This document shows, piece after piece, positions 1 through 64,000 of a DNA stretch of 64,000 nucleotides. This stretch comes from an uncultured Chloroflexia bacterium (GTDB lineage: Bacteria > Chloroflexota > Anaerolineae > Caldilineales > Caldilineaceae). Numbering within the stretch: the stretch's first letter is position 1; each line of letters opens with the position of its first letter. The translations under genes were made by a program, and so were the position numbers. Below the pieces are notes generated by a model. The model worked only from the letters and a program-made list of their open reading frames with translations. It was not told the DNA's origin and ran no database searches. The stretch lies in NCBI GenBank assembly GCA_963698255.1, contig CAVOQD010000024.1, positions 581,072-645,071 on the forward strand, in the 5' to 3' direction.

Positions 1-176
1 GCCTGGAGCAGACCGCCGGGGGCGCCCGACATCGATATGCCCGAAAGGCCCTCGTCGGTATCGAGCCAGAGTGCGTTCGAGATCAGCCAGTCGTGCCCGG
101 TCGGGTTGTTGGAATCGCCGATAGGGCGCTTCATTTTGATCTGGTAGGGCTGTGTACGGATTCCTGTGATCTTCAT
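1..176 (-). CDS. enolase-superfamily (mandelate racemase/muconate-lactonizing-enzyme-like) protein, N-terminal ~58 codons; gene runs off the window start
   Basis: Edge-truncated ORF, absent from the ORF track. Minus-strand ATG at 176-174 with GGAGGA 9 nt upstream. Translates MKITGIRTQPYQIKMKRPIGDSNNPTGHDWLISNALWLDTDEGLSGISMSGAPGGLLQ, which resembles MR/MLE N-terminal domains. The family call rests on this short fragment only. Confidence 0.35.
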   Translation of the reverse strand, partial: MKITGIRTQPYQIKMKRPIGDSNNPTGHDWLISNALWLDTDEGLSGISMSGAPGGLLQ

Positions 177-352
177 GGCTACTGCTCCTCCCGAATAATG
201 CCTGAGGCCGTTCTAAGAAATTGGTTCCCGCGAACGTCCCCGGCACAGCCCGGACCTACGCTGGTCAGCGCGAATTTGTGTGGGCGGTGCCGGGGACGTG
301 AATTCTAGGATCGGCCTAATGCTGGGGTCGAGATTTGGCTAGTTTTTACGCA

Positions 353-745
353 CTACCCACTATCCATGTCGTCTTCCCCTGGCGGTATTGGCTGCCACGG
401 CCATCTCCCCTCCAGTTCGACAATCAACGACCAGCCAAGGAAGATCCGAATCAACACCAGTATTCCGAGAACCATCACGCTCTCAACGGTGGTGTCAAGC
501 GCAACCGTTTTGATCACATCGGCGGCCACGAGAATTTCCAAACCCAGGAGTAGTGCCCGTCCCAGCGTCTTCCTGTAGGCGGTGTATCCCTTATCGTGCA
601 TTCTGTGGGTTCTGAGCATGTGGCGAACATACACATACATGCCTCCGAAGATGGCCACGACGATGATCGTGACCGCGATCACTTCAATAAACAGTGCAAA
701 GGCGGATATCCATTCCAGTATCGTAACTTCGAGTTCTTCAAACAT
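353..745 (-). CDS. DUF1622-family small membrane protein
   Basis: ORF 353..889(-). The first 48 codons look non-coding, so the start is moved to MFEELEVTILEW (ATG 745). Hydrophobic helices AFALFIEVIAVTIIVVAIFGG, LLLGLEILVAADVI and VMVLGILVLIRIFLGW are as in DUF1622 proteins. Confidence 0.55.
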   Translation of the reverse strand: MFEELEVTILEWISAFALFIEVIAVTIIVVAIFGGMYVYVRHMLRTHRMHDKGYTAYRKTLGRALLLGLEILVAADVIKTVALDTTVESVMVLGILVLIRIFLGWSLIVELEGRWPWQPIPPGEDDMDSG

Positions 746-871
746 GCGCCTGGGTTCCCGACGGGATGTACATTGTGAATGATCAATCCATTCCATCATG
801 CACCGGCGATTGGCGCTTGTCAAGCTTGGAAATACTTGACGGAAAGGACTGAACGGCTCGATTTCTTGCGA

Positions 872-900
872 TTGTGAAATGTGGAGCAATGTACTACAAT
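872..900 (+). promoter_or_regulatory. candidate sigma-70-type promoter for the DUF485-actP pair
   Basis: TTGTGA (872-877), 17 nt spacer, TACAAT (895-900), about 145 nt upstream of the DUF485 start. Motif match only. Confidence 0.3.
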
Positions 901-1044
901 GTGGGTATCGTACCTCAGTCGTTCATCCGTGTTGCCGGCTCGCCGATTTGGCGCTCCTCAGCCGACCCAACACAGCATCCTATCAACGTGTCAACCCCAG
1001 CGGGCAATGGTTGCCTGCTGCCAAACGAATAGAGAGGGTAGGAG

Positions 1045-1341
1045 ATGCTTCACGAACCGGCAAAACAGAGTGGCGATGACCTGGCGTCGTCGTATAAGAG
1101 CCGTCTCGGCGTGCGGATGTTCTTCGTCTACGCAGTCGTGTACGCGGGATTTGTCCTGATCAATGTTCTATGGCCAAAGACAATGAGCACAATCGTCTTT
1201 GCCGGACTGAACCTGGCGGTTGTCTACGGGTTCGGGCTTATCGTCTTTGCCATGATCCTTGCGCTGGTCTACAACTGGCTGTGTTCGCGCAAAGAGAAGC
1301 AATTGTATGCAGCGCAAGAAGATGCGGGTGAAGAATCATGA
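1045..1341 (+). CDS. DUF485 (YjcH-like) inner-membrane protein, partner of acetate-type symporters
   Basis: 98-aa ORF with two TM helices (FFVYAVVYAGFVLINVLW and NLAVVYGFGLIVFAMILALVY). ATGA start/stop overlap with the downstream symporter, which is the conserved YjcH-ActP arrangement. Confidence 0.75.
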   Translation: MLHEPAKQSGDDLASSYKSRLGVRMFFVYAVVYAGFVLINVLWPKTMSTIVFAGLNLAVVYGFGLIVFAMILALVYNWLCSRKEKQLYAAQEDAGEES

Positions 1342-3257
1342 ATGCTGCAATTCAACCGCTTGCGATTCTCATCTTTGCGCTGATTGTGGCGCTCGTTCTC
1401 GGCATCTCATTTTACATGTCCAGTCGGGCCAAATCGGCCAGCGGCTACTATGCTGCCGGCGGCCAGATCCACTGGGGCGTCAACGGCATCTCGTTTGCCG
1501 GAGACTATCTGTCGGCCGCCTCGTTCCTGGGCATCGCCGGCATGATCGCCGTCGCCGGCTATGACGGCTTCCTCTATTCCATCGGCTATCTGGCCGGCTG
1601 GGTGGTGGCGCTCTTCGTTGTCGCCGAGCCGATGAAACGATTGGGCACGTACACCTTCACCGATGCCCTCGACTCGCGTTTCGATTCCAAGGCCATTCAG
1701 TTGACCGCGGCCATCAGCACGCTGATCGTCTCGATCTTCTATCTGATTCCCCAGATGGTGGGGGCCGGTGTGCTGGTGACGCCGCTGTTGGGCCTGCCCC
1801 ACTACATGGGCGTCATCATGGTCGGCGTCATCGTGATCCTGATCGTGGCGACCGCAGGCATGACGTCCACGACGTGGGTTCAGTTTCTCAAAGGGACGCT
1901 GCTGATCTTCTTCTCGCTAGTAATGGTTGTGGCCGTTCTTGCGCGCGGCCTGTCGACCGAGCCGGATCAAGGCGGGAAGGTCCCATTCTACCAATACACT
2001 GTGCTCGCCGCATCGGTGTCTGACGGGCAGGTGACGCCCGAGGATTCGGCCTATGAAGTTGTCGGCTATTCGCCTGATGGTCAGTTCGTCCAGATGGCCA
2101 ATGCTGAAATGCTCAACTGGTGGTATCTGCACGAAGTTCCGGAAGGCCATGTGCTCTACGAAACCCAATGGAAATCGACGGAGCCGAATGGCGGCATCTG
2201 GATCAACGGCGCGCCTGCTTCTTCTGAAAACATGCTGCGTCTGGTGAGTAACCTGGAGGTCATCGACGGCGAAGTCGGTGGCAATATCGACACGGGTAGC
2301 GTCGGGCCTGTTGAGTTTCTGGCCATCATGAGCGACGAGAACAGTGTCGTCAAGCGCTGGAAGTCTTCCAAATTCCAGAACGGTGAAGATGACGTGACCG
2401 TCTACTATCCCGTCTTCACGCCCGGTGACCGCATCATGCGTCCCGGATTGAAGTTTGATGTCGAGGGGACGCCCGTCCAGAAACTGAACTTCGTCTCGCT
2501 GATGCTGGCGCTCTTCTGCGGCACAGCGGCTCTGCCTCACATCCTGATCCGCTACTACACCGTGCCGACGCCGGCCGCGGCCAGAAAATCGACCATCGTG
2601 GCCATTGCCTCCATCGGCTTCTTCTACATCCTCACGCTCTACATGGGGCTTGGCGCCATGACCAACACGGTGGTCAATCTGGAAAGCGACAACATGTCGG
2701 CTCCGCTGCTGGCCCGCTCGTTTGGCACATTGCTCTTCGCCTGTATTTCGGCGGTGGCTTTTGCCACGGTCCTCGGCACGGTCAGCGGGCTGATCATCGC
2801 CGCATCCGGCGCGGTCGCCCACGATCTGATGGATCGTTATCTGGATCTGGAACTGGATAACCGGCAATTGGTGGTGGCGGGCAAGGTTGCAGCCATCCTC
2901 GTGGGACTGGTGGCCATCATCCTGGGCATCATCTTCAAGGGCGTCAACGTCTCGTTCCTGGTCGGATGGGCCTTTGCGGTGGCGGCCGCGGCCAATCTTC
3001 CCGCGATCATCATGCTCTTGTTCTGGAAACGGACGACGTCGCAGGGGATCGCGGCATCGATCATCGTCGGAATCACTGTCTCGCTGGGGATCATCCTGCT
3101 CTCGCCTACCATGTATACCCGCTATGGCCTGGCGCCTGCAGATGCTCTGATCCCCCTGGACAATCCGGGCATCGTTGCCATCCCGCTCAGCTTCCTGACC
3201 TGCTGGCTGGTCTCGTTGAGGACCGATGGGCATCAGAATCACGAGGCAAAGGCGTAG
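1338..3257 (+). CDS. actP: cation/acetate symporter ActP-like (sodium:solute symporter family) with a large hydrophilic insertion
   Basis: Uninterrupted 639-aa ORF. SSS/ActP-like blocks include SGYYAAGGQIHWGVNGISFAGDYLSAASFLGIAGM and GTAALPHILIRYYTVP. It is about 90 aa longer than E. coli ActP (about 549 aa, from memory) because of a hydrophilic stretch at roughly aa 205-370. Confidence 0.8.
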   Translation: MNAAIQPLAILIFALIVALVLGISFYMSSRAKSASGYYAAGGQIHWGVNGISFAGDYLSAASFLGIAGMIAVAGYDGFLYSIGYLAGWVVALFVVAEPMKRLGTYTFTDALDSRFDSKAIQLTAAISTLIVSIFYLIPQMVGAGVLVTPLLGLPHYMGVIMVGVIVILIVATAGMTSTTWVQFLKGTLLIFFSLVMVVAVLARGLSTEPDQGGKVPFYQYTVLAASVSDGQVTPEDSAYEVVGYSPDGQFVQMANAEMLNWWYLHEVPEGHVLYETQWKSTEPNGGIWINGAPASSENMLRLVSNLEVIDGEVGGNIDTGSVGPVEFLAIMSDENSVVKRWKSSKFQNGEDDVTVYYPVFTPGDRIMRPGLKFDVEGTPVQKLNFVSLMLALFCGTAALPHILIRYYTVPTPAAARKSTIVAIASIGFFYILTLYMGLGAMTNTVVNLESDNMSAPLLARSFGTLLFACISAVAFATVLGTVSGLIIAASGAVAHDLMDRYLDLELDNRQLVVAGKVAAILVGLVAIILGIIFKGVNVSFLVGWAFAVAAAANLPAIIMLLFWKRTTSQGIAASIIVGITVSLGIILLSPTMYTRYGLAPADALIPLDNPGIVAIPLSFLTCWLVSLRTDGHQNHEAKA

Positions 3258-3292
3258 GCCGCAAGGCTTGGGATAGCCAATGTTCGTTTGAA

Positions 3293-3359
3293 TGAAATCA
3301 GCAATAACAGAGCGTGGTGCGGATATCCTGCACCACGCTCTGTTATTGCCTTGATTTCA
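3293..3359. terminator. long hairpin between convergent actP and iolG (bidirectional terminator candidate)
   Basis: Arms TGAAATCAGCAATAACAGAGCGTGGTGC (3293-3320) and GCACCACGCTCTGTTATTGCCTTGATTTCA (3330-3359) flank a GGATATCC loop. The structure is nearly perfect and about 28 bp long, lying between two stop codons. Confidence 0.55.
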
Positions 3360-3377
3360 TCAAACTTGACTCTCGAC

Positions 3378-4391
3378 TCAGATCTCATCCAGCCGCACTG
3401 GGCGATTCTCGTCATACGAGCGACGTGCGGCCTCGGCCATGACCACAGGGATCCGCCCATCTTCGCCGGTTACGGGTACCGGCTTATCTTCGATCACAGC
3501 ATTGACAAACTGCTGTAGCTCATTGACATAACTTTCGGTGTAGCGCTCCATGAAGAAGTTCAGCGGCAGATCGCGTCGGATTTCGCTGCCCGTGCTGATG
3601 ACGGCGGTGTTGGGGAAGTTGTTCTCTGTACTGGCGCTGCCCAATGAGCCAAGCACCTCGACGCGTTGATCGTAGCCGTAGGCTGCTTGGCGGCAGTTGT
3701 CAATGACGCCGATGGCCCCATTTTCAAACTTCAGTGTGATCATGGCCGTGTCCAGATCGCCTGCTTCGCCGATGGCCGGATCGACCGAGACGCCGGCCGC
3801 GGTGTAGATCTCCTCGACCTCGCAGCCCATCAGAAAGCGCGCCATGTCAAAGTCATGGATGGTCATGTCCATGAAGATGCCGCCCGAGACCTGGATGTAG
3901 GAGAGCGGCGGCGGGGCCGGGTCACGGCTGATGATGTGCATCAGGCGCGGCTGGCCGATCTCGCCGTCGGCAATGGCCCGGCGCACCCGCGCATAGTTGG
4001 CGTCGAAGCGGCGGTTGAAGCCGATCTGCAGCTTAACGCCGGCCTGTTTCACAGCGGCCAGCGCATGGTCGATGACGACGAGGTTGTGATCGATGGGCTT
4101 CTCGCAGAAGATGTGCTTGCCTGCGGCAGCCGCTTCCATGATGATCTTGGCATGGGTGTGGGTGGCCGAGCAGATCACGACGGCATCCACGGCCGGGCTG
4201 TCGATGACCATGCGGTAGTCTTTGACCGCATAGTTGATGCGAAACTCGTCGGCGGCGCGCTGGGCGGCATCCTCGTCGATGTCTGCGACCAACAGGCAGC
4301 GTGCATTGGGAATACGGGTTGCGATATGCTCGGCATGCAAACGCCCGATTCGCCCGGCTCCGATCAGTCCTAGATTTAGTTGACTAGACAT
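3378..4391 (-). CDS. iolG: myo-inositol 2-dehydrogenase (IdhA/IolG type, Gfo/Idh/MocA family)
   Basis: ORF 3378..4466(-). Start placed at MSSQLNLGLIGAGRIGRLH (ATG 4391, AGGAAA 6 nt upstream), because upstream codons translate a repeat element. Blocks HIFCEKPI, LQIGFNRRFD and ISRDPAPPPLSYIQVSGGIFMDMTIHDFDMARFLMG closely match rhizobial IdhA as I recall it. Confidence 0.8.
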   Translation of the reverse strand: MSSQLNLGLIGAGRIGRLHAEHIATRIPNARCLLVADIDEDAAQRAADEFRINYAVKDYRMVIDSPAVDAVVICSATHTHAKIIMEAAAAGKHIFCEKPIDHNLVVIDHALAAVKQAGVKLQIGFNRRFDANYARVRRAIADGEIGQPRLMHIISRDPAPPPLSYIQVSGGIFMDMTIHDFDMARFLMGCEVEEIYTAAGVSVDPAIGEAGDLDTAMITLKFENGAIGVIDNCRQAAYGYDQRVEVLGSLGSASTENNFPNTAVISTGSEIRRDLPLNFFMERYTESYVNELQQFVNAVIEDKPVPVTGEDGRIPVVMAEAARRSYDENRPVRLDEI

Positions 4392-4431
4392 AATGTTTCC
4401 TGTGTGGCTGAGGAGATTGCGGGAGAATGGT

Positions 4432-4522
4432 GATCCACGAAGAACCACGAAAGGGCACGAAGCCACACAAAGATCTCAAATGATTCGTGAACCTTCGTGC
4501 TTCTTCGTGCCCTTCGTAGATC
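4432..4522. repeat. inverted-repeat hairpin element, 'CACGAAG/CTTCGTG' family (copy 1 of 2)
   Basis: Left arm GATCCACGAAGAACCACGAAAGGGCACGAAGC (4432-4463), right arm TTCGTGAACCTTCGTGCTTCTTCGTGCCCTTCGTAGATC (4484-4522). A sister copy lies at 56476-56556. Confidence 0.8.
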
Positions 4523-4585
4523 ACCAAAGTTCGCAATACCCTGAGTGTCAATTTCGCCTTTAGCAGGCTGTCGGAGAGAAAGCAG

Positions 4586-4704
4586 ATAGGACGCGGATGA
4601 CGCTGATCTGACTGATTTCCGCCGATAAATGAAAATCGGGAAAAATCCGTCTTTATCCGCCAAAATCCGTGTTATCCGCGTCCCATTTTCTGTCACTCCG
4701 ACAC
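4586..4704. repeat. intergenic repeat, 'CCGCGGAT/ATCCGCG ... GTCACTCCGACA' family (copy 1 of 3)
   Basis: Contains GACGCGGATGA, GATAAATG, AAAATCCGT, TTATCCGCGTCC and GTCACTCCGACA. The same word set recurs at 26464-26575 and 31764-31850. Confidence 0.65.
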
Positions 4705-4708
4705 GCTG

Positions 4709-5707
4709 CTAGATCCCCAATGACGCTAGATATTCCCGATTGCGGCGTGCGCTGTCCAACGGGGCGCCCATGCCGGGCAGAATGTCCTGCTCGACTGTGA
4801 TGTAGCCGTTGTAGTCGTGTGCTTGCAGCCACGCCAGAATCGCTGCGAAATCGACGCAGCCCTGACCTAGTTCGCAGAAGACGCCATGCGCCACCGCGCC
4901 AAAATAGTCCCAGCCTTGGCGCTGCGCTTCAGCCATGATCTGCGGTTGACAATCCTTGAAGTGGACATAGCAGATCCGATCCGCCAAACGATCCATGGCC
5001 GCCAGGATGCCGTCGCAGCTTCCGGCCCCAAAGGCATAGTGGCCGGTATCGAAGACCAATCCGACCAGTGTCGGATCGGTCAGCCTCAGCAGGCGGTCCA
5101 ACTCGTCAGGCCGTTCGACGAATCCGGCGCAGTGGTTATGGACGCCGCATTGGATACCGGTCTCGTTGCGAACCGCGCTGGCCACCCGGTTGACGCCCGT
5201 CGCAAAGACGCGCCATTCCTCATCGGATAGCGCCATCGCCTCAGTCGCCCGCCCCGCGTTGGCTGTGCGAATCGGCACGGTCGCGTTGTCATCGGCCAGC
5301 ACCAGGAACGGGCGAGTCGACGATCCCAGCCGATCGGCAAGCTGCGCCATCTGGCGTGCGATCTTCAGCGCCTCGGCTTCGCCGGCGGCGTGTGCGGTCT
5401 CGTCTCTGAACGGGATACCGATGTAGGCCCCGGTGATGGTTAGGTTGCGCGAGTCGAAGGCAGCATACAGTTCATCGGGATCTGTGGGCATGAAGCCCCA
5501 ATCACCCAGCTCACTGCCGGTGTAGCCGCTCTCGACCAGTTGATCGAGCATCGTCTCATAGGTGAAGCGGTCTGCCTTTGTGCTGCCAAATTCCAGCGTG
5601 CCCCACGAGCAGGGCGCGTTGCCGACCTGGATCGTGTCGGTATTCTCTTTCATCACCGCGGGGCCTGCACCAGGCACGACGCTACGGGACTCTGTTCCGA
5701 TCGCCAT
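4709..5707 (-). CDS. iolE: xylose-isomerase-like TIM-barrel protein, IolE-like (inosose dehydratase candidate)
   Basis: 332-aa ORF. DPTLVGLVFDTGHYA, YVHFKDC, FCELGQGCVDF and YNGYITVEQD parallel B. subtilis IolE blocks (DPKLVGLLYDTGHIA, VHVHFKDV, YKGWIVVEAEQD; from memory). It lies within the iol cluster. An alternative start is MKENTD (5653). Confidence 0.6.
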   Translation of the reverse strand: MAIGTESRSVVPGAGPAVMKENTDTIQVGNAPCSWGTLEFGSTKADRFTYETMLDQLVESGYTGSELGDWGFMPTDPDELYAAFDSRNLTITGAYIGIPFRDETAHAAGEAEALKIARQMAQLADRLGSSTRPFLVLADDNATVPIRTANAGRATEAMALSDEEWRVFATGVNRVASAVRNETGIQCGVHNHCAGFVERPDELDRLLRLTDPTLVGLVFDTGHYAFGAGSCDGILAAMDRLADRICYVHFKDCQPQIMAEAQRQGWDYFGAVAHGVFCELGQGCVDFAAILAWLQAHDYNGYITVEQDILPGMGAPLDSARRNREYLASLGI

Positions 5708-5766
5708 TGATCTGCTCCTTATCTGAATTTTCCAACAGGTGATTTCTCAATTTCTTTATGATAGGC

Positions 5767-5876
5767 GGTAGGGATGTAGGGAAGTGGGGTTGTAGGGCTG
5801 CGGGTGCCGGAGAAGTATCATGTTGGTCAGTCCCCTTCTCCACCACCCTACTTCCTCACAACCCCACTCCCCACAA
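5767..5876. repeat. inverted-repeat hairpin element, 'GGGAAGTGGGG' family (copy 1 of 3)
   Basis: Left arm GGTAGGGATGTAGGGAAGTGGGGTTGTAGGG (5767-5797), right arm CCACCACCCTACTTCCTCACAACCCCACTCCCCACA (5840-5876). Related copies are at 21546-21637 and 51811-51845. Confidence 0.8.
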
Positions 5877-5882
5877 TCTGCA

Positions 5883-7043
5883 CTACCGCTCAACAGTCTC
5901 CCAGCCGCCGCTCTCCCAGGATCGGATCATCGCCTGCTGGACCTTGGCCAGGTTCAGCGCTGCCTGGAAACTCGGCTCTCGCTGACGGTCTTCCACGATG
6001 GATTGCAGGAAATTGTAGGCTTCGATTGTCTTGAGATCCTCGTAGCCCACGCCAATGCCATCGCCGGGGTTGAAGCGACCGTGATCGCCATATTTGGGAC
6101 CGCCCAGCAGTGTCGTGTAGCCATCGTGGGCATCTTCATCTGGCAGGTAGACCTGCAGCTCGTTCAAGCGCTCGAAGTTCCACTTGAGCGCGCCCTTGGT
6201 CCCGTTCACCTCGAAGGACATCTCACATTTGGGACCATAGATGGCCCGACAAGCCTCGAAACTGCCCTGGACGCCGCCGGCAAAGCGCACCAGCGCACCG
6301 ACATAGTCCTCGTTGGTCACCGGCCCGGTCGGATCACCTTGGCTGCCCAGCGAAAAGTGGGTGCCGCCCGGCTTGGGCAGCGGCCGCTCCGTGATGAAGG
6401 TGTGCCGATTGCTGACCACGCTGTCGATGGGGCCGACCAGCATATGCGCCATGTCGGTGACGTGGGACATGATGTCGCCCAGCACGCCCAGGCCGCCCTG
6501 CTCATACTGGAAGCGCCACGAGAGCAGACCGTAGGGATTGCTGCCGTACATGGAGAAGAAGCGCCCGCGATAGTGGGTCAACGTGCCCAGCCGGCCATCG
6601 TCGATGAGTTGCTTGGCGTACTGCACCATGGGCGCCCAGCGGTAGTTGAAGCCGACAAAGCTCTTGACGCCGGCCTTGCGCGCCAATGCCTCGATCTCGA
6701 TGGTCTCCTCCGGCGTGGCGCCGACCGGCTTCTCGCAGAAGACATGCTTGCCTGCCGCCGTCGCCGCCTTGACCATCTCCAGGTGCAGGAAATTGGGCGA
6801 CGCAATGTTGACGCCGTCCACTTCGGGATGGTTGATGACGTCGCGCCAATCCGTCGTGTACGTCTCGAAGCCCAGCGCCTCCTTGGCGCGCACCGCGCGC
6901 TCCTCATAGTCATCCGCGCAGATGACCAGCCGCGGCCGAATGCCGGAGTCGTAGTAGCGGTCGGCCACAGCCCGATAGGCCCGACTGTGCGCCGTCCCCA
7001 TCCACCCCATGCCGATGACGCCGATGCCGATTGTGTGGGTCAT
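5883..7043 (-). CDS. Gfo/Idh/MocA-family NAD(P)-dependent oxidoreductase (inositol/inosose dehydrogenase candidate)
   Basis: ORF 5883..7175(-). Start moved to [16 protein letters not shown] (ATG 7043), because upstream codons translate the GTGACA repeat. Rossmann motif GxGxxG and the HVFCEKP motif are present. It lies within the iol cluster. Confidence 0.8.
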
Positions 7044-7065
7044 GTTTGTCGTCGCCTTTCCTTCT

Positions 7066-7212
7066 GGTGACAAGGGTGAGGGTGACGTGGGGACAGGGTG
7101 ACAGGGTGATTGATGGGGAGATACATCGAGATATGCACACTCGCCAATTGGCGCTGCATTTCCCAGAGATATCACACCTCACCTTGTCACCCTGTCCCCT
7201 GTCACCCCTTCC
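7066..7212. repeat. inverted-repeat hairpin element, 'GTGACAGGGTGACAAGG' family (copy 1)
   Basis: Left arm GGTGACAAGGGTGAGGGTGACGTGGGGACAGGGTGACAGGGTGA (7066-7109), right arm CACCTCACCTTGTCACCCTGTCCCCTGTCACCCCTT (7176-7212), with a loop of about 65 nt. Confidence 0.8.
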
Positions 7213-7217
7213 CTTTC

Positions 7218-8699
7218 TCAAAACTGCCGACTCCAATCCCTCGGCCAGCGCTCCACGACCACCTTGGTCTGCGTGTAGAACTCGATGCCGTGGCGGGACT
7301 GGGCGTGGAGATCGCCGAAGAAGCTCTCGTTCCAGCCGCTGAAGGGGAAGAAGGCCATGGGCGCGGCCACGCCGATGTTGATGCCGACGTTGCCGGCGTC
7401 GGCTTCGTTGCGGAACTTGCGCGCCGCGAAGCCGCTGCTGGTGAAGATGCAGGCCATGTTGCCGTACGCCCGTCGTTGACCAGGGCGATGGCGTCATCGA
7501 CCGTCGTCGGCGTGCATGAGGCTGAGCACCGGGCCGAAGATCTCCGTGGACGCAATCTCGCTGCTCGGGTTGACGTCGTCGAGAATGGTCGGGAAGACCC
7601 AGTAGCCGTCGTCGTAGTCGCTGACGGCCTTGCTGGCGACCATCGACCAGCAGATTGGCTCCTTCGCCCGCTCCCTTCTCGATCAGCCCTTCGATGCGCG
7701 CCTTGCTCTCCGCCGTGATGACCGGCCCCATCTGCACGCCTTCGTCCAGGCCGAAGCCGACCGTGGCGACTGGTGGCCACATCGGCCATCAGCTCGGTGA
7801 AAGTGGTGCTTGGCCTCGCCGACGGTGATGGCGACCGAGGCGGCCAGGCAGCGCTGGCCCGCGCAGCCAAAGGCCGAGTCGGCCATGATCTTGGCCGTCA
7901 TCTCCATGTCGGCGTCGGGCATGATGACGACCGGGATTCTTGGCCCCGCCCTGGCACTGGGCACGCTTGCCGTTGGCCGTGGCCCGGCTGTAGACATAGC
8001 TGGCCACCGGCGTCGAGCCGACAAAGCTGATGGCGCGGACGCCCGGGTGATCGAGCAGGGCGTCGACCGTCTCCTTGCCGCCGTTGACCAGTTGCACCAC
8101 GCCCGGCGGGAAGCCGGCCTCTTCCAGCAGTTCAAAGAGCTTCTGGCTCGATCATCGAGACCTTTTCGCTGGGCTTGAGGATGAAGCAGTTGCCCGAGGC
8201 CACCGCATAGGGCAGGAACCAGAGCGGAATCATGCCGGGAAAGTTGAACGGCGTGATGGCCGCCACCACGCCCAGCGGCTGGCGGATCATGTGCTCGTCG
8301 ATGCCGGCGGCGATGTCCTCGTTGTTGTAGCCCTGCATGAGGATGGGCGCGCCGCAGGCCACCTCCACATTTTCGATGCCGCGCCGCATCTCGCCGATGC
8401 TTTCGGCCAGTGTCTTGCCGCACTCGATGGTGATGAGCCGGGCAATCTCGTCAAGATGTTCTCTCCAGCAGCATCTTGAACTTGAAGAGCGGCTGGATGC
8501 GCTCCACCACCGGCGTGTTGCGCCACTCAGAAATGCCGCCTGTCCCGCCTGCACGGCCAGATCGACCTCGCCGCCCGGCGACATGGGCACTGATGCAATG
8601 GCCTGGGCCGTCGCCGGATTGATCATGTCCAGAAAGTCGGACGCACTGGATCGTTTTCCACTCGCCGCCGATGTAGTTGAGTAATTGTTTGTTGGTCAA
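7218..8699 (-). pseudogene. iolA: methylmalonate-semialdehyde dehydrogenase (CoA-acylating) IolA/MmsA; frame broken about 10 times in this assembly
   Basis: Aldehyde-dehydrogenase blocks are scattered over ORFs 8451..8726, 8132..8626, 7789..8100, 7683..8423, 7202..7870, 6910..7782 and 7218..7457. They include [116 protein letters not shown] and [15 protein letters not shown]. Likely start is TTG 8699 after GAGG. Confidence 0.8.
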
Positions 8700-8723
8700 G
8701 TTGAACCTCGCTTCTTGAAATAT

Positions 8724-8825
8724 CAAAGAACGAAGAACAAAGATCGAAGATCTGCTTGAATGCTCGGAGGCTGTTCCGATATTGGCCCGCTACTCAACCC
8801 GATCTTTGTTCTTTGCTCTTCGATT
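8724..8825. repeat. inverted-repeat hairpin element, 'GAACAAAGATCGAAGA' family (copy 1 of 3)
   Basis: Left arm CAAAGAACGAAGAACAAAGATCGAAGATC (8724-8752), right arm GATCTTTGTTCTTTGCTCTTCGATT (8801-8825). Sister copies are at 12954-13037 and 44161-44246. Confidence 0.8.
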
Positions 8826-8836
8826 ATTTCTCTCTC

Positions 8837-10743
8837 CTACAGAAAATACCGCTCCTTATCCCGCATCTCTTCCCACTCCTCACGCGCTGCATTGACCGAA
8901 TCGTATTCGCTGACCTCGGCGATGGGCACATCCCACCAGGACTCGTAGCCGGGCACGCCCAGGTAGCGGTCGTTCTCGACGTAGATGACCGTCGTGCGCT
9001 CGATGGCCTTGGCCTCTTGCAGCGCCGCGACCACGTCTTCGTAGCGTCTGGCATTCGATGACGTACGCGCCCAGGCTGCGGGCATTGGCCACCAGATCGA
9101 CCGGCAGCACCTCGACGCCATCGTAGCCGCCGTCATCGGTCGGCAGACCCTCCTCGCCGGGGAAGGCGTAGCGGGTGCCGAAGCCCTCCTGGCCCAGCGA
9201 ACGGGAGAGCGCACCGATGCTGCGATAGCCGTTGTTGTTCATGAGGACGATGGTCAGCTTCTGCTTCTCCTGGACCGAGGTGATGATCTCCTGGGCCATC
9301 ATCAGATAGCTGCCGTCGCCCAGCATCACGTAGACCTCACGCTCCGGGTCGGCCATCTTGACGCCCAGCCCGCCGGCGATCTCGTAGCCCATGCAACTGT
9401 AGCCGTATTCGAGGTGAAACTGCTTGGGATGGCGGCTGCGCCAGAGCTTGTGCATGTCGCCCGGCAGGCTGCCGGCCGCGCCGACCATGACCGCATCGGG
9501 ATCGCCGCTGTCGTTGACCGCGCCGATGAGCGCGCCCTGGAAGGGCAGTCCGCTCTCGGCCGATCTTGATGGCGTAGAGTCGGTCGACTTCGTCTTCCCA
9601 GGCCGTCGTGCAGTCGCTTGGCTTCGGCGCTGTAGCTTTCGGCCAGCCTTGAAGCCTTCCGAGCGCCCTGGACAAGCTCGTCCAGCGTGGCCCGGGCATC
9701 GCCAACCAGCGGCAGGGCTGAGTGCTTGTAGGCGTCGAACTCGGCCACGTTGATGTTGATGAAGCGCACATCCGGATGCTCGAACTGGGTCTTGCTGGAG
9801 GTGGTGAAGTCGCTGTAGCGGGTGCCGATGCCGATGATCAGATCGGCCTGTTTGGCCATGATGTTGGCCGCCGACGTGCCGGTTGCGCCCACCGCGCCCA
9901 GGCAGAGCGGATGGTCGTAGCGCAGGCTGCCCTTGCCGGCCATGGTCTCGCCCACAGGGATGCCCGTGCTGGTCGACAAAGGCTCTCAGGGCATCCGTCG
10001 GCCTCGCTGTAGTGAACGCCGCCGCCGGCGATGATCATGGGCGACTTGGCGCGCTTGATCCACTCGACGGCCTGGGCCAAGGCTCGTCTGATCGGGTCGA
10101 TTGCGGGGCACGCGCCAGACGCGCTTCTGCGAAAAGTTCGACCGGATAGTCGTACGCCTCGACCTGCACATCCTGGGGCAGACAGAGCGTGACCGCGCCG
10201 GTGTCGGCCGGGCTGGTGAGCACGCGCATGGCCTCGGGCAACGCCGTGATGATCTGCTCCGGGTCGGTAGAAGCGGTCCCAGTAGCGGCTGACCGGCTTG
10301 AAGCTGTCGTTGGCCGAGATGTCCTGGCTGTGCTCGAACTCGACCTGTTGCAGCAGGGGGGCCGTGTTGCGCCGGGCAAAGATGTCGCCCGGCAGCAGCA
10401 GCACCGGCACCCGGTTGATGGTGGCCCCCGCCGCCGCGGTCACCATGTTGGTGGCGCCGGGACCGATGGAACTGGTGCAGGCCAGCGTGCGCAGGCGATT
10501 GCTGTGCTTGGCAAAGGCCGCGGCCGTGTGGACCATGGCCTGCTCGTTGCGGGTCTGGTAGTAGCGGAAGGCGGGATACTGCTGGAGCGCCTGGCCCATG
10601 CCGGCCACATTGCCGTGGCCAAAGATGCCGAAACAGCCGGCGAAGAACTTGTGCTCGACGCCGTCTCGCTCCGTGTACTGGACGTCCAAAAATCTGACAA
10701 TGGCCTGGGCCATCGTCAGGCGAACCGTTGTGTTGTTGTCCAT
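8837..10743 (-). pseudogene. iolD: 3D-(3,5/4)-trihydroxycyclohexane-1,2-dione acylhydrolase IolD (TPP enzyme); frame broken about 7 times
   Basis: MDNNTTVRLTMAQAIVRFLDVQYTERDGVEHKFFAGCFGIFGHGNVAG..., GIPVGETMAGKGSL, GDGSYLMMAQEIITSVQEKQKLTIVLMNNNGYRSIG and ...WWDVPIAEVSEYDSV... are spread over ORFs 9838..10743, 10035..10379, 9986..10774, 9326..9979, 9337..9771, 8880..9488 and 8837..9214. Confidence 0.85.
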
Positions 10744-10763
10744 TTGGCTCCTGTTTGAATGAT

Positions 10764-10852
10764 AAGGGTGACAAGGTGACAGGGTGACAAGGTGAATTCT
10801 CAGAACATTGAACTGTTCACCTCAGCACCCTGTCACCCGGTCCCCTTGTCAC
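10764..10852. repeat. inverted-repeat hairpin element, 'GTGACA' family (copy 2)
   Basis: Left arm AGGGTGACAAGGTGACAGGGTGACAAGGTGAA (10764-10795), right arm TTCACCTCAGCACCCTGTCACCCGGTCCCCTTGTCAC (10816-10852). Confidence 0.8.
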
Positions 10853-11858
10853 GTCTTCTCCTGATAGATCGCCGGCATCTCCGGCTCGTCGACCGCCACG
10901 GCAACCCGCTGCGGGCCGACTGGATGCAGGCGTCCGCGATGATCATGGCGATGTAGCCGTCCCATGTCGACGGACCGGTTTGTTCCCCGGCGAGCAGACT
11001 GCGCACCCAGGCCGCCGCCTCTTCAATGTAGGCGATCTCAAAACGTTGCAGCCAGTCCTCCTCGATGGTCTGCGACAGCGCGCCGGATTGGCGCATCTGC
11101 ATCTCTTGCAGGCCGCCGACCGCCACCGATGCCTGTTCGCCGACCACTTCGACACGCACCTCGTAGCCGTAGCCTGCATCGGCGTTCAGCTCGATGATCG
11201 CCAACGCACCATGGTCGAAGGCCATCTCGATCACGGCCAGCCGGCAGGTGTCGGGCAGAGCCGGATCGGCGGGGATGGTGCGGGTGTAGACGCTGGTCAC
11301 TTGGCCGCCCAGCAGCCAGCGGGCCGAGTGGATGTCGTGGACCGCCGAGTTGATGATCACGTCGTCAACGGTGCGCAGCGTTTCGCCGCCCAGATTGGTG
11401 TGGGTGCCGCGAAAGTAGAGCGGCCTGCCCAGCCGCCCCGACTGCACAGCGTTGAAGATCTGTCGATGCGACGGGTCATACTCGCGCATGAATCCGAGCT
11501 GCACCAACCGCTTGCCTGCCGCCACCTCAGCCTTGACCACGCCTTCGGCCTCGGCGACGCTGGTCGCCAGCGGCTTCTCGCACAAGACCGGCTTGCCGGC
11601 GGCGATGCAGGCCGACGCCAGGCGAGCGTGGGTGCGATCCGGCGACGCAATCACCAGCGCGTCAACGTCCGGATCGGCAATCAGAGCGTCGGCGTCTGTG
11701 TAGATCTTGGCCCCGCCACATGTCGGCAGCAACGACCGCCGCCGTGTTCCGGCTCAACATCCATGATGCCCAACCACGCGTGCCCCCGGCGTCCGCAACG
11801 CCAGATTGCGCGCATGCCGTCCACCCATGCCGCCAGTCCCGATGATGCCAATCTTCAC
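10849..11858 (-). pseudogene. iolG: inositol 2-dehydrogenase, B. subtilis IolG type (Gfo/Idh/MocA); about 4 frame breaks
   Basis: The core is ORF 10833..11732(-), with GKPVLCEKPLA, GKRLVQLGFMREYD and GPSTWDGYIAMIIADACIQSA (compare Bsu IolG GKRLVQVGFMRRYD and GPTAWDGYIAAVTTDAC). The N-terminus VKIGIIGTGGMGGRHARNL starts at GTG 11858 and needs three +1 corrections near 11770-11715. The C-terminus VAVAVDEPEMPAIYQEKT* (stop 10849) needs one more near 10895. Confidence 0.75.
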
Positions 11859-11904
11859 CACTTCACCTGTCACCTTGTCACCCCCTCACCCTGTCATCTT
11901 TTCT

Positions 11905-12933
<1,029 letters not shown>

Positions 12934-12953
12934 TCTGTGTCACCTCAGTAGGT

Positions 12954-13037
12954 GAAGAACGAAGATCGAAGATCGGGCAGAGTTGCTCTCCGACGTCAAG
13001 AGATCCTTGTTCTTCGTTCTCCAATCTTTGTTCTTCG
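12954..13037. repeat. inverted-repeat hairpin element, 'GAACAAAGATCGAAGA' family (copy 2)
   Basis: Left arm GAAGAACGAAGATCGAAGATCG (12954-12975), right arm GATCCTTGTTCTTCGTTCTCCAATCTTTGTTCTTCG (13002-13037). Confidence 0.8.
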
Positions 13038-13935
13038 TTAGTACAACGGCAACCGCTCATCCACCCCCACATACGTCTCCTTGACCCAGGTCGCCTTGGG
13101 GTCGTCCTGATTGGCCAGGCTTTGGGCGCTGCCGGCCAGGACGTTGAGATAGTAGGTGGTGTAGCCGGGCGCGCTGGTGACCGGGTGATAGCCTTCGGGC
13201 ACGAGCACGGCGTCGCCGTCGCGGGCGACAGACCAGGGCGTCGATGGGGATAGCCGGCCTGGTGCAGCGGCGAACCCTTCGTCGGTGTAGACGCGCTGGT
13301 AGGCGTAGCCGTCGGGCTTGTCGATTCGGTAGTAGTAGACCTCTTCCAGGTCGGCCTCGATCAGATTGCCGTCGGCGTCCTCGATGTGGACGTCATGCTT
13401 GTGGCCGGGATAGCTGCTCCAGTTGCCGGACGGCGTGTAGACCTCGACCAGCACCAGCCGGTGGACGGGCGAGCCGGGCGGCAGCAGATCGTTGATCTGG
13501 CGGCTGACGTTGTCGCCGCCGCGGATGGCGATGGGCACATCTTCGGGCATGATCAGCCATGGATCGTGGTCCTCATCGGTCGGCACCCAGGTGACCGCAA
13601 ACTCGCCGCCCTGCCTCCGCCGTGACGGTGAACTCGGTTCGCCGCGGCAGGTAGAGCGCATGGGCCGCCGACGTGAAGACGTTCTCTCGCCCGCCGATGC
13701 CCTGCCAATCGCCGCGTGACGAGGTCACGCTGTAGACGCCGGTCAGGTTGACGATGGCCAGTTCGTTCTCGCCGGTCTCGAAGGACCAGCTTTCCCCGCT
13801 CGCCAGCCGTCGAACCTGGAACGAAATGTAGTCCCAGCCGGCCTGTTCAGGCGTGACGGACAGGATCAGGTTCGGGTCGTCGGCTGCGCCGGGTTCGAGG
13901 GGGTGAACAAGGATGTTTTCGCTTGTGTATTGCAT
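13038..13935 (-). pseudogene. iolB: 5-deoxy-glucuronate isomerase IolB; at least 1 frame break (about 13625)
   Basis: N-terminal half MQYTSENILVHPLEPGAADDPNLILSVTPEQAGWDYISFQVRRL... is in ORF 13573..14037 (start ATG 13935). The C-terminal half ...SSYPGHKHDV...AVLVPEGYHPVTSAPGYTTYYLNVLAG... is in ORF 13038..13661. A compensated shift pair near 13230-13260 is possible. Confidence 0.8.
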
Positions 13936-13968
13936 GGGTTGCACTCTCCTATCCGATCTATCTACGTC

Positions 13969-14047
13969 GTAGGTGCGGTTTGCAACCGCACGATTTTCGA
14001 ATAACCAAGCTATTCGTGCATGCGCTATGGGTTGCAAACCGCACCTA
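13969..14047. repeat. inverted repeat of a 'GTAGGTGCGGTTTGCAACC' unit
   Basis: GTAGGTGCGGTTTGCAACCGCAC (13969-13991, which itself contains the 8-bp stem GTGCGGTT/AACCGCAC) and its complement GGTTGCAAACCGCACCTAC (14029-14047). It lies between the LacI stop and the iolB start. Confidence 0.75.
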
Positions 14048-14072
14048 CAATTGTCACTGCATCATCACCCTG

Positions 14073-15110
14073 TCACCTGTCCCTGTCCCCGCCGGTCGAC
14101 CTGCGCACAATCAACTCGCCCGGCAGAATCGTTTGCTCTCGCCGTGCCGCCGGATCCGGAGCTCCGATCAGTTCCAGGATGAGGCGCATGGCCGTCTCGC
14201 CCATCTGGCGACGTGGCTGACGCAGCGTGGTGAGCGGCGGTTCGAGGTAGGCGGCGAATTCGACGTCGTCGAAGCCGGTGATGGCGATCTCGTCGGGGAT
14301 GCGATGGCCCCGGTTGTGCAGCACGGTCAGCGCGCCGGTGGCCATGGTGTCGTTGTAGCAGCAGATGGCATCAGGCGGTGCGCCCCAGAGTTGATCGGCG
14401 GCGGGCAGCAGTTTCTCGGCGGCCTCGACGCCGCCGTCAAAGCGACCGTTCTTGCCGATGACAAATAGTTCGGGTTCAAGACCGGCAGCCAGCAGGGTGT
14501 CGCTCCAAGCCTGGCGGCGCTCGATCAGCGTCTTGCCGCCGTCCGCGTTGCCGATGTGGGCGATGCGACGATAGCCGCGGTCGATGAGATGCTGCACGAC
14601 CTTACACATGCCGCCGTAGTCGTCGTGGAGGACGGCGTGCATGTTGTCGCCGTCGGCCTGGGTGTTGATCAGCACGATGGGGATGCCGGTCTCCTGCAGC
14701 AACTCGGCGTACGGATTGCCGACCATGCTTGACGCCACGATGATGCCGTCCACCTGGCGGCTCTGGAAGTGGCGCACGACTTCGAATTCACGTTGGGGAT
14801 TGAGGGTGGCCGTCGCCAGCAGGATGCTGTAGTTGTTGCGCAACGCCTCATGCTCCAGCCCTTCAGCCACTTCGCTGTTGAACGGATCGGCCAGGTTGTT
14901 GATGACAAGGCCCACGGTGTAGCTGCGTTGCGAAACCAGACCCCGCGCAATCATGCTGGGCGTGTAGCCCATTTCGCGGGCGATGGCGCGGATACGCGCG
15001 CGGGTCTCCTCGGCCATGCGGCCTTCGCCACGCAATGCACGGCTCACCGTCGGATGGGAGACGCCGGCAAGCTGGGCGATATCCTTGATGGAGACACGTT
15101 TTTTGGCCAC
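14073..15110 (-). CDS. LacI-family transcriptional regulator (probable iol cluster regulator)
   Basis: ORF 14073..15218(-). The HTH VSIKDIAQLAGVSHPTVSRALRG is near the N-terminus. Start placed at GTG 15110 (VAKKRVSIKD). A periplasmic-binding-like sugar domain follows. The last codons overlap a GTGACA-family arm. Confidence 0.8.
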   Translation of the reverse strand: MAKKRVSIKDIAQLAGVSHPTVSRALRGEGRMAEETRARIRAIAREMGYTPSMIARGLVSQRSYTVGLVINNLADPFNSEVAEGLEHEALRNNYSILLATATLNPQREFEVVRHFQSRQVDGIIVASSMVGNPYAELLQETGIPIVLINTQADGDNMHAVLHDDYGGMCKVVQHLIDRGYRRIAHIGNADGGKTLIERRQAWSDTLLAAGLEPELFVIGKNGRFDGGVEAAEKLLPAADQLWGAPPDAICCYNDTMATGALTVLHNRGHRIPDEIAITGFDDVEFAAYLEPPLTTLRQPRRQMGETAMRLILELIGAPDPAARREQTILPGELIVRRSTGGDRDR

Positions 15111-15189
15111 GGGCGGTTCGTTTTGGCAACTGAAGCGGGCTCGAAAATCGACAACGAATTGGACGAGAAACTGCATCGGGGAAGCAAAA

Positions 15190-15207
15190 TGCGCACACGT
15201 ATGCGCA
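15190..15207. promoter_or_regulatory. candidate LacI-type operator (near-palindrome)
   Basis: TGCGCAcACGTaTGCGCA is palindromic at 16 of 18 positions, centred on ACGT, 80-97 nt upstream of the proposed regulator start. A second inverted repeat, CGATTG-n7-CAATCG, lies at 15223-15241. Confidence 0.3.
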
Positions 15208-15386
15208 AAGTGTATCACGGAGCGATTGCGCTTGTCAATCGTTTTTGTAAGATCATGCCTTCATTCGGAATGTCTCGGCCGAGCCTGTCGGCTAGATTGT
15301 GCCAGCCCCAGACGTAGGCTTTGAATACCTGGTCGAAGGTGAGTGAGTTGATCGGGGATTGAGTTGATTGGTTGTTGATGGTTTGG

Positions 15387-18047
15387 CTAGTTTGTGAGTA
15401 GCGAGCGTACCGCATTAAAGTCCGGCCCTTGCGGCATGGTAAAGAGGCAGGCGCCGTTACTTCTCGCTGCCCACAGTTCTCCGATGGCTCTCTTTTCCTC
15501 CGAATCTGCATTGCTCCACAAATGGGCACCCTTGTATTCAACCACGAGATAGCGTCCATCGATCAGTTTGCATACAAAGTCAGGATAGAATCTGTCAGTC
15601 GAAGTCTGTAGCCAGAACGAATGCCTTGGACGTCGCTCCAGGTTTCGCACCCAGGTTTCCACCTCCGGCTGCGTCGCAAGGAAGTGTGCGTAGCGCTTCT
15701 CTTCCTCCGTATCGAAGTCGCCGATTTCGGGATAGTAGTGCTTCGGCATCTCCAAAGAACCACGGTAGAGGCGGTTATATGGATATTCGTTATGTGGGTA
15801 GGTGAAACAGGATTCCGGCGTGACGACGACTTCCATACCGTCGAGAAGATTGGGCGACAGCAATTGCCGCATCGCAGTGGTTCGTTGCGCGTCGCTACAC
15901 GTTTTCATGTGGGCAACGATAGCGTTTAGCAATCGGTACTTGTCGCCAACCAAGGCTCCCTGACTGATACCCCGTTCTCGTTCCAGGTTCTGCAAGAGTT
16001 TGACCAAGAACGCGCTCGACTCATCCAACGGTATCTCGGCACGATTGGGCAGACGCAAGTCCAGCCACCGAGCCAATTCAGCGATTGTCCAATCCGCGTT
16101 GGCGTCAAGAAGCGCCATCTGTTCATGCAAAGCGCCGATGAAGCGTGTCTTGACTTTGCCGCCTGCATCGACATCAATTTCTCCCGTTACATATTCTGTC
16201 TGGGTTAAGGAATACTCTTGTTCATCAAGCATGGGCATGCAAGTGGTAAGCAATCCCGGCATCACTTCGAGCAGATGAGTCTCCTCCAATTGCTCGAATA
16301 TATCGCCCTGCCGAATTGACAACACTGGAATGCTGAAAGAATGCCCCCTGTTAGAAGGTGGACGGCGATCTGGCTGGTAGAGTTGCGACCGTTCAAAGAG
16401 TTGAACGACTGCGGTCTTGTCTCGCGGGGAATCGAAACACCCTTGCAATGCCGCAAGATCAGCCTCGTTCATGGGGCCTGTGAATGTCAAGCTGCTCGAT
16501 TTGGGTTCGTAGATGATCTTTGCCGCGGTTGTTGGCGGCAAAGATCCCAACGAAGGCGGCTGCGAAACATTGGTCGTGTGCTTTGGCGGACCTGGCTCCA
16601 CAACCTGGTGCAAGTCTTGCCAGAGTGGCAGACCGGTAACCATGTCTTCGCGAGACTGACCCTGCTCGATGAGCTGCTCCGCCTCCTGACGCTCAAAGCC
16701 ATTCTGGACTAGGGCATCAGCGAGTGACGATGCCACGCCGGCAAACGCTGTGGACGAGGCGACGAACGCATATGCGCAGTTTAGTTCTTCGTTTGCCCGG
16801 CGTTTTGCATAGGGCATACGTAGCACCCGACCCAGTATCTGTTCGACGGCCGTGCTCGACCTTGATTCTGCGACCGAGCAAAGCACGTAGGCAAAAGGAC
16901 AGTCCCAACCTTCCCTCAGCGCCTGAACCGTGATGACAAATCGTACTGGGCATTTGGGGTCGTTGAGGTCGACGCCGTCGAGTTGGCGGTCAGTGCCTGT
17001 TGCACGGGCGATCTGCTCCTCGGGGATTCGCCAGTCATCAATCAGGCTCTGCTCCACCACATCAATGTTGAGGCTCTCGCGATTCTTGTAGCTCTTTTCA
17101 GCCTGCAGCAACATGATCGGTCGGATGTATTCGCTGCCATGAAGTCGTTCTGCAACGGCCAATTCTTCGAGATGAGCGCGCAAATTGACGGCGTCGCCAA
17201 GAAGCTGCCGCCAATCGCTGCGCGTCGCCAATCGAATGGGCAGCTTGATCATCTCCTCGGCCTTGAGTTCGGCAGCGGAGACGCTGTAGAGCACATTGCT
17301 GGCATGATTTCCGGACGCTGGGGTGGCCGTAAGCTCAAGAATACAGGCCGGATCGAAACGGGCCAGGGTCTCAAACGAGAGATCGGTGCGAGCGTTGTGG
17401 GCTTCGTCCACAATCACGGCAGGACGACGCAGCCGCAACACGTTCTCCAGCGAACGGTGTGGCGTTCCGTCCTCGAAACGTACGAGTCTCTCCAATACGG
17501 ACGGCGGCAGATTGTCGAAATGGGTCATCAGGCTGCCGGCGTCATCGTAGACTTTGCGACCCTCGGTCTCCTCGACGCGGAATGCCTGCATGGTGGCCAC
17601 AATCACCGTGGTCGATGTGTCCAATGTGGCTCGGGTCAGAGAGAGTGCTTCCCCCAAGTTGAGCACTGTGACGGAACCGCAACTGCTTTCCAGCGCCTGT
17701 CGATACGGGTGACGTTTGTCTTTTAGCGCGTCTATAGTCTGTGTCAGAATGGCGTTGGACGGCACAAGCCAAAGCACCACGGAATGCTCGTTGTGGAGGA
17801 GGTCATGCTCTGTAATGCCAATGGCGTGCGCGGCGATGAGCGTCTTGCCGCCGCCGGTTGGGATGCGGATACAGGCATAGGGCAGACCGTGCAGGCCCGG
17901 TGCTGGGCGATACGAGATGCCGCGGCTGAACGTGTCGCGTGTCGTTAGGTAGAATGCAGCGTCGGCGTCGCCCTCTTGAACGCAACGTTGATAGTAGCTC
18001 CGCAATACATCGAGGGCGCGCTGCTGATATTCCTTGAGCGCAAGCAT
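15387..18047 (-). CDS. res: type III restriction enzyme Res subunit (SF2 helicase + C-terminal PD-(D/E)xK nuclease)
   Basis: Uninterrupted 886-aa ORF with Walker A RIPTGGGKTLIA, DEAH box VIVDEAHNA, ILELTATP, a late helicase motif EGWDCP, and the C-terminal nuclease-like YPDFV...LVVEYKG. The start ATG is 2 nt after the hicA stop. Confidence 0.85.
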   Translation of the reverse strand: MLALKEYQQRALDVLRSYYQRCVQEGDADAAFYLTTRDTFSRGISYRPAPGLHGLPYACIRIPTGGGKTLIAAHAIGITEHDLLHNEHSVVLWLVPSNAILTQTIDALKDKRHPYRQALESSCGSVTVLNLGEALSLTRATLDTSTTVIVATMQAFRVEETEGRKVYDDAGSLMTHFDNLPPSVLERLVRFEDGTPHRSLENVLRLRRPAVIVDEAHNARTDLSFETLARFDPACILELTATPASGNHASNVLYSVSAAELKAEEMIKLPIRLATRSDWRQLLGDAVNLRAHLEELAVAERLHGSEYIRPIMLLQAEKSYKNRESLNIDVVEQSLIDDWRIPEEQIARATGTDRQLDGVDLNDPKCPVRFVITVQALREGWDCPFAYVLCSVAESRSSTAVEQILGRVLRMPYAKRRANEELNCAYAFVASSTAFAGVASSLADALVQNGFERQEAEQLIEQGQSREDMVTGLPLWQDLHQVVEPGPPKHTTNVSQPPSLGSLPPTTAAKIIYEPKSSSLTFTGPMNEADLAALQGCFDSPRDKTAVVQLFERSQLYQPDRRPPSNRGHSFSIPVLSIRQGDIFEQLEETHLLEVMPGLLTTCMPMLDEQEYSLTQTEYVTGEIDVDAGGKVKTRFIGALHEQMALLDANADWTIAELARWLDLRLPNRAEIPLDESSAFLVKLLQNLERERGISQGALVGDKYRLLNAIVAHMKTCSDAQRTTAMRQLLSPNLLDGMEVVVTPESCFTYPHNEYPYNRLYRGSLEMPKHYYPEIGDFDTEEEKRYAHFLATQPEVETWVRNLERRPRHSFWLQTSTDRFYPDFVCKLIDGRYLVVEYKGAHLWSNADSEEKRAIGELWAARSNGACLFTMPQGPDFNAVRSLLTN

Positions 18048-18049
18048 GG

Positions 18050-18274
18050 CTATCCGGCCTCAAAAAGGTTGCGTGGGAGTCCTGACTGGCGAATGATGGA
18101 GCGCAGCGTGCCGGCGCGCAGCTCTTTGTGTTCGGGAACAGGTACGGTTATCGATCCGTTCGTCAGCCGCATCTGCATGATGACGTGACTGCCGCGCTGT
18201 CGTGCTTCGACGAAACCGTGCTCGGCCAAGATGGCGCAGACCTCGCGCCCCGAGAGTACGCGCAACCTAGGCAA
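18050..18274 (-). CDS. hicA: HicA-family toxin (mRNA interferase)
   Basis: 74 aa. MPRLRVLSGREVCAILAEHGFVEARQRGSHVIM...VPVPEHKELRAGTLRSIIRQSGL matches the HicA/YcfA pattern. The TTG start overlaps the hicB stop by 8 nt. Confidence 0.8.
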   Translation of the reverse strand: MPRLRVLSGREVCAILAEHGFVEARQRGSHVIMQMRLTNGSITVPVPEHKELRAGTLRSIIRQSGLPRNLFEAG

Positions 18275-18497
18275 CGGGCACCCCCACGCCTACCTGGGTG
18301 ATGAACACTTCACCATGCAGTCGTGACTCGATCTCATTTGCCGAGGCCGTCTCAAAGAATAGTTCGATGGCTTCGATCAAGTTGGTCCGCGCCTCTTCAA
18401 CCGACTGCCCCTGGCTGGCAATGTCGAGTTCGGGACAGAGCGCCACGTACCAATCTTCGTCGCGTTCGATGATGGCCGTAAATTGCTGGTAGGTCAT
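18267..18497 (-). CDS. hicB: HicB-family antitoxin (UPF0150 fold, no appended DNA-binding domain)
   Basis: 76 aa. FTAIIERDEDWYVALCPELDIASQGQSVEEARTNLIEAIELFFE is typical of the HicB N-terminal domain. GGGAGA lies 7 nt upstream of the ATG. Confidence 0.75.
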   Translation of the reverse strand: MTYQQFTAIIERDEDWYVALCPELDIASQGQSVEEARTNLIEAIELFFETASANEIESRLHGEVFITQVGVGVPVA

Positions 18498-18563
18498 GTG
18501 CGTTCTCCCATCGCCGGTTACTGATCCGGCCTCTTGAAAGGCCTAGACTTCGTGACTGGCAGG

Positions 18564-20202
18564 CTATAGGTTCAACTCATACGGGATCTGCTTGAAGACA
18601 ATTCGTTCTTGCTGCAACCGCGCCGAACCGATACGGCAACTTGTGCCGTAGACAATTCGTTCGCCGTCAAAGTCCGTTGGCCATGGTAATGAGGCCAACA
18701 CCTGACGCGTCAGTGCATTGCCGCCGCTCGGCGACTTATCGGCAAGGATGCCATTGTAGAGTAGGTAGACGGCGCGTCCACCGGTCATGCCCAGCAAGGG
18801 CGATGGCTGTGGGCCATTTGGGTGCAATGGCTGACCAGTTTCAGCGAAAAATACGTATTGGGCCAAGTCGGAAAACGATACATCAGAACGGATCTGGCCC
18901 TGTTCGTCGTAGAGGGTAGGACCGATGGTGTTGTAACGGAAACCGCCGCCCAAAGCAGCCTCGTTCTTGGCCTTGCCGCCCTGTGCTGTCCACGAGTAGC
19001 CGTCAATCGCTCGTTGTAGGCGGACTGCCGTGATGTTGTTGGCGATTTCCGGTTCCATTTCGACGAGGATGAAGCGACGGGGCGGCTCGCTCGGCTCACT
19101 TGCGTTCATCTTTAGAACGGCGTGGCCGGTTGTGCCACTGCCCGCAAAGGAATCCAGCACGAGGTCCCCCGGATCCGAAGCAATGTGGATGACTCGCTCG
19201 ACAAGCGTTGATGGTTTTGGAGTTACGAATACACTCTCGGAACTCTCAAACTGGCATATCTGGACCAGTTCCTTTTTGGCGAACTGTGTGTGTCCCACTT
19301 CCCCATACGACCAGAAGGTTTGAGGGACTCGCCCTCTCTTAACCTCTGTAAGAAAGCGTTTCAGCTGTGGGGTGCTATTGCCATCACGTCCCCACCAGAT
19401 TCGATTGTCAAGATCGAGTTCTTCGAGCCGCTGCTTTGAAACCGAATAGTAGCGCCCCCGTGGGGGATGTGGAATGGTCCGACCAGATGGTGTCGCTACG
19501 CTATAAGTTCCCTCACTGTAGAAATTTCGAGCAGAGAGATCGCTAGATTTCCATGGGCCGCGACTGTCGGCATCTGGATTTGTGTACGCCGCATCTTGGG
19601 AGGATGTTCGGGCTAATAGGTTTGGAACCCACGCGGTTTTGCTTCGAGCGAAGCAGATAATGTAATCGTGATCCTCCGACAGATATTTTGCGGAGTTCTT
19701 TGGCGAGTACACTTTTTGCCAGATCACTGTGGCGACGAAATTGGCGGCCCCAAATACTTCATCTAGGAGCATCCGAGCATGGTGCACTTCGTTATCATCA
19801 ATGCTCATCCACAGGCTGTCATCCTCGCGCAGAAGTTCTCGAAGTAGCACCAATCTTGGGTACATCATGCAGAGCCATTTGTCGTGGCGAGAGAGGTCTT
19901 CGGCCTCTTTGCCTACCACCTTGCCCAGCCAAGCACGCATGGCCGGGCTGTTGACATTGTCGTTGTAGACCCAGCTTTCGTTGCCTGTGTTATACGGTGG
20001 ATCGATGTAAATGCACTTAACTTGGCCGGCATAGCGGGGCAGCAATGCCTTGAGCGCCAACAGGTTGTCGCCCTCAATGAGCAAATTACCTGCGTTTGGG
20101 TCACCCACGCTACGCGTTTTCATCCTCCTGCAAGAGGTGAAGGGGCACATCTTTATGATGTTCGACGACGGCTTCTTTGCCGATCCAGTTCAGAGTTGGC
20201 AT
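18564..20202 (-). pseudogene. mod: type III R-M Mod subunit (beta-class N6-adenine/N4-cytosine DNA methyltransferase); one frame break near 20122
   Basis: ORF 18564..20150(-) carries IYIDPPYNTGN (motif IV) upstream of VLDSFAGSGTTGHAV (motif I). A conserved-looking N-terminus MPTLNWIGKEAVVEHHKDVPLHLLQEDE is in another frame starting at ATG 20202. Removing one A from GAAAAC (about 20122) joins it to TRSVGDPNAGNLLIEGDNLLALKALL. Confidence 0.85.
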
Positions 20203-20288
20203 GTTGGCTCGCAATACCCGCAAGTGGTTCGATTTCAGCACAGATCATTCTACCACATTTTTCGGGCGGCCTGTTGCTGGGACACTTC

Positions 20289-20308
20289 CTGCTTTCGCGC
20301 GAAAGCAG
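20289..20308. terminator. perfect 20-bp palindrome just downstream of the AI-2E transporter gene
   Basis: CTGCTTTCGCGCGAAAGCAG lies 7 nt after the stop at 20315. There is no clear T-tract, so terminator function is tentative. Confidence 0.3.
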
Positions 20309-20314
20309 CCTGAA

Positions 20315-21505
20315 TCAGCCACCGCCTTCGTCGGCAACTTCCTCCTGGGGATCCGACCCGGAATCCACCTCCACAAACGGCGGCAGATCCAGCATCTTGC
20401 GCCAGGCATAGCCGCCCAGCAGTTTGATGGTCGCCACCACCGGCGCCGCCAACACTGCGCCCAGAATGCCGGCCAGCGATGCGCCCATGAGCACGGCCAC
20501 CATGATGACCAGCGGGTGCAGATCGAGCGCGTCGCCAACGACGCGTGGTACCAGCACAGTGTTTTCTACCTGTTGGATGACCAGCATGGCGACGCCGACG
20601 ATCAGCGCATGCCAGAGCGGTGACAGCCCCCAGTAGTTTTCGGGCTGAAAGATCGCCACCAGAATGGCCGCCAATGCGCTGATGATCGGACCGATGACGG
20701 GCAGGAATTCGAGCAGCCCGGCCAGCGCGCCCAGAGCCAGCGAATTGCTCACGCCCAGCACGGTCAGCACCAGCGAGACAGCGAGACCGATGGTCAGCGC
20801 CAGGATGACCTGGCCGCGCAGGTAGGCGTTCCAGATGTTGACGAAACTACCGATCAGCCGGTCGGCATCCTGGCGATAGCCGGTGTCGTGGGCCATGTTG
20901 CTGATGGCCGGGCCGATCTTGGGTGCGTCGCGCACCAGGTAGATCGAGAGTGCGAAGACCAGAACGGCCAGGCCGAACCAGGTGATGGTCGCCTGGGTGA
21001 GTTGCGTGGCCAGAGAACCGCCCATGCTGAAGGCAGGGCTGGCCAGATTGGATATCTGGCTGATCACAGTCTGAGCGTCGATCCCACCGATCGCGGTACC
21101 TGGGTCGAATTGGAGCGGGCCAATAACGATCACCCTGCCCAATGCCTGTTCGGCCAGCAATTGGCCGTTGATCAGCGCACGGTCAAACAGGTCGGGCAGC
21201 TTGGTGTAAAGCTCGATCACCTGATCGACGGCAACGACGCCCAGCGCAATGCTTCCGGCTACAAACACGAGGATGATCACCAGATAGACCAGCAAGATCG
21301 AGCGTCCCCGGCTGAGCCCTGTGCGCCGCTGCAAAAAATTGATCACGGGGTTGAGCAGATAGGCCAGAATCATGGCCGTGACAATCGGCGCGATCAGCGT
21401 GCGGAATTTCCAGACCGCCAACGCCGTCAGGATCAGCGCGGCCGACGCCACAATCGCTTTGGTCGTTCGATTCCACGGCGGTGAGTTGTAGTCGGATAGT
21501 GGCAT
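20315..21505 (-). CDS. AI-2E family transporter (PerM/UPF0118)
   Basis: Uninterrupted 396-aa ORF, polytopic, with the characteristic C-terminal part LEFLPVIGPIISALAAILVA...HPLVIMVAVLMGASLAGILGAVLAAP. Confidence 0.8.
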   Translation of the reverse strand: MPLSDYNSPPWNRTTKAIVASAALILTALAVWKFRTLIAPIVTAMILAYLLNPVINFLQRRTGLSRGRSILLVYLVIILVFVAGSIALGVVAVDQVIELYTKLPDLFDRALINGQLLAEQALGRVIVIGPLQFDPGTAIGGIDAQTVISQISNLASPAFSMGGSLATQLTQATITWFGLAVLVFALSIYLVRDAPKIGPAISNMAHDTGYRQDADRLIGSFVNIWNAYLRGQVILALTIGLAVSLVLTVLGVSNSLALGALAGLLEFLPVIGPIISALAAILVAIFQPENYWGLSPLWHALIVGVAMLVIQQVENTVLVPRVVGDALDLHPLVIMVAVLMGASLAGILGAVLAAPVVATIKLLGGYAWRKMLDLPPFVEVDSGSDPQEEVADEGGG

Positions 21506-21545
21506 GGTTGGGTGCTCGGTGTGGTCGGGAGGAGAGAGCGGGGCC

Positions 21546-21633
21546 GTTGGGAAGTGGGGTAGCGGGGGAATTCGAGCGATCTCTTGACGTTCCCCACCAC
21601 CCCACTTCCCAACAGCCCCACTTCCCTACAACC

Positions 21634-21637
<4 letters not shown>
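21546..21637. repeat. inverted-repeat hairpin element, 'GGGAAGTGGGG' family (copy 2)
   Basis: Left arm GTTGGGAAGTGGGGTAGCGGGGGA (21546-21569), right arm TCCCCACCACCCCACTTCCCAACAGCCCCACTTCCCTACAACCCTAC (21591-21637). Confidence 0.8.
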
Positions 21638-24090
<2,453 letters not shown>

Positions 24091-24095
24091 TTTAC

Positions 24096-25176
24096 CTACT
24101 CTTCCCCCCGCATCAGACGCAAATAGCTCTCATAGCGCTCGCCATCGATCTCACCGGCTTCGACTGCCGAGCGGACTGCACAGCCCGGCTCATGATCATG
24201 GGTGCAGTTGGGGAACTTGCATTGGTGGAGAAACGGCTCCATCTCGATGAAATAGAAGCCCATGTCGGCCGGATCGATGTCATAGAGACCCAGTTCACGG
24301 ATGCCGGGCGTGTCGGCCACGAAGGTCTCGTCGCCGAAGGGCAGGGCAATCAGATGGGCGGTGCGGGTCGTGTGTTTGCCCTTGTTCAAGAAGTCGCGCA
24401 GATCGCCGGTCTCCAGATGCAGATCGGGATGGATGGTGTTGAGCAGGCTGCTTTTGCCGACGCCGCTGGGGCCGGTGACGACCGTGATACGGTCGGTCAG
24501 CAATTCCTCCAGTTCGTCGATGCCAAGACCTGTCTCCGCGCTGGCGTAGATGACGCGATAGCCGATCTGTTCGTAGGTGGCGAACAATGCCTTGGCCTGC
24601 TCGATCTCGGCAAGATCGATCTTGTTGACGCAGATGATCGCTGGAATCTCTGCGAACTCGGCAATGACCAGAAAGCGGTCGAGCATGCGCAGATGGGGCT
24701 CGGGATGGACGATGGAAAAGACGATGAGCGCCTGGTCCGGGTTGGCCAGGATCACGTCTTCGGCCAGTTGGCTGGCGCCGGGCTGCTGCCGGCTGAGCAC
24801 GCTCTTGCGTTCTTCGATGCGCTCGATCTTGCCGCCTGTTTTCGCCGTCCGGCACCAACCAGACCCGGTCACCGACCGCGACCAGCGTGTCCACCGATTT
24901 TTCCTGAAGAAGGCGACGCCGGATCTCGCATAGGCGAACGTGGCCAGGCGCCTCCGGATCGCTTTTGGCATCGGTCTGCACATCGTAGTGATGGCCTAGG
25001 GCACGGATCACGATGCCATGGATCAAGTTCGACGACGCCTTCTTCGGTTTGGATTTGCGTCGCTTCTTGGCAATTAATTCTGTCTGCTCGTAGGCGGCGT
25101 CTTCGAAGGCCTCGTCGTAGTCTTCGTAGGCGAGTGTATCTTCTGGATCGAGGTCAGGCGTTCGGTTGGTTGGCAA
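24096..25176 (-). pseudogene. rsgA: ribosome small-subunit-dependent GTPase A (RsgA/YjeQ); 1 frame break (about 24840)
   Basis: The N-terminal OB part is in ORF 24295..25176 (TTG start, GAGGAG 8 nt upstream). The GTPase and zinc-finger part is in ORF 24096..24983: [41 protein letters not shown]. Confidence 0.85.
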
Positions 25177-25242
25177 GCAGTTACTCCTCTGAGATCTTCC
25201 GCGTCAAGTCGATGCTGGGATCGAGCCGTTGTTTGTCGTTCG

Positions 25243-25272
25243 AGTGTATCAAGACGAACAAATGTTTGTCAA
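25243..25272 (-). promoter_or_regulatory. candidate promoter for rsgA
   Basis: On the minus strand: TTGACA (25272-25267), 18 nt spacer, TACACT (25248-25243), about 65 nt upstream of the rsgA start. Motif match only. Confidence 0.3.
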
Positions 25273-25392
25273 TACGTGAGCCAACACGGGTGCATCACAA
25301 ACTGTGAGCGGGGGATCCCCATGCCGGGGACGGTCCGGTCCAATTCGGTCATACGAAGCGCTCGTGTACCGTCTCCAGCACGTTTTGCTCCG

Positions 25393-25539
25393 AATTTGAA
25401 GTGGGTGTGCTCAAAATGAGTTGGGCACGCCGGGGCAGCCGCAGCCTGAGCCTGTCGAAGGCGTAGGCGGGTCGATCCGGCTTCGACAAGCTCAGCCCGC
25501 GCTGTCCTCTCAACTGGTTATGAACACACCCATTTCAAA
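25393..25539. repeat. nested palindromic element (outer 30-nt arms enclosing a 'GAGCCTGTCGAAGG' family hairpin)
   Basis: The outer arms ATTTGAAGTGGGTGTGCTCAAAATGAGTTG (25393-25422) and CAACTGGTTATGAACACACCCATTTCAAAT (25510-25539) are imperfect complements. The inner arms are CTGAGCCTGTCGAAGG (about 25445-25460) and GCTTCGACAAGCTCAG (about 25479-25494). Confidence 0.7.
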
Positions 25540-25591
25540 TGGGTCCAACCAAGACGGCATCTGCGATATTGGTTTGTTGGTTTCACAACCC

Positions 25592-25630
25592 TTGAAACCA
25601 TTCAGTAAAGCTGATATACTGAAGTTCAGT
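25592..25630 (+). promoter_or_regulatory. candidate vapBC promoter with overlapping palindromic operator
   Basis: TTGAAA (25592-25597), 17 nt spacer, TATACT (25615-25620). The perfect palindrome ACTGAA-G-TTCAGT (25618-25630) overlaps the -10/start region, as expected for antitoxin autorepression. Confidence 0.4.
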
Positions 25631-25668
25631 CATCGGTATTTCTGAATATTGGACAGGAGTCAATCGAC

Positions 25669-25932
25669 ATGACAGGATCGATTTCGCTACAGCTTGCCCA
25701 ACGCGGTGTCCTCACGTTGCCCAAGGCGTTGCGTGATCAATACAACTTGCAGCCCGGCGATCATCTCACCTTGATTGATATGGATGGTATCTTTTTGCTC
25801 TCGCCACGCCATTCGCAGGTTGACTACTTGGCCGATCAAATTAGCGGTGCTCTGCTCGAACAAGGTGATTCCTTAGAGGCTATGCTGGCGGTTCTGCGCG
25901 AGGAGCGGGAACGCTATGATTCGGAAGCCTGA
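25669..25932 (+). CDS. vapB: AbrB/MazE/SpoVT-type antitoxin (VapB-like)
   Basis: 87 aa. The N-terminal swapped-hairpin pattern LQLAQRGVLTLPKALRDQYNLQPGDHLTLIDMDG is present, and the gene overlaps the downstream PIN gene by 17 nt. Confidence 0.7.
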   Translation: MTGSISLQLAQRGVLTLPKALRDQYNLQPGDHLTLIDMDGIFLLSPRHSQVDYLADQISGALLEQGDSLEAMLAVLREERERYDSEA

Positions 25933-26365
25933 TCTCTTTCTTGACACCAGCGCCCTTTTTGCCGGAGTTTGGTCTGCCGAGGGCGGCGGTCAACATCTGC
26001 TGAAATTGGGCGAGGTCGATGCCGTCCAACTGGTGGTGAGCAGTCAGGTTCTGGTTGAGATGGAGCGAGCGCTGCGCAAGAAAGCGCCTCATCAGTTGGC
26101 GAATTTGGCTGTGCTACTTGAGTGCAGCGGTGTCAAGGTTGTGGAACGCCCTACGCAATCCATGGTCGAGACGTGCCTGCATTTGACCGGATACGAAAAT
26201 GACGCCGTTGTCATCGCTGCGGCCTGGTCGGCGGAATCTGACTATTTCGTGACGTTGGATCAGCGTCATTTTCTGGGCAATGGGCCATTGGCTTCAGCAT
26301 TGCCGTTCCCGCTTGGGACGCCGGGAGACTGCCTTGCCTGGCTGCGCCGGCGGTGGACTCGCTAG
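25916..26365 (+). CDS. vapC: PIN-domain toxin (VapC-like ribonuclease)
   Basis: 149 aa. It has an N-terminal acidic motif LFLDTSAL, DAVVIAAA and FVTLDQRHF, which fits the typical PIN acidic-residue layout. Confidence 0.7.
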   Translation: MIRKPDLFLDTSALFAGVWSAEGGGQHLLKLGEVDAVQLVVSSQVLVEMERALRKKAPHQLANLAVLLECSGVKVVERPTQSMVETCLHLTGYENDAVVIAAAWSAESDYFVTLDQRHFLGNGPLASALPFPLGTPGDCLAWLRRRWTR

Positions 26366-26463
26366 TACAATCTGGCGTGAATCGTCAGATAGCGTGACCT
26401 ACGTTTCTCTATCGATATTGACGCCGTCGTGTACTCAGCCACCACGGCGGAGAGGACAGCGAT

Positions 26464-26575
26464 AGACCGCGGATCCGGCTGATAAATGCCGATACTGTCG
26501 AAAAATCAGATTGTCTTCGCCTAACCCGCTGAATTCGCGGTCCATCTCGTAGTCACTCCGACAAGTTTGTCGGCG
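26464..26575. repeat. intergenic repeat, 'CCGCGGAT ... GTCACTCCGACA' family (copy 2)
   Basis: Contains GACCGCGGATCC, GATAAATG, ATTCGCGGTCC and GTCACTCCGACAAGTTTGTCGG. It lies between convergent vapC and maf. Confidence 0.6.
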
Positions 26576-26615
26576 ACAAGGTCGCGAACAATCAATGGTT
26601 GGCGGGGACTGACTA

Positions 26616-27272
26616 TCAACGGCGGCAACAGACGAAGGCGGTGTGCTCTTCGCAGATGCCGGCCACCGGTGTTTCGATGGTGATCCCGAACGCGGCCAGC
26701 AGGTCGCTTAGATCGCCCAGCGGCAAGCCCATAACGCCGGTGAAACAGCCGTCGAGTTTTGCAACCGGGGCAAATCCCGGATGCTGAATGGCGTAGGCGC
26801 CGGCCTTGTCCATCGGGTCGCCGCTTGCGATGTAAGCCTCGATCTCCTCGTCGCTGTAGGCCCGCATGATCACAGTGGATGTGTTCAGCCGGGTTTCCTG
26901 TCGCCCGTCGTCGGTGGATCGCACGCAGATGGCGCTGTAGACCTGATGCGGCTCGGTCCGCAGCAGGCGCAGCATTCGCCCTGCATCGGCCTCATCGACC
27001 GGTTTGCCGAGCACCTGATCGCCGATTGCGACCACGGTGTCGGCTGCGATGATCAGACGAGACTCTTCGGTCGTAAGTCCATCGCAGATGAAAGCATCTG
27101 CAACAGCCTGTGCCTTGCCCTCTGCCAGGCGCAGCACGAGTGCGGTTGGCGACTCGTTTTCCTGGGGCGTTTCGTCAATATCCGCGACACGGATCTCAAA
27201 ATCCAGCCCCATCTGATGGAGAAATGCGCTGCGTCTTGGGCTGGCTGATCCAAGTATAATGGTTGGTTGCAT
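26616..27272 (-). CDS. maf: Maf-like nucleoside triphosphate pyrophosphatase
   Basis: ORF 26616..27338(-). Start placed at MQPTIILGSASPRRSAFLHQMGLDFEI (ATG 27272). Typical blocks GSASPRR, ADTVV, GKP and DKAGAYAIQ are present. Confidence 0.8.
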   Translation of the reverse strand: MQPTIILGSASPRRSAFLHQMGLDFEIRVADIDETPQENESPTALVLRLAEGKAQAVADAFICDGLTTEESRLIIAADTVVAIGDQVLGKPVDEADAGRMLRLLRTEPHQVYSAICVRSTDDGRQETRLNTSTVIMRAYSDEEIEAYIASGDPMDKAGAYAIQHPGFAPVAKLDGCFTGVMGLPLGDLSDLLAAFGITIETPVAGICEEHTAFVCCRR

Positions 27273-27738
27273 GGCTGGCAGTTCCTTTATCATCATTACC
27301 GGTCGTAAGACCCGAGCGTCAAGAGGCATCGCGGCCAAACGTGGATTTCAGTATGTTAGCGGTGCGCACGAGGATCCCGAAAATCTGGTTGTGTACGAAT
27401 GACTCTGCTGCAAGAAATTGAACCCCTCAAACGTCCCCGGCACAGGCCAGATCTTCTTTGGTCAGCGCAGACTTTTGCGGCCTGTGCCGTTACATTGAGT
27501 AGTCCAATACACTGAGTTGCGCCGTTTCTGGACGAAGTGGCGGCGGGCGCCGTACTCTGGTGCAGCAAGCGTTTCCAGAGGGCCGTACCACACTCCGTGT
27601 AAGTGCTGGGGACGTAAAATTTAGGAATGGCATCTGAATTTTTCCCGCGTCTGGACAAATTCCGGTCGCTGTGGCACGATTCTGTTTACGGCGAACTGCC
27701 GTCTTTCTCTTTTCCAATTTGAACCAGATAAGGATGGT

Positions 27739-28771
27739 ATGATGGGCAAGGGCGCGCAAGTGACAAACGATCCGGTTCGGCTGATGATGGTCGGTTGCGG
27801 AGGGATGGCGCGGCACCATGTGCGCCGCATTCTTCAGCAGCAAGAGACGACCGAAATCCGATTGGTTTGTGAGCCTTCAGCAACCAGCTATGAACTGCTC
27901 TGCGAGTTGTTCGATGAGCAGGGCCTTGAGCCGCCGGTCAATGAGCCGGACCTGGCCAAGGCGCTCGCTGATTATGGCGATCAACTCGATGCCGCGTTTA
28001 TCATCACGCCCCACGCCCTCCACTGCGCTCAGGCTGAAGCCTGTCTGGAAGCCGGCCTCGACGTGCTGTTGGAGAAGCCGATGGTACTTGAACATGGCCG
28101 AGGCCGAGCGGCTGATCGAGACGCGGGATCGTACGGGCCGTCTGCTGGTGGTTGCCTTCAACGGCAGCCTTTCCCCGCAGATCCGGACGGCTGTCGACAT
28201 CCTGCGCTCGGGCGAACTGGGCGAGATGCTCAACATTCACGCCGTCGTCTGGCAGAACTGGCGCCTCCTGACGACCGGCACCTGGCGCCAGATACCTGAG
28301 ATCGCCGGCGGCGGCTTCATGTTTGACACTGGCGCGCATCTGCTCAACACGGTGGCCGATCTGGCCGGCGAGGACTTCGTCCAGGTCGGCGCCTGGCTCG
28401 ACAATCGCGGCGCGCCGGTCGACATCGTCGGCACGGTCATCGCTCGTCTGGCGTCGGGCGTTCAGGTTACGCTGACCGGCTGCGGCGACACCATCAAATC
28501 CTGCGATTCGGACGTGCGTGTCTTCTGCACCGAGGGCATTCTGCGCACCGGCGTTTGGGGCGAGCGGCTGGAGGTCCAGCGGGCCGGCGAGGAGGCGCTT
28601 GCGCCGGTCGAGGTTCCCGAGTCCAGCGGCGCCTGGGAACAGTTTGTGCGTGTACGCAACGGAGAGATCGCCAACCCGTCGCCGCCAGAGGTTGGGCTGC
28701 GCATGGCCAAGCTCTGGGATGCCGTGCGCGAGTCGGCTGCGCTGGGCGGGCAGATGGTGGATGTGGGGTGA
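27739..28771 (+). pseudogene. Gfo/Idh/MocA-family oxidoreductase; 1 frame break (about 28090)
   Basis: The N-terminus [15 protein letters not shown]...LLEKPMVL is in ORF 27739..28299. The rest, [25 protein letters not shown]...[14 protein letters not shown]..., is in ORF 27818..28771. Confidence 0.75.
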
Positions 28772-28846
28772 GGAGGTGACAGGGGTGAATGCCAGCGAAC
28801 GATCACTCTCATCTTGTCACCTGTTAATGCCCTGTCACCGTCCCCT
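28765..28846. repeat. inverted-repeat hairpin element, 'GTGACA' family (copy 3)
   Basis: Left arm GGGGTGAGGAGGTGACAGGGGTGA (28765-28788), right arm TCATCTTGTCACCTGTTAATGCCCTGTCACCGTCCCC (28809-28846). Confidence 0.75.
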
Positions 28847-28878
28847 CGCCACTATTTTCAATTCTGACGACGCGGCAA

Positions 28879-28907
28879 TTGACAACCCAATGGAAGCCCG
28901 CTATACT
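28879..28907 (+). promoter_or_regulatory. near-consensus sigma-70-type promoter of the ilv-leu leader
   Basis: TTGACA (28879-28884), exactly 17 nt spacer, TATACT (28902-28907), about 85 nt upstream of the leader-peptide ATG, in a locally AT-rich stretch. Confidence 0.55.
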
Positions 28908-28991
28908 GCTCCAGAAATTGTACGGTGGCCCACAAAGTTGTTGGTTTAGAAGCTTGATGTGGCCCTCAATAGCGAATGTTTGAAGGAAAAT

Positions 28992-29099
28992 ATGAACTTG
29001 GTTCCTAGCCTTCTCGTAATCAGCCTAGTAGTTGTAGAGCTTGTGGTTGTAGTACTTATTAGCAACCGGAAGCCGATGGCTGTTGGAAGCGCTAGGTAG
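28992..29099 (+). CDS. branched-chain amino acid leader peptide (IlvL-like, 35 aa)
   Basis: Below the ORF-track size cutoff. AAGGAAAA SD, then ATG 28992, reading MNLVPSLLVISLVVVELVVVVLISNRKPMAVGSAR with TAG at 29097-29099. Of residues 3-23, 17 of 21 are Leu/Val/Ile. It sits directly upstream of the attenuator terminator and ilvB. Confidence 0.7.
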   Translation: MNLVPSLLVISLVVVELVVVVLISNRKPMAVGSAR

Positions 29100-29132
29100 C
29101 ACAGGTACTCGCTACAAGCACAAGGTCGATCC

Positions 29133-29164
29133 AGACCCTTCCCAGCCGGGAAGGGTCTTTTTTG
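29133..29164 (+). terminator. intrinsic terminator of the ilv-leu attenuator
   Basis: GACCCTTCCC (29134-29143), loop AGCC, GGGAAGGGTC (29148-29157), then TTTTTT (29158-29163). It lies 134 nt upstream of the ilvB ATG. Confidence 0.75.
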
Positions 29165-29297
29165 TACGGTTTTTCGACATATGCTGCCATCTTCAATACT
29201 GATTGATGCTGATGGCATCAAAGCTGTACCATTCGGAATCGTAGTCAATCGTAGTCGAATTTCTAACGTAGGTTCGGTCACTGAAGGAGAATAACTT

Positions 29298-31099
29298 ATG
29301 ACTGAGTCCAATCGCGACGGGCAGACGCCCAATCAGGCTGATACTCCGGAGGAAACTCCGCAGCCGATGACCGGTGCGCAGATGATCTGGGAAGCCTTTA
29401 CGCGTGAAGGGGTGAGTGTGGTCTTTGGGCATCCTGGCGGCGCGATTTTGCCCGCATACGATGCCCTGGCTAAGTATGAAGAAGAGGGCAAGATCCACCA
29501 CGTCCTGGTTCGCCACGAGCAGTGCGCCGGCCACATGGCCGACGGCTACGCTCGTGTTACCGGTGAAGTCGGCGCCTGTGTGGTCACCAGCGGACCGGCA
29601 GCCACCAATTTGATCACCGGCCTGGCGACTGCGCAGATGGACAGCGTGCCCATCGTCGCGATCACCGGCCAGGTGCCGACATCCCTGCTGGGCACCGACG
29701 CCTTTCAGGAGTCTGATGTCGTCGGCGTCTCCCAGCCCGTCTGCAAGCACAACTATTTGGTCACCGATGTCAACGAGCTGCCCATGATCCTCAAGGAGGC
29801 CTTCTACATTGCACGTGAAGGTCGGCCGGGACCGGTGCTGATCGACATCTGTAAGGATGTGCAGAACGCAACGGGCATGTTCCGCTACGACATGGAAGTC
29901 GATCTGCCCGGCTTCGAGCCGTGGCCTGAGGTCAGTGGATCGAAGGTCGCTGAAGCGGCCGCTCTGCTGAATGCCGCCGAACGACCGCTGATTTTGGCCG
30001 GCCACGGCATCAAGATCGCCGGCGTCAGTGCCGAATTGTTGGAACTGATCGAAAAGGCCGAGATCCCCGTCGTGACCACGCTATTGGGCACGGGCGACAT
30101 TCCTGAAGACCATCGGCTGAGTCTGGGCATGGGCGGCATGCACGGTGAGGCCTACGCCAACAAGGCGATCCAGAAATGTGACCTGCTGATTGCCATGGGC
30201 ATGCGCTTTGACGACCGCATCACCGGTGTTCTGGACCGTTTTGCCAAGCAGGCCAAGATTGTCCATTTCGAGCTGGATCGTGCCGAGGTCGGCAAGAATG
30301 TGACGCCGGATGTGGCCGTTGTCGGCGATCTGGCCGATTCTCTGCCGGCCCTGTTGCCGCTGGTTGAAGAGCGTCAGCACCCGGAGTGGGTCGCGTCGGT
30401 GGCCGAGTGGCGAGAAGATTCTGATCAGACAGACATCATCAACCAGGAAGTCGATGAACTGATCCCGCCCTACGTCATCCGCCAGCTTTGGCATGCCACC
30501 AAGGACGCCAAGGACGGAGCCATCATCGTCACCGATGTGGGCCAGCATCAGATGTGGGAGTCCCAGTACTACATCCACAGCCAAGCCGGTCAGTTGCTGA
30601 CCAGCGGCGGCCTGGGCACCATGGGCTATGCGCTGCCCGCGGCCATCGGCGCTCAGATGGCTCACCGGATCGAATGGTCTGGGCCGTGGCCGGCGACGGC
30701 GGCTTCCAGATGACCTTGCAGGAACTGGCCGTGCTCCAACAGGAGAAGTTGCCCGTCAAGATCGCCATCATCAACAATGGCTTCCTGGGCATGGTTCGCC
30801 AGTGGCAGGAGCTCTTCTTCGACAAGCGCTACACCGGCACGCCGATTCTCTCGCCCGACTTTGTCAAGCTGGCTGACGCCTACGGCATTCCGGGCTTGCT
30901 GGTGACCAAGCCGGACGAAGTCGCCGGCGCCTACGCGACAGCCATTGCAACCCCCGGACCTTTCCTGATCGAATTCCGGGTCCAGGAAGAGGTCAACGTC
31001 TTCCCCATGGTTGCGACTGGAGCCGCCGTCGACGAGATGATTCGCCGACCCAAGCCGGCTATCGTCCAGAGCTTCAGCGGCGTTGAGCCGCAGTTCTAA
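29298..31099 (+). pseudogene. ilvB: acetolactate synthase large subunit IlvB; 1 frame break (about 30665, CCC read as CC)
   Basis: ORF 29298..30713 ([33 protein letters not shown]...) and ORF 30488..31099 ([44 protein letters not shown]). The join at GCTCACCGGAT needs one extra C to read [10 protein letters not shown]. Confidence 0.9.
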
Positions 31100-31171
31100 C
31101 TTGAATGATTGGTGTAGCTCAGATCTTTAGCGGATCGAACGCTTTCATGCATGTGAAAAAGGAAAAGACCC

Positions 31172-31741
31172 ATGAAACATACACTTGTCGCCTGGATGCG
31201 TGACAAACCCGGCGTGTTGAACCGGATTGCCGGCATGCTGCGCCGGCGCAATTTCAACATCGACAGCCTGCAGGTTGGCCACAGCGAGACGCCCGGCATC
31301 AGCCGCATGACCTTTGTGGTTGACGGCAACGATCACATGGTCGATCAGGTCATCGAGCAACTGCGCAAGGTTGTGGACGTGACCCGTGTCGAAGATATCA
31401 CTGACCGACCCAGTGTCGCGCGTGAGTTGGCCCTGATCCGAGTGACCACCACGCCCGAAACCCGTTCCGAGATCGTGCAGATGGTCAACATCTATCGCGG
31501 CGAGATCGTCGACGTCGCCATGGACAGCATGGTCGTCCAGATCGTCGGCGCTGAGGATCGAGTCGGGTCGCTCATCGAGTTGCTGGACAACTTCGGCATC
31601 CGCGAGATGGTCCGCACCGGTCGGGTCGCCCTGGTGCGCGGCAGCGCCCAGCGCGTCTCTCGCCGCTCAACCGCAGTCTGGCGTGCCCGCTCCAATGGCG
31701 CAGCCGATCTCAAGGAACGCGAGAGCACCGGCGGCGTTTAG
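31172..31741 (+). CDS. ilvN: acetolactate synthase small (regulatory) subunit
   Basis: 189-aa ORF. The ACT domain [48 protein letters not shown] is present. The basic C-terminal tail may hide a late frame error. Confidence 0.85.
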
Positions 31742-31763
31742 TAGCGTGGACGTCTATACAATT

Positions 31764-31850
31764 CACCGCGGATTTACCGGATCCATCGGATGACCGCGGA
31801 TTTACAAAGAAAATCCGCGGTCATCCGTTTCATCCGCGTAATCCGCGGTA
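31764..31850. repeat. intergenic repeat, 'CCGCGGAT' family (copy 3) with perfect 16-bp core hairpin
   Basis: GGATGACCGCGGATTT (31788-31803), loop ACAAAGA, AAATCCGCGGTCATCC (31811-31826), flanked by further ACCGCGGATTT/ATCCGCGGT words. Confidence 0.8.
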
Positions 31851-31928
31851 AATATTCATCAGTCATCAATACCTATTCAGACCCGAAATCGAGTTCACAG
31901 TTCACACAAAGAGGAACCACACGAAATC

Positions 31929-32930
31929 ATGGCAACGATCTACTACGAAAACAGCGCAGACCTGGCTCAGATCAAGGACAAGAAGATTGCAATCATCGGC
32001 TACGGCAGCCAGGGCCATGCCCATGCCCTGAATCTGACCGACAGCGGCATGGATGTCCGCATCGGCCTGCGTGAGGGCAGCGCCAGCTGGGCCAAGGCCG
32101 AAGCCGCAGGCCTGCGCGTCCTGAGCAATGCCGATGCCGCGGCCGAAGCCGACATCATCATGGTGCTGGCGCCGGATCCGGTCCAGGGCCAGGTCTTCGA
32201 AAACGATATTGCACCGACCCTCAAGGCCGGCGACACGCTGATGTTCGCCCACGGCTTCAACATCCGCTACGGCTTCATTCAGGTTCCTGAAAATGTAGAC
32301 GTCTCCATGATTGCGCCCAAGGCCCCGGGCCATCGCGTACGCGAGGTCTTCACCGAAGGCAGCGGCGTTCCCGGCCTGGTCGCCATCCATCAGGACGCCA
32401 GCGGCAATGCCTTGGCCAACGCCCTGGCCTACGGCAAGGGCATCGGCTGCACCCGCGCCGGCATCATCGAGACGACCTTCACGGAAGAGACCGAGACCGA
32501 TCTCTTCGGCGAGCAGGCCGTGCTCTGCGGCGGCACCAGCGAACTGGTCAAGGCCGCTTTCAACACGCTGGTCGAGGCCGGCTACCAGCCCGAGATCGCC
32601 TACTTCGAGTGTCTGCACGAACTCAAGCTGATCGTCGATCTGATGTACCAGGGCGGTCTGAGCTACATGCGCTACAGCGTCAGCGACACGGCCGAGTGGG
32701 GCGACTACAAGAGCGGCCCGCGCATCGTCACCGACGAGACCCGCGCCGCCATGAAGCAGATCCTGGCCGAGATCCAGTCCGGCGCCTTCGCCGAAGAGTG
32801 GATGGACGAATACCACGCCGGATCCAAGGAACTGACGGCCACCCGCACTGCCGAACAAGATCAGCAACTTGAGACTGTCGGCAAGCAACTGCGCGGCATG
32901 ATGGATTTCTTGGACGCGAAAGAGGTTTAG
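31929..32930 (+). CDS. ilvC: ketol-acid reductoisomerase (class I)
   Basis: Uninterrupted 333-aa ORF with [25 protein letters not shown] and [11 protein letters not shown]. Confidence 0.95.
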
Positions 32931-32937
32931 GGCTACT

Positions 32938-32995
32938 GCGTGCTGCGCTTGCCCTGAGCTTGTCGAAGGGCAAGCGCAGCACGCAACAGTTTTTT
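32938..32995 (+). terminator. 17-bp perfect hairpin + T6 after ilvC ('GAGCTTGTCGAAGGG' family loop)
   Basis: GCGTGCTGCGCTTGCCC (32938-32954), loop TGAGCTTGTCGAA, GGGCAAGCGCAGCACGC (32968-32984), then AACAG and TTTTTT (32990-32995). Confidence 0.65.
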
Positions 32996-33117
32996 CACAG
33001 GAAGGGGGGTGATGCGTATGGACGACGGCCTTAGTGACCTTGGCGATCTGTGTAGAGGACAGGAATTTCGACCGGCAACCAATCCATTGAACGATCAGCC
33101 CCTGGAAGGAACCAGAG

Positions 33118-34898
33118 ATGAGCACCAGAAACGGCGATGTATCCAATTCCGCCACCGGCAGTGACGAATCTGACGTAGACATTTCGGATGTAGATGTATC
33201 CCAGTTTGAAATTGACGACATTCGCGCCTATGCGCGCGAGATCGCCCATGGCAACACGGTGGTGATCTTCGACACCACGCTGCGCGATGGCGAGCAGAGC
33301 CCCGGCGCCACGCTCAACACCCAGGAAAAACTGGATATTGCCGCCCAACTTGCCCGTTTGGGTGTGGACATTATGGAAGCGGGTTTCCCGGCTGCCAGCC
33401 CCGGCGATCTGGATGCAGTGCGACAGATTGCCAACACGGTCGGCAGATCGCCGCGCGAGGGCAAGGACGGCGAGGTCGTGGCGCCGCCGATTATTGCCGG
33501 CTTGGCACGCGCCAACAAGGCCGACATCGACAAGGCGTGGGAGGCGGTGCAGGGCGCTGTGCGACCGCGTATTCATACCTTCATCGCCACCAGCGACATC
33601 CACATGGAGCACAAGCTGCGCATGTCGCGAGACGAGGTGCTGGAGACTGTGGGCGACACAGTCCAATATGCGGCCAGCCTGTGCAACGATGTCGAATTCA
33701 GCCCCGAAGACGCCGGGCGCAGCGATCCCGAGTATCTGGTGCGCGTGCTCTCTGTGGCCATTCAGGCCGGCGCAACCACGCTGAACATCCCGGACACTGT
33801 CGGCTATACCACGCCTGAGGAATATGGCGAGCTGATCCGCTACTCTGCGCGAAAATGTGCCCGGCGGCAAAGATGTGATCTTCAGCGTTCACTGTCACAA
33901 CGATCTGGGGTTGGCGACGGCCAATACGCTGGCCGGTGTGCAGAACGGCGCCCGCCAGATGGAAGTCACCCTGAACGGGATTGGCGAACGCGCCGGCAAC
34001 ACCAGCCTGGAAGAGGCGGCCATGGCCATCCAGGTGCGCGAGCCGATCTACCAACTGCAAACCAACATTGTGTCGCACTGAAATCCACCGTACCAGCGAC
34101 ATGGTCAGCCGCTACACCGGCATGGTCATTCAGCCCAACAAGGCCATCGTCGGGGCCAATGCTTTTGCACACGAGGCCGGCATCCACCAGGACGGCATGC
34201 TCAAGAACAAGCGCACCTACGAGATCATGGATGCGTCGACCATCGGCTTGAACCAGAGCCGATTGGTGCTGGGCAAGCACAGCGGACGCGCCGCGCTCAA
34301 CCGCAAGCTGGAGGGCATGGGCTTCCGGCTGAACAAGGATGAATTGAAAGAAGTGTTCATCCGCTTCAAAGATCTGGCTGACAAGAAGAAGACCGTGACC
34401 GACGCCGATCTGGAAGCGTTGGTCGGCGACGAAATCTACCAGCCCGAAGAGACCTGGGAACTGGTCAACGTGCAGGTCCAGTGTGGAACCGGGCTCATAC
34501 CGACCGCCGTTGTGACTGTGCACAATCGCGAGACCGGTGAGACCAAGACGGATGCCGGATTCGGCACAGGGCCGGTCGACGCCGTCTATCAGGGCATCAA
34601 CCGGGTCGTGGGCGTTCGAAACAATTTGGTCGAGTTTCTCGTACAGGCAGTGACAGAGGGTATCGATGCCACTGGTGACGTGACGATTCGCATCGAGGTT
34701 CCCGCCGGCAGCATCGGCTTCACCGAGACTGCCCAAGGACGCCCGCGTCGACGGCTGTTCAGCGGCCGCGGTGTGGACACCGATATCATTGTCGCCTGCG
34801 CCAAGGCCCATATGCAGGCGCTGAACAAGGCGCTGGCAGCCGAAAAGGGCGAGAGTTCAGCCGTCAATATCGCGGCCGATGCACCTGTGGCGACCTAG
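33118..34898 (+). pseudogene. leuA: 2-isopropylmalate synthase LeuA; 2 frame breaks (about 33845, 34078)
   Basis: ORFs 33118..34251 ([19 protein letters not shown]...), 33857..34081 ([45 protein letters not shown]) and 33981..34898 ([18 protein letters not shown] plus the LeuA dimerisation/regulatory domain). It has an acidic N-terminal extension of about 45 aa. Confidence 0.9.
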
Positions 34899-34921
34899 CT
34901 TTCCGATCGTTCCGGAGGAAA

Positions 34922-34967
34922 CTCCGGTCTGCGGACGGTCAAGTCGTCTGCAGACCGGAGTTTTTTT
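34922..34967 (+). terminator. intrinsic terminator after leuA
   Basis: CTCCGGTCTGC (34922-34932), 17-nt loop, GCAGACCGGAG (34950-34960), then TTTTTTT (34961-34967). Confidence 0.75.
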
Positions 34968-36923
34968 GTGGAAAATGCTGATCGTCTGAAGGAACAGATT
35001 TTTGGTCGGTGGCCTGCCGTTGTTCTTGTCATCGTGATTGTGCTCAGCACTGTGCTCTATCCTCAAGACAACGGCGCTCTCGGCCCCGCTCGTTCAAGAC
35101 ACCGACGCTGGTGTCCCAGCGGGCACTGTCGACTTAGGAGGCAGTGATTTCGCGGCCTGTGATCAGTTGACCGAGGAAGATCTGCGTGCTGAACTCAACC
35201 AACTTGCGCAAGGTGTCTTCGCGCAAGAGGACAGCGGCGTCGACGCAATCGACCTTGACGCCATTGTCGAACGCCAATGGCAGTTGCTGGACATGGATGC
35301 GGTCATCGATTCCGCTGTCGATGACGCCGTTGCCGTGCTCAAGCGCGACGACGATCTCTGGAACACGTTTCTATCGGGGTGGTCGCCGGCCAAGGCCGAG
35401 GATCTGGCTCAGGCCGTGGCCGTGGCCGCATTCGGCTCGGAGACCTTCCGACTGGCGCTGGATGACCTGTCGACGGGCATTGCTGCCGACCTGGAAGTCG
35501 AGATCGCTGCGCTGTCGGCCGAGTCCGTCTCGTCCAACCTCATCTGTCTGCAACAGTTCATCGAACGCAATTATTCGGGCATCGTCGTCGAAGCCTTTCG
35601 GCAGGGCATCAGCGAGGGCGCAGGCGATCTCGAAATCTGCCGCCGGCGACAATCTCGACAGCGGCATTCTGACCGTGCTCGATACCCACAAGACAGCGCT
35701 GGGCGGCGTCGGCGTGATCATCGCGGCCCAGTTGTCGCGCAAGATCGTCGCCCGCATCGGCAAAGGCCGTCTCCAAGCGGGTCGCCGGCCGGCTGGCCGG
35801 ACGTCTGCTGGGCCGGGCCGGGGCCACCATCATCCCGCTGGCCGGCTGGATCGTGGGCGGCGGGTTGATCGTCTATGACGTGCTGGACAGCCTTGATGGC
35901 GCGCTGCCCCAGATCCAGGAATCGCTGCAGTCGCCGGACGCCAAACTGCTGGTGCGAGACGAAATCGTCAGCAGCCTCGAACCGGAGCTTCAGCGCGAAC
36001 TGCCCCAGATCGCGCGTGACGTTGCCAATGATCTCTACGCAGAGTGGCTGGATTTCAAGCGCCAGTACCGGCAGGTTCTGGCGCTTGTCGGAAGAGCGTC
36101 CTGACTTCGAGGCGCTGATCGCCGAGAGCGGCGATCTGGCCAAGGTTGCCGCCACTGCTGGATGTGAGCCTGTCTGTGCTTGGCCCCGACGGCGTGGACG
36201 ACGCCATCGACAGCGGCCTCTTTGCCCGCTTGCTCGCCTTGCCCGGAAGGCGCGGTCGATATTCTGCGCGATACCGGCTCGCCTGAGACCGTGCTGGCAT
36301 GGAGCGAGTTGGCCGGTTCGGCGCTCGACCAAGTCGTCGCCCTGGATCTGCACAAGCTGGCCTCGCCGGACGATCTGGACGCGGCGACGCTCGACTCGTT
36401 GCTGGCCGTCGGCGATCCCGGCAATGGTGGCCAAGCTCGTGCAGGTGCAACCGGCTTCGTTGGCTTCCCTGTTCACGCTCTCTTCCGCCGGCCTCAGCGA
36501 TTTGGCTGGTCCAGATGAGTCCGTCGGAGCTGGACGCGCTGGGCCAATTGTTGGATGGTCTGGAGCCGGAGCGGCGCAATCAACTGGTGCTGGCGCTGCT
36601 CAACAATCCCAACGCCATGGACATCATCGTGCGCGAGGGCGCGGGTCGGGCGATCCTGGCCAGCCGTGACCTGCCGGCCGCCATCGCCTTTCTGGACACG
36701 CCTGCGGACGGCTACAGCATCGTGACGGACGGTATCAGCGTGGCCAATGGGTCGGTCTCGTTGCGTCTCTTCGGTCGAAAAGTACGGCGGCATGACCACG
36801 CTGCTGATCGTGCTGGTTCCACTGCTGCTGGCCGCCGGGATCGTCTATTCGATGGTGAGCCTGATGGCTCGACCGTTGGTCGGGGTTTACAATCTTCTGT
36901 TTGGACGGCGTAGGCCACGCTAG
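34968..36923 (+). pseudogene. uncharacterised large acidic membrane-anchored protein, paralogue A (about 650 codons; about 9 frame breaks)
   Basis: Reconstructed from ORFs 35038..35868, 35186..35878, 35853..36104, 35875..36669, 36180..36518 and 36299..36913. The GTG 34968 N-terminus is VENADRLKEQIFGRWPAVVLVIVIVLSTVLY and the C-terminus is YGGMTTLLIVLVPLLLAAGIVYSMV...GRRRPR* (TAG 36921-36923). It is collinear with paralogue B. I recognise no known domain. Confidence 0.5.
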
Positions 36924-37065
36924 ACGGTAGCCCGTCAGCGTGAGCGTAGCGTACCTGAAGTTGTAGCACGGCATTCATGCCGCACCATCGTTTGGAGACC
37001 CTGAATGCAGACATACGACGTTGACTCGGCCGAAGATCCGCAAGGCCCTGGGCAAGGCGCTCTTG

Positions 37066-37371
37066 ATGAGCCTGGACACACTGCCCGAACCAGATATCGA
37101 GGTCGGCGACTTTGTGGTCGTGGTCGTGGTCAAGGCGGCCAATGTGGTGCGCGATATCCGTGAGAACATTCGCAATCTCGTCGGCGGCCGCATGAAACAT
37201 TACGAGAAACTGATCGAGGATGCGGTCGAAGAGGCCGTGTCCGAACTCGGGCAGAAGGCGCAGAAGCGTGGATACGACGGCGTGGTCGGCCTCAAGATCT
37301 CGCACCCCATGGTGGTGGACGGCAGCGTCGAGGTCGTCGTCTATGGGAATGGGTTCAAGCGCGTGCGATAG
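37066..37371 (+). CDS. ybjQ: YbjQ/UPF0145 (DUF74) family protein
   Basis: ORF 37021..37371 with ATG at 37066. [59 protein letters not shown] aligns with E. coli YbjQ [55 protein letters not shown] (from memory). Confidence 0.7.
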
Positions 37372-37465
37372 GGAATTTGTACCTCGACGTACGAGATTCA
37401 GTCGGAGGCATGCTGCCGGTGCGCTTCGACATAAATGTCGGTGCAGGGTCGCTGTAAGGTCCAAG

Positions 37466-39300
37466 ATGTCGTTACGGAAACTAGCTCGAAAACCCAGGTC
37501 TTCACATGCGCCTCGCCGACATCTGCCGACGGGATCGTTCTTGGCGTTGATGGCGTTCTTGCTGACAGTCTCTTCGATCCTTCTACCCGTCACCGACTCT
37601 GGCCCAGGACTACACCTATGGCGAATGCAACACTGTCGAACCGGAGGCGCTGGCGGCGGAGATCGAGGGGCTGGCTCGAACCGTACTGGTAGACGGCCAG
37701 GGACTTCTCAACATCGACGCCATTGTCTGATCGGCAGTGGATCGCCGTGGGCATGGACGCTACATTGGATCAGGCGGTGGAGTCGGCGGTACAGGCGTTG
37801 ATGGCCGAAGAGCCGTACTGGGCGCGCTTCCTGTCGGGCTGGTCCGGCGCCAAGGCCGAAGAATTCGCCGCAGCGATCACGCAGCGGGTCTTCTCTTCGC
37901 CGCAATTCGTGGCCAAGCTGGACGAACTGGCCGCCGCCATCGCCGATGATGTGACGGTTGAACTGGAATCGATGGCGGCTCGTTCGGCATCCACATCGTT
38001 GCTCTGCCTACAGCAGTATGTCGGTGAACGCTATTCGGAGAGCCTGTTGACCCTCTTCGAGACGGAGATCCGCACCGATATCGAGGTCGCCGATCTGAAT
38101 GCGTCCCCGGACGATTTGGATGTCTCCCAGTTGACGACCCACGGCAAGGCTGCCACGGGCATTAGCGTCATCATCGCCACCCAGGTCGTGCGCCGCATCA
38201 GCGTACAGTTAGGCAAGAAAGTCGCCGGTCGCGTGGCAGGACGAATCGTGGGCCGGGTGCTGGGCAAGCTCGGATCGTCGCTGATTCCGCTGGCCGGTTG
38301 GGTGGTCGGGGGCGGCCTGATTGTGTGGGATCTGGTCGAGGGCGGGCAAGGCTCGCTTCCGCAGATAGAAGAGTCGCTGAAGGACGAAGAGGTGAAGGTC
38401 GCGCTACGCGCTGAGATCGCAGCCGCGGTCGAATCAGGGCTGGATGATGAGGTCGATCTGATGGCCGCGCAGATCGCCGATGAACTGATGGGCGAGTGGA
38501 ATCAATTCTGCCAACGGCATCCAACCCTGTGCTCGCTGCCCGAAGAGAGTGCTCAATTTCAGGCGATTCTTGACGCTACATCCGTCGAGGATCTGGACAA
38601 GCTTGCCGGATTGGTCGACATCTTCATCGCCGACCTGGGGCGCCCCCGACTGGATATTTCGCTGGAGAACGGCGATTTTGAAGCACTATTACAGCTTTCA
38701 GAGCAGGCTTATGCGATCCTGCTGGAGACGGGATCAACCGAAACGGCGCTGGCGTGGGCGGATCTGGCCGGCGGCAACGTCGATGAGGTGGTCCGACTCG
38801 GACTCTTTCAGTTGATGGAGCCGTCCATGACGGATGAAGCTGAGGTCAGTGCATTGATTGGCCTGGCTGACAAGGAGACGATCTCGCACTACTTCACAAC
38901 GACGCCGGAAACACGCAACGCGCTGCTGACGTACTCGCCTACCACGCGCAAGGGGCTGCTTGAGCGTCTCGATCCGGCCGACATCGACTGGTTGATCACA
39001 TACATGGCAGCAGAAAACGTCGCCGACGCTGAGTCGATGGCCTATCGGATCGCCAACGGGATTGAGACGGTCGCCATGTTGCAAAGCCCGCCGGTCGCGA
39101 CCAAGCAAGGCCCGTCCAAAATTGCCGCAGCCGGCCTTTCCCTGCCCGAGGCGGTGCTGGTGCTGGAACCGGATTCCAGACCGGATGCCAGTCCACGGCA
39201 GAACAGTGTGCTCGTGGCCGCGATGCTACTAAGTGTCGTTTTGGCAATATCTGCATTTGCACTGGTAGGCTGGAATGTTGTAAAACGTAGTCAGCATTAA
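37466..39300 (+). pseudogene. uncharacterised large acidic membrane-anchored protein, paralogue B (about 610 codons; 2 frame breaks near the 5' end, about 37600 and 37720)
   Basis: The clean 525-aa ORF 37723..39300 ends in the TM helix VLVAAMLLSVVLAISAFALVGW. Comparison with A extends it upstream through YTYGECNTVEPEALAAEIEGLARTVLVDGQGLLNIDAIV (another frame) to MSLRKLARKP...FLALMAFLLTVSSILLP (ATG 37466). I recognise no known domain. Confidence 0.5.
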
Positions 39301-39468
39301 TGGTTCGTAATTCATTTTGAGCAACGCGATGGAATAAATCGTTCATTCGTGCCAGGGAGGGAACTACCGCCCCTGGCATTTGCTTACCTTCGACGTGGAA
39401 GGACTTGGTCGTAGCCGACTGCTCCACCCTAACGCGCTGCCCCATGTTCGACAGAGAGGAGTACCACG

Positions 39469-44154
<4,686 letters not shown>

Positions 44155-44160
44155 CCAAGA

Positions 44161-44246
44161 GAATGAACAAAGATCGAAGAACAAAGAACGAGGGTTGACG
44201 CGTCCATCAGCGCACTTCCGACTTTCGATCTTTGTTCTTCGATTTC
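44161..44246. repeat. inverted-repeat hairpin element, 'GAACAAAGATCGAAGA' family (copy 3)
   Basis: Left arm GAATGAACAAAGATCGAAGAACAAAGAACGAG (44161-44192), right arm CTTTCGATCTTTGTTCTTCGATTTC (44222-44246). Confidence 0.8.
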
Positions 44247-44276
44247 CAGCAATAATACCTGTATTTGAGGACAATC

Positions 44277-45772
44277 ATGGGCAAACCTACCGGATTTATG
44301 GAATATGAACGCGAACTGCCGGCGGATCGAGATCCGCTGGAACGCGTCGGGGATCGGAATGAGTTCCATCTCCACATGGCCGACGAGAAACTGCAAAAAC
44401 AGGGCGCTCGCTGTATGGACTGCGGGATTCCTTTCTGCCACACCGGCACGTTGATCGCCGGGATGGCCTCGGGCTGTCCGGTCAACAACCTCATCCCGGA
44501 GTGGAACGATCTGATCTACAACGGGCTCTGGCGCGAGGCGCTGGATCGTCTGCATTCGACCAATAACTTTCCCGAGTTCACCGGACGCGTCTGTCCGGCC
44601 CCGTGTGAAGGTTCGTGTACCGTCGGGCTCAGCGATCTGCCGGTCACCATCAAGAATATCGAATGCACGATCATCGACAAGGGTTTTGAGAACAACTGGG
44701 TCGTGGCCAATCCGCCCAAGGCGCGCACCGGCAAGACGGTCGCCGTGGTCGGTTCCGGCCCGGCTGGCCTGGCCTGTGCGGACCAGCTCAACAAAGCCGG
44801 CCACAGCGTGACCGTCTACGAACGGGCCGACCGCATCGGCGGACTGCTCATGTACGGCATTCCCAACATGAAACTGGACAAGGCCGTTGTGCAGCGTCGC
44901 ATCGATCTGATGGCGGCCGAGGGCGTCAGTTTCGTCACCGGCATCGAGATCGGCGTCGACATGCCGACGGCCAAGCTGACGCGCGAGAATGATGCCGTCG
45001 TCCTCTGCGGCGGCGCCACCAAACCGCGCGATCTGCCGGTCGAGGGTCGCGATCTCAAGGGCGTTCACTTCGCCATGGACTTCCTGCGCGACAACACAAA
45101 ATATCTGCTCGATGCCCAGGAAGGCTATCTGACCAAGCGGACAGCTTCCGGCCGAAGGGCTGGACGTCATCGTCATCGGCGGCGGCGACACCGGCACCGA
45201 CTGTGTGGGTACGTCGTTGCGCCAGGGCGCCAACAGCGTGATCCAGTTCGAGATTCTGCCCGAGCCGCCGCTGGAGCGGCCGGCCGACAATCCGTGGCCC
45301 GAGTGGCCCAAGGTGCTGCGTGTCGACTATGGCCAGGAAGAGGCCATCGCCATTCAGGGCAAGGACCCGCGCAACTATCTCATCATGACCAAGAAGATGG
45401 TCGGCGACGAGCATGGCCATGTCAAGGAACTGCACACGGTGGAGATCGAGTGGGTCTTCTCGGACAACGGCGGACGACCCTTCCCCAAGGAGATTCCCGG
45501 TACCGAAAAGGTCTGGCCGGCGCAGCTTGGTGCTGCTGGCCATGGGCTTCCTGGGACCGGAAGAGACCATGGCCGAGCAGTTGGGCCTGGAACTGGACCC
45601 GCGCTCGAACTTCAAGGCCGAACACGGCAAGTTCGCCACCAGCGTCGAAGGCGTCTTCGCCGCCGGCGACATGCGCCGTGGCCAGAGCCTGGTTGTGTGG
45701 GCGATCAACGAGGGCCGCGGAGCGGCGAGAGAGTGTGATCGCTACTTGATGGGGGAAACCAGCCTGCCGTAG
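44277..45772 (+). pseudogene. gltD: glutamate synthase small subunit GltD; 2 frame breaks (about 45149, 45520)
   Basis: [13 protein letters not shown] (ATG 44277, GAGGA upstream), Fe-S cysteines CMDCGIPFC and [23 protein letters not shown] (ORF 44265..45749), [16 protein letters not shown]... (45205..45738), and [23 protein letters not shown] (45413..45772). Confidence 0.9.
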
Positions 45773-45824
45773 GACGTGATTGGCACGATAGTACGGTCTC
45801 ATCGTCAGGCTCGACTACGTCGAT

Positions 45825-45895
45825 AATGAGATGTGGTCTCATTACAATTTGTACGCCCGCACTAATTGAGATACAATCTCAACTGGTGCGGGCGT
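45825..45895 (+). promoter_or_regulatory. two palindromes upstream of the metal-binding-protein gene (metalloregulator operator candidates and/or gltD terminator)
   Basis: AATGAGA-tgtgg-TCTCATT (45825-45843) and TTGAGAT-aca-ATCTCAA (45866-45882). The second is nested inside the GC stem ACGCCCGCAC (45853-62)/GTGCGGGCGT (45886-95). Confidence 0.35.
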
Positions 45896-45975
45896 TCTGT
45901 TATGCCTCACAAATTATCCATTTTCACGGGCGGCGCAACCGGTCGTCCACCAATCGTCTACAGGAAAGATCATAC

Positions 45976-46996
45976 ATGAGCTTCAGCCGAATTGCGTTCA
46001 TCTTGCTAGCAGTTCCTGCTTGCCGCCGCATGCACTGCTCCGGCGACAGACAGCGCCGACACATCCGGGACAGACCATGCTGAGCATCAACAGAGCGATG
46101 TCTTGCCGCAGTTGGAACCGCAGCCGCTCGATGCGAACGAACGCCTGCGCGTGGTCGCCTCAACCAACATCTTGGCCGACGTGGTCGCCCAAATCGGCGG
46201 CGATGCCATTGACCTGACAGCACTGATGCCGCCAGGCGTCGATCCTCACGGATTCGAGCCAACGCCGCAAGACCGCATCGCACTCGAAAAGGCGCATGTG
46301 GTCTTTGTTAACGGCCTTGGATTGGAGGAGTCCATGTTGTCCGTGCTGGAATCGTCAGATGGAAGCGGTGTGATTGTCCCGGTGAACACGGGCTTTGCAG
46401 TGCTTGAGCTTGATAATGAGACCGATCACGAGGATCATGCTGACGAGGATCATGGTCACGAGCATGGGAGCGACGATCCGCACACCTGGTTCAGCGTCCA
46501 TGCTGTGGAACAGTGGGTCGAGAATGTCGAACATGTCTTGAGCGAATTGGATCCGGAAAACGCGGAGACATACGCGGCCAATGCCGAAGGGTATCGAAGC
46601 GAGTTGGAAAACCTGGAGGGTGAACTGGCAGCGATGGTGGCGGAGTTGCTGCCGGAGCAGCGCAAGATGGTCACCGACCATGATTCATTCGGTTACTTCG
46701 CCGACGAATACGACTTTCAGATCATTGGCACGGTCATGCCCTCGTTGAGCACGATGGCCTCGCCGTCAGCGGCACAGTTGGCTCAACTGCACGATCAGAT
46801 TGAGGCGCAGGCCATCAAGGCGATCTTCGTGGGCACAACCGTCAACCCGGATGTGGCGCAATCCATCGCCGGCGACACAGGCGCCCAGATCGTCATGCTC
46901 TACACCGGCTCTCTCAGCGATGCCGACGGACCGGCGGACAGCTATCTCGATTTCATGCGATACAATGTTAGGGCGATCGTTGAAGCACTGAAGTGA
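45976..46996 (+). pseudogene. znuA: ZnuA/TroA-family metal (Zn/Mn) ABC transporter substrate-binding lipoprotein; 1 frame break (about 46030)
   Basis: The signal/lipobox MSFSRIAFILLAVPAC starts at ATG 45976 in one frame. The mature part is in ORF 46103..46996, with the His/Asp/Glu-rich loop ETDHEDHADEDHGHEHGSDDPHTW typical of ZnuA. Confidence 0.75.
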
Positions 46997-47148
46997 AGTT
47001 TCTGACAAGATGACGGGGTGGCGAGGCGAATCGTTCCCCAGCGTGAAATGCACCCGTGCAATCATACACCATTTCTCCAGCCTGTAGAAACAATGTATGA
47101 TAAAAGCATAAGCTTACGTGTAATGTTTTTCCATGAAGGATCAAGCGG

Positions 47149-50100
47149 ATGATGAATCGAACTATGCCATGTCCCGAGACGGCGGGCGAAAAGGCTCGCA
47201 CCACGTTCGCCGAACTCGCACAACATGGCCTCTACGATCCGCGCTTCGAGCACGACGCCTGCGGCATCGGCTTTGTGGCCCATGTCGATGGGCGGCGCAA
47301 CCATCGCGTGCTCCAGATGGCGCTGGAGGCGCTCTGCAACCACGCACATCGCGGCGCTGTGGCCGACGACCGCAAGTCCGGCGACGGCGCCGGTGTGCTC
47401 ACTCAACTGCCCTATGAGTTTTTCAATCGTGAGCTGCGGCGCATGGGCATCGAGCCGCCCCATGCCGCCGATCTGGCCGTCGGCCAGCTCTTTCTCAATC
47501 TGCACAACGGCGCTGACCGTGCGATTGCGCGTGAGATCATCCGCGAGGTTCTCGACCGAACTCAAGCTGGAGGTGTTGACTTTCCGCTCGGTGCCCGTCA
47601 TCGAAGCGGCGCTGGGCCGTCGGGCGGAACAGAGCCGGCCCTGGATGGAACAGGTGCTGATCCGGCGAACGGAAGCGGCTTGCGAGGCCGGCGACGCCTT
47701 CGAGCGGCTGCTCTATCTGGCCCGCAAGAAGATTGCCCGCCGCGCCAGCGAGGGCGGTGTCCATCGGCTCTACGTCGCCAGCATGAGCAGCCGGACCATC
47801 GTCTACAAAGGCTTGGTACTGGCCGAGGAACTGGCGCACTTCTATCCGGATCTGAGCGATCCCGATTTCAAGACTGCCATCGCCGTCTTCCACCAGCGCT
47901 ACAGCACCAACACCTTCCCGACCTGGGAACGGGCGCAACCGTTTCGCATCATCTGCCACAACGGCGAGATCAACACGGTGCAGGGCAATGTCAACTGGAT
48001 GAGCGCACGCGAGGATGATCTGGCCAGTCCGCTCTGGGGCGACGCTATCCACGAATTGAAGCCCGATCATCGGCGTCCACGGCAGCGATAGTTCCAAACT
48101 GGACAATCAGCTTGAACTGCTGACCCGCAGCGGCCGCGACGTGCGCCATGCATTGATGATGATGGTCCCCGAAGCCTGGGAGCGGCTCTCCGAGCGCGAG
48201 GTGACGCCCGAACGGCGCGCCTTCTACCAATATCACAGCGCCCTGGTCGAGCCGTGGGACGGACCGGCGGCCATCACCTACACCGACGGTCGTTTCGTCG
48301 GCACCATTCTGGATCGCAACGGCCTGCGCCCGGCGCGCTACGTGGTGCTCGACAACGGCTATGTGATCAGTTCCAGCGAGGTCGGGGCTGTCGCCTATGA
48401 CGAAGCCCGCGTGGTCAAGAAGGGCAGCCTGGGACCCGGCCAGATCTTCTGTGTCGACACCGGCCGCGGCATGATCATGGAAGACGAGGAGATCACCCAG
48501 CATTTCGCCAGTCGCCAGCCCTATGACCGCTGGGTCCAGCAGAATCTGATCGATCTGGACGCGCTGGTGCGTGAGAGCGTGGAGACGGTGAGCTGCCCGT
48601 TCTCCGCCAATCGGCATCCGTGCCGTCTGACCGCGTCGCCAGGCCTCCTTCGGCTACACCAGCGAGGAGATGGTCGTGGTGCTGCGGCCCATGGTGACCG
48701 AGGGCAAGGAGCCGGTCGGCGCCATGGGCGACGACACCCCGGCCGCCGCGCTGAGCAAACTGCCGCGTCCGCTCTTTCACTACTTCAAGCAACGCTTTGC
48801 CGAGGTGACCAACCCGCCCATCGACCCGCTGCGCGAAGCGATGGTGATGAGCACGCGTACGCTGCTGGGCGGACGGGCCAATCTGCTCTCCGAAAGCCCG
48901 GAGGCCACTCGCTTGATCAAGCTGCAATCGCCGCTGCTCCTGCCGGAACAGATGGCGGCATTGATGGCGCTCCAACAGCCGGAGTTCGAGCTCGCGGTCG
49001 TCGATGCCACCTGGTCGCTGCCGGAAGGAGTCTCGACTGCTGAGGATGGCTCTGCGGCGGCTGAACCGGACGAAACTGCCGGCGCAGCGCTGCGTGCCGG
49101 TGTCGAGCGGCTCTGTGCGGCGGCCGAGGATGCGGTGCGCAGACGGCGCCACCCTGCTGGTCATCAGCGATGCACGCGCCGAGGGACAGTTGCTGCCGAT
49201 CCCGTCGCTGCTGGCGGTCGGCGCGGTGCATCACCATCTGATCGCACAGGGCTTGCGCATGCAGGCCAGCCTGATCTGCGCCTCGGGCGAGCCGCGCGAG
49301 GTGCACCACTTTGCGGCCCTGGTCGGCTACGGCGCCAACGCCGTCTATCCCTACCTCGTCTATGCCACAACCGACGAGCAGGCGGCCGAGGATCGGCGCA
49401 TGGCCGATTTTACGGCGGCCCAACTGCGCGTCAACTTCGCCAGTGCGGTCGAAGGCGGGCTGCTCAAGATCATGAGCAAGATGGGCATCAGCACCATCGA
49501 CAGCTATTGCGGCGGACAGATCTTCGAGGCTCTCGGCATCGGCCCTGAGCTGCTCGATGTCGCTTTCCGCGGCACGCCCAGCCTGATCGGCGGCGTCGGC
49601 TTTGCCAGCGTGGCCGAGGATGTGCTTGCCTGGCACGCCTACGGCTATCCCGATTCAGACAGTGACGGCGCAGAGGTCAAGCTCAAGACGTGGGGCCTGT
49701 ACAAGTCGCGTCGCGGGGGCGAACTGCATACGTGGAGTCCTGAGGTGGTGCATGCGCTCACCGACGTGGCCCGCGCCGAGAGCGACGTGCTGGCCCGCGA
49801 AAAGTACACGGTCTACGCCGATCTGGTCGACAACATGCGCATTGCGCCGCGCAATCTGTTGGATTTTCGCCCGACACGACCGCCGGTGCCCATCGAGCAA
49901 GTCGAATCGGTCGAACGCATTGTGACACGCTTCAGCACCGCGGCCATGAGCCTCGGCGCGCTGAGTTCGGAGGCCCACGAGACATTGGCCATCGCCATGA
50001 ACCGGCTGGGCGGCAGGAGCAACAGCGGCGAGGGCGGCGAGGCCAAGGATCGCTACTTCACCGAGCGCGCCTCCAAGATCAAGCAGGTGGCGTCCGGCCG

Positions 50101-51763
50101 CTTCGGCGTCACGCCGGAGTATCTGATGAGCGCCGAGGAGATCCAGATCAAGATGGCGCAAGGCTCCAAGCCGGGCGAGGGCGGCCAGCTTCCCGGCCAC
50201 AAGGTGTCGGCCGAGATTGCGATCCTGCGCCACAGCACGCCCGGCGTGGCGCTGATCAGCCCGCCGCCCCACCATGACATCTACAGCATCGAGGATCTGG
50301 CGCAACTGATCTTCGACCTCAAGACCATCAACCCCAACGCCAGAGTCAGCGTCAAACTGGTCTCGGAGATGGGCGTGGGCACGGTTGCGGCCGGCGTGGT
50401 CAAAGGCTTTGCCGACATCGTGCACCTGAGCGGCGGCTCCGGCGGCACCGGGGCCAGCCCGCTGAGCAGCGTCAAGAACGCGGGCCTGCCCTGGGAGATC
50501 GGCCTGGCCGAGATCCACCAGACGCTGCTGGCCAACGGGCTGCGCACCCACGTCACGCTGCGCGCCGACGGCGGTCTGGCCACCGGCCGCGATGTGGTTT
50601 TGGCCGCCATGCTCGGCGCGGACGAGTTCAGCTTCGGCACCAGCGCCATGATCGCAGAGGGCTGTATCATGGCCCGGGTCTGTCACAAGAACACCTGCCC
50701 GGTTGGGGTCGCCACCCAGCGTGAGGATCTGCGGGCCAAGTTCGACGGCACGCCTGAGATGGTGATCCGGTTCTTGACCAACGTTGCCGAGGGCGTGCGC
50801 CGGATACTGGCCGAACTGGGCTTCCGCAGCCTCGACCAGATCGTCGGCCACCCGGAGTTGCTGGAGCAGGTGATCTTCGGCCGTGAGGCCGGCTTCATGG
50901 ACCTGTCGCCGTTGCTCTACGTGCCGGACACCGGCAGCGCGCGGCGCAATGTGCTGCCGACCAACGAGGTCATCGCCAACCCGACCGTGGGCGACCGCAT
51001 CGTCGAGCAGGTGTTGGCATCCTTGCAGGCCAATCCGGAGGCGCCGGTTCGCCTGGCCCATCCGATCCGCAACATTGAGCGCTCGGTCGGCACGCGTCTC
51101 TCCGGCCAACTGGCCCTGCGCTACGGCGACGACGGTCTGTCCGACGGCCACGTCGATATCACCTTCACAGGGAGCGGCGGCCAGAGCTTCGGCGCCTTCG
51201 GCATCCGTGGCCTGCGCCTGACCATCATGGGCGAGGCCAACGACTATGTGGGCAAGGGCCTGGGCGGCGCCGAGATCGTCATCCGCCCCGACGAAGAGGC
51301 GCGCTTCGTGCCCCACCAGAACACGATCATCGGCAACACGGCGCTCTACGGCGCGACCAGCGGCCGGCTCTTTGCGGCCGGCCTGGCCGGGGCCCGCTTT
51401 GCCGTGCGCAACAGCGGCGCTACGGCCGTGGTCGAGGGTGTGGGCGAGCACGCTTGCGAGTACATGACGGGCGGAACCGTCGTCGTGCTCGGCGGAACGG
51501 GGCGCAATTTCGGGGCCGGCATGACCGGCGGCGAAGCCTTCGTCTACGATGTGGATGGAAAGTTTGAGCAGCGCTACAACACCGAGTTGATCGACATCCG
51601 GCGACTGGGCGGACTGGAATACGAGGAGCGTCTGCGTGACCTGATCGCCGAGCACATGGGCAAGACCGGTTCCCCGCGAGCCGGGTTGATCCTCGACGAC
51701 TGGGAGGTGCAGCGCCAGTTCTTCTGGCATGTGGCCCCGCGCGCAGAACGTCGTGGCGATTGA
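47149..51763 (+). pseudogene. gltB: glutamate synthase (GOGAT) large subunit, copy 2; 4 frame breaks (about 47560, 48065, 48620, 49140)
   Basis: FEHDACGIGFV is in ORF 47149..48018. Further pieces are in 47225..48091, 48141..49043 and 48670..49548, followed by the clean 919-aa ORF 49004..51763 ([44 protein letters not shown] domain). It is full-length and clearly diverged from copy 1. Confidence 0.9.
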
Positions 51764-51810
51764 GTCGGCGGTTGAGGGATCGCAGGCGTGATTGGACAAG
51801 AAGGTAAACG

Positions 51811-51845
51811 GTTGGGCAGTAGGGAAGTGGGGTTGTAGGGAATGG
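51811..51845. repeat. single arm of the 'GGGAAGTGGGG' family (copy 3)
   Basis: GTTGGGCAGTAGGGAAGTGGGGTTGTAGGGAATGG. I found no complementary arm nearby. Confidence 0.6.
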
Positions 51846-52304
51846 AATTGCAATTGAGTGGAAAACGATCGGATTCAGCGTACGGCACCGGCGACGCCTC
51901 GTTTCAGGCCGCCGGCGGCTTCGAGGGGATCAGCCAACTGGTGGACGATTTCTATCAGTTCATGGATGATCTGCCGGAAGCCAAGGTCATTCGCGAGATG
52001 CATCAGGCAGGATCTCACGGTCGTGAAGGACAAGCTGGTGCGCTTCCTGTGCAGTTGGCTGGGCGGACCGCGGCTCTACCACGAGAAGTATGGCTCGATC
52101 AGCATTCCGGGCGTTCACATGCCCTTTCCCATCGGAGAAGCCGAGCGCGACGCCTGGCTGCTCTGCATGCGCAAGGCCGTGGCCCTCCAGCCGTATGAGC
52201 CGGACTTTGCCGACTATCTCAATGCCCAGTTTCGCATTCCGGCCGAGCGGATCTATCAAGTCAACAGTCGGGGCAGCATGGGAGTAGGAATCGACAACGC
52301 ATGA
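51842..52304 (+). pseudogene. group 2 truncated haemoglobin (YjbI/GlbO-like); 1 frame break (about 52010, extra G)
   Basis: GGFEGISQLVDDFYQFMDDLPEAKVIREMHQ (ORF 51842..52198) continues as DLTVVKDKLVRFLCSWLGGPRLYHEKYGSISIPGVHMPFPIGEAERDAWLLCMRKAV (ORF 51858..52304). The start codon choice is tentative. Confidence 0.65.
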
Positions 52305-53255
52305 ATCTGCGAACGTTACCCAACACAGAACTCACCGTTTCGGCCATCTCGCTCGGCTCTACCGGCATCGGCAGTACGATTGACGAGGCAGCCTCATTCG
52401 AATTGCTCGACCGCTACGCCGAGGCCGGCGGCAACTTCATCGACACCGCCGCTGTCTATGCCAACTGGCTGCCCGGCGAGAAAAATGTGAGCGAGAAGAC
52501 CATCGGTCGCTGGCTCAAACAACGCGGCAATCGTGACAAGATCGTGGTGGCGACCAAGGGCGCGCATCCGGATCTGTCGACCATGCACATTTCACGCATG
52601 TCGCGCGCCGAGATCGAATCGGATCTCAACGACAGCCTGCGCAATCTTCAGACCGACGTCATCGATCTCTATCTGCTGCATCGAGACGATACCGAGCGTA
52701 CAGTCGAAGAGATTCTGACGGTGATGAACGACCAGGTGAGGGCAGGCAAGATCCGCTATTTCGGCTGCTCCAACTGGCGGACGCCGCGTATCCGAGAAGC
52801 GCAAGAGACCGCTTCCGCCATGGGGATCGATGGCTTTGTCGTCGATCAGGTTCGGTGGAGTCTGGCGGTGACCGATCCGGCCGGCGTGGCGGACAATACG
52901 ACCGTGGGCATGGACGACGATCTCTTTGTCTTTCACCGCGAGACCGGATTGGCCGCCATGGCCTATTCTTCCCAGGCAGGCGGGATCTTTCAGAAGCTGG
53001 CCGGCGGAAACTCGTCCGTCGGCAGCGCGTATCCGCTTGAACCGAATCGACGACGACTGGCGCGCATCGAACAGCTTGCGACGAGAATCCGGGCTGTCGA
53101 TCACGCAGATTGTGCTGGCCTACCTGTCCTCTCAGCCTTTCGTCACCGTGCCGGTCGTCGGCTGTCGGACGCTGGAACAGTTGAACGACAGCCTCACCGC
53201 TGCGGACACGGTTCTGAGCGCTGAACAGATCGATTTCTTGACCGCGGGCACATAA
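52301..53255 (+). pseudogene. aldo/keto reductase; 1 frame break (about 53085)
   Basis: ORF 52301..53224 (GGNFIDTAAVYA..., LQTDVIDLYLLHRDD, IRYFGCSNW) joins ORF 52926..53255 (ITQIVLAYLSSQPFVTVPVVGCRTLEQLNDSL). ATGA overlap with the globin gene. Confidence 0.75.
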
Positions 53256-53269
53256 TCGAGGAGCCAACC

Positions 53270-53635
53270 ATGAGTCTATCTACCGTCACACCGGTGCTGC
53301 GCATTTTTGATGAGGCCAAGGCGCGCGAATTCTACGTCGACTTTCTGGGCTTCTCAGTCGACTGGGAACATCGTTATGGTGACAACTATCCAGTCTACAT
53401 GGGGATCTCGCGAGATGACTGCGTACTGCATCTGACCGAGCATCACGGCGATGCCACGCCGGGTTCGGCGATTCGCATCAAGACCGATGACGTGAGGGCG
53501 TACAATCGCCAATTGCTGGAAAAGGCGTACACGTATGCGAAACCGGGCATCGAAGAGACACCCTGGGAGACGCTGGAGATGACGGTCACCGATCCGTTTG
53601 GCAATCGGCTGACGTTCTACGAAATTTCGCAGTGA
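53270..53635 (+). CDS. VOC-family protein (glyoxalase/bleomycin-resistance-like)
   Basis: Uninterrupted 121-aa ORF. VLRIFDEAKAREFYVDFLGFSVDWEHR...LHLTEHHGD...DPFGNRLTF matches the bleomycin-resistance/glyoxalase fold pattern. Confidence 0.7.
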   Translation: MSLSTVTPVLRIFDEAKAREFYVDFLGFSVDWEHRYGDNYPVYMGISRDDCVLHLTEHHGDATPGSAIRIKTDDVRAYNRQLLEKAYTYAKPGIEETPWETLEMTVTDPFGNRLTFYEISQ

Positions 53636-53642
53636 CCAAAGC

Positions 53643-53671
53643 TTGCACTGACAACCGATGCAATCGATAAT
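53643..53671 (+). promoter_or_regulatory. candidate promoter for leuC
   Basis: TTGCAC (53643-53648), 17 nt spacer, GATAAT (53666-53671), about 45-55 nt upstream of the leuC start. Confidence 0.35.
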
Positions 53672-53713
53672 CTTTGGGGTGAATAATAGTCTGATCGAAC
53701 TTGGACCACGGTA

Positions 53714-55136
<1,423 letters not shown>

Positions 55137-55864
55137 TACTGTGGTCGAAGTACCACCGTGTTGTTCGACGTGAAGGAGCGAGCATGCTCGACAGCTTTAC
55201 GGCGAGTAAAGCGCATTTCGGATGGCTCAATCGTGTTGCTGTTCGCAACGAACGAGCCATTGTTTCACGTGCATGGTAAACGGTCGCAGCACTACGAGAG
55301 CAAAGCGGATCTTCATCGCCTTGAAGCACTGGATACACGTCGAAGTCAACGGATGATCCAGCCATCCGATCATGCGTGCGTTTGGCGACGGGCGGATAGA
55401 CCGACTTGGACGATCCGGTCGCCGAAATGTACGCGAATTCGACAGAGTTGATCGGCGCGGTTTACTTGATGGACGATCTGGATACAAACAATGGATCGAA
55501 GTTCTGCGTGGACGCCTAGATATTGACAAACACGTCGAGACCCAACGCGTTACTATTCGTACAGCGATTTCAGTCGGTGACCTTGTCTGACGAGGCCGTC
55601 ATTGATGTGAAGTCAGTGCACAGCAGGTCGGCGAGTATCGTCTCCAGATGCGTGATTTAGCGATGACGACTGAACAGGTCGTCGATTTTGCGTCATTTCT
55701 GAAATACGTCGACAAATCCGCTGATTCGGGAGTATCTTGACCCCAAGCGATTCGCTAGCATTCAGTTTGGAGTACGGCAATTTAACTTGGGATGAAGACG
55801 GCCTCTGCTTTCCCGTTGCCGACCTATATCGAAAACACCATCGACTAGATAGGATTCTGACTAC

Positions 55865-56455
55865 ATGGAACCATTCAAAAAACTGACCGGCACGGCTGTG
55901 CCGTTGCGTGCCGAAAACGTCGACACCGATCAGATCATCCCGGCCCGCTACCTGACCGCCGTGACCAAGGCGGGCATGGGCGACGGACTCTTCTCTGCCT
56001 GGCGCTACAACGCCGACGGCACGCCCAACGAAGATTTTGTGCTCAACGATCCCGTCTATGGCGGGGCCGAAATCCTGGTCGCCGGGCGCAACTTCGGCAG
56101 CGGATCGAGCCGCGAGCACGCGGTCTGGGCGCTGACTGAGTACGGCTTCCGCTGTGTGATCACGCCGGGCTTCGCCGACATCTTCTACAACAACAGCCTC
56201 AAGAACGCACTGCTGCCGGTGGCGTTGCCCGAAGAGACGGTCAACATGCTTCTGGACCTGGTCGAAGAGGAACCGGACACGCGGATCGCGGTCGACCTGG
56301 TCAACCAGACGGTGACGTTGCCCGATGGGCAGTCTCTCGGCTTCGATATCGCCCCCTTCCGCAAGATGTGTTTGCTCGAGGGGCTGGATGACATGGGCTA
56401 TCTGCTCTCCAAGGACGAGGCCATCACGGCGCACGAGGCAGAGCCGGCGTACTGA
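55865..56455 (+). CDS. leuD: 3-isopropylmalate dehydratase small subunit LeuD
   Basis: Uninterrupted 196-aa ORF with MEPFKKLTGTAVPLRAENVDTDQIIPARYL and GRNFGSGSSREHAVWAL. Confidence 0.9.
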   Translation: MEPFKKLTGTAVPLRAENVDTDQIIPARYLTAVTKAGMGDGLFSAWRYNADGTPNEDFVLNDPVYGGAEILVAGRNFGSGSSREHAVWALTEYGFRCVITPGFADIFYNNSLKNALLPVALPEETVNMLLDLVEEEPDTRIAVDLVNQTVTLPDGQSLGFDIAPFRKMCLLEGLDDMGYLLSKDEAITAHEAEPAY

Positions 56456-56475
56456 GGCAGATGCAGTGAAATCTC

Positions 56476-56556
56476 GATCCACGAAGAACACGAAGTTTCA
56501 CGAAGATGAATCCTCGTTGGTGTAGCTTCGTGAAGATTCGTGCTCCTTCGTGGATC
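56476..56556. repeat. inverted-repeat hairpin element, 'CACGAAG/CTTCGTG' family (copy 2)
   Basis: Left arm GATCCACGAAGAACACGAAGTTTCACGAAG (56476-56507), right arm CTTCGTGAAGATTCGTGCTCCTTCGTGGATC (56526-56556). Confidence 0.8.
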
Positions 56557-56599
56557 AAAATCTCTTGGACCGTCTTAACCCAACAGAGGCCGACATCCG

Positions 56600-56779
56600 A
56601 TGAACGAAATTCGACTCACGTTGACCTTGGACGAAGTCAACCAAATTCTGGAAGGGCTGGGGAACCGTCCCTATGCCGAGGTCTTCAAACTGGTTGCGAA
56701 GATCCAACAGCAGGCCGGCGCTCAGCTCAACCCTGATCCGCCCGTAGATGCCCAGGTCGTCGAGGATGCATCTGAGTGA
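56600..56779 (+). CDS. small hypothetical protein (59 aa)
   Basis: Below the ORF-track cutoff. ATG 56600, reading MNEIRLTLTLDEVNQILEGLGNRPYAEVFKLVAKIQQQAGAQLNPDPPVDAQVVEDASE, with TGA at 56777-56779. It has a protein-like composition and helical periodicity. No family recognised. Confidence 0.35.
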   Translation: MNEIRLTLTLDEVNQILEGLGNRPYAEVFKLVAKIQQQAGAQLNPDPPVDAQVVEDASE

Positions 56780-56821
56780 TCTGCTGTTGGAAACGTTGAA
56801 GCGTGTCGGCGTTCAACAGGA

Positions 56822-57764
56822 ATGACTATGGCTGGTGAAAGACTGGCTGAGCAACTGGATCGATGTTCGTGGCCGGCGCTTACCGACCCCTACGACATCG
56901 CATTGCGCGAAGCGGTCGAGTTTACGTTCCAACGCTTCGAAGTGTCGGGCATCTTTGCCTGCGGCAGCGTCATCCGTGGCGAGGGCGATGCGCTCAGCGA
57001 TATCGATCTCTATGTAGTCAACGCCGACCCGTTTCGGCAGCGTTTTCAGCGACGATTCAACGGCATTCCGACCGAGATCTTCGTCAACCCGGCCCACCAG
57101 ATCCGGGCCTACTTTGCCGATGAACATGCTGTGGGTCGGCCCTGTACGGCGCACATGCTGTCGACCGGGCATGTCGTGCTCTCCAACGATCCGGTTGTCG
57201 AACAACTGATCGGCGAAGCGCGATTCGTGGCTGGCGAAACGTCCTTCATTGTCCGGCCAGACGGCGATGTTTCAGCGCTACCTGATGGTGGATCTGCTCG
57301 ACAACGCCGAGGATCTGCGGCAGACCGACGCAGAGAATGCCGCACTTGTTCTACATCAAGCAGTCAGCGCCATGCTCGACTATTACTTTCTGGCCGCCGG
57401 TCGATTCTTGCCACGCATCAAAGATCTGTTGCGCGAACTGGACCGCTCTGATCCGTACGCCGGCACATGGGCGCGCACGTTCTACAGCGCCACGGATAAC
57501 GACACCCGTTTTGAGGCGGCAAGCAATCTGGCCGATCAGATTCTGGGCGCAACAACCTTCTTTGAGTGGGAGACCGAACTGGAGCAGTTGCCACTGCCTG
57601 ACGAGAACGTAGAGACGCAAAATTTTGCGTCTCTACAAGAAGACAACAAAGTCAACGAAATTCACCTAGAAAGATTAGGAAAATGGAAGCCAAAATCGTC
57701 ATACTGGCCGGTGATGGAATCGGCCCCGAAGTCACAACCGAAGCCGCCAAGATCCTCGATGTGA
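56822..57764 (+). pseudogene. nucleotidyltransferase-domain protein (Pol-beta superfamily, KNTase-like); 1 frame break (about 57240); 3' end uncertain
   Basis: The NTase motif ACGSVIRGEGDALSDIDLYVV is in ORF 56822..57451. A helical C-terminal domain is in ORF 57249..57764. That ORF reads through the 28-bp palindrome and 82 nt into leuB, so the true stop is probably earlier. Confidence 0.55.
57609..57636. repeat. perfect 28-bp palindrome
   Basis: GTAGAGACGCAAAATTTTGCGTCTCTAC, 47 nt upstream of the leuB ATG. Confidence 0.85.
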
Positions 57765-58771
57765 TCGGCGAAAACTTCGGACACACCTTTGTCTACGACC
57801 ATCAACTGATGGGCGGCTGCGCCATCGACGCCCTGGGCACCAGCTTGCCCGACGCCACCGTCGAAGCCTGCAAGAAGGCCGACGCCGTGATCCTGGGCGC
57901 GGTGGGCGGACCCAAGTGGGACGATCCCAATGCGCCGGACCGGCCGGAGCGGGGCCTGCTGGCCATTCGCAAGGCGTTGAACCTCTTCGCCAATCTGCGC
58001 CCGGTCAAGCTGCAGGACGAACTGATCAGCGCCAGCACGCTCAAGGAAGAGGTGTTGCAGGGCGTGGACATCCTGGTGATCCGCGAGCTGACCGGCGGCG
58101 TCTACTTCGGCCCGCGCAAAGAGGCCGGCGAGGAGGGCATGGAAGCCTACGACACCATGCTCTACACCCGGCCGGAGATCGAGCGTGTCGTGCGCTTGGC
58201 CGCCGAAGCCGCCATGGGGCGCAGCAAGAAGCTGGCCAGCGTCGACAAGGCCAACGTGCTGGCGTCGAGCCGGCTCTGGCGCCGCGTGGCCACCGAAGTG
58301 CTGGCCGACTATCCCGAGCTTGAGGTCGAGCATGTGTTGGTCGACGCCATGGCCATGCACCTGATCCGCCGCCCCGCCACCTTTGATGTGATGGTCAGCG
58401 GCAATCTGTTCGGCGACATCCTCACCGACGAAGCCTCGATGTTGGCCGGCTCCATGGGCATGTTGCCCTCGGCCAGCCTGGGCGATCTGGAGAACAGCCA
58501 GGGGCTGCCGCTCGGTCTCTACGAACCGATCCACGGCAGTGCGCCGGACATCGCCGGCCAGGGCATCGCCAATCCGTTGGCGGCCATCCTGAGCTGCGCC
58601 ATGTTGTTGCGCCACAGCCTGGGCCTGGAGGCTGAGGCCGAAGCCATTGAAGCGGCCGTGGATAGCGTGCTGGCCGATGGCGTGCGCACAGCGGACATCG
58701 CGCAGACCGGTACGGAAGTGGTGAGCACATCGGTGATGGGCGATCTCGTGGCCCAACGACTTCGAGGATAA
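57683..58771 (+). CDS. leuB: 3-isopropylmalate dehydrogenase LeuB
   Basis: Uninterrupted 362-aa ORF with [37 protein letters not shown] and [26 protein letters not shown]. Confidence 0.95.
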
Positions 58772-58776
58772 TCTGC

Positions 58777-61537
58777 ATGAGCACATCTGATGAACAACAG
58801 CGCAGGCTGAGTACGAGCATTCGCACACTCGGCAATCTGCTCGGTGAGACCATCATCGAGCAGGAGGGTGTCGATCTCTTCGATCTTGAAGAAGAGGTTC
58901 GTCGACTCGCCAAAGGATGGCGGACCGGCGATGGGGCTTCGCTGGAAGAGATCGATGCCTTGATCTCGGAGTTGGTGGAGGATATGCCGCGCACCTTTGC
59001 TGTGCTCAAGGCCTTCATCACCTACTTCCAGTTGGTCAATCTGGCCGAAGAAGAGCAGCGTGTTCATGTGCTGCGCGAGCGCGAACGCGCCGCCTACGAG
59101 CGCGGCGTGCCCATGCGCGAGACCATCGCCGACGCGCTGGCCCGTCTGCGCGCCGAGGGGCTGACCGCCGCCGATCTGCGCGTCGTGCTTGCCGATCTCT
59201 TCATCTCACCGGTGCTCACCGCCCATCCGACCGAGACCAAACGGCTCACCATGCTGGAGAAGCTGCGCGAGCTGGCCGTTGTCCTGGAGCAGATTGGGGA
59301 AGGCGCCCTTTCGTCGCGCGAGATGCAGCGGGCGCAACGTCTGCTGCGCGAGTACATTGTCCTGCTCTGGCAGAGCGACGAGACGCGCGATCGCCGGCCG
59401 ACCGTTCTCGACGAAGTGCGCAACGGCCTCTACTTTTTCGAGGCGACTCTCTTCAAACTCGTGCCGAGTATCTACGATGAACTGGAGCGGGCGCTGGCCC
59501 AGGAATTTCCCGGCGAATCGTTCAAGGTTCCGACATTCCTGCGCTACGGCTCCTGGATCGGCGGCGATCGCGACGGCAATCCCTTTGTGACCATCGATGT
59601 GACCGAGGAGACGCTGCGCACCCACAAAGAGTTTATTCTACGGCTCTACAACATCGAGGTCGATCACCTCTACAACCACCTCAGCCCTTCGATTCGGCGC
59701 GTTCAGGTCAGCCAGGAACTGCTCGACAGCATCGAGCAGGACTTTCGGCTTGTGCCCGAGGACGAGGTCGAGGTGTTGGAGCGTTTCAAGCTTGAACCCT
59801 ATCGGCAGAAACTGATCCTGATGTTCCGCCGTCTGCGCGCCACCCGTGCCGAGAACGAACAGGCCTGGAACGACAAGGCGCGCAACCCGCGCGCCTACCG
59901 CAATGTCAACGAGTTTCTGGCCGATCTGCGTCAGATCGATAGCAGCCTGCGCGCCAACAAAGGCGCGCGTCTGGCCGATGGACGCCTGGCTCGCCTGATC
60001 CGCTCCGTGGAGATCTTCGGCTTTCACCTGGCCACGCTCGATATTCGCCAACATGCACGGCGTCATCGGGCCGCCATTTCGGAGATCTTCGCCCGCTTCA
60101 AAGTCTTCGCCGACTACGAGGCTCTGGCCGAGGCCGACAAGATCGCCGTGCTCACGCGCGAGATCCTGAGCGAGCGCCCGCTGACTGCACTGCCTGTCTT
60201 TTCGCCGGAGACCAACGAGACGATTCGTCTCTTTCGCCTGATCCGCCAGGCCCATGAGGAGGTCGATCCAGAAGCGATCACGGCCTACATCACCAGCATG
60301 ACCACCTCGGTCAGCAATCTGCTTGAGGTGTTGTTGCTGGCCAAGGATGCCGGTCTGTTTGGGCAAGATCGACATCGTGCCGCTCTTCGAAATGGTGGCT
60401 GATCTTCAGAATGCCCCGGCGTTGATGACCGAACTCTTTGGCAACGAGGCCTATCGGCGCCATCTTGAGCTGCGCGGCCGCCAACAACAGATCATGATCG
60501 GCTACAGCGATTCGGGCAAGGACGGCGGCTACCTGCGCGCCAACTGGATGCTCTTCAAGGCCCAACGCCAACTGGCCGAAACCTGTGAACGCCAGGACGT
60601 GCGGCTCACGCTCTTCCACGGGCGCGGCGGCACGCTTGGGCGTGGCGGCGGTCCGGCCAACCGGGCCATCCTGGCCCAGCCGCCCGAATCGGTGCGCGGA
60701 CGCATCAAGCTGACCGAGCAGGGCGAGGTCGTGAGCAGCCGCTACGCCAACCCGGACATCGCCCATCGCCATCTGGAGCAGTTGGTCAACGCGGTGCTGC
60801 TCAGCAGCGGACGCCGACCTCAATATGACCACGAGGCGGAATGGGCCGCTGTCATGGATGCGTCTGAGCGACGCTGCCTATCGGGAAATATCGCTCACTG
60901 GTCGAGAAGCCCGAGTTTCTGCCCTATTTTCACGATGCAACGCCCATCGATCACATCGATGCGCTCAACATCGGCTCACGCCCGTCGCGGCGTGGCGCCA
61001 CCCAGGACATCGGCGATCTGCGGGCTATCCCGTGGGTCTTTGCCTGGACGCAGACCCGTGTGAATCTGCCGGCCTGGTATGGCGTGGGCAGCGGCGGTCG
61101 AGGCATGGACTGCGGGCGGCGAGGATCGGCTGGCGGAACTGCGTTCGCTCTACGACAACTGGCCGTTTTTCCGAACCATCTTCGATAACGTACAATTGGG
61201 CTTGACCAAGGCCGACATGGACATCGCGTCGCTCTATGCCGAGCTGGCGGACGACCACGTCCGCACAGCCATCTATGATGACATACGCCAGGAATATGAG
61301 CGTACGCGTTTGGCATTGCTGGCCGTTACACAGGCGGAAAGCCTGTTGCAGGACGATGAATGGCTTCGGCGCAGCATTCGGGTACGCAATCCCTATGTCG
61401 ATCCGATGAACTTGGTCCAGATTGCGCTCTTGCGCAAACTGCGGGACGCGCCCGATTCGCCCCAGGCGGAAGAGTGGCGGGAGGCAGTGCTGTTGGCGGT
61501 CAACGGGATCGCCACCGGCCTGCAAAATACTGGGTAA
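58777..61537 (+). pseudogene. ppc: phosphoenolpyruvate carboxylase; 4 frame breaks (about 60365, 60850, 60885, 61085)
   Basis: ORF 58777..60402 ([20 protein letters not shown]), ORF 60323..61063 ([36 protein letters not shown]), short pieces in two other frames (RLSDAAYRE; [22 protein letters not shown]...[13 protein letters not shown]), and ORF 61079..61537 ending in [11 protein letters not shown]. Confidence 0.9.
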
Positions 61538-61548
61538 GGATATCACTT

Positions 61549-62319
61549 GTGACTGATCTGTTGACGTCCGTCGATGGTTTTTTGATCGACATCGACGGCG
61601 TATTGATGCATGGGAATGAGGTGCTGCCGGGTGCGTACGAGGTGATCGATACCTTGCGCACCCGTGGTATTCCACACCGCTACATCACCAATTCCACCAT
61701 CTACTGCCGCTATACGCTCATCGACCGCTTGCAGGCGCTGGGCTTCGCCATCGACGTGGATGAACTCTTCACCGCGACCTATGCCGCAGCGCTCTATCTG
61801 CGTGAGCAGGGGGCCAAGAGCTACTATCCGTTGTTGATGCCGGATGCCAAGCTGGAGTTCGACGGTATCGAGGTCAATGCCGAGTCGCCCGAATATGTCG
61901 TTGTCGGCGATATCGGGGCCAGCTTCACCTTCCCTCGCCTGAACACGGCCTTCCGTGCCGTGCTCAACGGGGCCAAGCTGGTCGCATTGCACAAGAAGCG
62001 TTTCTGGCGGACCGAGGACGGCCTCTTTCTGGATGCCGGACCATTCGTCGTGGCGCTGGAATATGCAACCCAGCAGAGCAGTGTGGTGGTGGGAAAACCC
62101 AGCGAGTCCTATCTGCGCCTGGTGCTTGACGAACTGGACCTCCCGCCTGAACGGGTGGCCATGATCGGGGACGACATCGAGATCGATGTGAAAGGCGCTC
62201 AACGCATGGGCATGCAGGGCTGGTTGGTCAAGACCGGTCGCTTCCGCAAGGAAGATCTGGGCCAGGGGATCTGGCCGGATAGGGTGTTGACTGACATATC
62301 GGAGTTGATACAACAATAG
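61549..62319 (+). CDS. HAD-superfamily subfamily IIA hydrolase (NagD-like phosphatase)
   Basis: ORF 61360..62319. Start placed at GTG 61549 (AAGGA upstream), because upstream codons overlap ppc. Motifs [12 protein letters not shown] (DxDG), ITNST, GKP and IGDDIEIDV are present. Confidence 0.75.
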
Positions 62320-62398
62320 CTGCTGTGTGCCGCTTGCTGCGTGAAAGGGCTTGGCACGCGTTTCACGCGAGCAAGCAGCACGCAGCACGCAGCAGTTT
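62319..62398 (+). terminator. long GC-rich hairpin after the HAD gene (repeat-like, weak T-tract)
   Basis: GCTGCTGTGTGCCGCTTGCTGCGTGAAA ... TTTCACGCGAGCAAGCAGCACGCAGCACGCAGC followed by AGTTTTC, 16 nt before the cimA ATG. Confidence 0.5.
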
Positions 62399-62413
62399 TC
62401 AGAAAGGCAAACC

Positions 62414-64000
<1,587 letters not shown>

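Follow-up and report, generated by a model that had tools for sequence, protein, structure and literature searches.

A HicB/HicA toxin-antitoxin cassette between mod and res of a type III restriction-modification operon gained by horizontal transfer in an uncultured Caldilineaceae bacterium

A HicB/HicA toxin-antitoxin (TA) cassette separates mod from res in a type III restriction-modification (R-M) operon that was acquired horizontally and lies in the window, the whole 64,000-nucleotide stretch of DNA analysed. On the minus strand, the open reading frames give the order mod, 66 nt, hicB, an 8-nt overlap, hicA, 2 nt and res (Table 1). A sequence-only reading of this DNA had proposed just such an operon, its junction occupied by an entire hicB-hicA pair and its site lying between genes for an AI-2E transporter and a LacI regulator. 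Open reading frames and family matches bear out both the operon and its siting, the gene order and all three spacings were reproduced, and every motif quoted for Mod and Res was found in its place. We put at about 0.6 the probability that the embedded cassette is co-transcribed with the R-M operon, possibly as a back-up or stabiliser.

Table 1. Features of the mod-hicB-hicA-res island, in window coordinates
Feature	Position	Strand	Description
mod 5' segment	20110..20202	-	ATG 20202, 30 codons (MPTLNWIGKEAVVEHHKDVPLHLLQEDENA), TAG 20112-20110
mod main ORF	18564..20150	-	528 aa as listed; beta-class N6-adenine/N4-cytosine methyltransferase
mod-hicB spacer	18498..18563	-	66 nt; hicB Shine-Dalgarno and 5-bp hairpin
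hicB	18267..18497	-	76-aa short class 2 antitoxin
hicA	18050..18274	-	74-aa toxin, TTG start
res	15387..18047	-	886-aa type III restriction subunit
candidate extended -10 element TGgTAGAAT	20247..20255	-	read from sequence
manA remnant (mannose-6-phosphate isomerase-like gene, 5' end)	15276..15374	-	res-side island edge

Mod matches PADLOC MTase_III (PDLC03644, E 8e-193) over model positions 19-540 of 542, as well as Pfam N6_N4_Mtase (E 2.6e-40), and shows the motif order of the beta class, with IYIDPPYNTGN followed by VLDSFAGSGTTG (DPPY before FAGSGTT). Res is a full-length match to PADLOC REase_III (PDLC03650, E 3e-146, positions 1-875 of 898) and also matches Pfam ResIII. It combines SF2 helicase motifs with a C-terminal PD-(D/E)xK nuclease motif (PTGGGKT, VIVDEAHNA and YPDF...VVEYKG), and its PTGGGKT, DEAH, TATP, QxxGR, PD (822-823) and ExK (837-839) are invariant in an alignment with 26 homologues. 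The closest Res homologues in a protein search are just 50-56% identical and are spread over several phyla, and the curated NCBIfam type III equivalog models are matched partially, far below cut-off. An upstream beta-class Mod and a Res with SF2 helicase and C-terminal PD-(D/E)xK are features shared with EcoP1I and EcoP15I; in contrast to classical type III R-M, 516 nt with two extra genes separate mod from res here. Type III cleavage is ATP-dependent and requires two inversely oriented unmethylated sites, the asymmetric site being hemimethylated, and Mod is required for methylation as well as restriction.

HicA, with a dsRBD-like toxin domain, covers the entire Pfam HicA_toxin model (E 9e-19, positions 1-58 of 58, above the gathering cut-off), carries the conserved catalytic His as His30 of a GSH motif at residues 28-30, and matches PDB entries 1whz, 5yrz, 4c26 and 6g26, characterised HicA proteins among them. 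The identity of HicB rests not on Pfam, where HicB_lk and UPF0150 match below threshold only, but on a PDB match to TTHA1756 (2yzt, E 8.5e-5), the names of its homologues, its AF2 fold and Foldseek. Homologues 73-89% identical carry the NCBI/JGI name HicB family antitoxin, the NCBI-named ones being 76-78% identical. The fold expected of HicB is a partial RNase H, beta-beta-beta-alpha-beta; the AF2 model (pLDDT 91) gives beta-beta-beta-alpha-alpha, with the final strand unformed in the monomer. Foldseek returned 2yzt/TTHA1756 as the best match to this model (probability 1.0, TM 0.57/0.64), followed by the putative antitoxin 3k6q.

Neither the Pfam search nor the AF2 model revealed an HTH or RHH in the 76-aa HicB, and for this reason the protein is assigned to the short class 2 of Gerdes rather than to the classical autoregulated type, in which a DNA-binding domain of the antitoxin autorepresses the operon (classes 3 and 4; Gerdes 2024, PMC10865869). 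Class 2 loci have hicB before hicA and a HicB of 60-90 aa without a DNA-binding domain (Gerdes 2024, mBio, PMC10865869), and the window pair resembles them in gene order, short HicB, a HicA of about 74 aa and overlapping genes, which implies coupling. The TTG start of hicA overlaps the hicB stop by 8 nt, in keeping with the adjacency or overlap of HicAB genes; the same start and overlap recur in seven of eight free-standing cassettes examined, the exception (G031) having another start and a different overlap. Measured against free-standing copies, hicA and hicB show pN of 0.13-0.22 and pS of 0.60-0.94, and by this measure both are conserved.

The G+C content of the island is 52-59%, against 60-68% in its flanks; the sequence-only reading had the direction right, although its hand counts overstated the contrast. 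Two congeners (G003 and G004) have an empty site, with the AI-2E gene and manA but no R-M genes, and the manA remnant beside res shares 83% identity with the beginning of the complete 332-aa gene in a sister species (G001) and 81% with that in G003. An independent metagenome contig from a 97%-identical strain, L081, has the same gene order and is 99.6% identical to the window over the mod-res stretch, compared with 97% overall. In G001 a deletion scar still has the mod 3' end running into hicB codons 1-60, together with the final ~20 codons of res. The mod-hicB junction is thus present in three assemblies (the window, L081 and the G001 scar) and the hicA-res junction in two. The island is real and old. 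As read from these remains, the scar shows that the TA pair did not stop island loss in the sister species.

Among 74 related type III loci, in which cargo was defined as ORFs of at least 40 aa between mod and res, the slot is filled in 16, with the cargo on the same strand. Besides two other TA pairs (in L018 and L076, one of them HicA-type), which entered the slot independently, the cargo comprises Fic, RhuM, DinD and ABC-ATPase genes. The slot often holds extra defence genes, so hicBA here is a fresh example of a known habit. The earlier view that the arrangement is essentially undescribed is not supported as it stood. Embedding of defence genes in R-M, BREX and DISARM has already been published (bioRxiv 10.1101/2024.01.29.577857), with PrrC as a precedent. 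This 'guilt-by-embedding' study of Payne et al., concerned with defence genes embedded in multi-gene defence systems, covered Hma, BREX, DISARM and type I R-M, with type III outside its scope, and HicA occurs 0 times in its main text (bioRxiv 10.1101/2024.01.29.577857). The likeness lies in an autonomous defence-type module nested, in the same orientation, in a system based on DNA modification. The cargo of the related loci corresponds to candidate families of that study, namely PDC-S04 (Fic), PDC-S05 (RhuM), PDC-S13 (DinD) and HEC-03B/NsnB-like ABC ATPases, genes known to be embedded in type I R-M. Gerdes 2024 lists 14 genetic contexts for HicAB, and no R-M operon is among them (PMC10865869).

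Elsewhere, close hicB homologues have hicA adjacent in 96 of 100 loci, and in none of the 100 was this mod/res family found near hicB within the flanks examined. Judged from the window and these 100 relatives, the module is flanked here by the genes of an established system, on their strand, and is solitary elsewhere; the cassette is, by its distribution, normally a free-standing and highly mobile module. The nearest free-standing copies possess a textbook TTGATT-17-TATACT promoter, and -10-like boxes lie upstream of many others. In contrast to these copies and to class 2 loci, no promoter-like site was found in the window's 66-nt spacer, which contains GGGAG, 8 nt before the hicB ATG, as a Shine-Dalgarno sequence, and a hairpin of 5 bp (GGCCT/AGGCC). 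A scan of both junctions gave no good match to the promoter consensus and no minus-strand terminator-like site in either the mod-hicB or the hicA-res spacer; a terminator before res was what the sequence-only reading had named as evidence against its proposal. These results are compatible with a single transcript. The candidate operon promoter element is the extended -10 TGGTAGAAT, found at 20255-20247 as that reading had claimed. It precedes the mod ATG by 44 nt, is kept in the G001 scar (AAAATGTGGTAGAATGA), and was omitted by the consensus scan because a -35 match is absent.

The same data bear on the possibility, which we consider real but clearly the less probable, that a mobile hicBA landed in a spacer that is one of few insertion-tolerant spots in a dense operon and persists by its own addiction, expressed from a promoter in the mod 3' end and taking no part in restriction or Res expression. 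A weak promoter-like sequence, TGGACG-16-TACAAT, is indeed present inside mod (18780-18753) and may drive hicBA independently. Such a passenger would also fit the heterogeneity of slot cargo, the free-standing state of the cassette in 100 of 100 sampled relatives and a GAGG that precedes res. It accounts less well for the tight res-side junction (2 nt) with the cassette on the same strand, for a spacer devoid of the clear promoter seen in the nearest free-standing copies, and for the fact that this slot has captured TA pairs independently in L018 and L076.

For mod, the sequence-only reading gave the correct type III identity, but the span that it listed (18564-20202) measures 1639 nt, which is not a multiple of three, and the break in its frame went unmentioned. 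The frame from the ATG closes after codon 30; a surplus A within the run at 20117-20120 splits the 5' segment from the main ORF. Read with one A fewer, mod encodes 545 aa colinear with homologues, and the N-terminus of the 5' segment agrees with the conserved MPTLDWIGKKAVV... start of the family. The break is probably an assembly error, since pcrA in the window has two extra-base breaks of the same type, both absent from L081; the R-M system is therefore probably intact. Were the frameshift real, Mod would be inactive and with it the whole R-M system, since Res of type III systems depends on Mod to recognise its target, and a functional TA pair alone would be delaying the loss of a remnant. 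Besides the broken frame itself, the deletion decay in G001 points this way, as does L081, where part of an IS lies upstream of mod and the same 150 nt at the mod 5' end show six small deletions; if real, these would mean that R-M is decaying in that strain. The L081 assembly is indel-rich throughout, however, and in the window a single break of the extra-base type, as verified twice in pcrA, stands in 4.8 kb. The reading frames of res (2.66 kb), hicA and hicB run unbroken, and no residue that is invariant in the family has been lost. We consider a decaying island unlikely.

In this family mod and res are often close, with a spacing of -4 to +3 nt in 36 of the 74 related loci and 1-15 nt in four annotated plasmid loci, and predicted mod-to-res coupling is the norm. 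The insert could exist mainly because it places res behind a weakly translated TTG gene, lowering or delaying Res relative to Mod, which, if true, would make establishment after transfer safer. The conserved TTG start of hicA, the 2 nt between its TAG stop and the res ATG, and the delayed Res translation described for EcoP15I (review, PMC12707154) are consistent with this. On the other hand, the other loci have cargo of 0.2 to 3.7 kb at variable distances from res, which gives no sign of a shared dosage logic, and the choice of a TA pair over any small ORF is left unexplained. The statement of the sequence-only reading that res has no independent Shine-Dalgarno is also too strong, because the GAGG sits 10 nt before its ATG and could allow independent initiation of Res. 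A dosage effect as the reason for the insert is thus doubtful.

An erroneous joining of the TA cassette to the R-M genes, conceivable in an assembly of 37 contigs (90.8% complete, 4.3% contamination, many indel errors) and a concern already raised in the sequence-only reading, is effectively refuted by the recurrence of order and junctions in L081 and by the survival of the mod-hicB junction in G001, a different species of the genus; by this evidence the junctions are genuine rather than chimeric.

A parallel to the embedded cassette is the PrrC anticodon nuclease, an 'R-M guardian' embedded in the type Ic system EcoprrI (hsdMSR) (PMC12707154). In both cases a gene for an RNA-cutting toxin lies between modification and restriction genes of an ATP-dependent R-M operon. 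HicA is unrelated to PrrC in sequence, and whereas PrrC lacks a separate antitoxin, the R-M complex itself keeping it silent until restriction is inhibited and the T4 Stp peptide sets it free, the window has a HicB dedicated to this purpose.

We propose that a two-gene R-M operon was gained horizontally between the AI-2E gene and manA in the genus ancestor, and that the compact class 2 hicBA in its mod-res junction would be carried on one mod-hicB-hicA-res message. Translation of hicA would be coupled to that of hicB through the overlap, and Res would be translated by re-initiation or coupling after hicA, as it normally is after mod in the family. By what is known of HicAB and further type II TA pairs, hicBA would be expected to travel and to be selected with the R-M genes. 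Addiction, Res dosage and an abortive-infection back-up are possible roles named in the sequence-only reading. Should phage shut-off or island loss make operon expression collapse, the labile HicB would decay and the freed HicA RNase would arrest the cell; if so, hicBA would serve the type III operon as a second-line or stabilising module.

Type III restriction-modification genes and a hicBA pair share the minus strand in the order mod-hicB-hicA-res, and this order and the motifs quoted for it in the sequence-only reading are all present, with corrections, according to ORF models, PADLOC and Pfam. In PADLOC, the type III restriction model PDLC03650 covers Res from end to end (E = 3e-146) and the model for Mod is PDLC03644, a type III methyltransferase (E = 8e-193), while the Pfam matches in the operon are ResIII, N6_N4_Mtase and HicA_toxin (E = 9e-19, over the whole model). 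The island has a G+C content of 52-59%, against 60-68% in both flanks. A scan found no terminator or promoter consensus in either the mod-hicB or the hicA-res spacer, and Rfam gave no match within the island. A possible terminator of the operon is the hairpin of TGCGCATACGTGTGCGCA followed by TTTTGCTT at window positions 15190-15207 of the minus strand, 180 nt beyond the end of res.

Features of the mod-hicB-hicA-res operon, in window coordinates
Feature	Position	Strand	Remarks
Candidate extended -10, TGGTAGAAT	20255-20247	minus	sequence also kept in the congener G001
mod	start ATG 20202	minus	first of the genes between 20202 and 15387
mod-hicB spacer		minus	66 nt, between mod and hicB
hicB	18497-18267	minus	76-aa ORF
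hicA	18274-18050	minus	74-aa ORF, TTG start, 8-nt overlap with hicB
res	18047-15387	minus	886 aa, begins 2 nt past the hicA TAG

HicA bears the GSH motif (His30) and is matched by the solved HicA structures 1whz, 5yrz, 4c26 and 6g26. HicB has sub-threshold Pfam matches only (UPF0150 at 0.004, HicB_lk at 0.013); it is matched by T. thermophilus TTHA1756 (2yzt) with an E-value of 8.5e-5 and has thousands of relatives of 72-79 aa, the 120 listed being 73-89% identical to it and several of them named HicB family antitoxin by NCBI and JGI. The AlphaFold model of HicB (pLDDT 91) consists of three strands, a long helix and one more helix and lacks any HTH or RHH domain; in the fold search, 2yzt again ranks first, ahead of a putative antitoxin. 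The size of the genes, their order and their overlap make the pair a "class 2" hicBA of Gerdes, a type that has never been tested experimentally and whose regulation is unexplained because its HicB has no DNA-binding domain (PMC10865869). The TTG start and the 8-nt overlap are common to seven of the eight free-standing copies read, the cassette G031 being the one that differs. Between the hicBA of the window and four free-standing copies, non-synonymous divergence is 0.13-0.22 per site and synonymous divergence is near saturation, and both the toxin and the antitoxin gene are intact and conserved.

The mod-res gap was measured in 74 species-level genomes that encode a related Res and in which one contig holds both genes. 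It is at most 30 nt in 49 of these (between -4 and +3 nt in 36 of the 49) and 31-199 nt in nine; in 16 it is 200-3700 nt and holds same-strand ORFs of at least 40 aa. The earlier interpretation is partly supported. The hicBA pair in a type III mod-res junction stands; the novelty needs narrowing: the arrangement is unusual from the side of the hicBA cassette, not from that of the operon. The cargo, compiled from those 16 loci and from L073, which fell outside the 74, includes a DUF1902 (HicB-like) and HicA pair (L076), a DUF4258/DUF2283 pair packed in by overlaps of 1-4 nt (L018), a lone DUF2283 (L023), ParE/RelE (L058 and L073), PD-(D/E)XK GxxExxY proteins, Fic, RhuM and DinD/Bro-N proteins that match PDC-S04, PDC-S05 and PDC-S13, and ABC-ATPase cassettes whose ATPase matches PADLOC HEC-03B and NsnB. 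In the Poribacteria loci L053, L058, L060 and L062, a 3.5-3.7-kb cassette between mod and res encodes an AAA_15/DUF3696 ABC ATPase (HEC-03B/NsnB-like) together with ORFs of 340-388 aa and 227-239 aa, to which L058 adds a ParE toxin gene. A family search with these two ORFs returned no match, and they are candidates for defence partners as yet uncharacterised. The arrangement is plain in four annotated plasmid members of the Res family, where 1-15 nt separate mod from res. In two further loci, L017 (6001-9508) and L048 (6001-9825), the Res match extends over 3.5-3.8 kb rather than 2.6 kb, a sign that res may be interrupted by an insertion, for example an intein, an intron or an IS.

The island can be followed across the genus. 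L081, an independent metagenome contig from another strain, has the same gene order, and its identity to the window is 97% overall and 99.6% from mod to res; between its AI-2E gene and mod lies a 627-bp IS fragment (5133-5752, corresponding to window position ~20304), which encodes a 209-aa DDE_Tnp_1 transposase fragment and ends up some 50 nt upstream of the candidate -10. In the congener G001, the site bears a deletion scar. It keeps the region upstream of the operon and ~14 codons from the start of mod, the final ~40 nt of that gene, the spacer, codons 1-60 of hicB and the last ~20 of res, and an intact manA (a mannose-6-phosphate isomerase-like gene) follows. The site reads AI-2E, a 132-aa ORF and manA in a second congener (G003), and AI-2E followed directly by manA in a third (G004). 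Together, L081, the G001 scar and the G003/G004 comparison show that the junctions are genuine and that the island, with hicB already beside mod, predates the split between G001 and the genome of the window, and was later eroded in one lineage. Chimeric junctions, which the sequence-only reading had named as grounds for refutation, were looked for, and chimeric assembly is rejected on the gene order of L081 and on the G001 scar, which repeat the junctions. In G008, a complete genome from another genus of the family, 50-57%-identical mod and res genes overlap with no insert.

On the res side of the island in the window, the stop codon of res gives way to ~100 nt from the 5' end of manA (15276-15374), its ATG lost, and then to a LacI/iol cluster that is absent from the matching stretches read in G001 and G003. 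Because the manA remnant is followed by this jump, the res-side flank is a rearrangement breakpoint too. The G001 locus (L090) contains the AI-2E 3' end twice, at 10164-10457 and 11496-12660, one at the scar and one in the intact gene, with ~1 kb between them that holds the 132-aa ORF also seen in G003; this suggests that recombination replaced the upstream flank of the island in G001. No att-like flanking repeats were found around the island, nor was any integrase-like ORF conspicuous when the flanks were read by eye. The sole tRNA call in the 17 kb scanned (10000-27000), an ARAGORN tRNA-Arg(gcg) at 11754-11835 with its anticodon at an unusual position (40), lies within the iol cluster at a distance of 3.5 kb and is likely to be a false positive. 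Since it is the AI-2E transporter gene that precedes mod, the SNF2-linked four-gene type III variant is ruled out. A long near-perfect hairpin between pcrA and the AI-2E gene (21515-21640) matches many miRNA precursor models of Rfam far below thresholds, and is simply a long palindromic repeat.

Close relatives of hicB were collected from 100 loci; look-ups supplied 20 of them and a metagenome scan the other 80. In 96 of the 100, hicA adjoins hicB, and none has the mod/res family of the window within the available flanks. The nearest free-standing copies have a clear TTGATT-17-TATACT promoter ~55 nt upstream of hicB, and -10-like boxes occur upstream of many other free-standing cassettes; the 66-nt mod-hicB spacer of the window contains no promoter match. 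Homology of this spacer to free-standing 5'-UTRs was rejected as not significant (p = 0.04-0.93 versus shuffles), as was a conserved 5'-UTR hairpin, the upstream regions of 87 distinct cassettes being too diverse. On the mod side, the cassette boundary can be placed no more closely than ~15 nt from the hicB ATG. The 10-nt sequence GAGGCCGGAT (minus strand) forms an exact direct repeat, with one copy at 18524-18533 in the spacer and one at 18052-18061 at the end of hicA. It is not a target-site duplication, since the copy nearer to res belongs to the native coding sequence of hicA, G031 having GAGACCGAAT and then the same TAGCC; the repeat reflects either chance or micro-homology.

A bolder reading starts from the pair having neither a DNA-binding domain nor a promoter of its own: HicBA would be wired into the operon as its guardian. 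On this reading, to which we give a probability of roughly 0.2, the mod-res junction would be a general selected cargo slot like type I hsdS-hsdR, the antitoxin supply would depend on restriction-modification transcription, translation of the toxin would gate Res, and the system would fire when a phage or a deletion silences the operon. The mechanism that we favour, and hold to be likelier than that reading, is built on the shared strand, the tight junctions and the mod-to-res coupling that is the norm in the family. A single mod-hicB-hicA-res transcript would start from the promoter with the extended -10, translation of hicA would be coupled to that of hicB, and res would be re-initiated after hicA, aided or replaced by the GAGG that sits 10 nt upstream of its start. 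From general toxin-antitoxin biology, once operon expression stops, HicB would decay and HicA would cleave RNA, and the resulting growth arrest may act as an abortive-infection back-up or as post-segregational stabilisation. Were hicBA to have a promoter of its own, it could be a neutral passenger; given the spacer's lack of a match, we regard this as possible but doubtful.

The conserved Mod N-terminus, MPTLNWIGKEAVV..., begins at ATG 20202 in a frame that closes after 30 codons, and the long mod ORF, listed from 20150, occupies a different frame. Removing one A from the run at 20117-20120 gives a 545-aa Mod, the first 55 residues of which align gap-free to the N-termini of eleven homologues. 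Since the break is of the extra-base type, the same as the pcrA breaks where L081 reads through, it is taken as a probable assembly indel. L081 does not itself settle the question, because the A-run there reads AA and five other small deletions fall in a stretch of 150 nt; four or more of these would disrupt a frame that, in the window, is both open and homologous. Phase variation of mod is rejected, the four-A run being far shorter than known phase-variable tracts. In the neighboring pcrA/uvrD (21634-23954), two extra bases, 23454 and 23153, spread the gene over three frames; both are missing from L081, which has its own pcrA break near 22926; the G001 orthologue bears an intein-like insert (DEDQ/C...HN/SVYRF), and there is none at that site in the window. 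A dead restriction-modification system, of which the mod break would be the sign, is unlikely, the helicase and PD...ExK residues of Res being invariant in an alignment with 25 homologues. Control of Res dosage by the insert, with the tight hicA-res junction on one side and the GAGG before res on the other, is more improbable still.

Defence genes nest in Hma, BREX, DISARM and type I restriction-modification systems, and this has been used as a discovery method in an analysis that type III systems lay outside and that leaves HicA unmentioned in its main text (bioRxiv 10.1101/2024.01.29.577857). PrrC is the classical case of an embedded defence gene (PMC12707154), and a survey of HicA lists 14 contexts, a restriction-modification operon not among them (PMC10865869). 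No description of toxin-antitoxin pairs between type III mod and res was found in the literature searched, which is absence and not proof. Embedded defence cargo is already known, and here it lies in the type III mod-res slot; by itself, the find will not surprise a specialist in defence islands. It extends the known embedding rule to type III systems, which the published survey did not cover, and, as about one in five loci of this Res family has cargo between mod and res, it marks a cheap place to seek anti-phage genes. If the slot is indeed selected and HicBA wired into the operon, slot ORFs that are unannotated, such as those of L002 (90 aa) and L063 (251 aa), would be new defence genes, as would the ABC ATPase partners (340-388 aa and 239 aa) of the Poribacteria cassettes. 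This one genus records a full life cycle, from intact island through IS-adjacent strain and deletion scar to empty site, a series useful for asking if an embedded toxin-antitoxin pair stabilises a restriction-modification island; the pair did not prevent loss of the island in this genus. For class 2 HicBA, the locus is a natural experiment, a copy seemingly without its own promoter that must rely on the host operon.

Follow-up and report, generated by a model that had tools for sequence, protein, structure and literature searches.

The operon ilvB-ilvN-ilvC-leuA in the window (the whole 64,000-nucleotide stretch of DNA that was analysed, from an uncultured Chloroflexia bacterium) is preceded by what is very probably a ribosome-mediated leader-peptide attenuator, through which the availability of charged tRNAs for Leu, Val and Ile would set the level of transcriptional read-through. 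The preliminary description of the window had proposed a leader-peptide attenuator of ilvBNC-leuA, and this core reading is supported by the conservation of the element in 80/80 Caldilineaceae loci, by an antiterminator that excludes the terminator and by the geometry of the element. Its parts, their conservation, the exclusive pairings and the geometry were read from the sequence and its comparison with relatives, and assignment to the attenuator class of mechanism is well supported in silico.

Organization of the leader region

The leader ORF lies at 28992-29099 on the + strand and contains 35 codons and a stop codon, with the translation MNLVPSLLVISLVVVELVVVVLISNRKPMAVGSAR. The Leu/Val/Ile run extends over codons 3-23 (28998-29060), and 17 of the 21 residues within it are Leu, Val or Ile; the translation bears out both the ORF and the residue count of the preliminary description. 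The stop codon (29097-29099, + strand) is directly 3′ of a strand at 29078-29096 which is referred to below as region 2. A Shine-Dalgarno-like sequence, AAGGAAAA, was read from the sequence at 28983-28990 (+ strand), 1 nt before the leader ATG, and further upstream a sigma-70-type promoter, TTGACA-17 nt-TATACT, is found at 28879-28907 (+ strand) with 11/12 consensus positions. Both signals are located where they had been placed previously, and the description of the region as AT-rich agrees with a G+C content of 45-50% in the leader region compared to 60-69% in the flanks.

Downstream of the leader there is an intrinsic terminator (29133-29163, + strand) consisting of a 5′ arm at 29133-29143, the loop AGCC at 29144-29147, a 3′ arm at 29148-29158 and a T6 run at 29158-29163. 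The hairpin is G+C-rich, with 11 pairs and an energy of -21.3 kcal/mol, and starts 32 nt after the end of the leader ORF. The end of the T6 run is separated by 134 nt from the ilvB ATG at 29298, which confirms the terminator and spacing given earlier, the stem being of 11 pairs (29133-29158). The regulated genes (29298-34898, + strand) were identified by NCBIfam equivalog matches as ilvB (29298-31099, split by a frameshift near 30664), ilvN (31172-31741), ilvC (31929-32930) and leuA (33118-34898, also split by a frameshift), so that the downstream gene order that had been proposed is confirmed.

When both strands of the 64 kb were searched for stop-to-stop frames with at least 9 Leu/Val/Ile per 12 residues, three short frames were obtained, and a T-run is present behind only one of these, the leader ORF. 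No second Leu/Val/Ile-rich ORF with a T-run was found elsewhere on either strand of the 64-kb window. As the leader ORF is the sole T-run-backed frame in 64 kb and recurs upstream of ilvB in every relative, the arrangement is not due to chance.

Conservation of the element in the Caldilineaceae

Scanning one species-representative genome collection with the IlvB sequence of the window gave 80 loci, all of them in metagenome-assembled genomes of Caldilineaceae/Caldilineales (Chloroflexota) and with IlvB 68-91% identical. The phyletic scope of the comparison is defined by this genome-collection scan and a protein search, which gave only Caldilineaceae-like IlvB at 68-91% identity; the Chloroflexota-like lineage that had been guessed from the sequence was right. 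In 78/80 loci a script that examined the 700 nt preceding ilvB detected a small Leu/Val/Ile-rich ORF with a terminator, and these script-found loci were used to build the covariance model R1. The model recovered the element in the remaining two loci too, giving one copy in each of 80/80 Caldilineaceae loci; as the loci are phylogenetically related, this and the following locus counts are not counts of independent events. The same leader and terminator are thus present upstream of ilvB in every relative compared, although at L061 the element is ~900 nt upstream of ilvB, and at L080 a TnpB/Cas12f-like gene is inserted between the attenuator and ilvB. Within the 64-kb window R1 found exactly one + strand copy, at 29035-29163 (88.8 bits, E about 2e-21), and the sole other match, on the - strand at 29133-29164 (25.8 bits), is the palindrome of the terminator.

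The same arrangement precedes an IlvB named 'MULTISPECIES [Caldilinea]' by NCBI, where TTGACA-17-TATACT is followed by the leader MASAVVASISLLLLIVVLRVVVVDRELIRVGEG and the terminator is AGACCCTTCCCAACCGGGAAGGGTCT with a T7 run; R1 located the element in this Caldilinea locus too. A pattern scan of metagenome contigs gave 85 matches, 31 of which were confirmed by R1; two more (L141-type excluded), which have both a T-run and a Leu/Val/Ile-rich ORF, were also counted in the pattern tally. The next gene is ilvB in 29/29 of the confirmed-type matches that have enough downstream sequence. The remaining pattern matches, which have neither a T-run nor a Leu/Val/Ile-rich ORF, were rejected as chance. 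On its upstream side the element is flanked by genes of 34 different clusters, which indicates that it is associated with ilvB and not with the gene before it.

Every related locus contains a homologous ORF rich in Leu, Val and Ile; the median length is 36 codons and the median Leu/Val/Ile content is 44%. About 30 of the related loci have an identical TTGACA-17/18-TATACT sequence, placed 70-210 nt before the Leu/Val/Ile run, and a promoter match of at least 9/12 positions was obtained in 46/79 loci. What is conserved in the peptide is the composition and not the sequence; the sole conserved motif, VGEG, corresponds to an RNA pairing element and in one subgroup falls outside the ORF. It is therefore extremely improbable that the product of the ORF is a small hydrophobic peptide of the membrane, or one resembling type I toxins, whose gene has its own terminator and has ilvB as a neighbour only by chance. 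Such a peptide would account for the hydrophobic character of the translation, a length sufficient for a membrane span and the presence of its own promoter and terminator; however, the ORF is linked to ilvB in every case with enough sequence, whatever the upstream gene, and the rare codons described below would be odd for an expressed protein.

The distance between the terminator and ilvB is 28-40 nt in several loci, up to about 250 nt in others and ~900 nt at L061. These distances bear on the possibility that the leader acts on the translation or mRNA stability of ilvB, through re-initiation or the opening of structure, with the hairpin serving as a constitutive partial terminator and with any read-through independent of branched-chain amino acids. 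A boost to downstream translation by re-initiation has been proposed for leader genes (PMC4833913), and the shortest of the spacings would be compatible with this. The 134 nt of the window and the longer distances, up to about 250 nt or the ~900 nt of L061, are however too far for re-initiation, and the conserved pairing of a box in the leader with the terminator, as well as its placement relative to the stop codon, would be left unexplained, making this explanation very unlikely.

Alternative pairings of the leader RNA

RNAalifold run on a MAFFT alignment recovered only 5 terminator pairs, with small alignment offsets, and this alignment was replaced by a covariance-model alignment. The terminator is paired in 98% of cells across the family, and there are CG-to-UA compensatory changes at two of its pairs. 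Region 2 (29078-29096, + strand) consists of the box GGCTGTTGGAAG (29078-29089) and the sequence GCTAGG (29091-29096), and can pair either with an upstream strand, region 1, or with the 5′ arm and loop of the terminator. The box is near-invariant in the alignment, where the family consensus is GGTTGGNGAAGG, with the box also given as GGUUGGNGAAGG, and the corresponding sequence of the window is GGCUGUUGGAAG; the TGG is invariant and conservation is >90% overall (alignment A1). The final sense codons of the leader (V-G-E-G/A) make up this box. In one subgroup, of which L028 is an example, there is a stop codon two codons before the box while the box itself is unchanged, indicating that its conservation is that of an RNA element and not of a peptide.

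The main antiterminator helix is formed by the box (29078-29089) and positions 29138-29147, with GGCUG paired to CAGCC and GGAAG paired to CUUCC. This helix had been missed in the pairing scheme of the preliminary description. In 77-78 of 79 loci no sequence forms a better duplex with the 5′ arm and loop of the terminator (CCCTTCCCAACC) than the box, and the duplex energies of the box antiterminator are -11 to -21 kcal/mol compared to -13 to -25 kcal/mol for the terminator hairpin. In alignment A1 the paired fraction of the antiterminator cells is 87.3%, compared to 32-62% when the register is slid. A second alignment, fitted to hairpin P1 (described below) and the terminator only and hence unbiased toward the box pairing, gave 88.5%, and with both alignments taken together the slid registers reach 29-73% compared to 87-88% in the true register.

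Sequence changes in divergent clades follow the two alternative structures. A C to U change at one position of the terminator 5′ arm is matched by G to A in the box (GC 26, AU 11), and the same change is matched in the terminator 3′ arm too (CG 72, UA 11). The pairs between loop and box include AACC with GGTT, CACC with GGTG and, in the clade of the window, AGCC with GGCT. True covariation is found at only 3-4 of the 12 antiterminator pairs, since the helix is too conserved to show more. Comparison of the sequences thus gives good support to a mutually exclusive antiterminator/terminator pairing that is conserved across the family.

Several other helices are predicted within the leader. A hairpin in the ORF, P1 (29039-29073, + strand; 29039-29050 paired with 29062-29073), was detected by pairing and compensatory changes: about 75% of its cells are paired, compared to 28-50% in slid registers, with compensatory changes at 7 of 9-10 pairs. 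Both partners had changed in 114 cells, compared to 61 +/- 6 in shuffles. Val/Leu/Ile codons make up the 5′ strand and loop of P1, which is a candidate pause or protector hairpin. Region 1 (CCTAGCCTTC, codons 5-8, 29004-29013, + strand) provides the 5′ strand of a protector helix in predicted minimum free energy (MFE) folds of the window leader. Among the relatives the MFE fold contains this region 1:region 2 protector in only 38/79, and we infer, more weakly than for the antiterminator, that region 1 may act as a protector which sequesters region 2 in an untranslated leader.

A mini-hairpin (29124-29137, + strand), in which GGTC (29124-29127) pairs with GACC (29134-29137), engages the base of the 5′ arm of the terminator in the antiterminated fold. 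It has 4 bp, is 93% paired and has 12 both-side-changed cells compared to 1.1 in shuffles. It adjoins the main antiterminator helix and in the window belongs to the fold with 10/10 antiterminator pairs. The pairing proposed earlier as a 2:3 antiterminator was therefore a real conserved hairpin, but it is an accessory to the main antiterminator and has a minor role. The 1:2 pairing proposed at the same time, between CTTGTGGTTGTAG (29040-29052) and CTACAAGCACAAG (29112-29124), is complementary at 12/13 positions as described but is not conserved; with 55% of cells paired compared to 50% when slid by one position it was rejected as a feature of the family, and is particular to the clade of the window.

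Effect of ribosome position on predicted folding

The leader region is predicted to fold better than shuffled sequence (z = -3.6). When the window transcript was cut at 29147 and folded without a ribosome, the protector hairpin between regions 1 and 2 was obtained and 0/10 antiterminator pairs were formed. With a 30-nt ribosome footprint placed on the same cut transcript, an A site at codons 7-12 gave 10/10 antiterminator pairs and a ribosome at the stop codon gave 0/10. Masks with the A site at codons 13-23 let region 1 pair around the ribosome with region 2, which is sterically implausible. For the family a model was used in which only the RNA downstream of the ribosome was folded, with the ribosome at every codon of the 79 loci. 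When the ribosome was placed in the Leu/Val/Ile run, long-range antiterminator pairs captured the 5′ arm and loop of the terminator in 77/79 loci, and the antiterminator was predicted at a median of 93% of the Leu/Val/Ile codons; a ribosome at the stop codon gave it in 0/79 loci. Folding with a stalled ribosome thus predicts mutually exclusive structures, as the attenuator reading had implied. The full-length MFE folds keep the terminator whatever is masked, so that the switch would have to be kinetic, a property beyond the reach of folding.

Codon usage and translation initiation

The Leu/Val/Ile codons of the window leader have a mean relative usage of 0.17 compared to an expected 0.35 (P < 5e-5, simulation), with five GTA, four GTT and three CTT codons; the common Leu and Val codons are avoided, neither CTG nor GTC being used. 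The same bias was found in 78 relatives, where GTA makes up 45% of the leader Val codons compared to 8% in ilvB, CTT 47% of the leader Leu codons compared to 8%, and ATT 63% of the leader Ile codons compared to 36%. This usage of rare codons fits a sensor of tRNA charging, to judge from the sequences, and constraints of RNA structure may contribute to it.

Only 12-15 of 79 relatives have a Shine-Dalgarno-like core ahead of the leader, so that efficient translation of the leader is assumed; by a rough count such a core also precedes only about 36/79 ilvB genes. In the clade comprising L068-L074 and L080 there is a TACAAT box with its end 5-6 nt upstream of the leader ATG, which suggests that the leader mRNA of this clade could be leaderless.

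The lack of a clear Shine-Dalgarno sequence in most leaders, together with the conservation of box and terminator far beyond the need of base pairing, would be consistent with a ribosome-independent switch, in which the ligand of the box or P1 would be a protein, a tRNA or a metabolite, on the pattern of T-box, riboswitch or TRAP-like systems, and the ORF would be incidental. A precedent is found in Streptomyces coelicolor, where a similar-looking ilvB leader did not act like a classical attenuator, codon mutations being without effect (PMC1262725). Such a switch is nevertheless unlikely here: the ORF is open and Leu/Val/Ile-rich in every locus even though the peptide sequence diverges, the stop codon is within ribosome reach of the box in every locus, and the rare-codon bias is specific to the leader. 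The sequence gives no T-box or riboswitch family match at E <= 10 and contains no Stem I or specifier-like structure, and three-way pairing together with the coding constraint can account for the high conservation.

Proposed mechanism of attenuation

Leader translation, ribosome stalling, kinetic competition between the structures and a response to branched-chain amino acids are the steps we infer from these sequences. In an attenuator of this type the transcript would start from the promoter at 28879-28907 and the leader at 28992-29099 would be translated behind the moving RNA polymerase. When branched-chain amino acids are plentiful, the ribosome would reach the stop codon at 29097 and cover 29078-29096; with the box covered, the terminator (29133-29158) and its T6 run would form and transcription would end near 29163. 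Under scarcity the ribosome would stall among the 17 Leu/Val/Ile codons, most of which are rare, and would disrupt or mask region 1 and P1 while leaving the box free. The free box could then pair with the 5′ arm and loop of the terminator before the 3′ arm is made, with the GGUC:GACC mini-hairpin assisting the antiterminated state, in which the terminator would be blocked and the operon transcribed. If the leader of the window were not translated, the protector helix between regions 1 and 2 would be expected to form and to allow the terminator to form; this untranslated state, predicted by folding, is the least secure of the three.

Comparison with known regulatory leaders

Positions 28700-29400 were searched against Rfam with cmscan at E <= 10 and returned noise only, the best score being 16.7 bits against a gathering score of 127. 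The T-box (RF00230) had no match in this search, which bears out the earlier statement that there is no T-box here. T-box leaders, for example that of Bacillus ilv-leu, resemble the Caldilineaceae element in that tRNA charging is read out by whether the terminator or the antiterminator forms; the window leader differs in having no Stem I, specifier loop or T-box sequence, and the proposed sensing is through the translating ribosome.

The enterobacterial attenuators of ilvGMEDA (ilvL) and ilvBN (ivbL), of the trp/his/leu class, likewise combine a short ORF carrying a stretch of cognate codons with an intrinsic terminator upstream of the first gene and with an antiterminator that shares a strand of the terminator, and the placement of their stop codon similarly lets a terminating ribosome block the antiterminator. 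The closest resemblance in design to the window leader is found in E. coli ilvGMEDA, with its multivalent control by mixed Leu, Val and Ile codons. Rare codons are known for the leu leader, and the Caldilineaceae leader has this feature in common with it. In contrast to the enterobacterial systems, the Caldilineaceae element precedes ilvBNC-leuA in the phylum Chloroflexota and has no similarity to them at the level of sequence or Rfam; the strand that forms its antiterminator is made up of the final sense codons of the leader and pairs with both the loop and the 5′ arm of the terminator, and there is an extra mini-hairpin in the antiterminated fold.

The E. coli ilvL peptide quoted in the preliminary description, MTALLRVISLVVISVVVIIIPPCGAALGRGKA, was exact, and the hexapeptide VISLVV is shared with the window leader. 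The two closest relatives (L001 and L002) have VVSLVV in place of VISLVV, so that the sharing reflects composition and not homology. With the hexapeptide not kept in these relatives and no match to an Rfam leader family, the leader was rejected as a homologue of E. coli ilvL.

By operon, the closest systems are the actinobacterial ilvBNC leaders, which precede the same first genes ilvB-ilvN-ilvC. They include the three-hairpin attenuator of Corynebacterium glutamicum ilvBNC and the ilvB-II uORF motif (PMC11857589, PMC10272879) and candidate ilvB leaders of Mycobacterium and Streptomyces (PMC1262725). These leaders likewise have a Leu/Val/Ile-rich uORF and a U-run terminator and were predicted by comparative genomics. 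In Actinobacteria the ORF and the terminator overlap, and how regulation works is described as unclear (PMC1262725, PMC11857589, PMC10272879), whereas in the window the Caldilineaceae ORF ends 32 nt before the terminator and there is a distinct conserved antiterminator; the sequences are unrelated.

The statement that Firmicutes use T-boxes instead was too sweeping. Two reports describe a leucine-rich attenuator peptide of ilv-leu in Staphylococcus aureus (PMC5794164) and an ilv-leu attenuator in Listeria monocytogenes (PMC5864092). These are likewise cases of peptide control of branched-chain amino acid biosynthesis outside the Proteobacteria, and they differ from the Caldilineaceae element in lineage and sequence and in acting together with CodY (PMC5794164, PMC5864092).

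No earlier description of an ilv leader or attenuator in Chloroflexi or Caldilinea was found in a literature search that covered sources outside subscription, in agreement with the preliminary description, which was aware of none in Chloroflexota. On balance it is probable that this is the first documented family of leader-peptide attenuators in Chloroflexota, a lineage-wide ilvB leader of the Caldilineaceae/Caldilineales with distinctive features. The features are three near-invariant strands, namely the box GGUUGGNGAAGG, the 5′ arm and loop CCUUCCCAACC and the 3′ arm GGGAAGG, together with rare sensing codons throughout the family, a peptide that ends before the box in one subgroup and an apparently leaderless clade. 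The family is new, well-defined and lineage-wide, and the mechanism is a classical one and not itself new; the finding is solid and useful, and moderately interesting rather than surprising.

Ribosome-mediated attenuation, in which the ribosome is close behind RNA polymerase, would by this element be extended to Chloroflexota, and if the reading is true the classical mechanism arose or was retained in a deep-branching phylum in which transcription-translation coupling is not known to have been studied. The alignment and covariance model supply a family definition that is missing from genome annotation and Rfam, and the element marks a small ORF that is missed by gene callers. The cultured genus Caldilinea offers a testable case. 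The natural variants, with a stop codon before the box, a leaderless start, or an IS element between the attenuator and ilvB, probe the essentials of the classical model.

Variation in the leader and its distance from ilvB

In the window, the 5' UTR from the attenuator promoter (28879-28907) to the leader ATG measures about 80 nt and includes a predicted hairpin at 28915-28970 (GGCCCACA…TGTGGCC). Among the related Caldilineaceae ilvB loci, a clade formed by L068-L074 and L080 has a TTGACT-18-TACAAT promoter (e.g. L080:1200-1240), the 3' end of which lies 5-6 nt before the leader ATG. In this clade, translation of the leader peptide would start on an mRNA that is leaderless or almost so.

A different change was found at the other end of the leader, which terminates early with …LLVSGSRP* in L028, L029, L035, L036, L039, L040 and about 15 similar loci. 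The stop codon of this subgroup is positioned 2 codons upstream of the conserved box (29078-29089 in the window), the predicted antiterminator strand that pairs with the 5' arm and loop of the terminator, and both box and terminator are the same as elsewhere. The early-stop leader represents natural variation and would leave the antiterminator strand only partly covered by the terminating ribosome.

The attenuator of L080 is intact (leader MTTQLYSSFLLLPDAQVDLVVLRPHLCGEG and terminator, 1269-1394), and a 461-aa TnpB/Cas12f-like gene (Pfam PF07282) is inserted between it and ilvB (whole region 1200-2900); ilvB may be uncoupled from its own attenuator there. In L061, the distance from the attenuator (1900-2026; 104 bits against the covariance model of the family) to the downstream ilvB is ~900 nt. 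The interval lacks a long ORF and represents an unusually long spacer or else an insertion that has decayed.

Gene neighbourhood and integrity in the window

Upstream of the attenuator are a PIN-domain ORF (25916-26365, forward strand), a Maf-like gene (26616-27338, reverse strand) and a Gfo/Idh/MocA-type oxidoreductase (27818-28771, forward strand). The gap between the end of the oxidoreductase and the attenuator promoter is about 110 nt, and by tblastn no more than 14 of the 80 related loci have this gene as a neighbour. Following leuA, the region 35038-39300 contains long ORFs of 276, 264, 293 and 525 aa with no Pfam or NCBIfam match; these may be real genes, frameshift-broken genes or members of the ilv-leu transcription unit.

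Single frameshifts split both ilvB (within 30640-30700) and leuA (within ~34050-34110), and the start of a glutamate synthase ORF (39800-41353) falls mid-domain. Comparison with L001, L002 and L003 revealed one base fewer in ilvB near window position 30664. The closest relatives of the window are 'MFD' metagenome-assembled genomes. The presence of three broken housekeeping genes in a 12-kb part of the window points to indel errors of long-read assembly rather than true pseudogenes.

What the first reader, a model, noticed from the sequence alone, without database searches (positions are those of the whole stretch)
34922..39300. Uncharacterised three-gene module: two paralogous large acidic membrane proteins flanking a YbjQ-like gene, inserted between leuA and gltB
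Three plus-strand genes sit between the leuA terminator and gltB, and none has an obvious link to amino-acid biosynthesis.
- Gene A (34968-36923) has about 650 codons after joining about 9 frame breaks.
- A 101-aa YbjQ/DUF74 protein is encoded at 37066-37371.
- Gene B (37466-39300) includes a clean 525-aa ORF at 37723-39300.

A and B are collinear paralogues. Matching blocks (A / B):
- FLSGWSPAKAEDL / FLSGWSGAKAEEF
- NLICLQQFIERNYS / SLLCLQQYVGERYS
- [52 protein letters not shown] / [56 protein letters not shown]
- ETVLAWSELAGSALDQVVALDL / ETALAWADLAGGNVDEVVRLGL

They share one architecture: an N-terminal signal-anchor helix, then an acidic Ala/Leu/Asp/Glu-rich domain of about 190 aa. A basic amphipathic stretch plus a Gly-zipper hydrophobic helix follows, then a second acidic domain of about 280 aa. 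The protein ends in a C-terminal TM helix with a basic tail. I recognise no characterised family in A or B, and YbjQ itself has no established function.

The GGAG Shine-Dalgarno of gene A lies inside the 3' arm of the leuA terminator, and its GTG start follows the T7 tract directly. Expression of A may therefore depend on terminator read-through.

This is the best candidate in the window for an undescribed envelope-associated system.
Basis: partly seen in the sequence, partly recalled or inferred. Interest (0 to 1): 0.7.

Follow-up and report, generated by a model that had tools for sequence, protein, structure and literature searches.

The report
Undescribed membrane-protein pair flanking YbjQ
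Two related, previously undescribed membrane proteins sit on either side of the small mystery protein YbjQ, and this large-protein/YbjQ pairing recurs in Caldilineales (Chloroflexota) and in cyanobacteria, so it is a real conserved unit whose job is still unknown.

Summary
Between leuA and gltB lie gene A (34968-36923), a YbjQ/PF01906 gene (37005-37371) and gene B (37466-39300). A and B are paralogues.

All frame breaks (9 in A, 2 in B, 1 in ybjQ, others in leuA and gltB) are single-base insertions relative to a 90%-identical relative. Removing them gives clean ORFs of 648, 610 and 121 aa. A shows dN/dS 0.13, so it is not decaying.

The module is conserved. About 30 species-level Caldilineales genomes carry A-ybjQ-B, with A always upstream and B always downstream. 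About 10 carry one large gene plus ybjQ. Three cyanobacterial-type loci carry a full-length homologue directly upstream of ybjQ, overlapping it in two of them.

The large proteins match nothing in Pfam, NCBIfam, PHROGs, PADLOC or PDB sequences. Confident AlphaFold models (pLDDT 83 and 92) have no Foldseek match.

The inferred layout is:
- a Sec signal peptide;
- a helical ectodomain with two invariant cysteines;
- a membrane hairpin around an Arg/Gly-zipper loop;
- a ~200-aa helical ectodomain, tandemly repeated up to nine times in relatives;
- a C-terminal anchor.

Function is unknown. My best guess is an oligomeric membrane complex that docks cytoplasmic YbjQ.

The parts
34919..34967 (+). 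leuA intrinsic terminator: a 20-bp stem (34919-34963) followed by a T7 tract. GGAG (34957-34960) lies in the 3' arm, and the GTG start of gene A follows directly at 34968.
   Evidence: Terminator scan. RNA fold -50.2 kcal/mol, z -8.7. The hairpin is kept with compensatory changes in L006 and L001, where an ATG follows the T7 tract. A similar T7+GTG arrangement occurs in L033, and the feature is absent in many other loci.
34968..36923 (+). Gene A, the upstream paralogue: 648 aa after removing nine single-base insertions (35065, 35637, 35765, 36084, 36154, 36245, 36416, 36507, 36775).

Sub-features in window coordinates:
- signal-peptide-like N-terminus 34968-35085
- ectodomain D1 35086-35647 (Cys codons at 35158 and 35545)
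- TM1 35693-35737
- basic Arg/Gly-zipper loop 35738-35822
- TM2 35823-35885
- ectodomain D2 35898-36751
- C-terminal TM 36792-36866
- basic tail 36867-36920
   Evidence: dN/dS is 0.13 against L006 and 0.14 against L001. It clusters with every other 'upstream of ybjQ' copy.
37005..37371 (+). ybjQ (UPF0145, Pfam YbjQ_1): 121 aa after removing one inserted base at 37037. The in-frame Pfam-matching part is 37066-37371. It has no signal peptide, so it is presumed cytoplasmic.
   Evidence: Pfam E 2e-18, 67.3 bits against a cut-off of 23. NCBIfam UPF0145 models match. It is 98% identical to the L006 protein. dN/dS is 0.03.
37466..39300 (+). Gene B, the downstream paralogue: 610 aa after removing two inserted bases (37590, 37727). 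The clean ORF runs 37723-39300.

Sub-features in window coordinates:
- signal peptide 37466-37604
- D1 37605-38109 (Cys codons at 37626 and 38005)
- TM1 38149-38190
- basic Arg/Gly-zipper loop 38191-38274
- TM2 38275-38337
- D2 38350-39093
- C-terminal TM 39205-39273
- tail 39274-39297
   Evidence: AlphaFold model of the 90%-identical P0003: pLDDT 83.2, pTM 0.69. AlphaFold model of D2 alone: pLDDT 91.7. It clusters with every other 'downstream of ybjQ' copy.

Best explanation
This is a conserved, self-contained operon. Its core is one large membrane protein of an undescribed family (here called FAM) plus a cytoplasmic YbjQ/UPF0145 protein. In most Caldilineales the large gene was duplicated once, long ago, giving the fixed order A-ybjQ-B.

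Inferred layout of each large protein:
- It is exported by a Sec-type signal peptide.
- A helical ectodomain D1, held by an invariant cysteine pair, lies outside the cell membrane.
- The chain dips through the membrane as a helical hairpin. The connecting loop is an Arg-rich GxxxG ladder that faces the cytoplasm.
- A second helical ectodomain D2 lies outside. D2 is a ~200-aa module that relatives repeat 2 to 9 times.
- A C-terminal transmembrane helix with a basic tail ends the protein.

Inferred mechanism: A and B associate through the glycine-zipper hairpins into a hetero-oligomer, or a homo-oligomer in single-copy lineages. The basic cytoplasmic loops and tails dock the mildly acidic YbjQ oligomer. 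The complex thereby couples something at the outer face of the membrane to the cytoplasm. The invariant Arg, Pro, Gly-x3-Gly and Asp of the hairpin are the working core.

It is not an amino-acid biosynthesis function. The position between leuA and gltB is a lineage habit.

In this genome gene A is probably intact, and its frame breaks are probably assembly errors.

Shown here: the genes, the paralogy, the synteny, purifying selection, and the absence of known relatives. Inferred: topology, complex formation, YbjQ docking, and any transport or signalling role.
For: Paralogy.

Synteny:
- Every Caldilineales locus with enough flank has FAM next to ybjQ. About 30 have FAM-ybjQ-FAM and about 10 have FAM-ybjQ only.
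- All upstream copies form one clade and all downstream copies another, with mirrored topologies.
- The closest YbjQ homologues (61-98% identical) come from Caldilineales and cyanobacteria.
- In all five extra YbjQ contexts inspected a FAM gene is adjacent. These include the cyanobacterial-type loci L051, L053 and L054, with FAM-HMM E-values of about 1e-153 to 1e-155. The genes overlap by 4 nt in L051 and 11 nt in L054.
- ybjQ and B also overlap in L003.

Neighbours other than ybjQ vary.

Selection: dN/dS is 0.13 (A), 0.26 (B) and 0.03 (YbjQ).

Topology:
- The N-termini look like Sec signal peptides.
- All 83 aligned sequences have exactly two Cys in D1.
- Mean net charges are D1 -17, D2 -19, loop +4.5 and tail +2.5.
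- YbjQ has a median net charge of -4.

Functional core: the TM2 and G..LPxI segments are the best conserved between phyla. Fifteen residues are invariant, including R278, P289, G292, G296 and D303.

D2 is modular: P0121 to P0131 carry 2-9 tandem copies.

Assembly noise: every frame break, in A and in its neighbours, is a +1 insertion, and removing them leaves no stop codons.
Against: - No experiment or homology says what the complex does.
- A physical contact between the large proteins and YbjQ, or between A and B, was not tested because no multimer prediction was available.
- TM1 is short (about 14-15 hydrophobic residues). The central segment could instead be a re-entrant or surface-lying hairpin on the outer face, which would put the basic helix outside, away from YbjQ.
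- The signal-peptidase site in gene A itself is poor (Pro near +1).
- Cyanobacterial homologues are much less acidic (pI 5.3-5.9), so the charge arguments are lineage-dependent.
- Gene A carries about five times more frame breaks per kb than its neighbours: 9 in 1.95 kb against 14 in about 15 kb. My Poisson estimate from the counts is p of about 1e-4. This excess is unexplained.
Confidence: 0.5

Rival explanations
1. An envelope structural or spacer protein. On this view the large proteins are length-adjustable helical struts or a coat on the outer face of the cytoplasmic membrane. YbjQ would be co-expressed without being a stoichiometric partner.
For: D2 is a modular ~200-aa unit repeated 2-9 times in relatives, and both ends of the array are membrane-anchored. 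This kind of length variation is typical of structural surface proteins (general knowledge). In Caldilineales the ectodomains are strongly acidic.
Against: The best-conserved part is the membrane hairpin and the residues just after it, not the ectodomains. ybjQ is adjacent in every locus inspected and overlaps the large gene in L003, L051 and L054, which argues for a stoichiometric partnership.
Confidence: 0.2
2. The module serves branched-chain amino acid or glutamate metabolism, for example as a sensor, exporter or regulator, which would explain why it sits inside the ilv-leu-glt cluster.
For: In most Caldilineales loci the module lies between leuA and gltB or after gltBD, in the same orientation and with short gaps, across genera that are only about 40-46% identical in B.
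Against: Several Caldilineales loci (L015, L017, L018, L022, L024, L025, L002, L035) and all cyanobacterial-type loci have unrelated neighbours. No riboswitch or other Rfam family was found in the window or in 12 loci. A strong terminator separates leuA from A in this genome. The proteins have only three transmembrane helices and no transporter or sensor domain.
Confidence: 0.12
3. In this genome gene A is a decaying duplicate (pseudogene), so only YbjQ and B are functional.
For: A has nine frame breaks in 1.95 kb against about 0.9 per kb in the flanking 15 kb. My Poisson estimate is p of about 1e-4.
Against: - All nine breaks are +1 insertions of mixed bases, the same error type as in leuA, gltB, ybjQ and B.
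- Removing them leaves no stop codon.
- dN/dS is 0.13 against L006, lower than for B.
- A is intact in L001, L003 and about 30 other genomes.
Confidence: 0.1
4. A and B are a two-component alpha-helical pore-forming toxin, or a phage-derived helical protein such as a tape-measure protein.
For: They are adjacent paralogous all-alpha proteins with a central hydrophobic glycine-rich hairpin. Weak Foldseek listings include the AhlB pore (prob 0.06) and tape-measure proteins (E at least 0.2).
Against: No match is significant: the best PDB E-value is 0.06 at TM 0.12-0.15, and BFVD gives E of at least 0.05. PHROGs and PADLOC give nothing. The proteins carry C-terminal membrane anchors, sit in a core-genome operon inherited vertically and have no phage neighbours.
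Confidence: 0.03

Closest known systems
YbjQ / UPF0145 / DUF74 (Pfam PF01906 YbjQ_1)
   Same: The middle gene is a clear member: E 2e-18, above Pfam's cut-off, and about 100-120 aa.
   Different: The family itself has no established function. Nothing turned up in 26 and 60 papers holding the relevant terms. The obligatory pairing with a ~600-aa membrane protein seen here does not appear in any paper those searches returned. This YbjQ subgroup is 61-70% identical between Chloroflexota and cyanobacteria.
Glycine-zipper membrane segments (GxxxGxxxG motifs of small oligomeric membrane proteins and channels; Pfam Gly-zipper families)
   Same: The loop and TM2 carry a G-x3-G ladder ([17 protein letters not shown] ... 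GWVVGGG) with invariant G292 and G296.
   Different: No Pfam Gly-zipper model matches at E up to 1 for the window's B ORF, or up to 0.1 for eight full-length representatives. Here the ladder is interleaved with Arg/Lys, and it sits between two large helical ectodomains. The resemblance is a motif recalled from general knowledge, not homology.
Two- and three-component alpha-pore-forming toxins (ClyA superfamily: YaxAB/XaxAB, AhlABC)
   Same: Adjacent paralogous all-helical proteins with a central hydrophobic hairpin.
   Different: There is no sequence or structure match. The proteins here have a signal peptide plus a C-terminal membrane anchor, a conserved YbjQ partner and a housekeeping genomic context.
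Helical-repeat (solenoid) proteins such as TAL effectors and designed helical repeats
   Same: D2 is a stack of short helices. These are the top, non-significant Foldseek listings.
   Different: E is at least 0.06 and TM at most 0.25. No internal sequence repeat is detectable by hhalign. D2 is extracytoplasmic and membrane-tethered.

Membership tests
YbjQ / UPF0145 (PF01906) | Match to the Pfam YbjQ_1 model above its gathering score over nearly the whole ~100-aa domain | tested here: met
   67.3 bits against a cut-off of 23, E 2e-18, profile positions 8-98 of 103. NCBIfam UPF0145 models match at E 7e-13 to 2e-9 but below their equivalog cut-offs.
YbjQ / UPF0145 (PF01906) | Homopentameric assembly of the dodecin-like fold, as in the solved structures (general knowledge) | not testable with these tools
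   No multimer prediction was available.
Any curated protein family, for A and B (Pfam-A, NCBIfam, PHROGs, PADLOC) | Profile match at or near the curated threshold | tested here: not met
   The best Pfam E-values are 0.001-0.1, all far below the cut-offs and inconsistent between members. NCBIfam gives none, PADLOC E of at least 0.009 and PHROGs E 0.0095 for one member only.
Any solved structure (PDB), for A and B | Sequence-profile or fold similarity | tested here: not met
   An 83-sequence profile against PDB sequences gives a best E of 0.12. Foldseek of the full model (pLDDT 83) gives a best E of 0.06 at TM 0.12-0.15. D2 alone (pLDDT 92) gives a best E of 0.35 at TM at most 0.25. AlphaFold DB was not available.
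ClyA-type alpha-pore-forming toxins (YaxAB, XaxAB, AhlABC) | ClyA-like elongated helical bundle with a hydrophobic head, detectable by fold comparison | tested here: not met
   The AhlB pore chain is listed at rank 43, E 2.1, prob 0.06. No Pfam toxin family matches.
ClyA-type alpha-pore-forming toxins (YaxAB, XaxAB, AhlABC) | A soluble secreted form without permanent membrane anchors | tested here: not met
   A C-terminal hydrophobic helix (Kyte-Doolittle 2.6-2.8 over 19 residues) with a basic tail is conserved across the family.
Phage tape-measure or other phage proteins | PHROG or BFVD match and phage neighbours | tested here: not met
   PHROGs gives none. BFVD gives a best E of 0.055, and tape-measure proteins score E of at least 0.23. 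The neighbours are ilv, leu and glt genes.
Bacterial dynamin-like proteins | GTPase domain plus helical neck and trunk with a membrane paddle | tested here: not met
   No GTPase domain is found in Pfam. BDLP and SynDLP are listed only at prob 0.08-0.12.

The most novel reading that the evidence does not exclude
The large protein and YbjQ form a new kind of oligomeric membrane machine. In this reading a ring of glycine-zipper hairpins, with the invariant Arg and Asp, is capped on the cytoplasmic side by the YbjQ pentamer. It would work as a gated conduit or transmembrane transducer whose outer reach is set by the number of D2 modules. This would give UPF0145/YbjQ its first functional context.
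Probability: 0.15. Interest if true: 0.75.

Novelty: categorically new. Interest (0 to 1): 0.55.

Why it matters
YbjQ/UPF0145 is a widespread small protein. By general knowledge it has solved structures, and the paper searches here found no function for it.

This work shows that one YbjQ subgroup is always encoded next to a ~600-aa membrane protein, often overlapping it. That membrane protein belongs to a family absent from every domain and structure library searched, and the pairing holds across two phyla. This gives a concrete partner and a cellular location to test.

The large proteins also have a confidently predicted all-helical architecture with no solved relative, and an ectodomain module that expands from one to nine copies.

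If the complex turns out to be a transducer or conduit, it would be a new component of the cell envelope in Chloroflexota and cyanobacteria. If not, it remains one more conserved hypothetical operon, now well delimited and ready to be given a family model.

Tried and rejected
Searches that found nothing:
- Pfam, NCBIfam, PADLOC and PHROGs scans of A, B and representatives gave nothing usable.
- A profile search of PDB sequences gave only noise.
- Foldseek of the full model against PDB and BFVD, and of D2 alone against PDB, gave no hit with E at or below 0.001.
- hhalign of D1 against D2 and of D2 against itself showed no internal repeat or relationship.
- A profile of the membrane hairpin alone, searched against 5.8 billion proteins, returned only six fragments of the same family.
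- Literature searches for YbjQ, UPF0145, DUF74 and PF01906 found no function.
- Rfam on the window and on 12 related loci found no riboswitch or leader.
- tblastn of a cyanobacterial homologue against plasmids found no match.
- Cluster look-ups for names returned only 'hypothetical protein'.

Readings considered and rejected:
- Pseudogene status for A, on the type of indels, the absence of stops and the dN/dS value.
- A toxin pair or phage remnant.
- A dedicated role in amino-acid biosynthesis, because the neighbours vary.

A caveat on my own work: the genome scan used a peptide pattern specific to Caldilineales. It wrongly suggested a single-order distribution until the YbjQ search exposed the cyanobacterial homologues.


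Full report
WHAT IS IN THE SEQUENCE

ORF listing and direct reading show three plus-strand genes between leuA (33118-34898) and gltB (from about 39469).

The middle gene matches Pfam YbjQ_1 at E 2e-18, 67 bits against a cut-off of 23.

The downstream gene has a clean 525-aa ORF (37723-39300). The upstream gene is scattered over three frames. tblastn of B against the A region gives E 2e-33 and 2e-27 at 35-42% identity, collinear, so A and B are paralogues.

FRAME BREAKS

A relative about 90% identical at the DNA level (L006) was aligned to window positions 29990-47035.

- Every frame break in the window is a single inserted base.
- There are nine in A, two in B (37590, 37727), one near the start of ybjQ (37037), two in leuA, three in gltB, and more downstream.
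- The inserted bases are mixed, and most are not in homopolymer runs.
- Deleting them gives uninterrupted ORFs of 648 aa (A), 610 aa (B, from ATG 37466) and 121 aa (YbjQ, from ATG 37005), with no internal stops.
- Against L006, dN/dS is 0.13 for A, 0.26 for B, 0.03 for YbjQ and 0.04 for leuA.

I conclude that the breaks are assembly noise and that A is under purifying selection.

One thing remains unexplained. A carries about 4.6 breaks per kb against about 0.9 per kb around it. My Poisson estimate from the counts is p of about 1e-4.

CONSERVATION

The B ORF found about 125 homologues, all unnamed or 'hypothetical', 575-730 aa, without Pfam domains, and named only from Caldilineaceae or Chloroflexi. 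A full profile search of 1.84 billion cluster representatives found 572 clusters at E up to 0.001.

Neighbourhoods were taken and from 44 species-level genomes. I annotated them with my own HMMs and BLAST.
- Every locus with enough flank has the large gene next to ybjQ.
- About 30 loci have large-ybjQ-large.
- About 10 have large-ybjQ only.
- Most sit after leuA and before gltB. Several have unrelated neighbours (LacI, an FAD oxidoreductase, a glycosyltransferase, an MFS pump).

A distance tree puts all upstream copies in one clade and all downstream copies in another, with mirrored branching. Single-copy versions fall as sisters of the upstream clade. This points to one old duplication, fixed gene order and vertical co-inheritance.

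BEYOND CALDILINEALES

The scan used a Caldilineales-specific peptide pattern, so it was biased.

A search with YbjQ found homologues 61-98% identical. The few hits that carry a source name are from Caldilineaceae/Chloroflexota (including Litorilinea aerophila) and from cyanobacteria (Anabaena, Pleurocapsa, unnamed MAGs).

In all five extra contexts examined, a protein with no Pfam hit on record lies directly upstream of ybjQ:
- Four of these are about 600-620 aa (604-621 aa).
- Three low-GC loci carry proteins of cyanobacterial type (one of them, L053, is from a MAG named as a cyanobacterium). They match my Caldilineales HMM over their full length at E of about 1e-153 to 1e-155. The gene overlaps ybjQ by 4 nt in L051 and 11 nt in L054.
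- In Anabaena sp. CS-542/02 the gene is split into two ORFs (133 and 402 aa), and most of D1 is missing.
- The fifth locus (L055) is a Caldilineales-type leuA-DinB-RidA-FAM-YbjQ-FAM-gltB arrangement.

The conserved unit is therefore the large protein plus YbjQ, in at least two phyla.

ANATOMY

The N-termini look like Sec signal peptides: a positive n-region, an h-region, then AxA followed by Q.

D1 contains exactly two cysteines in all 83 aligned sequences, and both are invariant.

The central segment has three parts:
- a short hydrophobic stretch (14-15 residues);
- a 28-residue basic G-x3-G ladder;
- a 21-residue glycine-rich helix ending in an invariant Asp.

This is followed by an invariant G..LPxI motif.

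Mean net charges are D1 -17, loop +4.5, D2 -19 and tail +2.5. Together with the cysteine pair, these charges fit the following topology: D1 outside, TM1, cytoplasmic loop, TM2, D2 outside, TM3, tail inside. YbjQ has no signal peptide and a median net charge of -4.

Between phyla the best-conserved parts are TM2 and the segment just after it. Fifteen residues are invariant in all 86 sequences, including R278, P289, G292, G296 and D303.

Long relatives carry D2 (HMM positions about 332-530) in 2 to 9 tandem copies between TM2 and the C-terminal anchor.

STRUCTURE AND HOMOLOGY

AlphaFold2 with an 83-sequence alignment gave an all-helical model with pLDDT 83.2 and pTM 0.69. D2 alone gave pLDDT 91.7 and pTM 0.78.

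Foldseek found no match at E up to 0.001 in PDB or BFVD. The best listings are TAL effectors, designed helical repeats, BDLP and tape-measure proteins, at TM 0.1-0.25.

The following all gave nothing: profile against PDB sequences, Pfam, NCBIfam, PADLOC, PHROGs, a hairpin-only profile, plasmids, Rfam and the literature.

EXPRESSION SIGNALS

The leuA terminator is strong (-50 kcal/mol, z -8.7). GGAG lies in its 3' arm, and the A start codon follows directly after the T7 tract.
- The hairpin is kept with compensatory changes in L006 and L001.
- A similar T7-GTG arrangement occurs in L033.
- Many other loci lack it.

Dependence of A on read-through, and occlusion of its ribosome-binding site, are plausible for this lineage. 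They are not a general property of the module.

INTERPRETATION

The genes, paralogy, synteny, selection and lack of known relatives are shown. Topology, A-B assembly through the glycine-zipper hairpin, docking of YbjQ on the basic cytoplasmic loop, and any transducing or conducting role are inferences.

Rival readings, with my estimated weights:
- a purely structural envelope strut (0.2);
- a role tied to amino-acid metabolism (0.12);
- a decaying gene A (0.1);
- a toxin or phage origin (0.03).

VERDICT

Its interpretation is supported with corrections.
- The core is a two-gene unit shared with cyanobacteria.
- 'Inserted' should read 'ancestrally resident in Caldilineales'.
- The N-terminus is probably a signal peptide.

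The family is undescribed in every library available here. Function remains unknown, which limits interest to moderate.

Noticed in passing
window 29990-47035 (for example 33844, 34076, 39860, 41212, 42896, 45144, 45529): Single-base insertions relative to a 90%-identical relative break leuA, gltB, gltD and other genes at about 0.9 per kb. Gene A has about 4.6 per kb. The inserted bases are mixed, and most are not in homopolymer runs. This looks like residual long-read insertion error, but the local excess in A is unexplained.
   Followed up: partly
P0121 (2212 aa), P0122 and P0123 (about 1415 aa), P0124 to P0126 (about 1030 aa), P0198: Relatives of A and B carry the ~200-aa second ectodomain as 2 to 9 tandem copies. 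P0198 repeats a ~75-aa sub-unit four times. Their genomes and neighbourhoods could not be looked up.
   Followed up: partly
L052 3346-4996 (Anabaena sp. CS-542/02, GCA_028331085.1): The cyanobacterial homologue upstream of ybjQ is split into 133-aa and 402-aa ORFs, with most of ectodomain D1 (including the second conserved cysteine) missing. It could be a natural deletion variant, a pseudogene or an assembly problem.
   Followed up: no
window 39469-44100 and 47218-51742: There are two glutamate-synthase large-subunit genes. The first is only 43-54% identical to the L003 gltB, and the second is 68-79% identical. A gltD and a ZnuA-like gene lie between them. L001 also has a second gltB after gltD.
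   Followed up: no
window 62393-63805: A second, distant LeuA-like gene (29% identical to LeuA, HMGL-like type), possibly a citramalate or homocitrate synthase-type paralogue.
   Followed up: no
L002 8001-11884; L035 and L036: A separate clade of the family (724-737 aa, with a Pro-rich C-terminal tail) occurs as large gene-ybjQ followed by an MFS efflux-type transporter, away from the ilv-leu cluster.
   Followed up: partly
L051 6429-7187; L053 6485-7255: In two cyanobacterial-type loci the pair is followed by rpiA on the opposite strand, then an SLH-domain protein and dxs. The SLH protein is an envelope-anchoring type, but the link rests on two related genomes only.
   Followed up: no
window 11754-11835 (minus strand): tRNA-Arg (GCG), the only tRNA in the window. 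No Rfam family reaches its threshold anywhere in the 64 kb.
   Followed up: no
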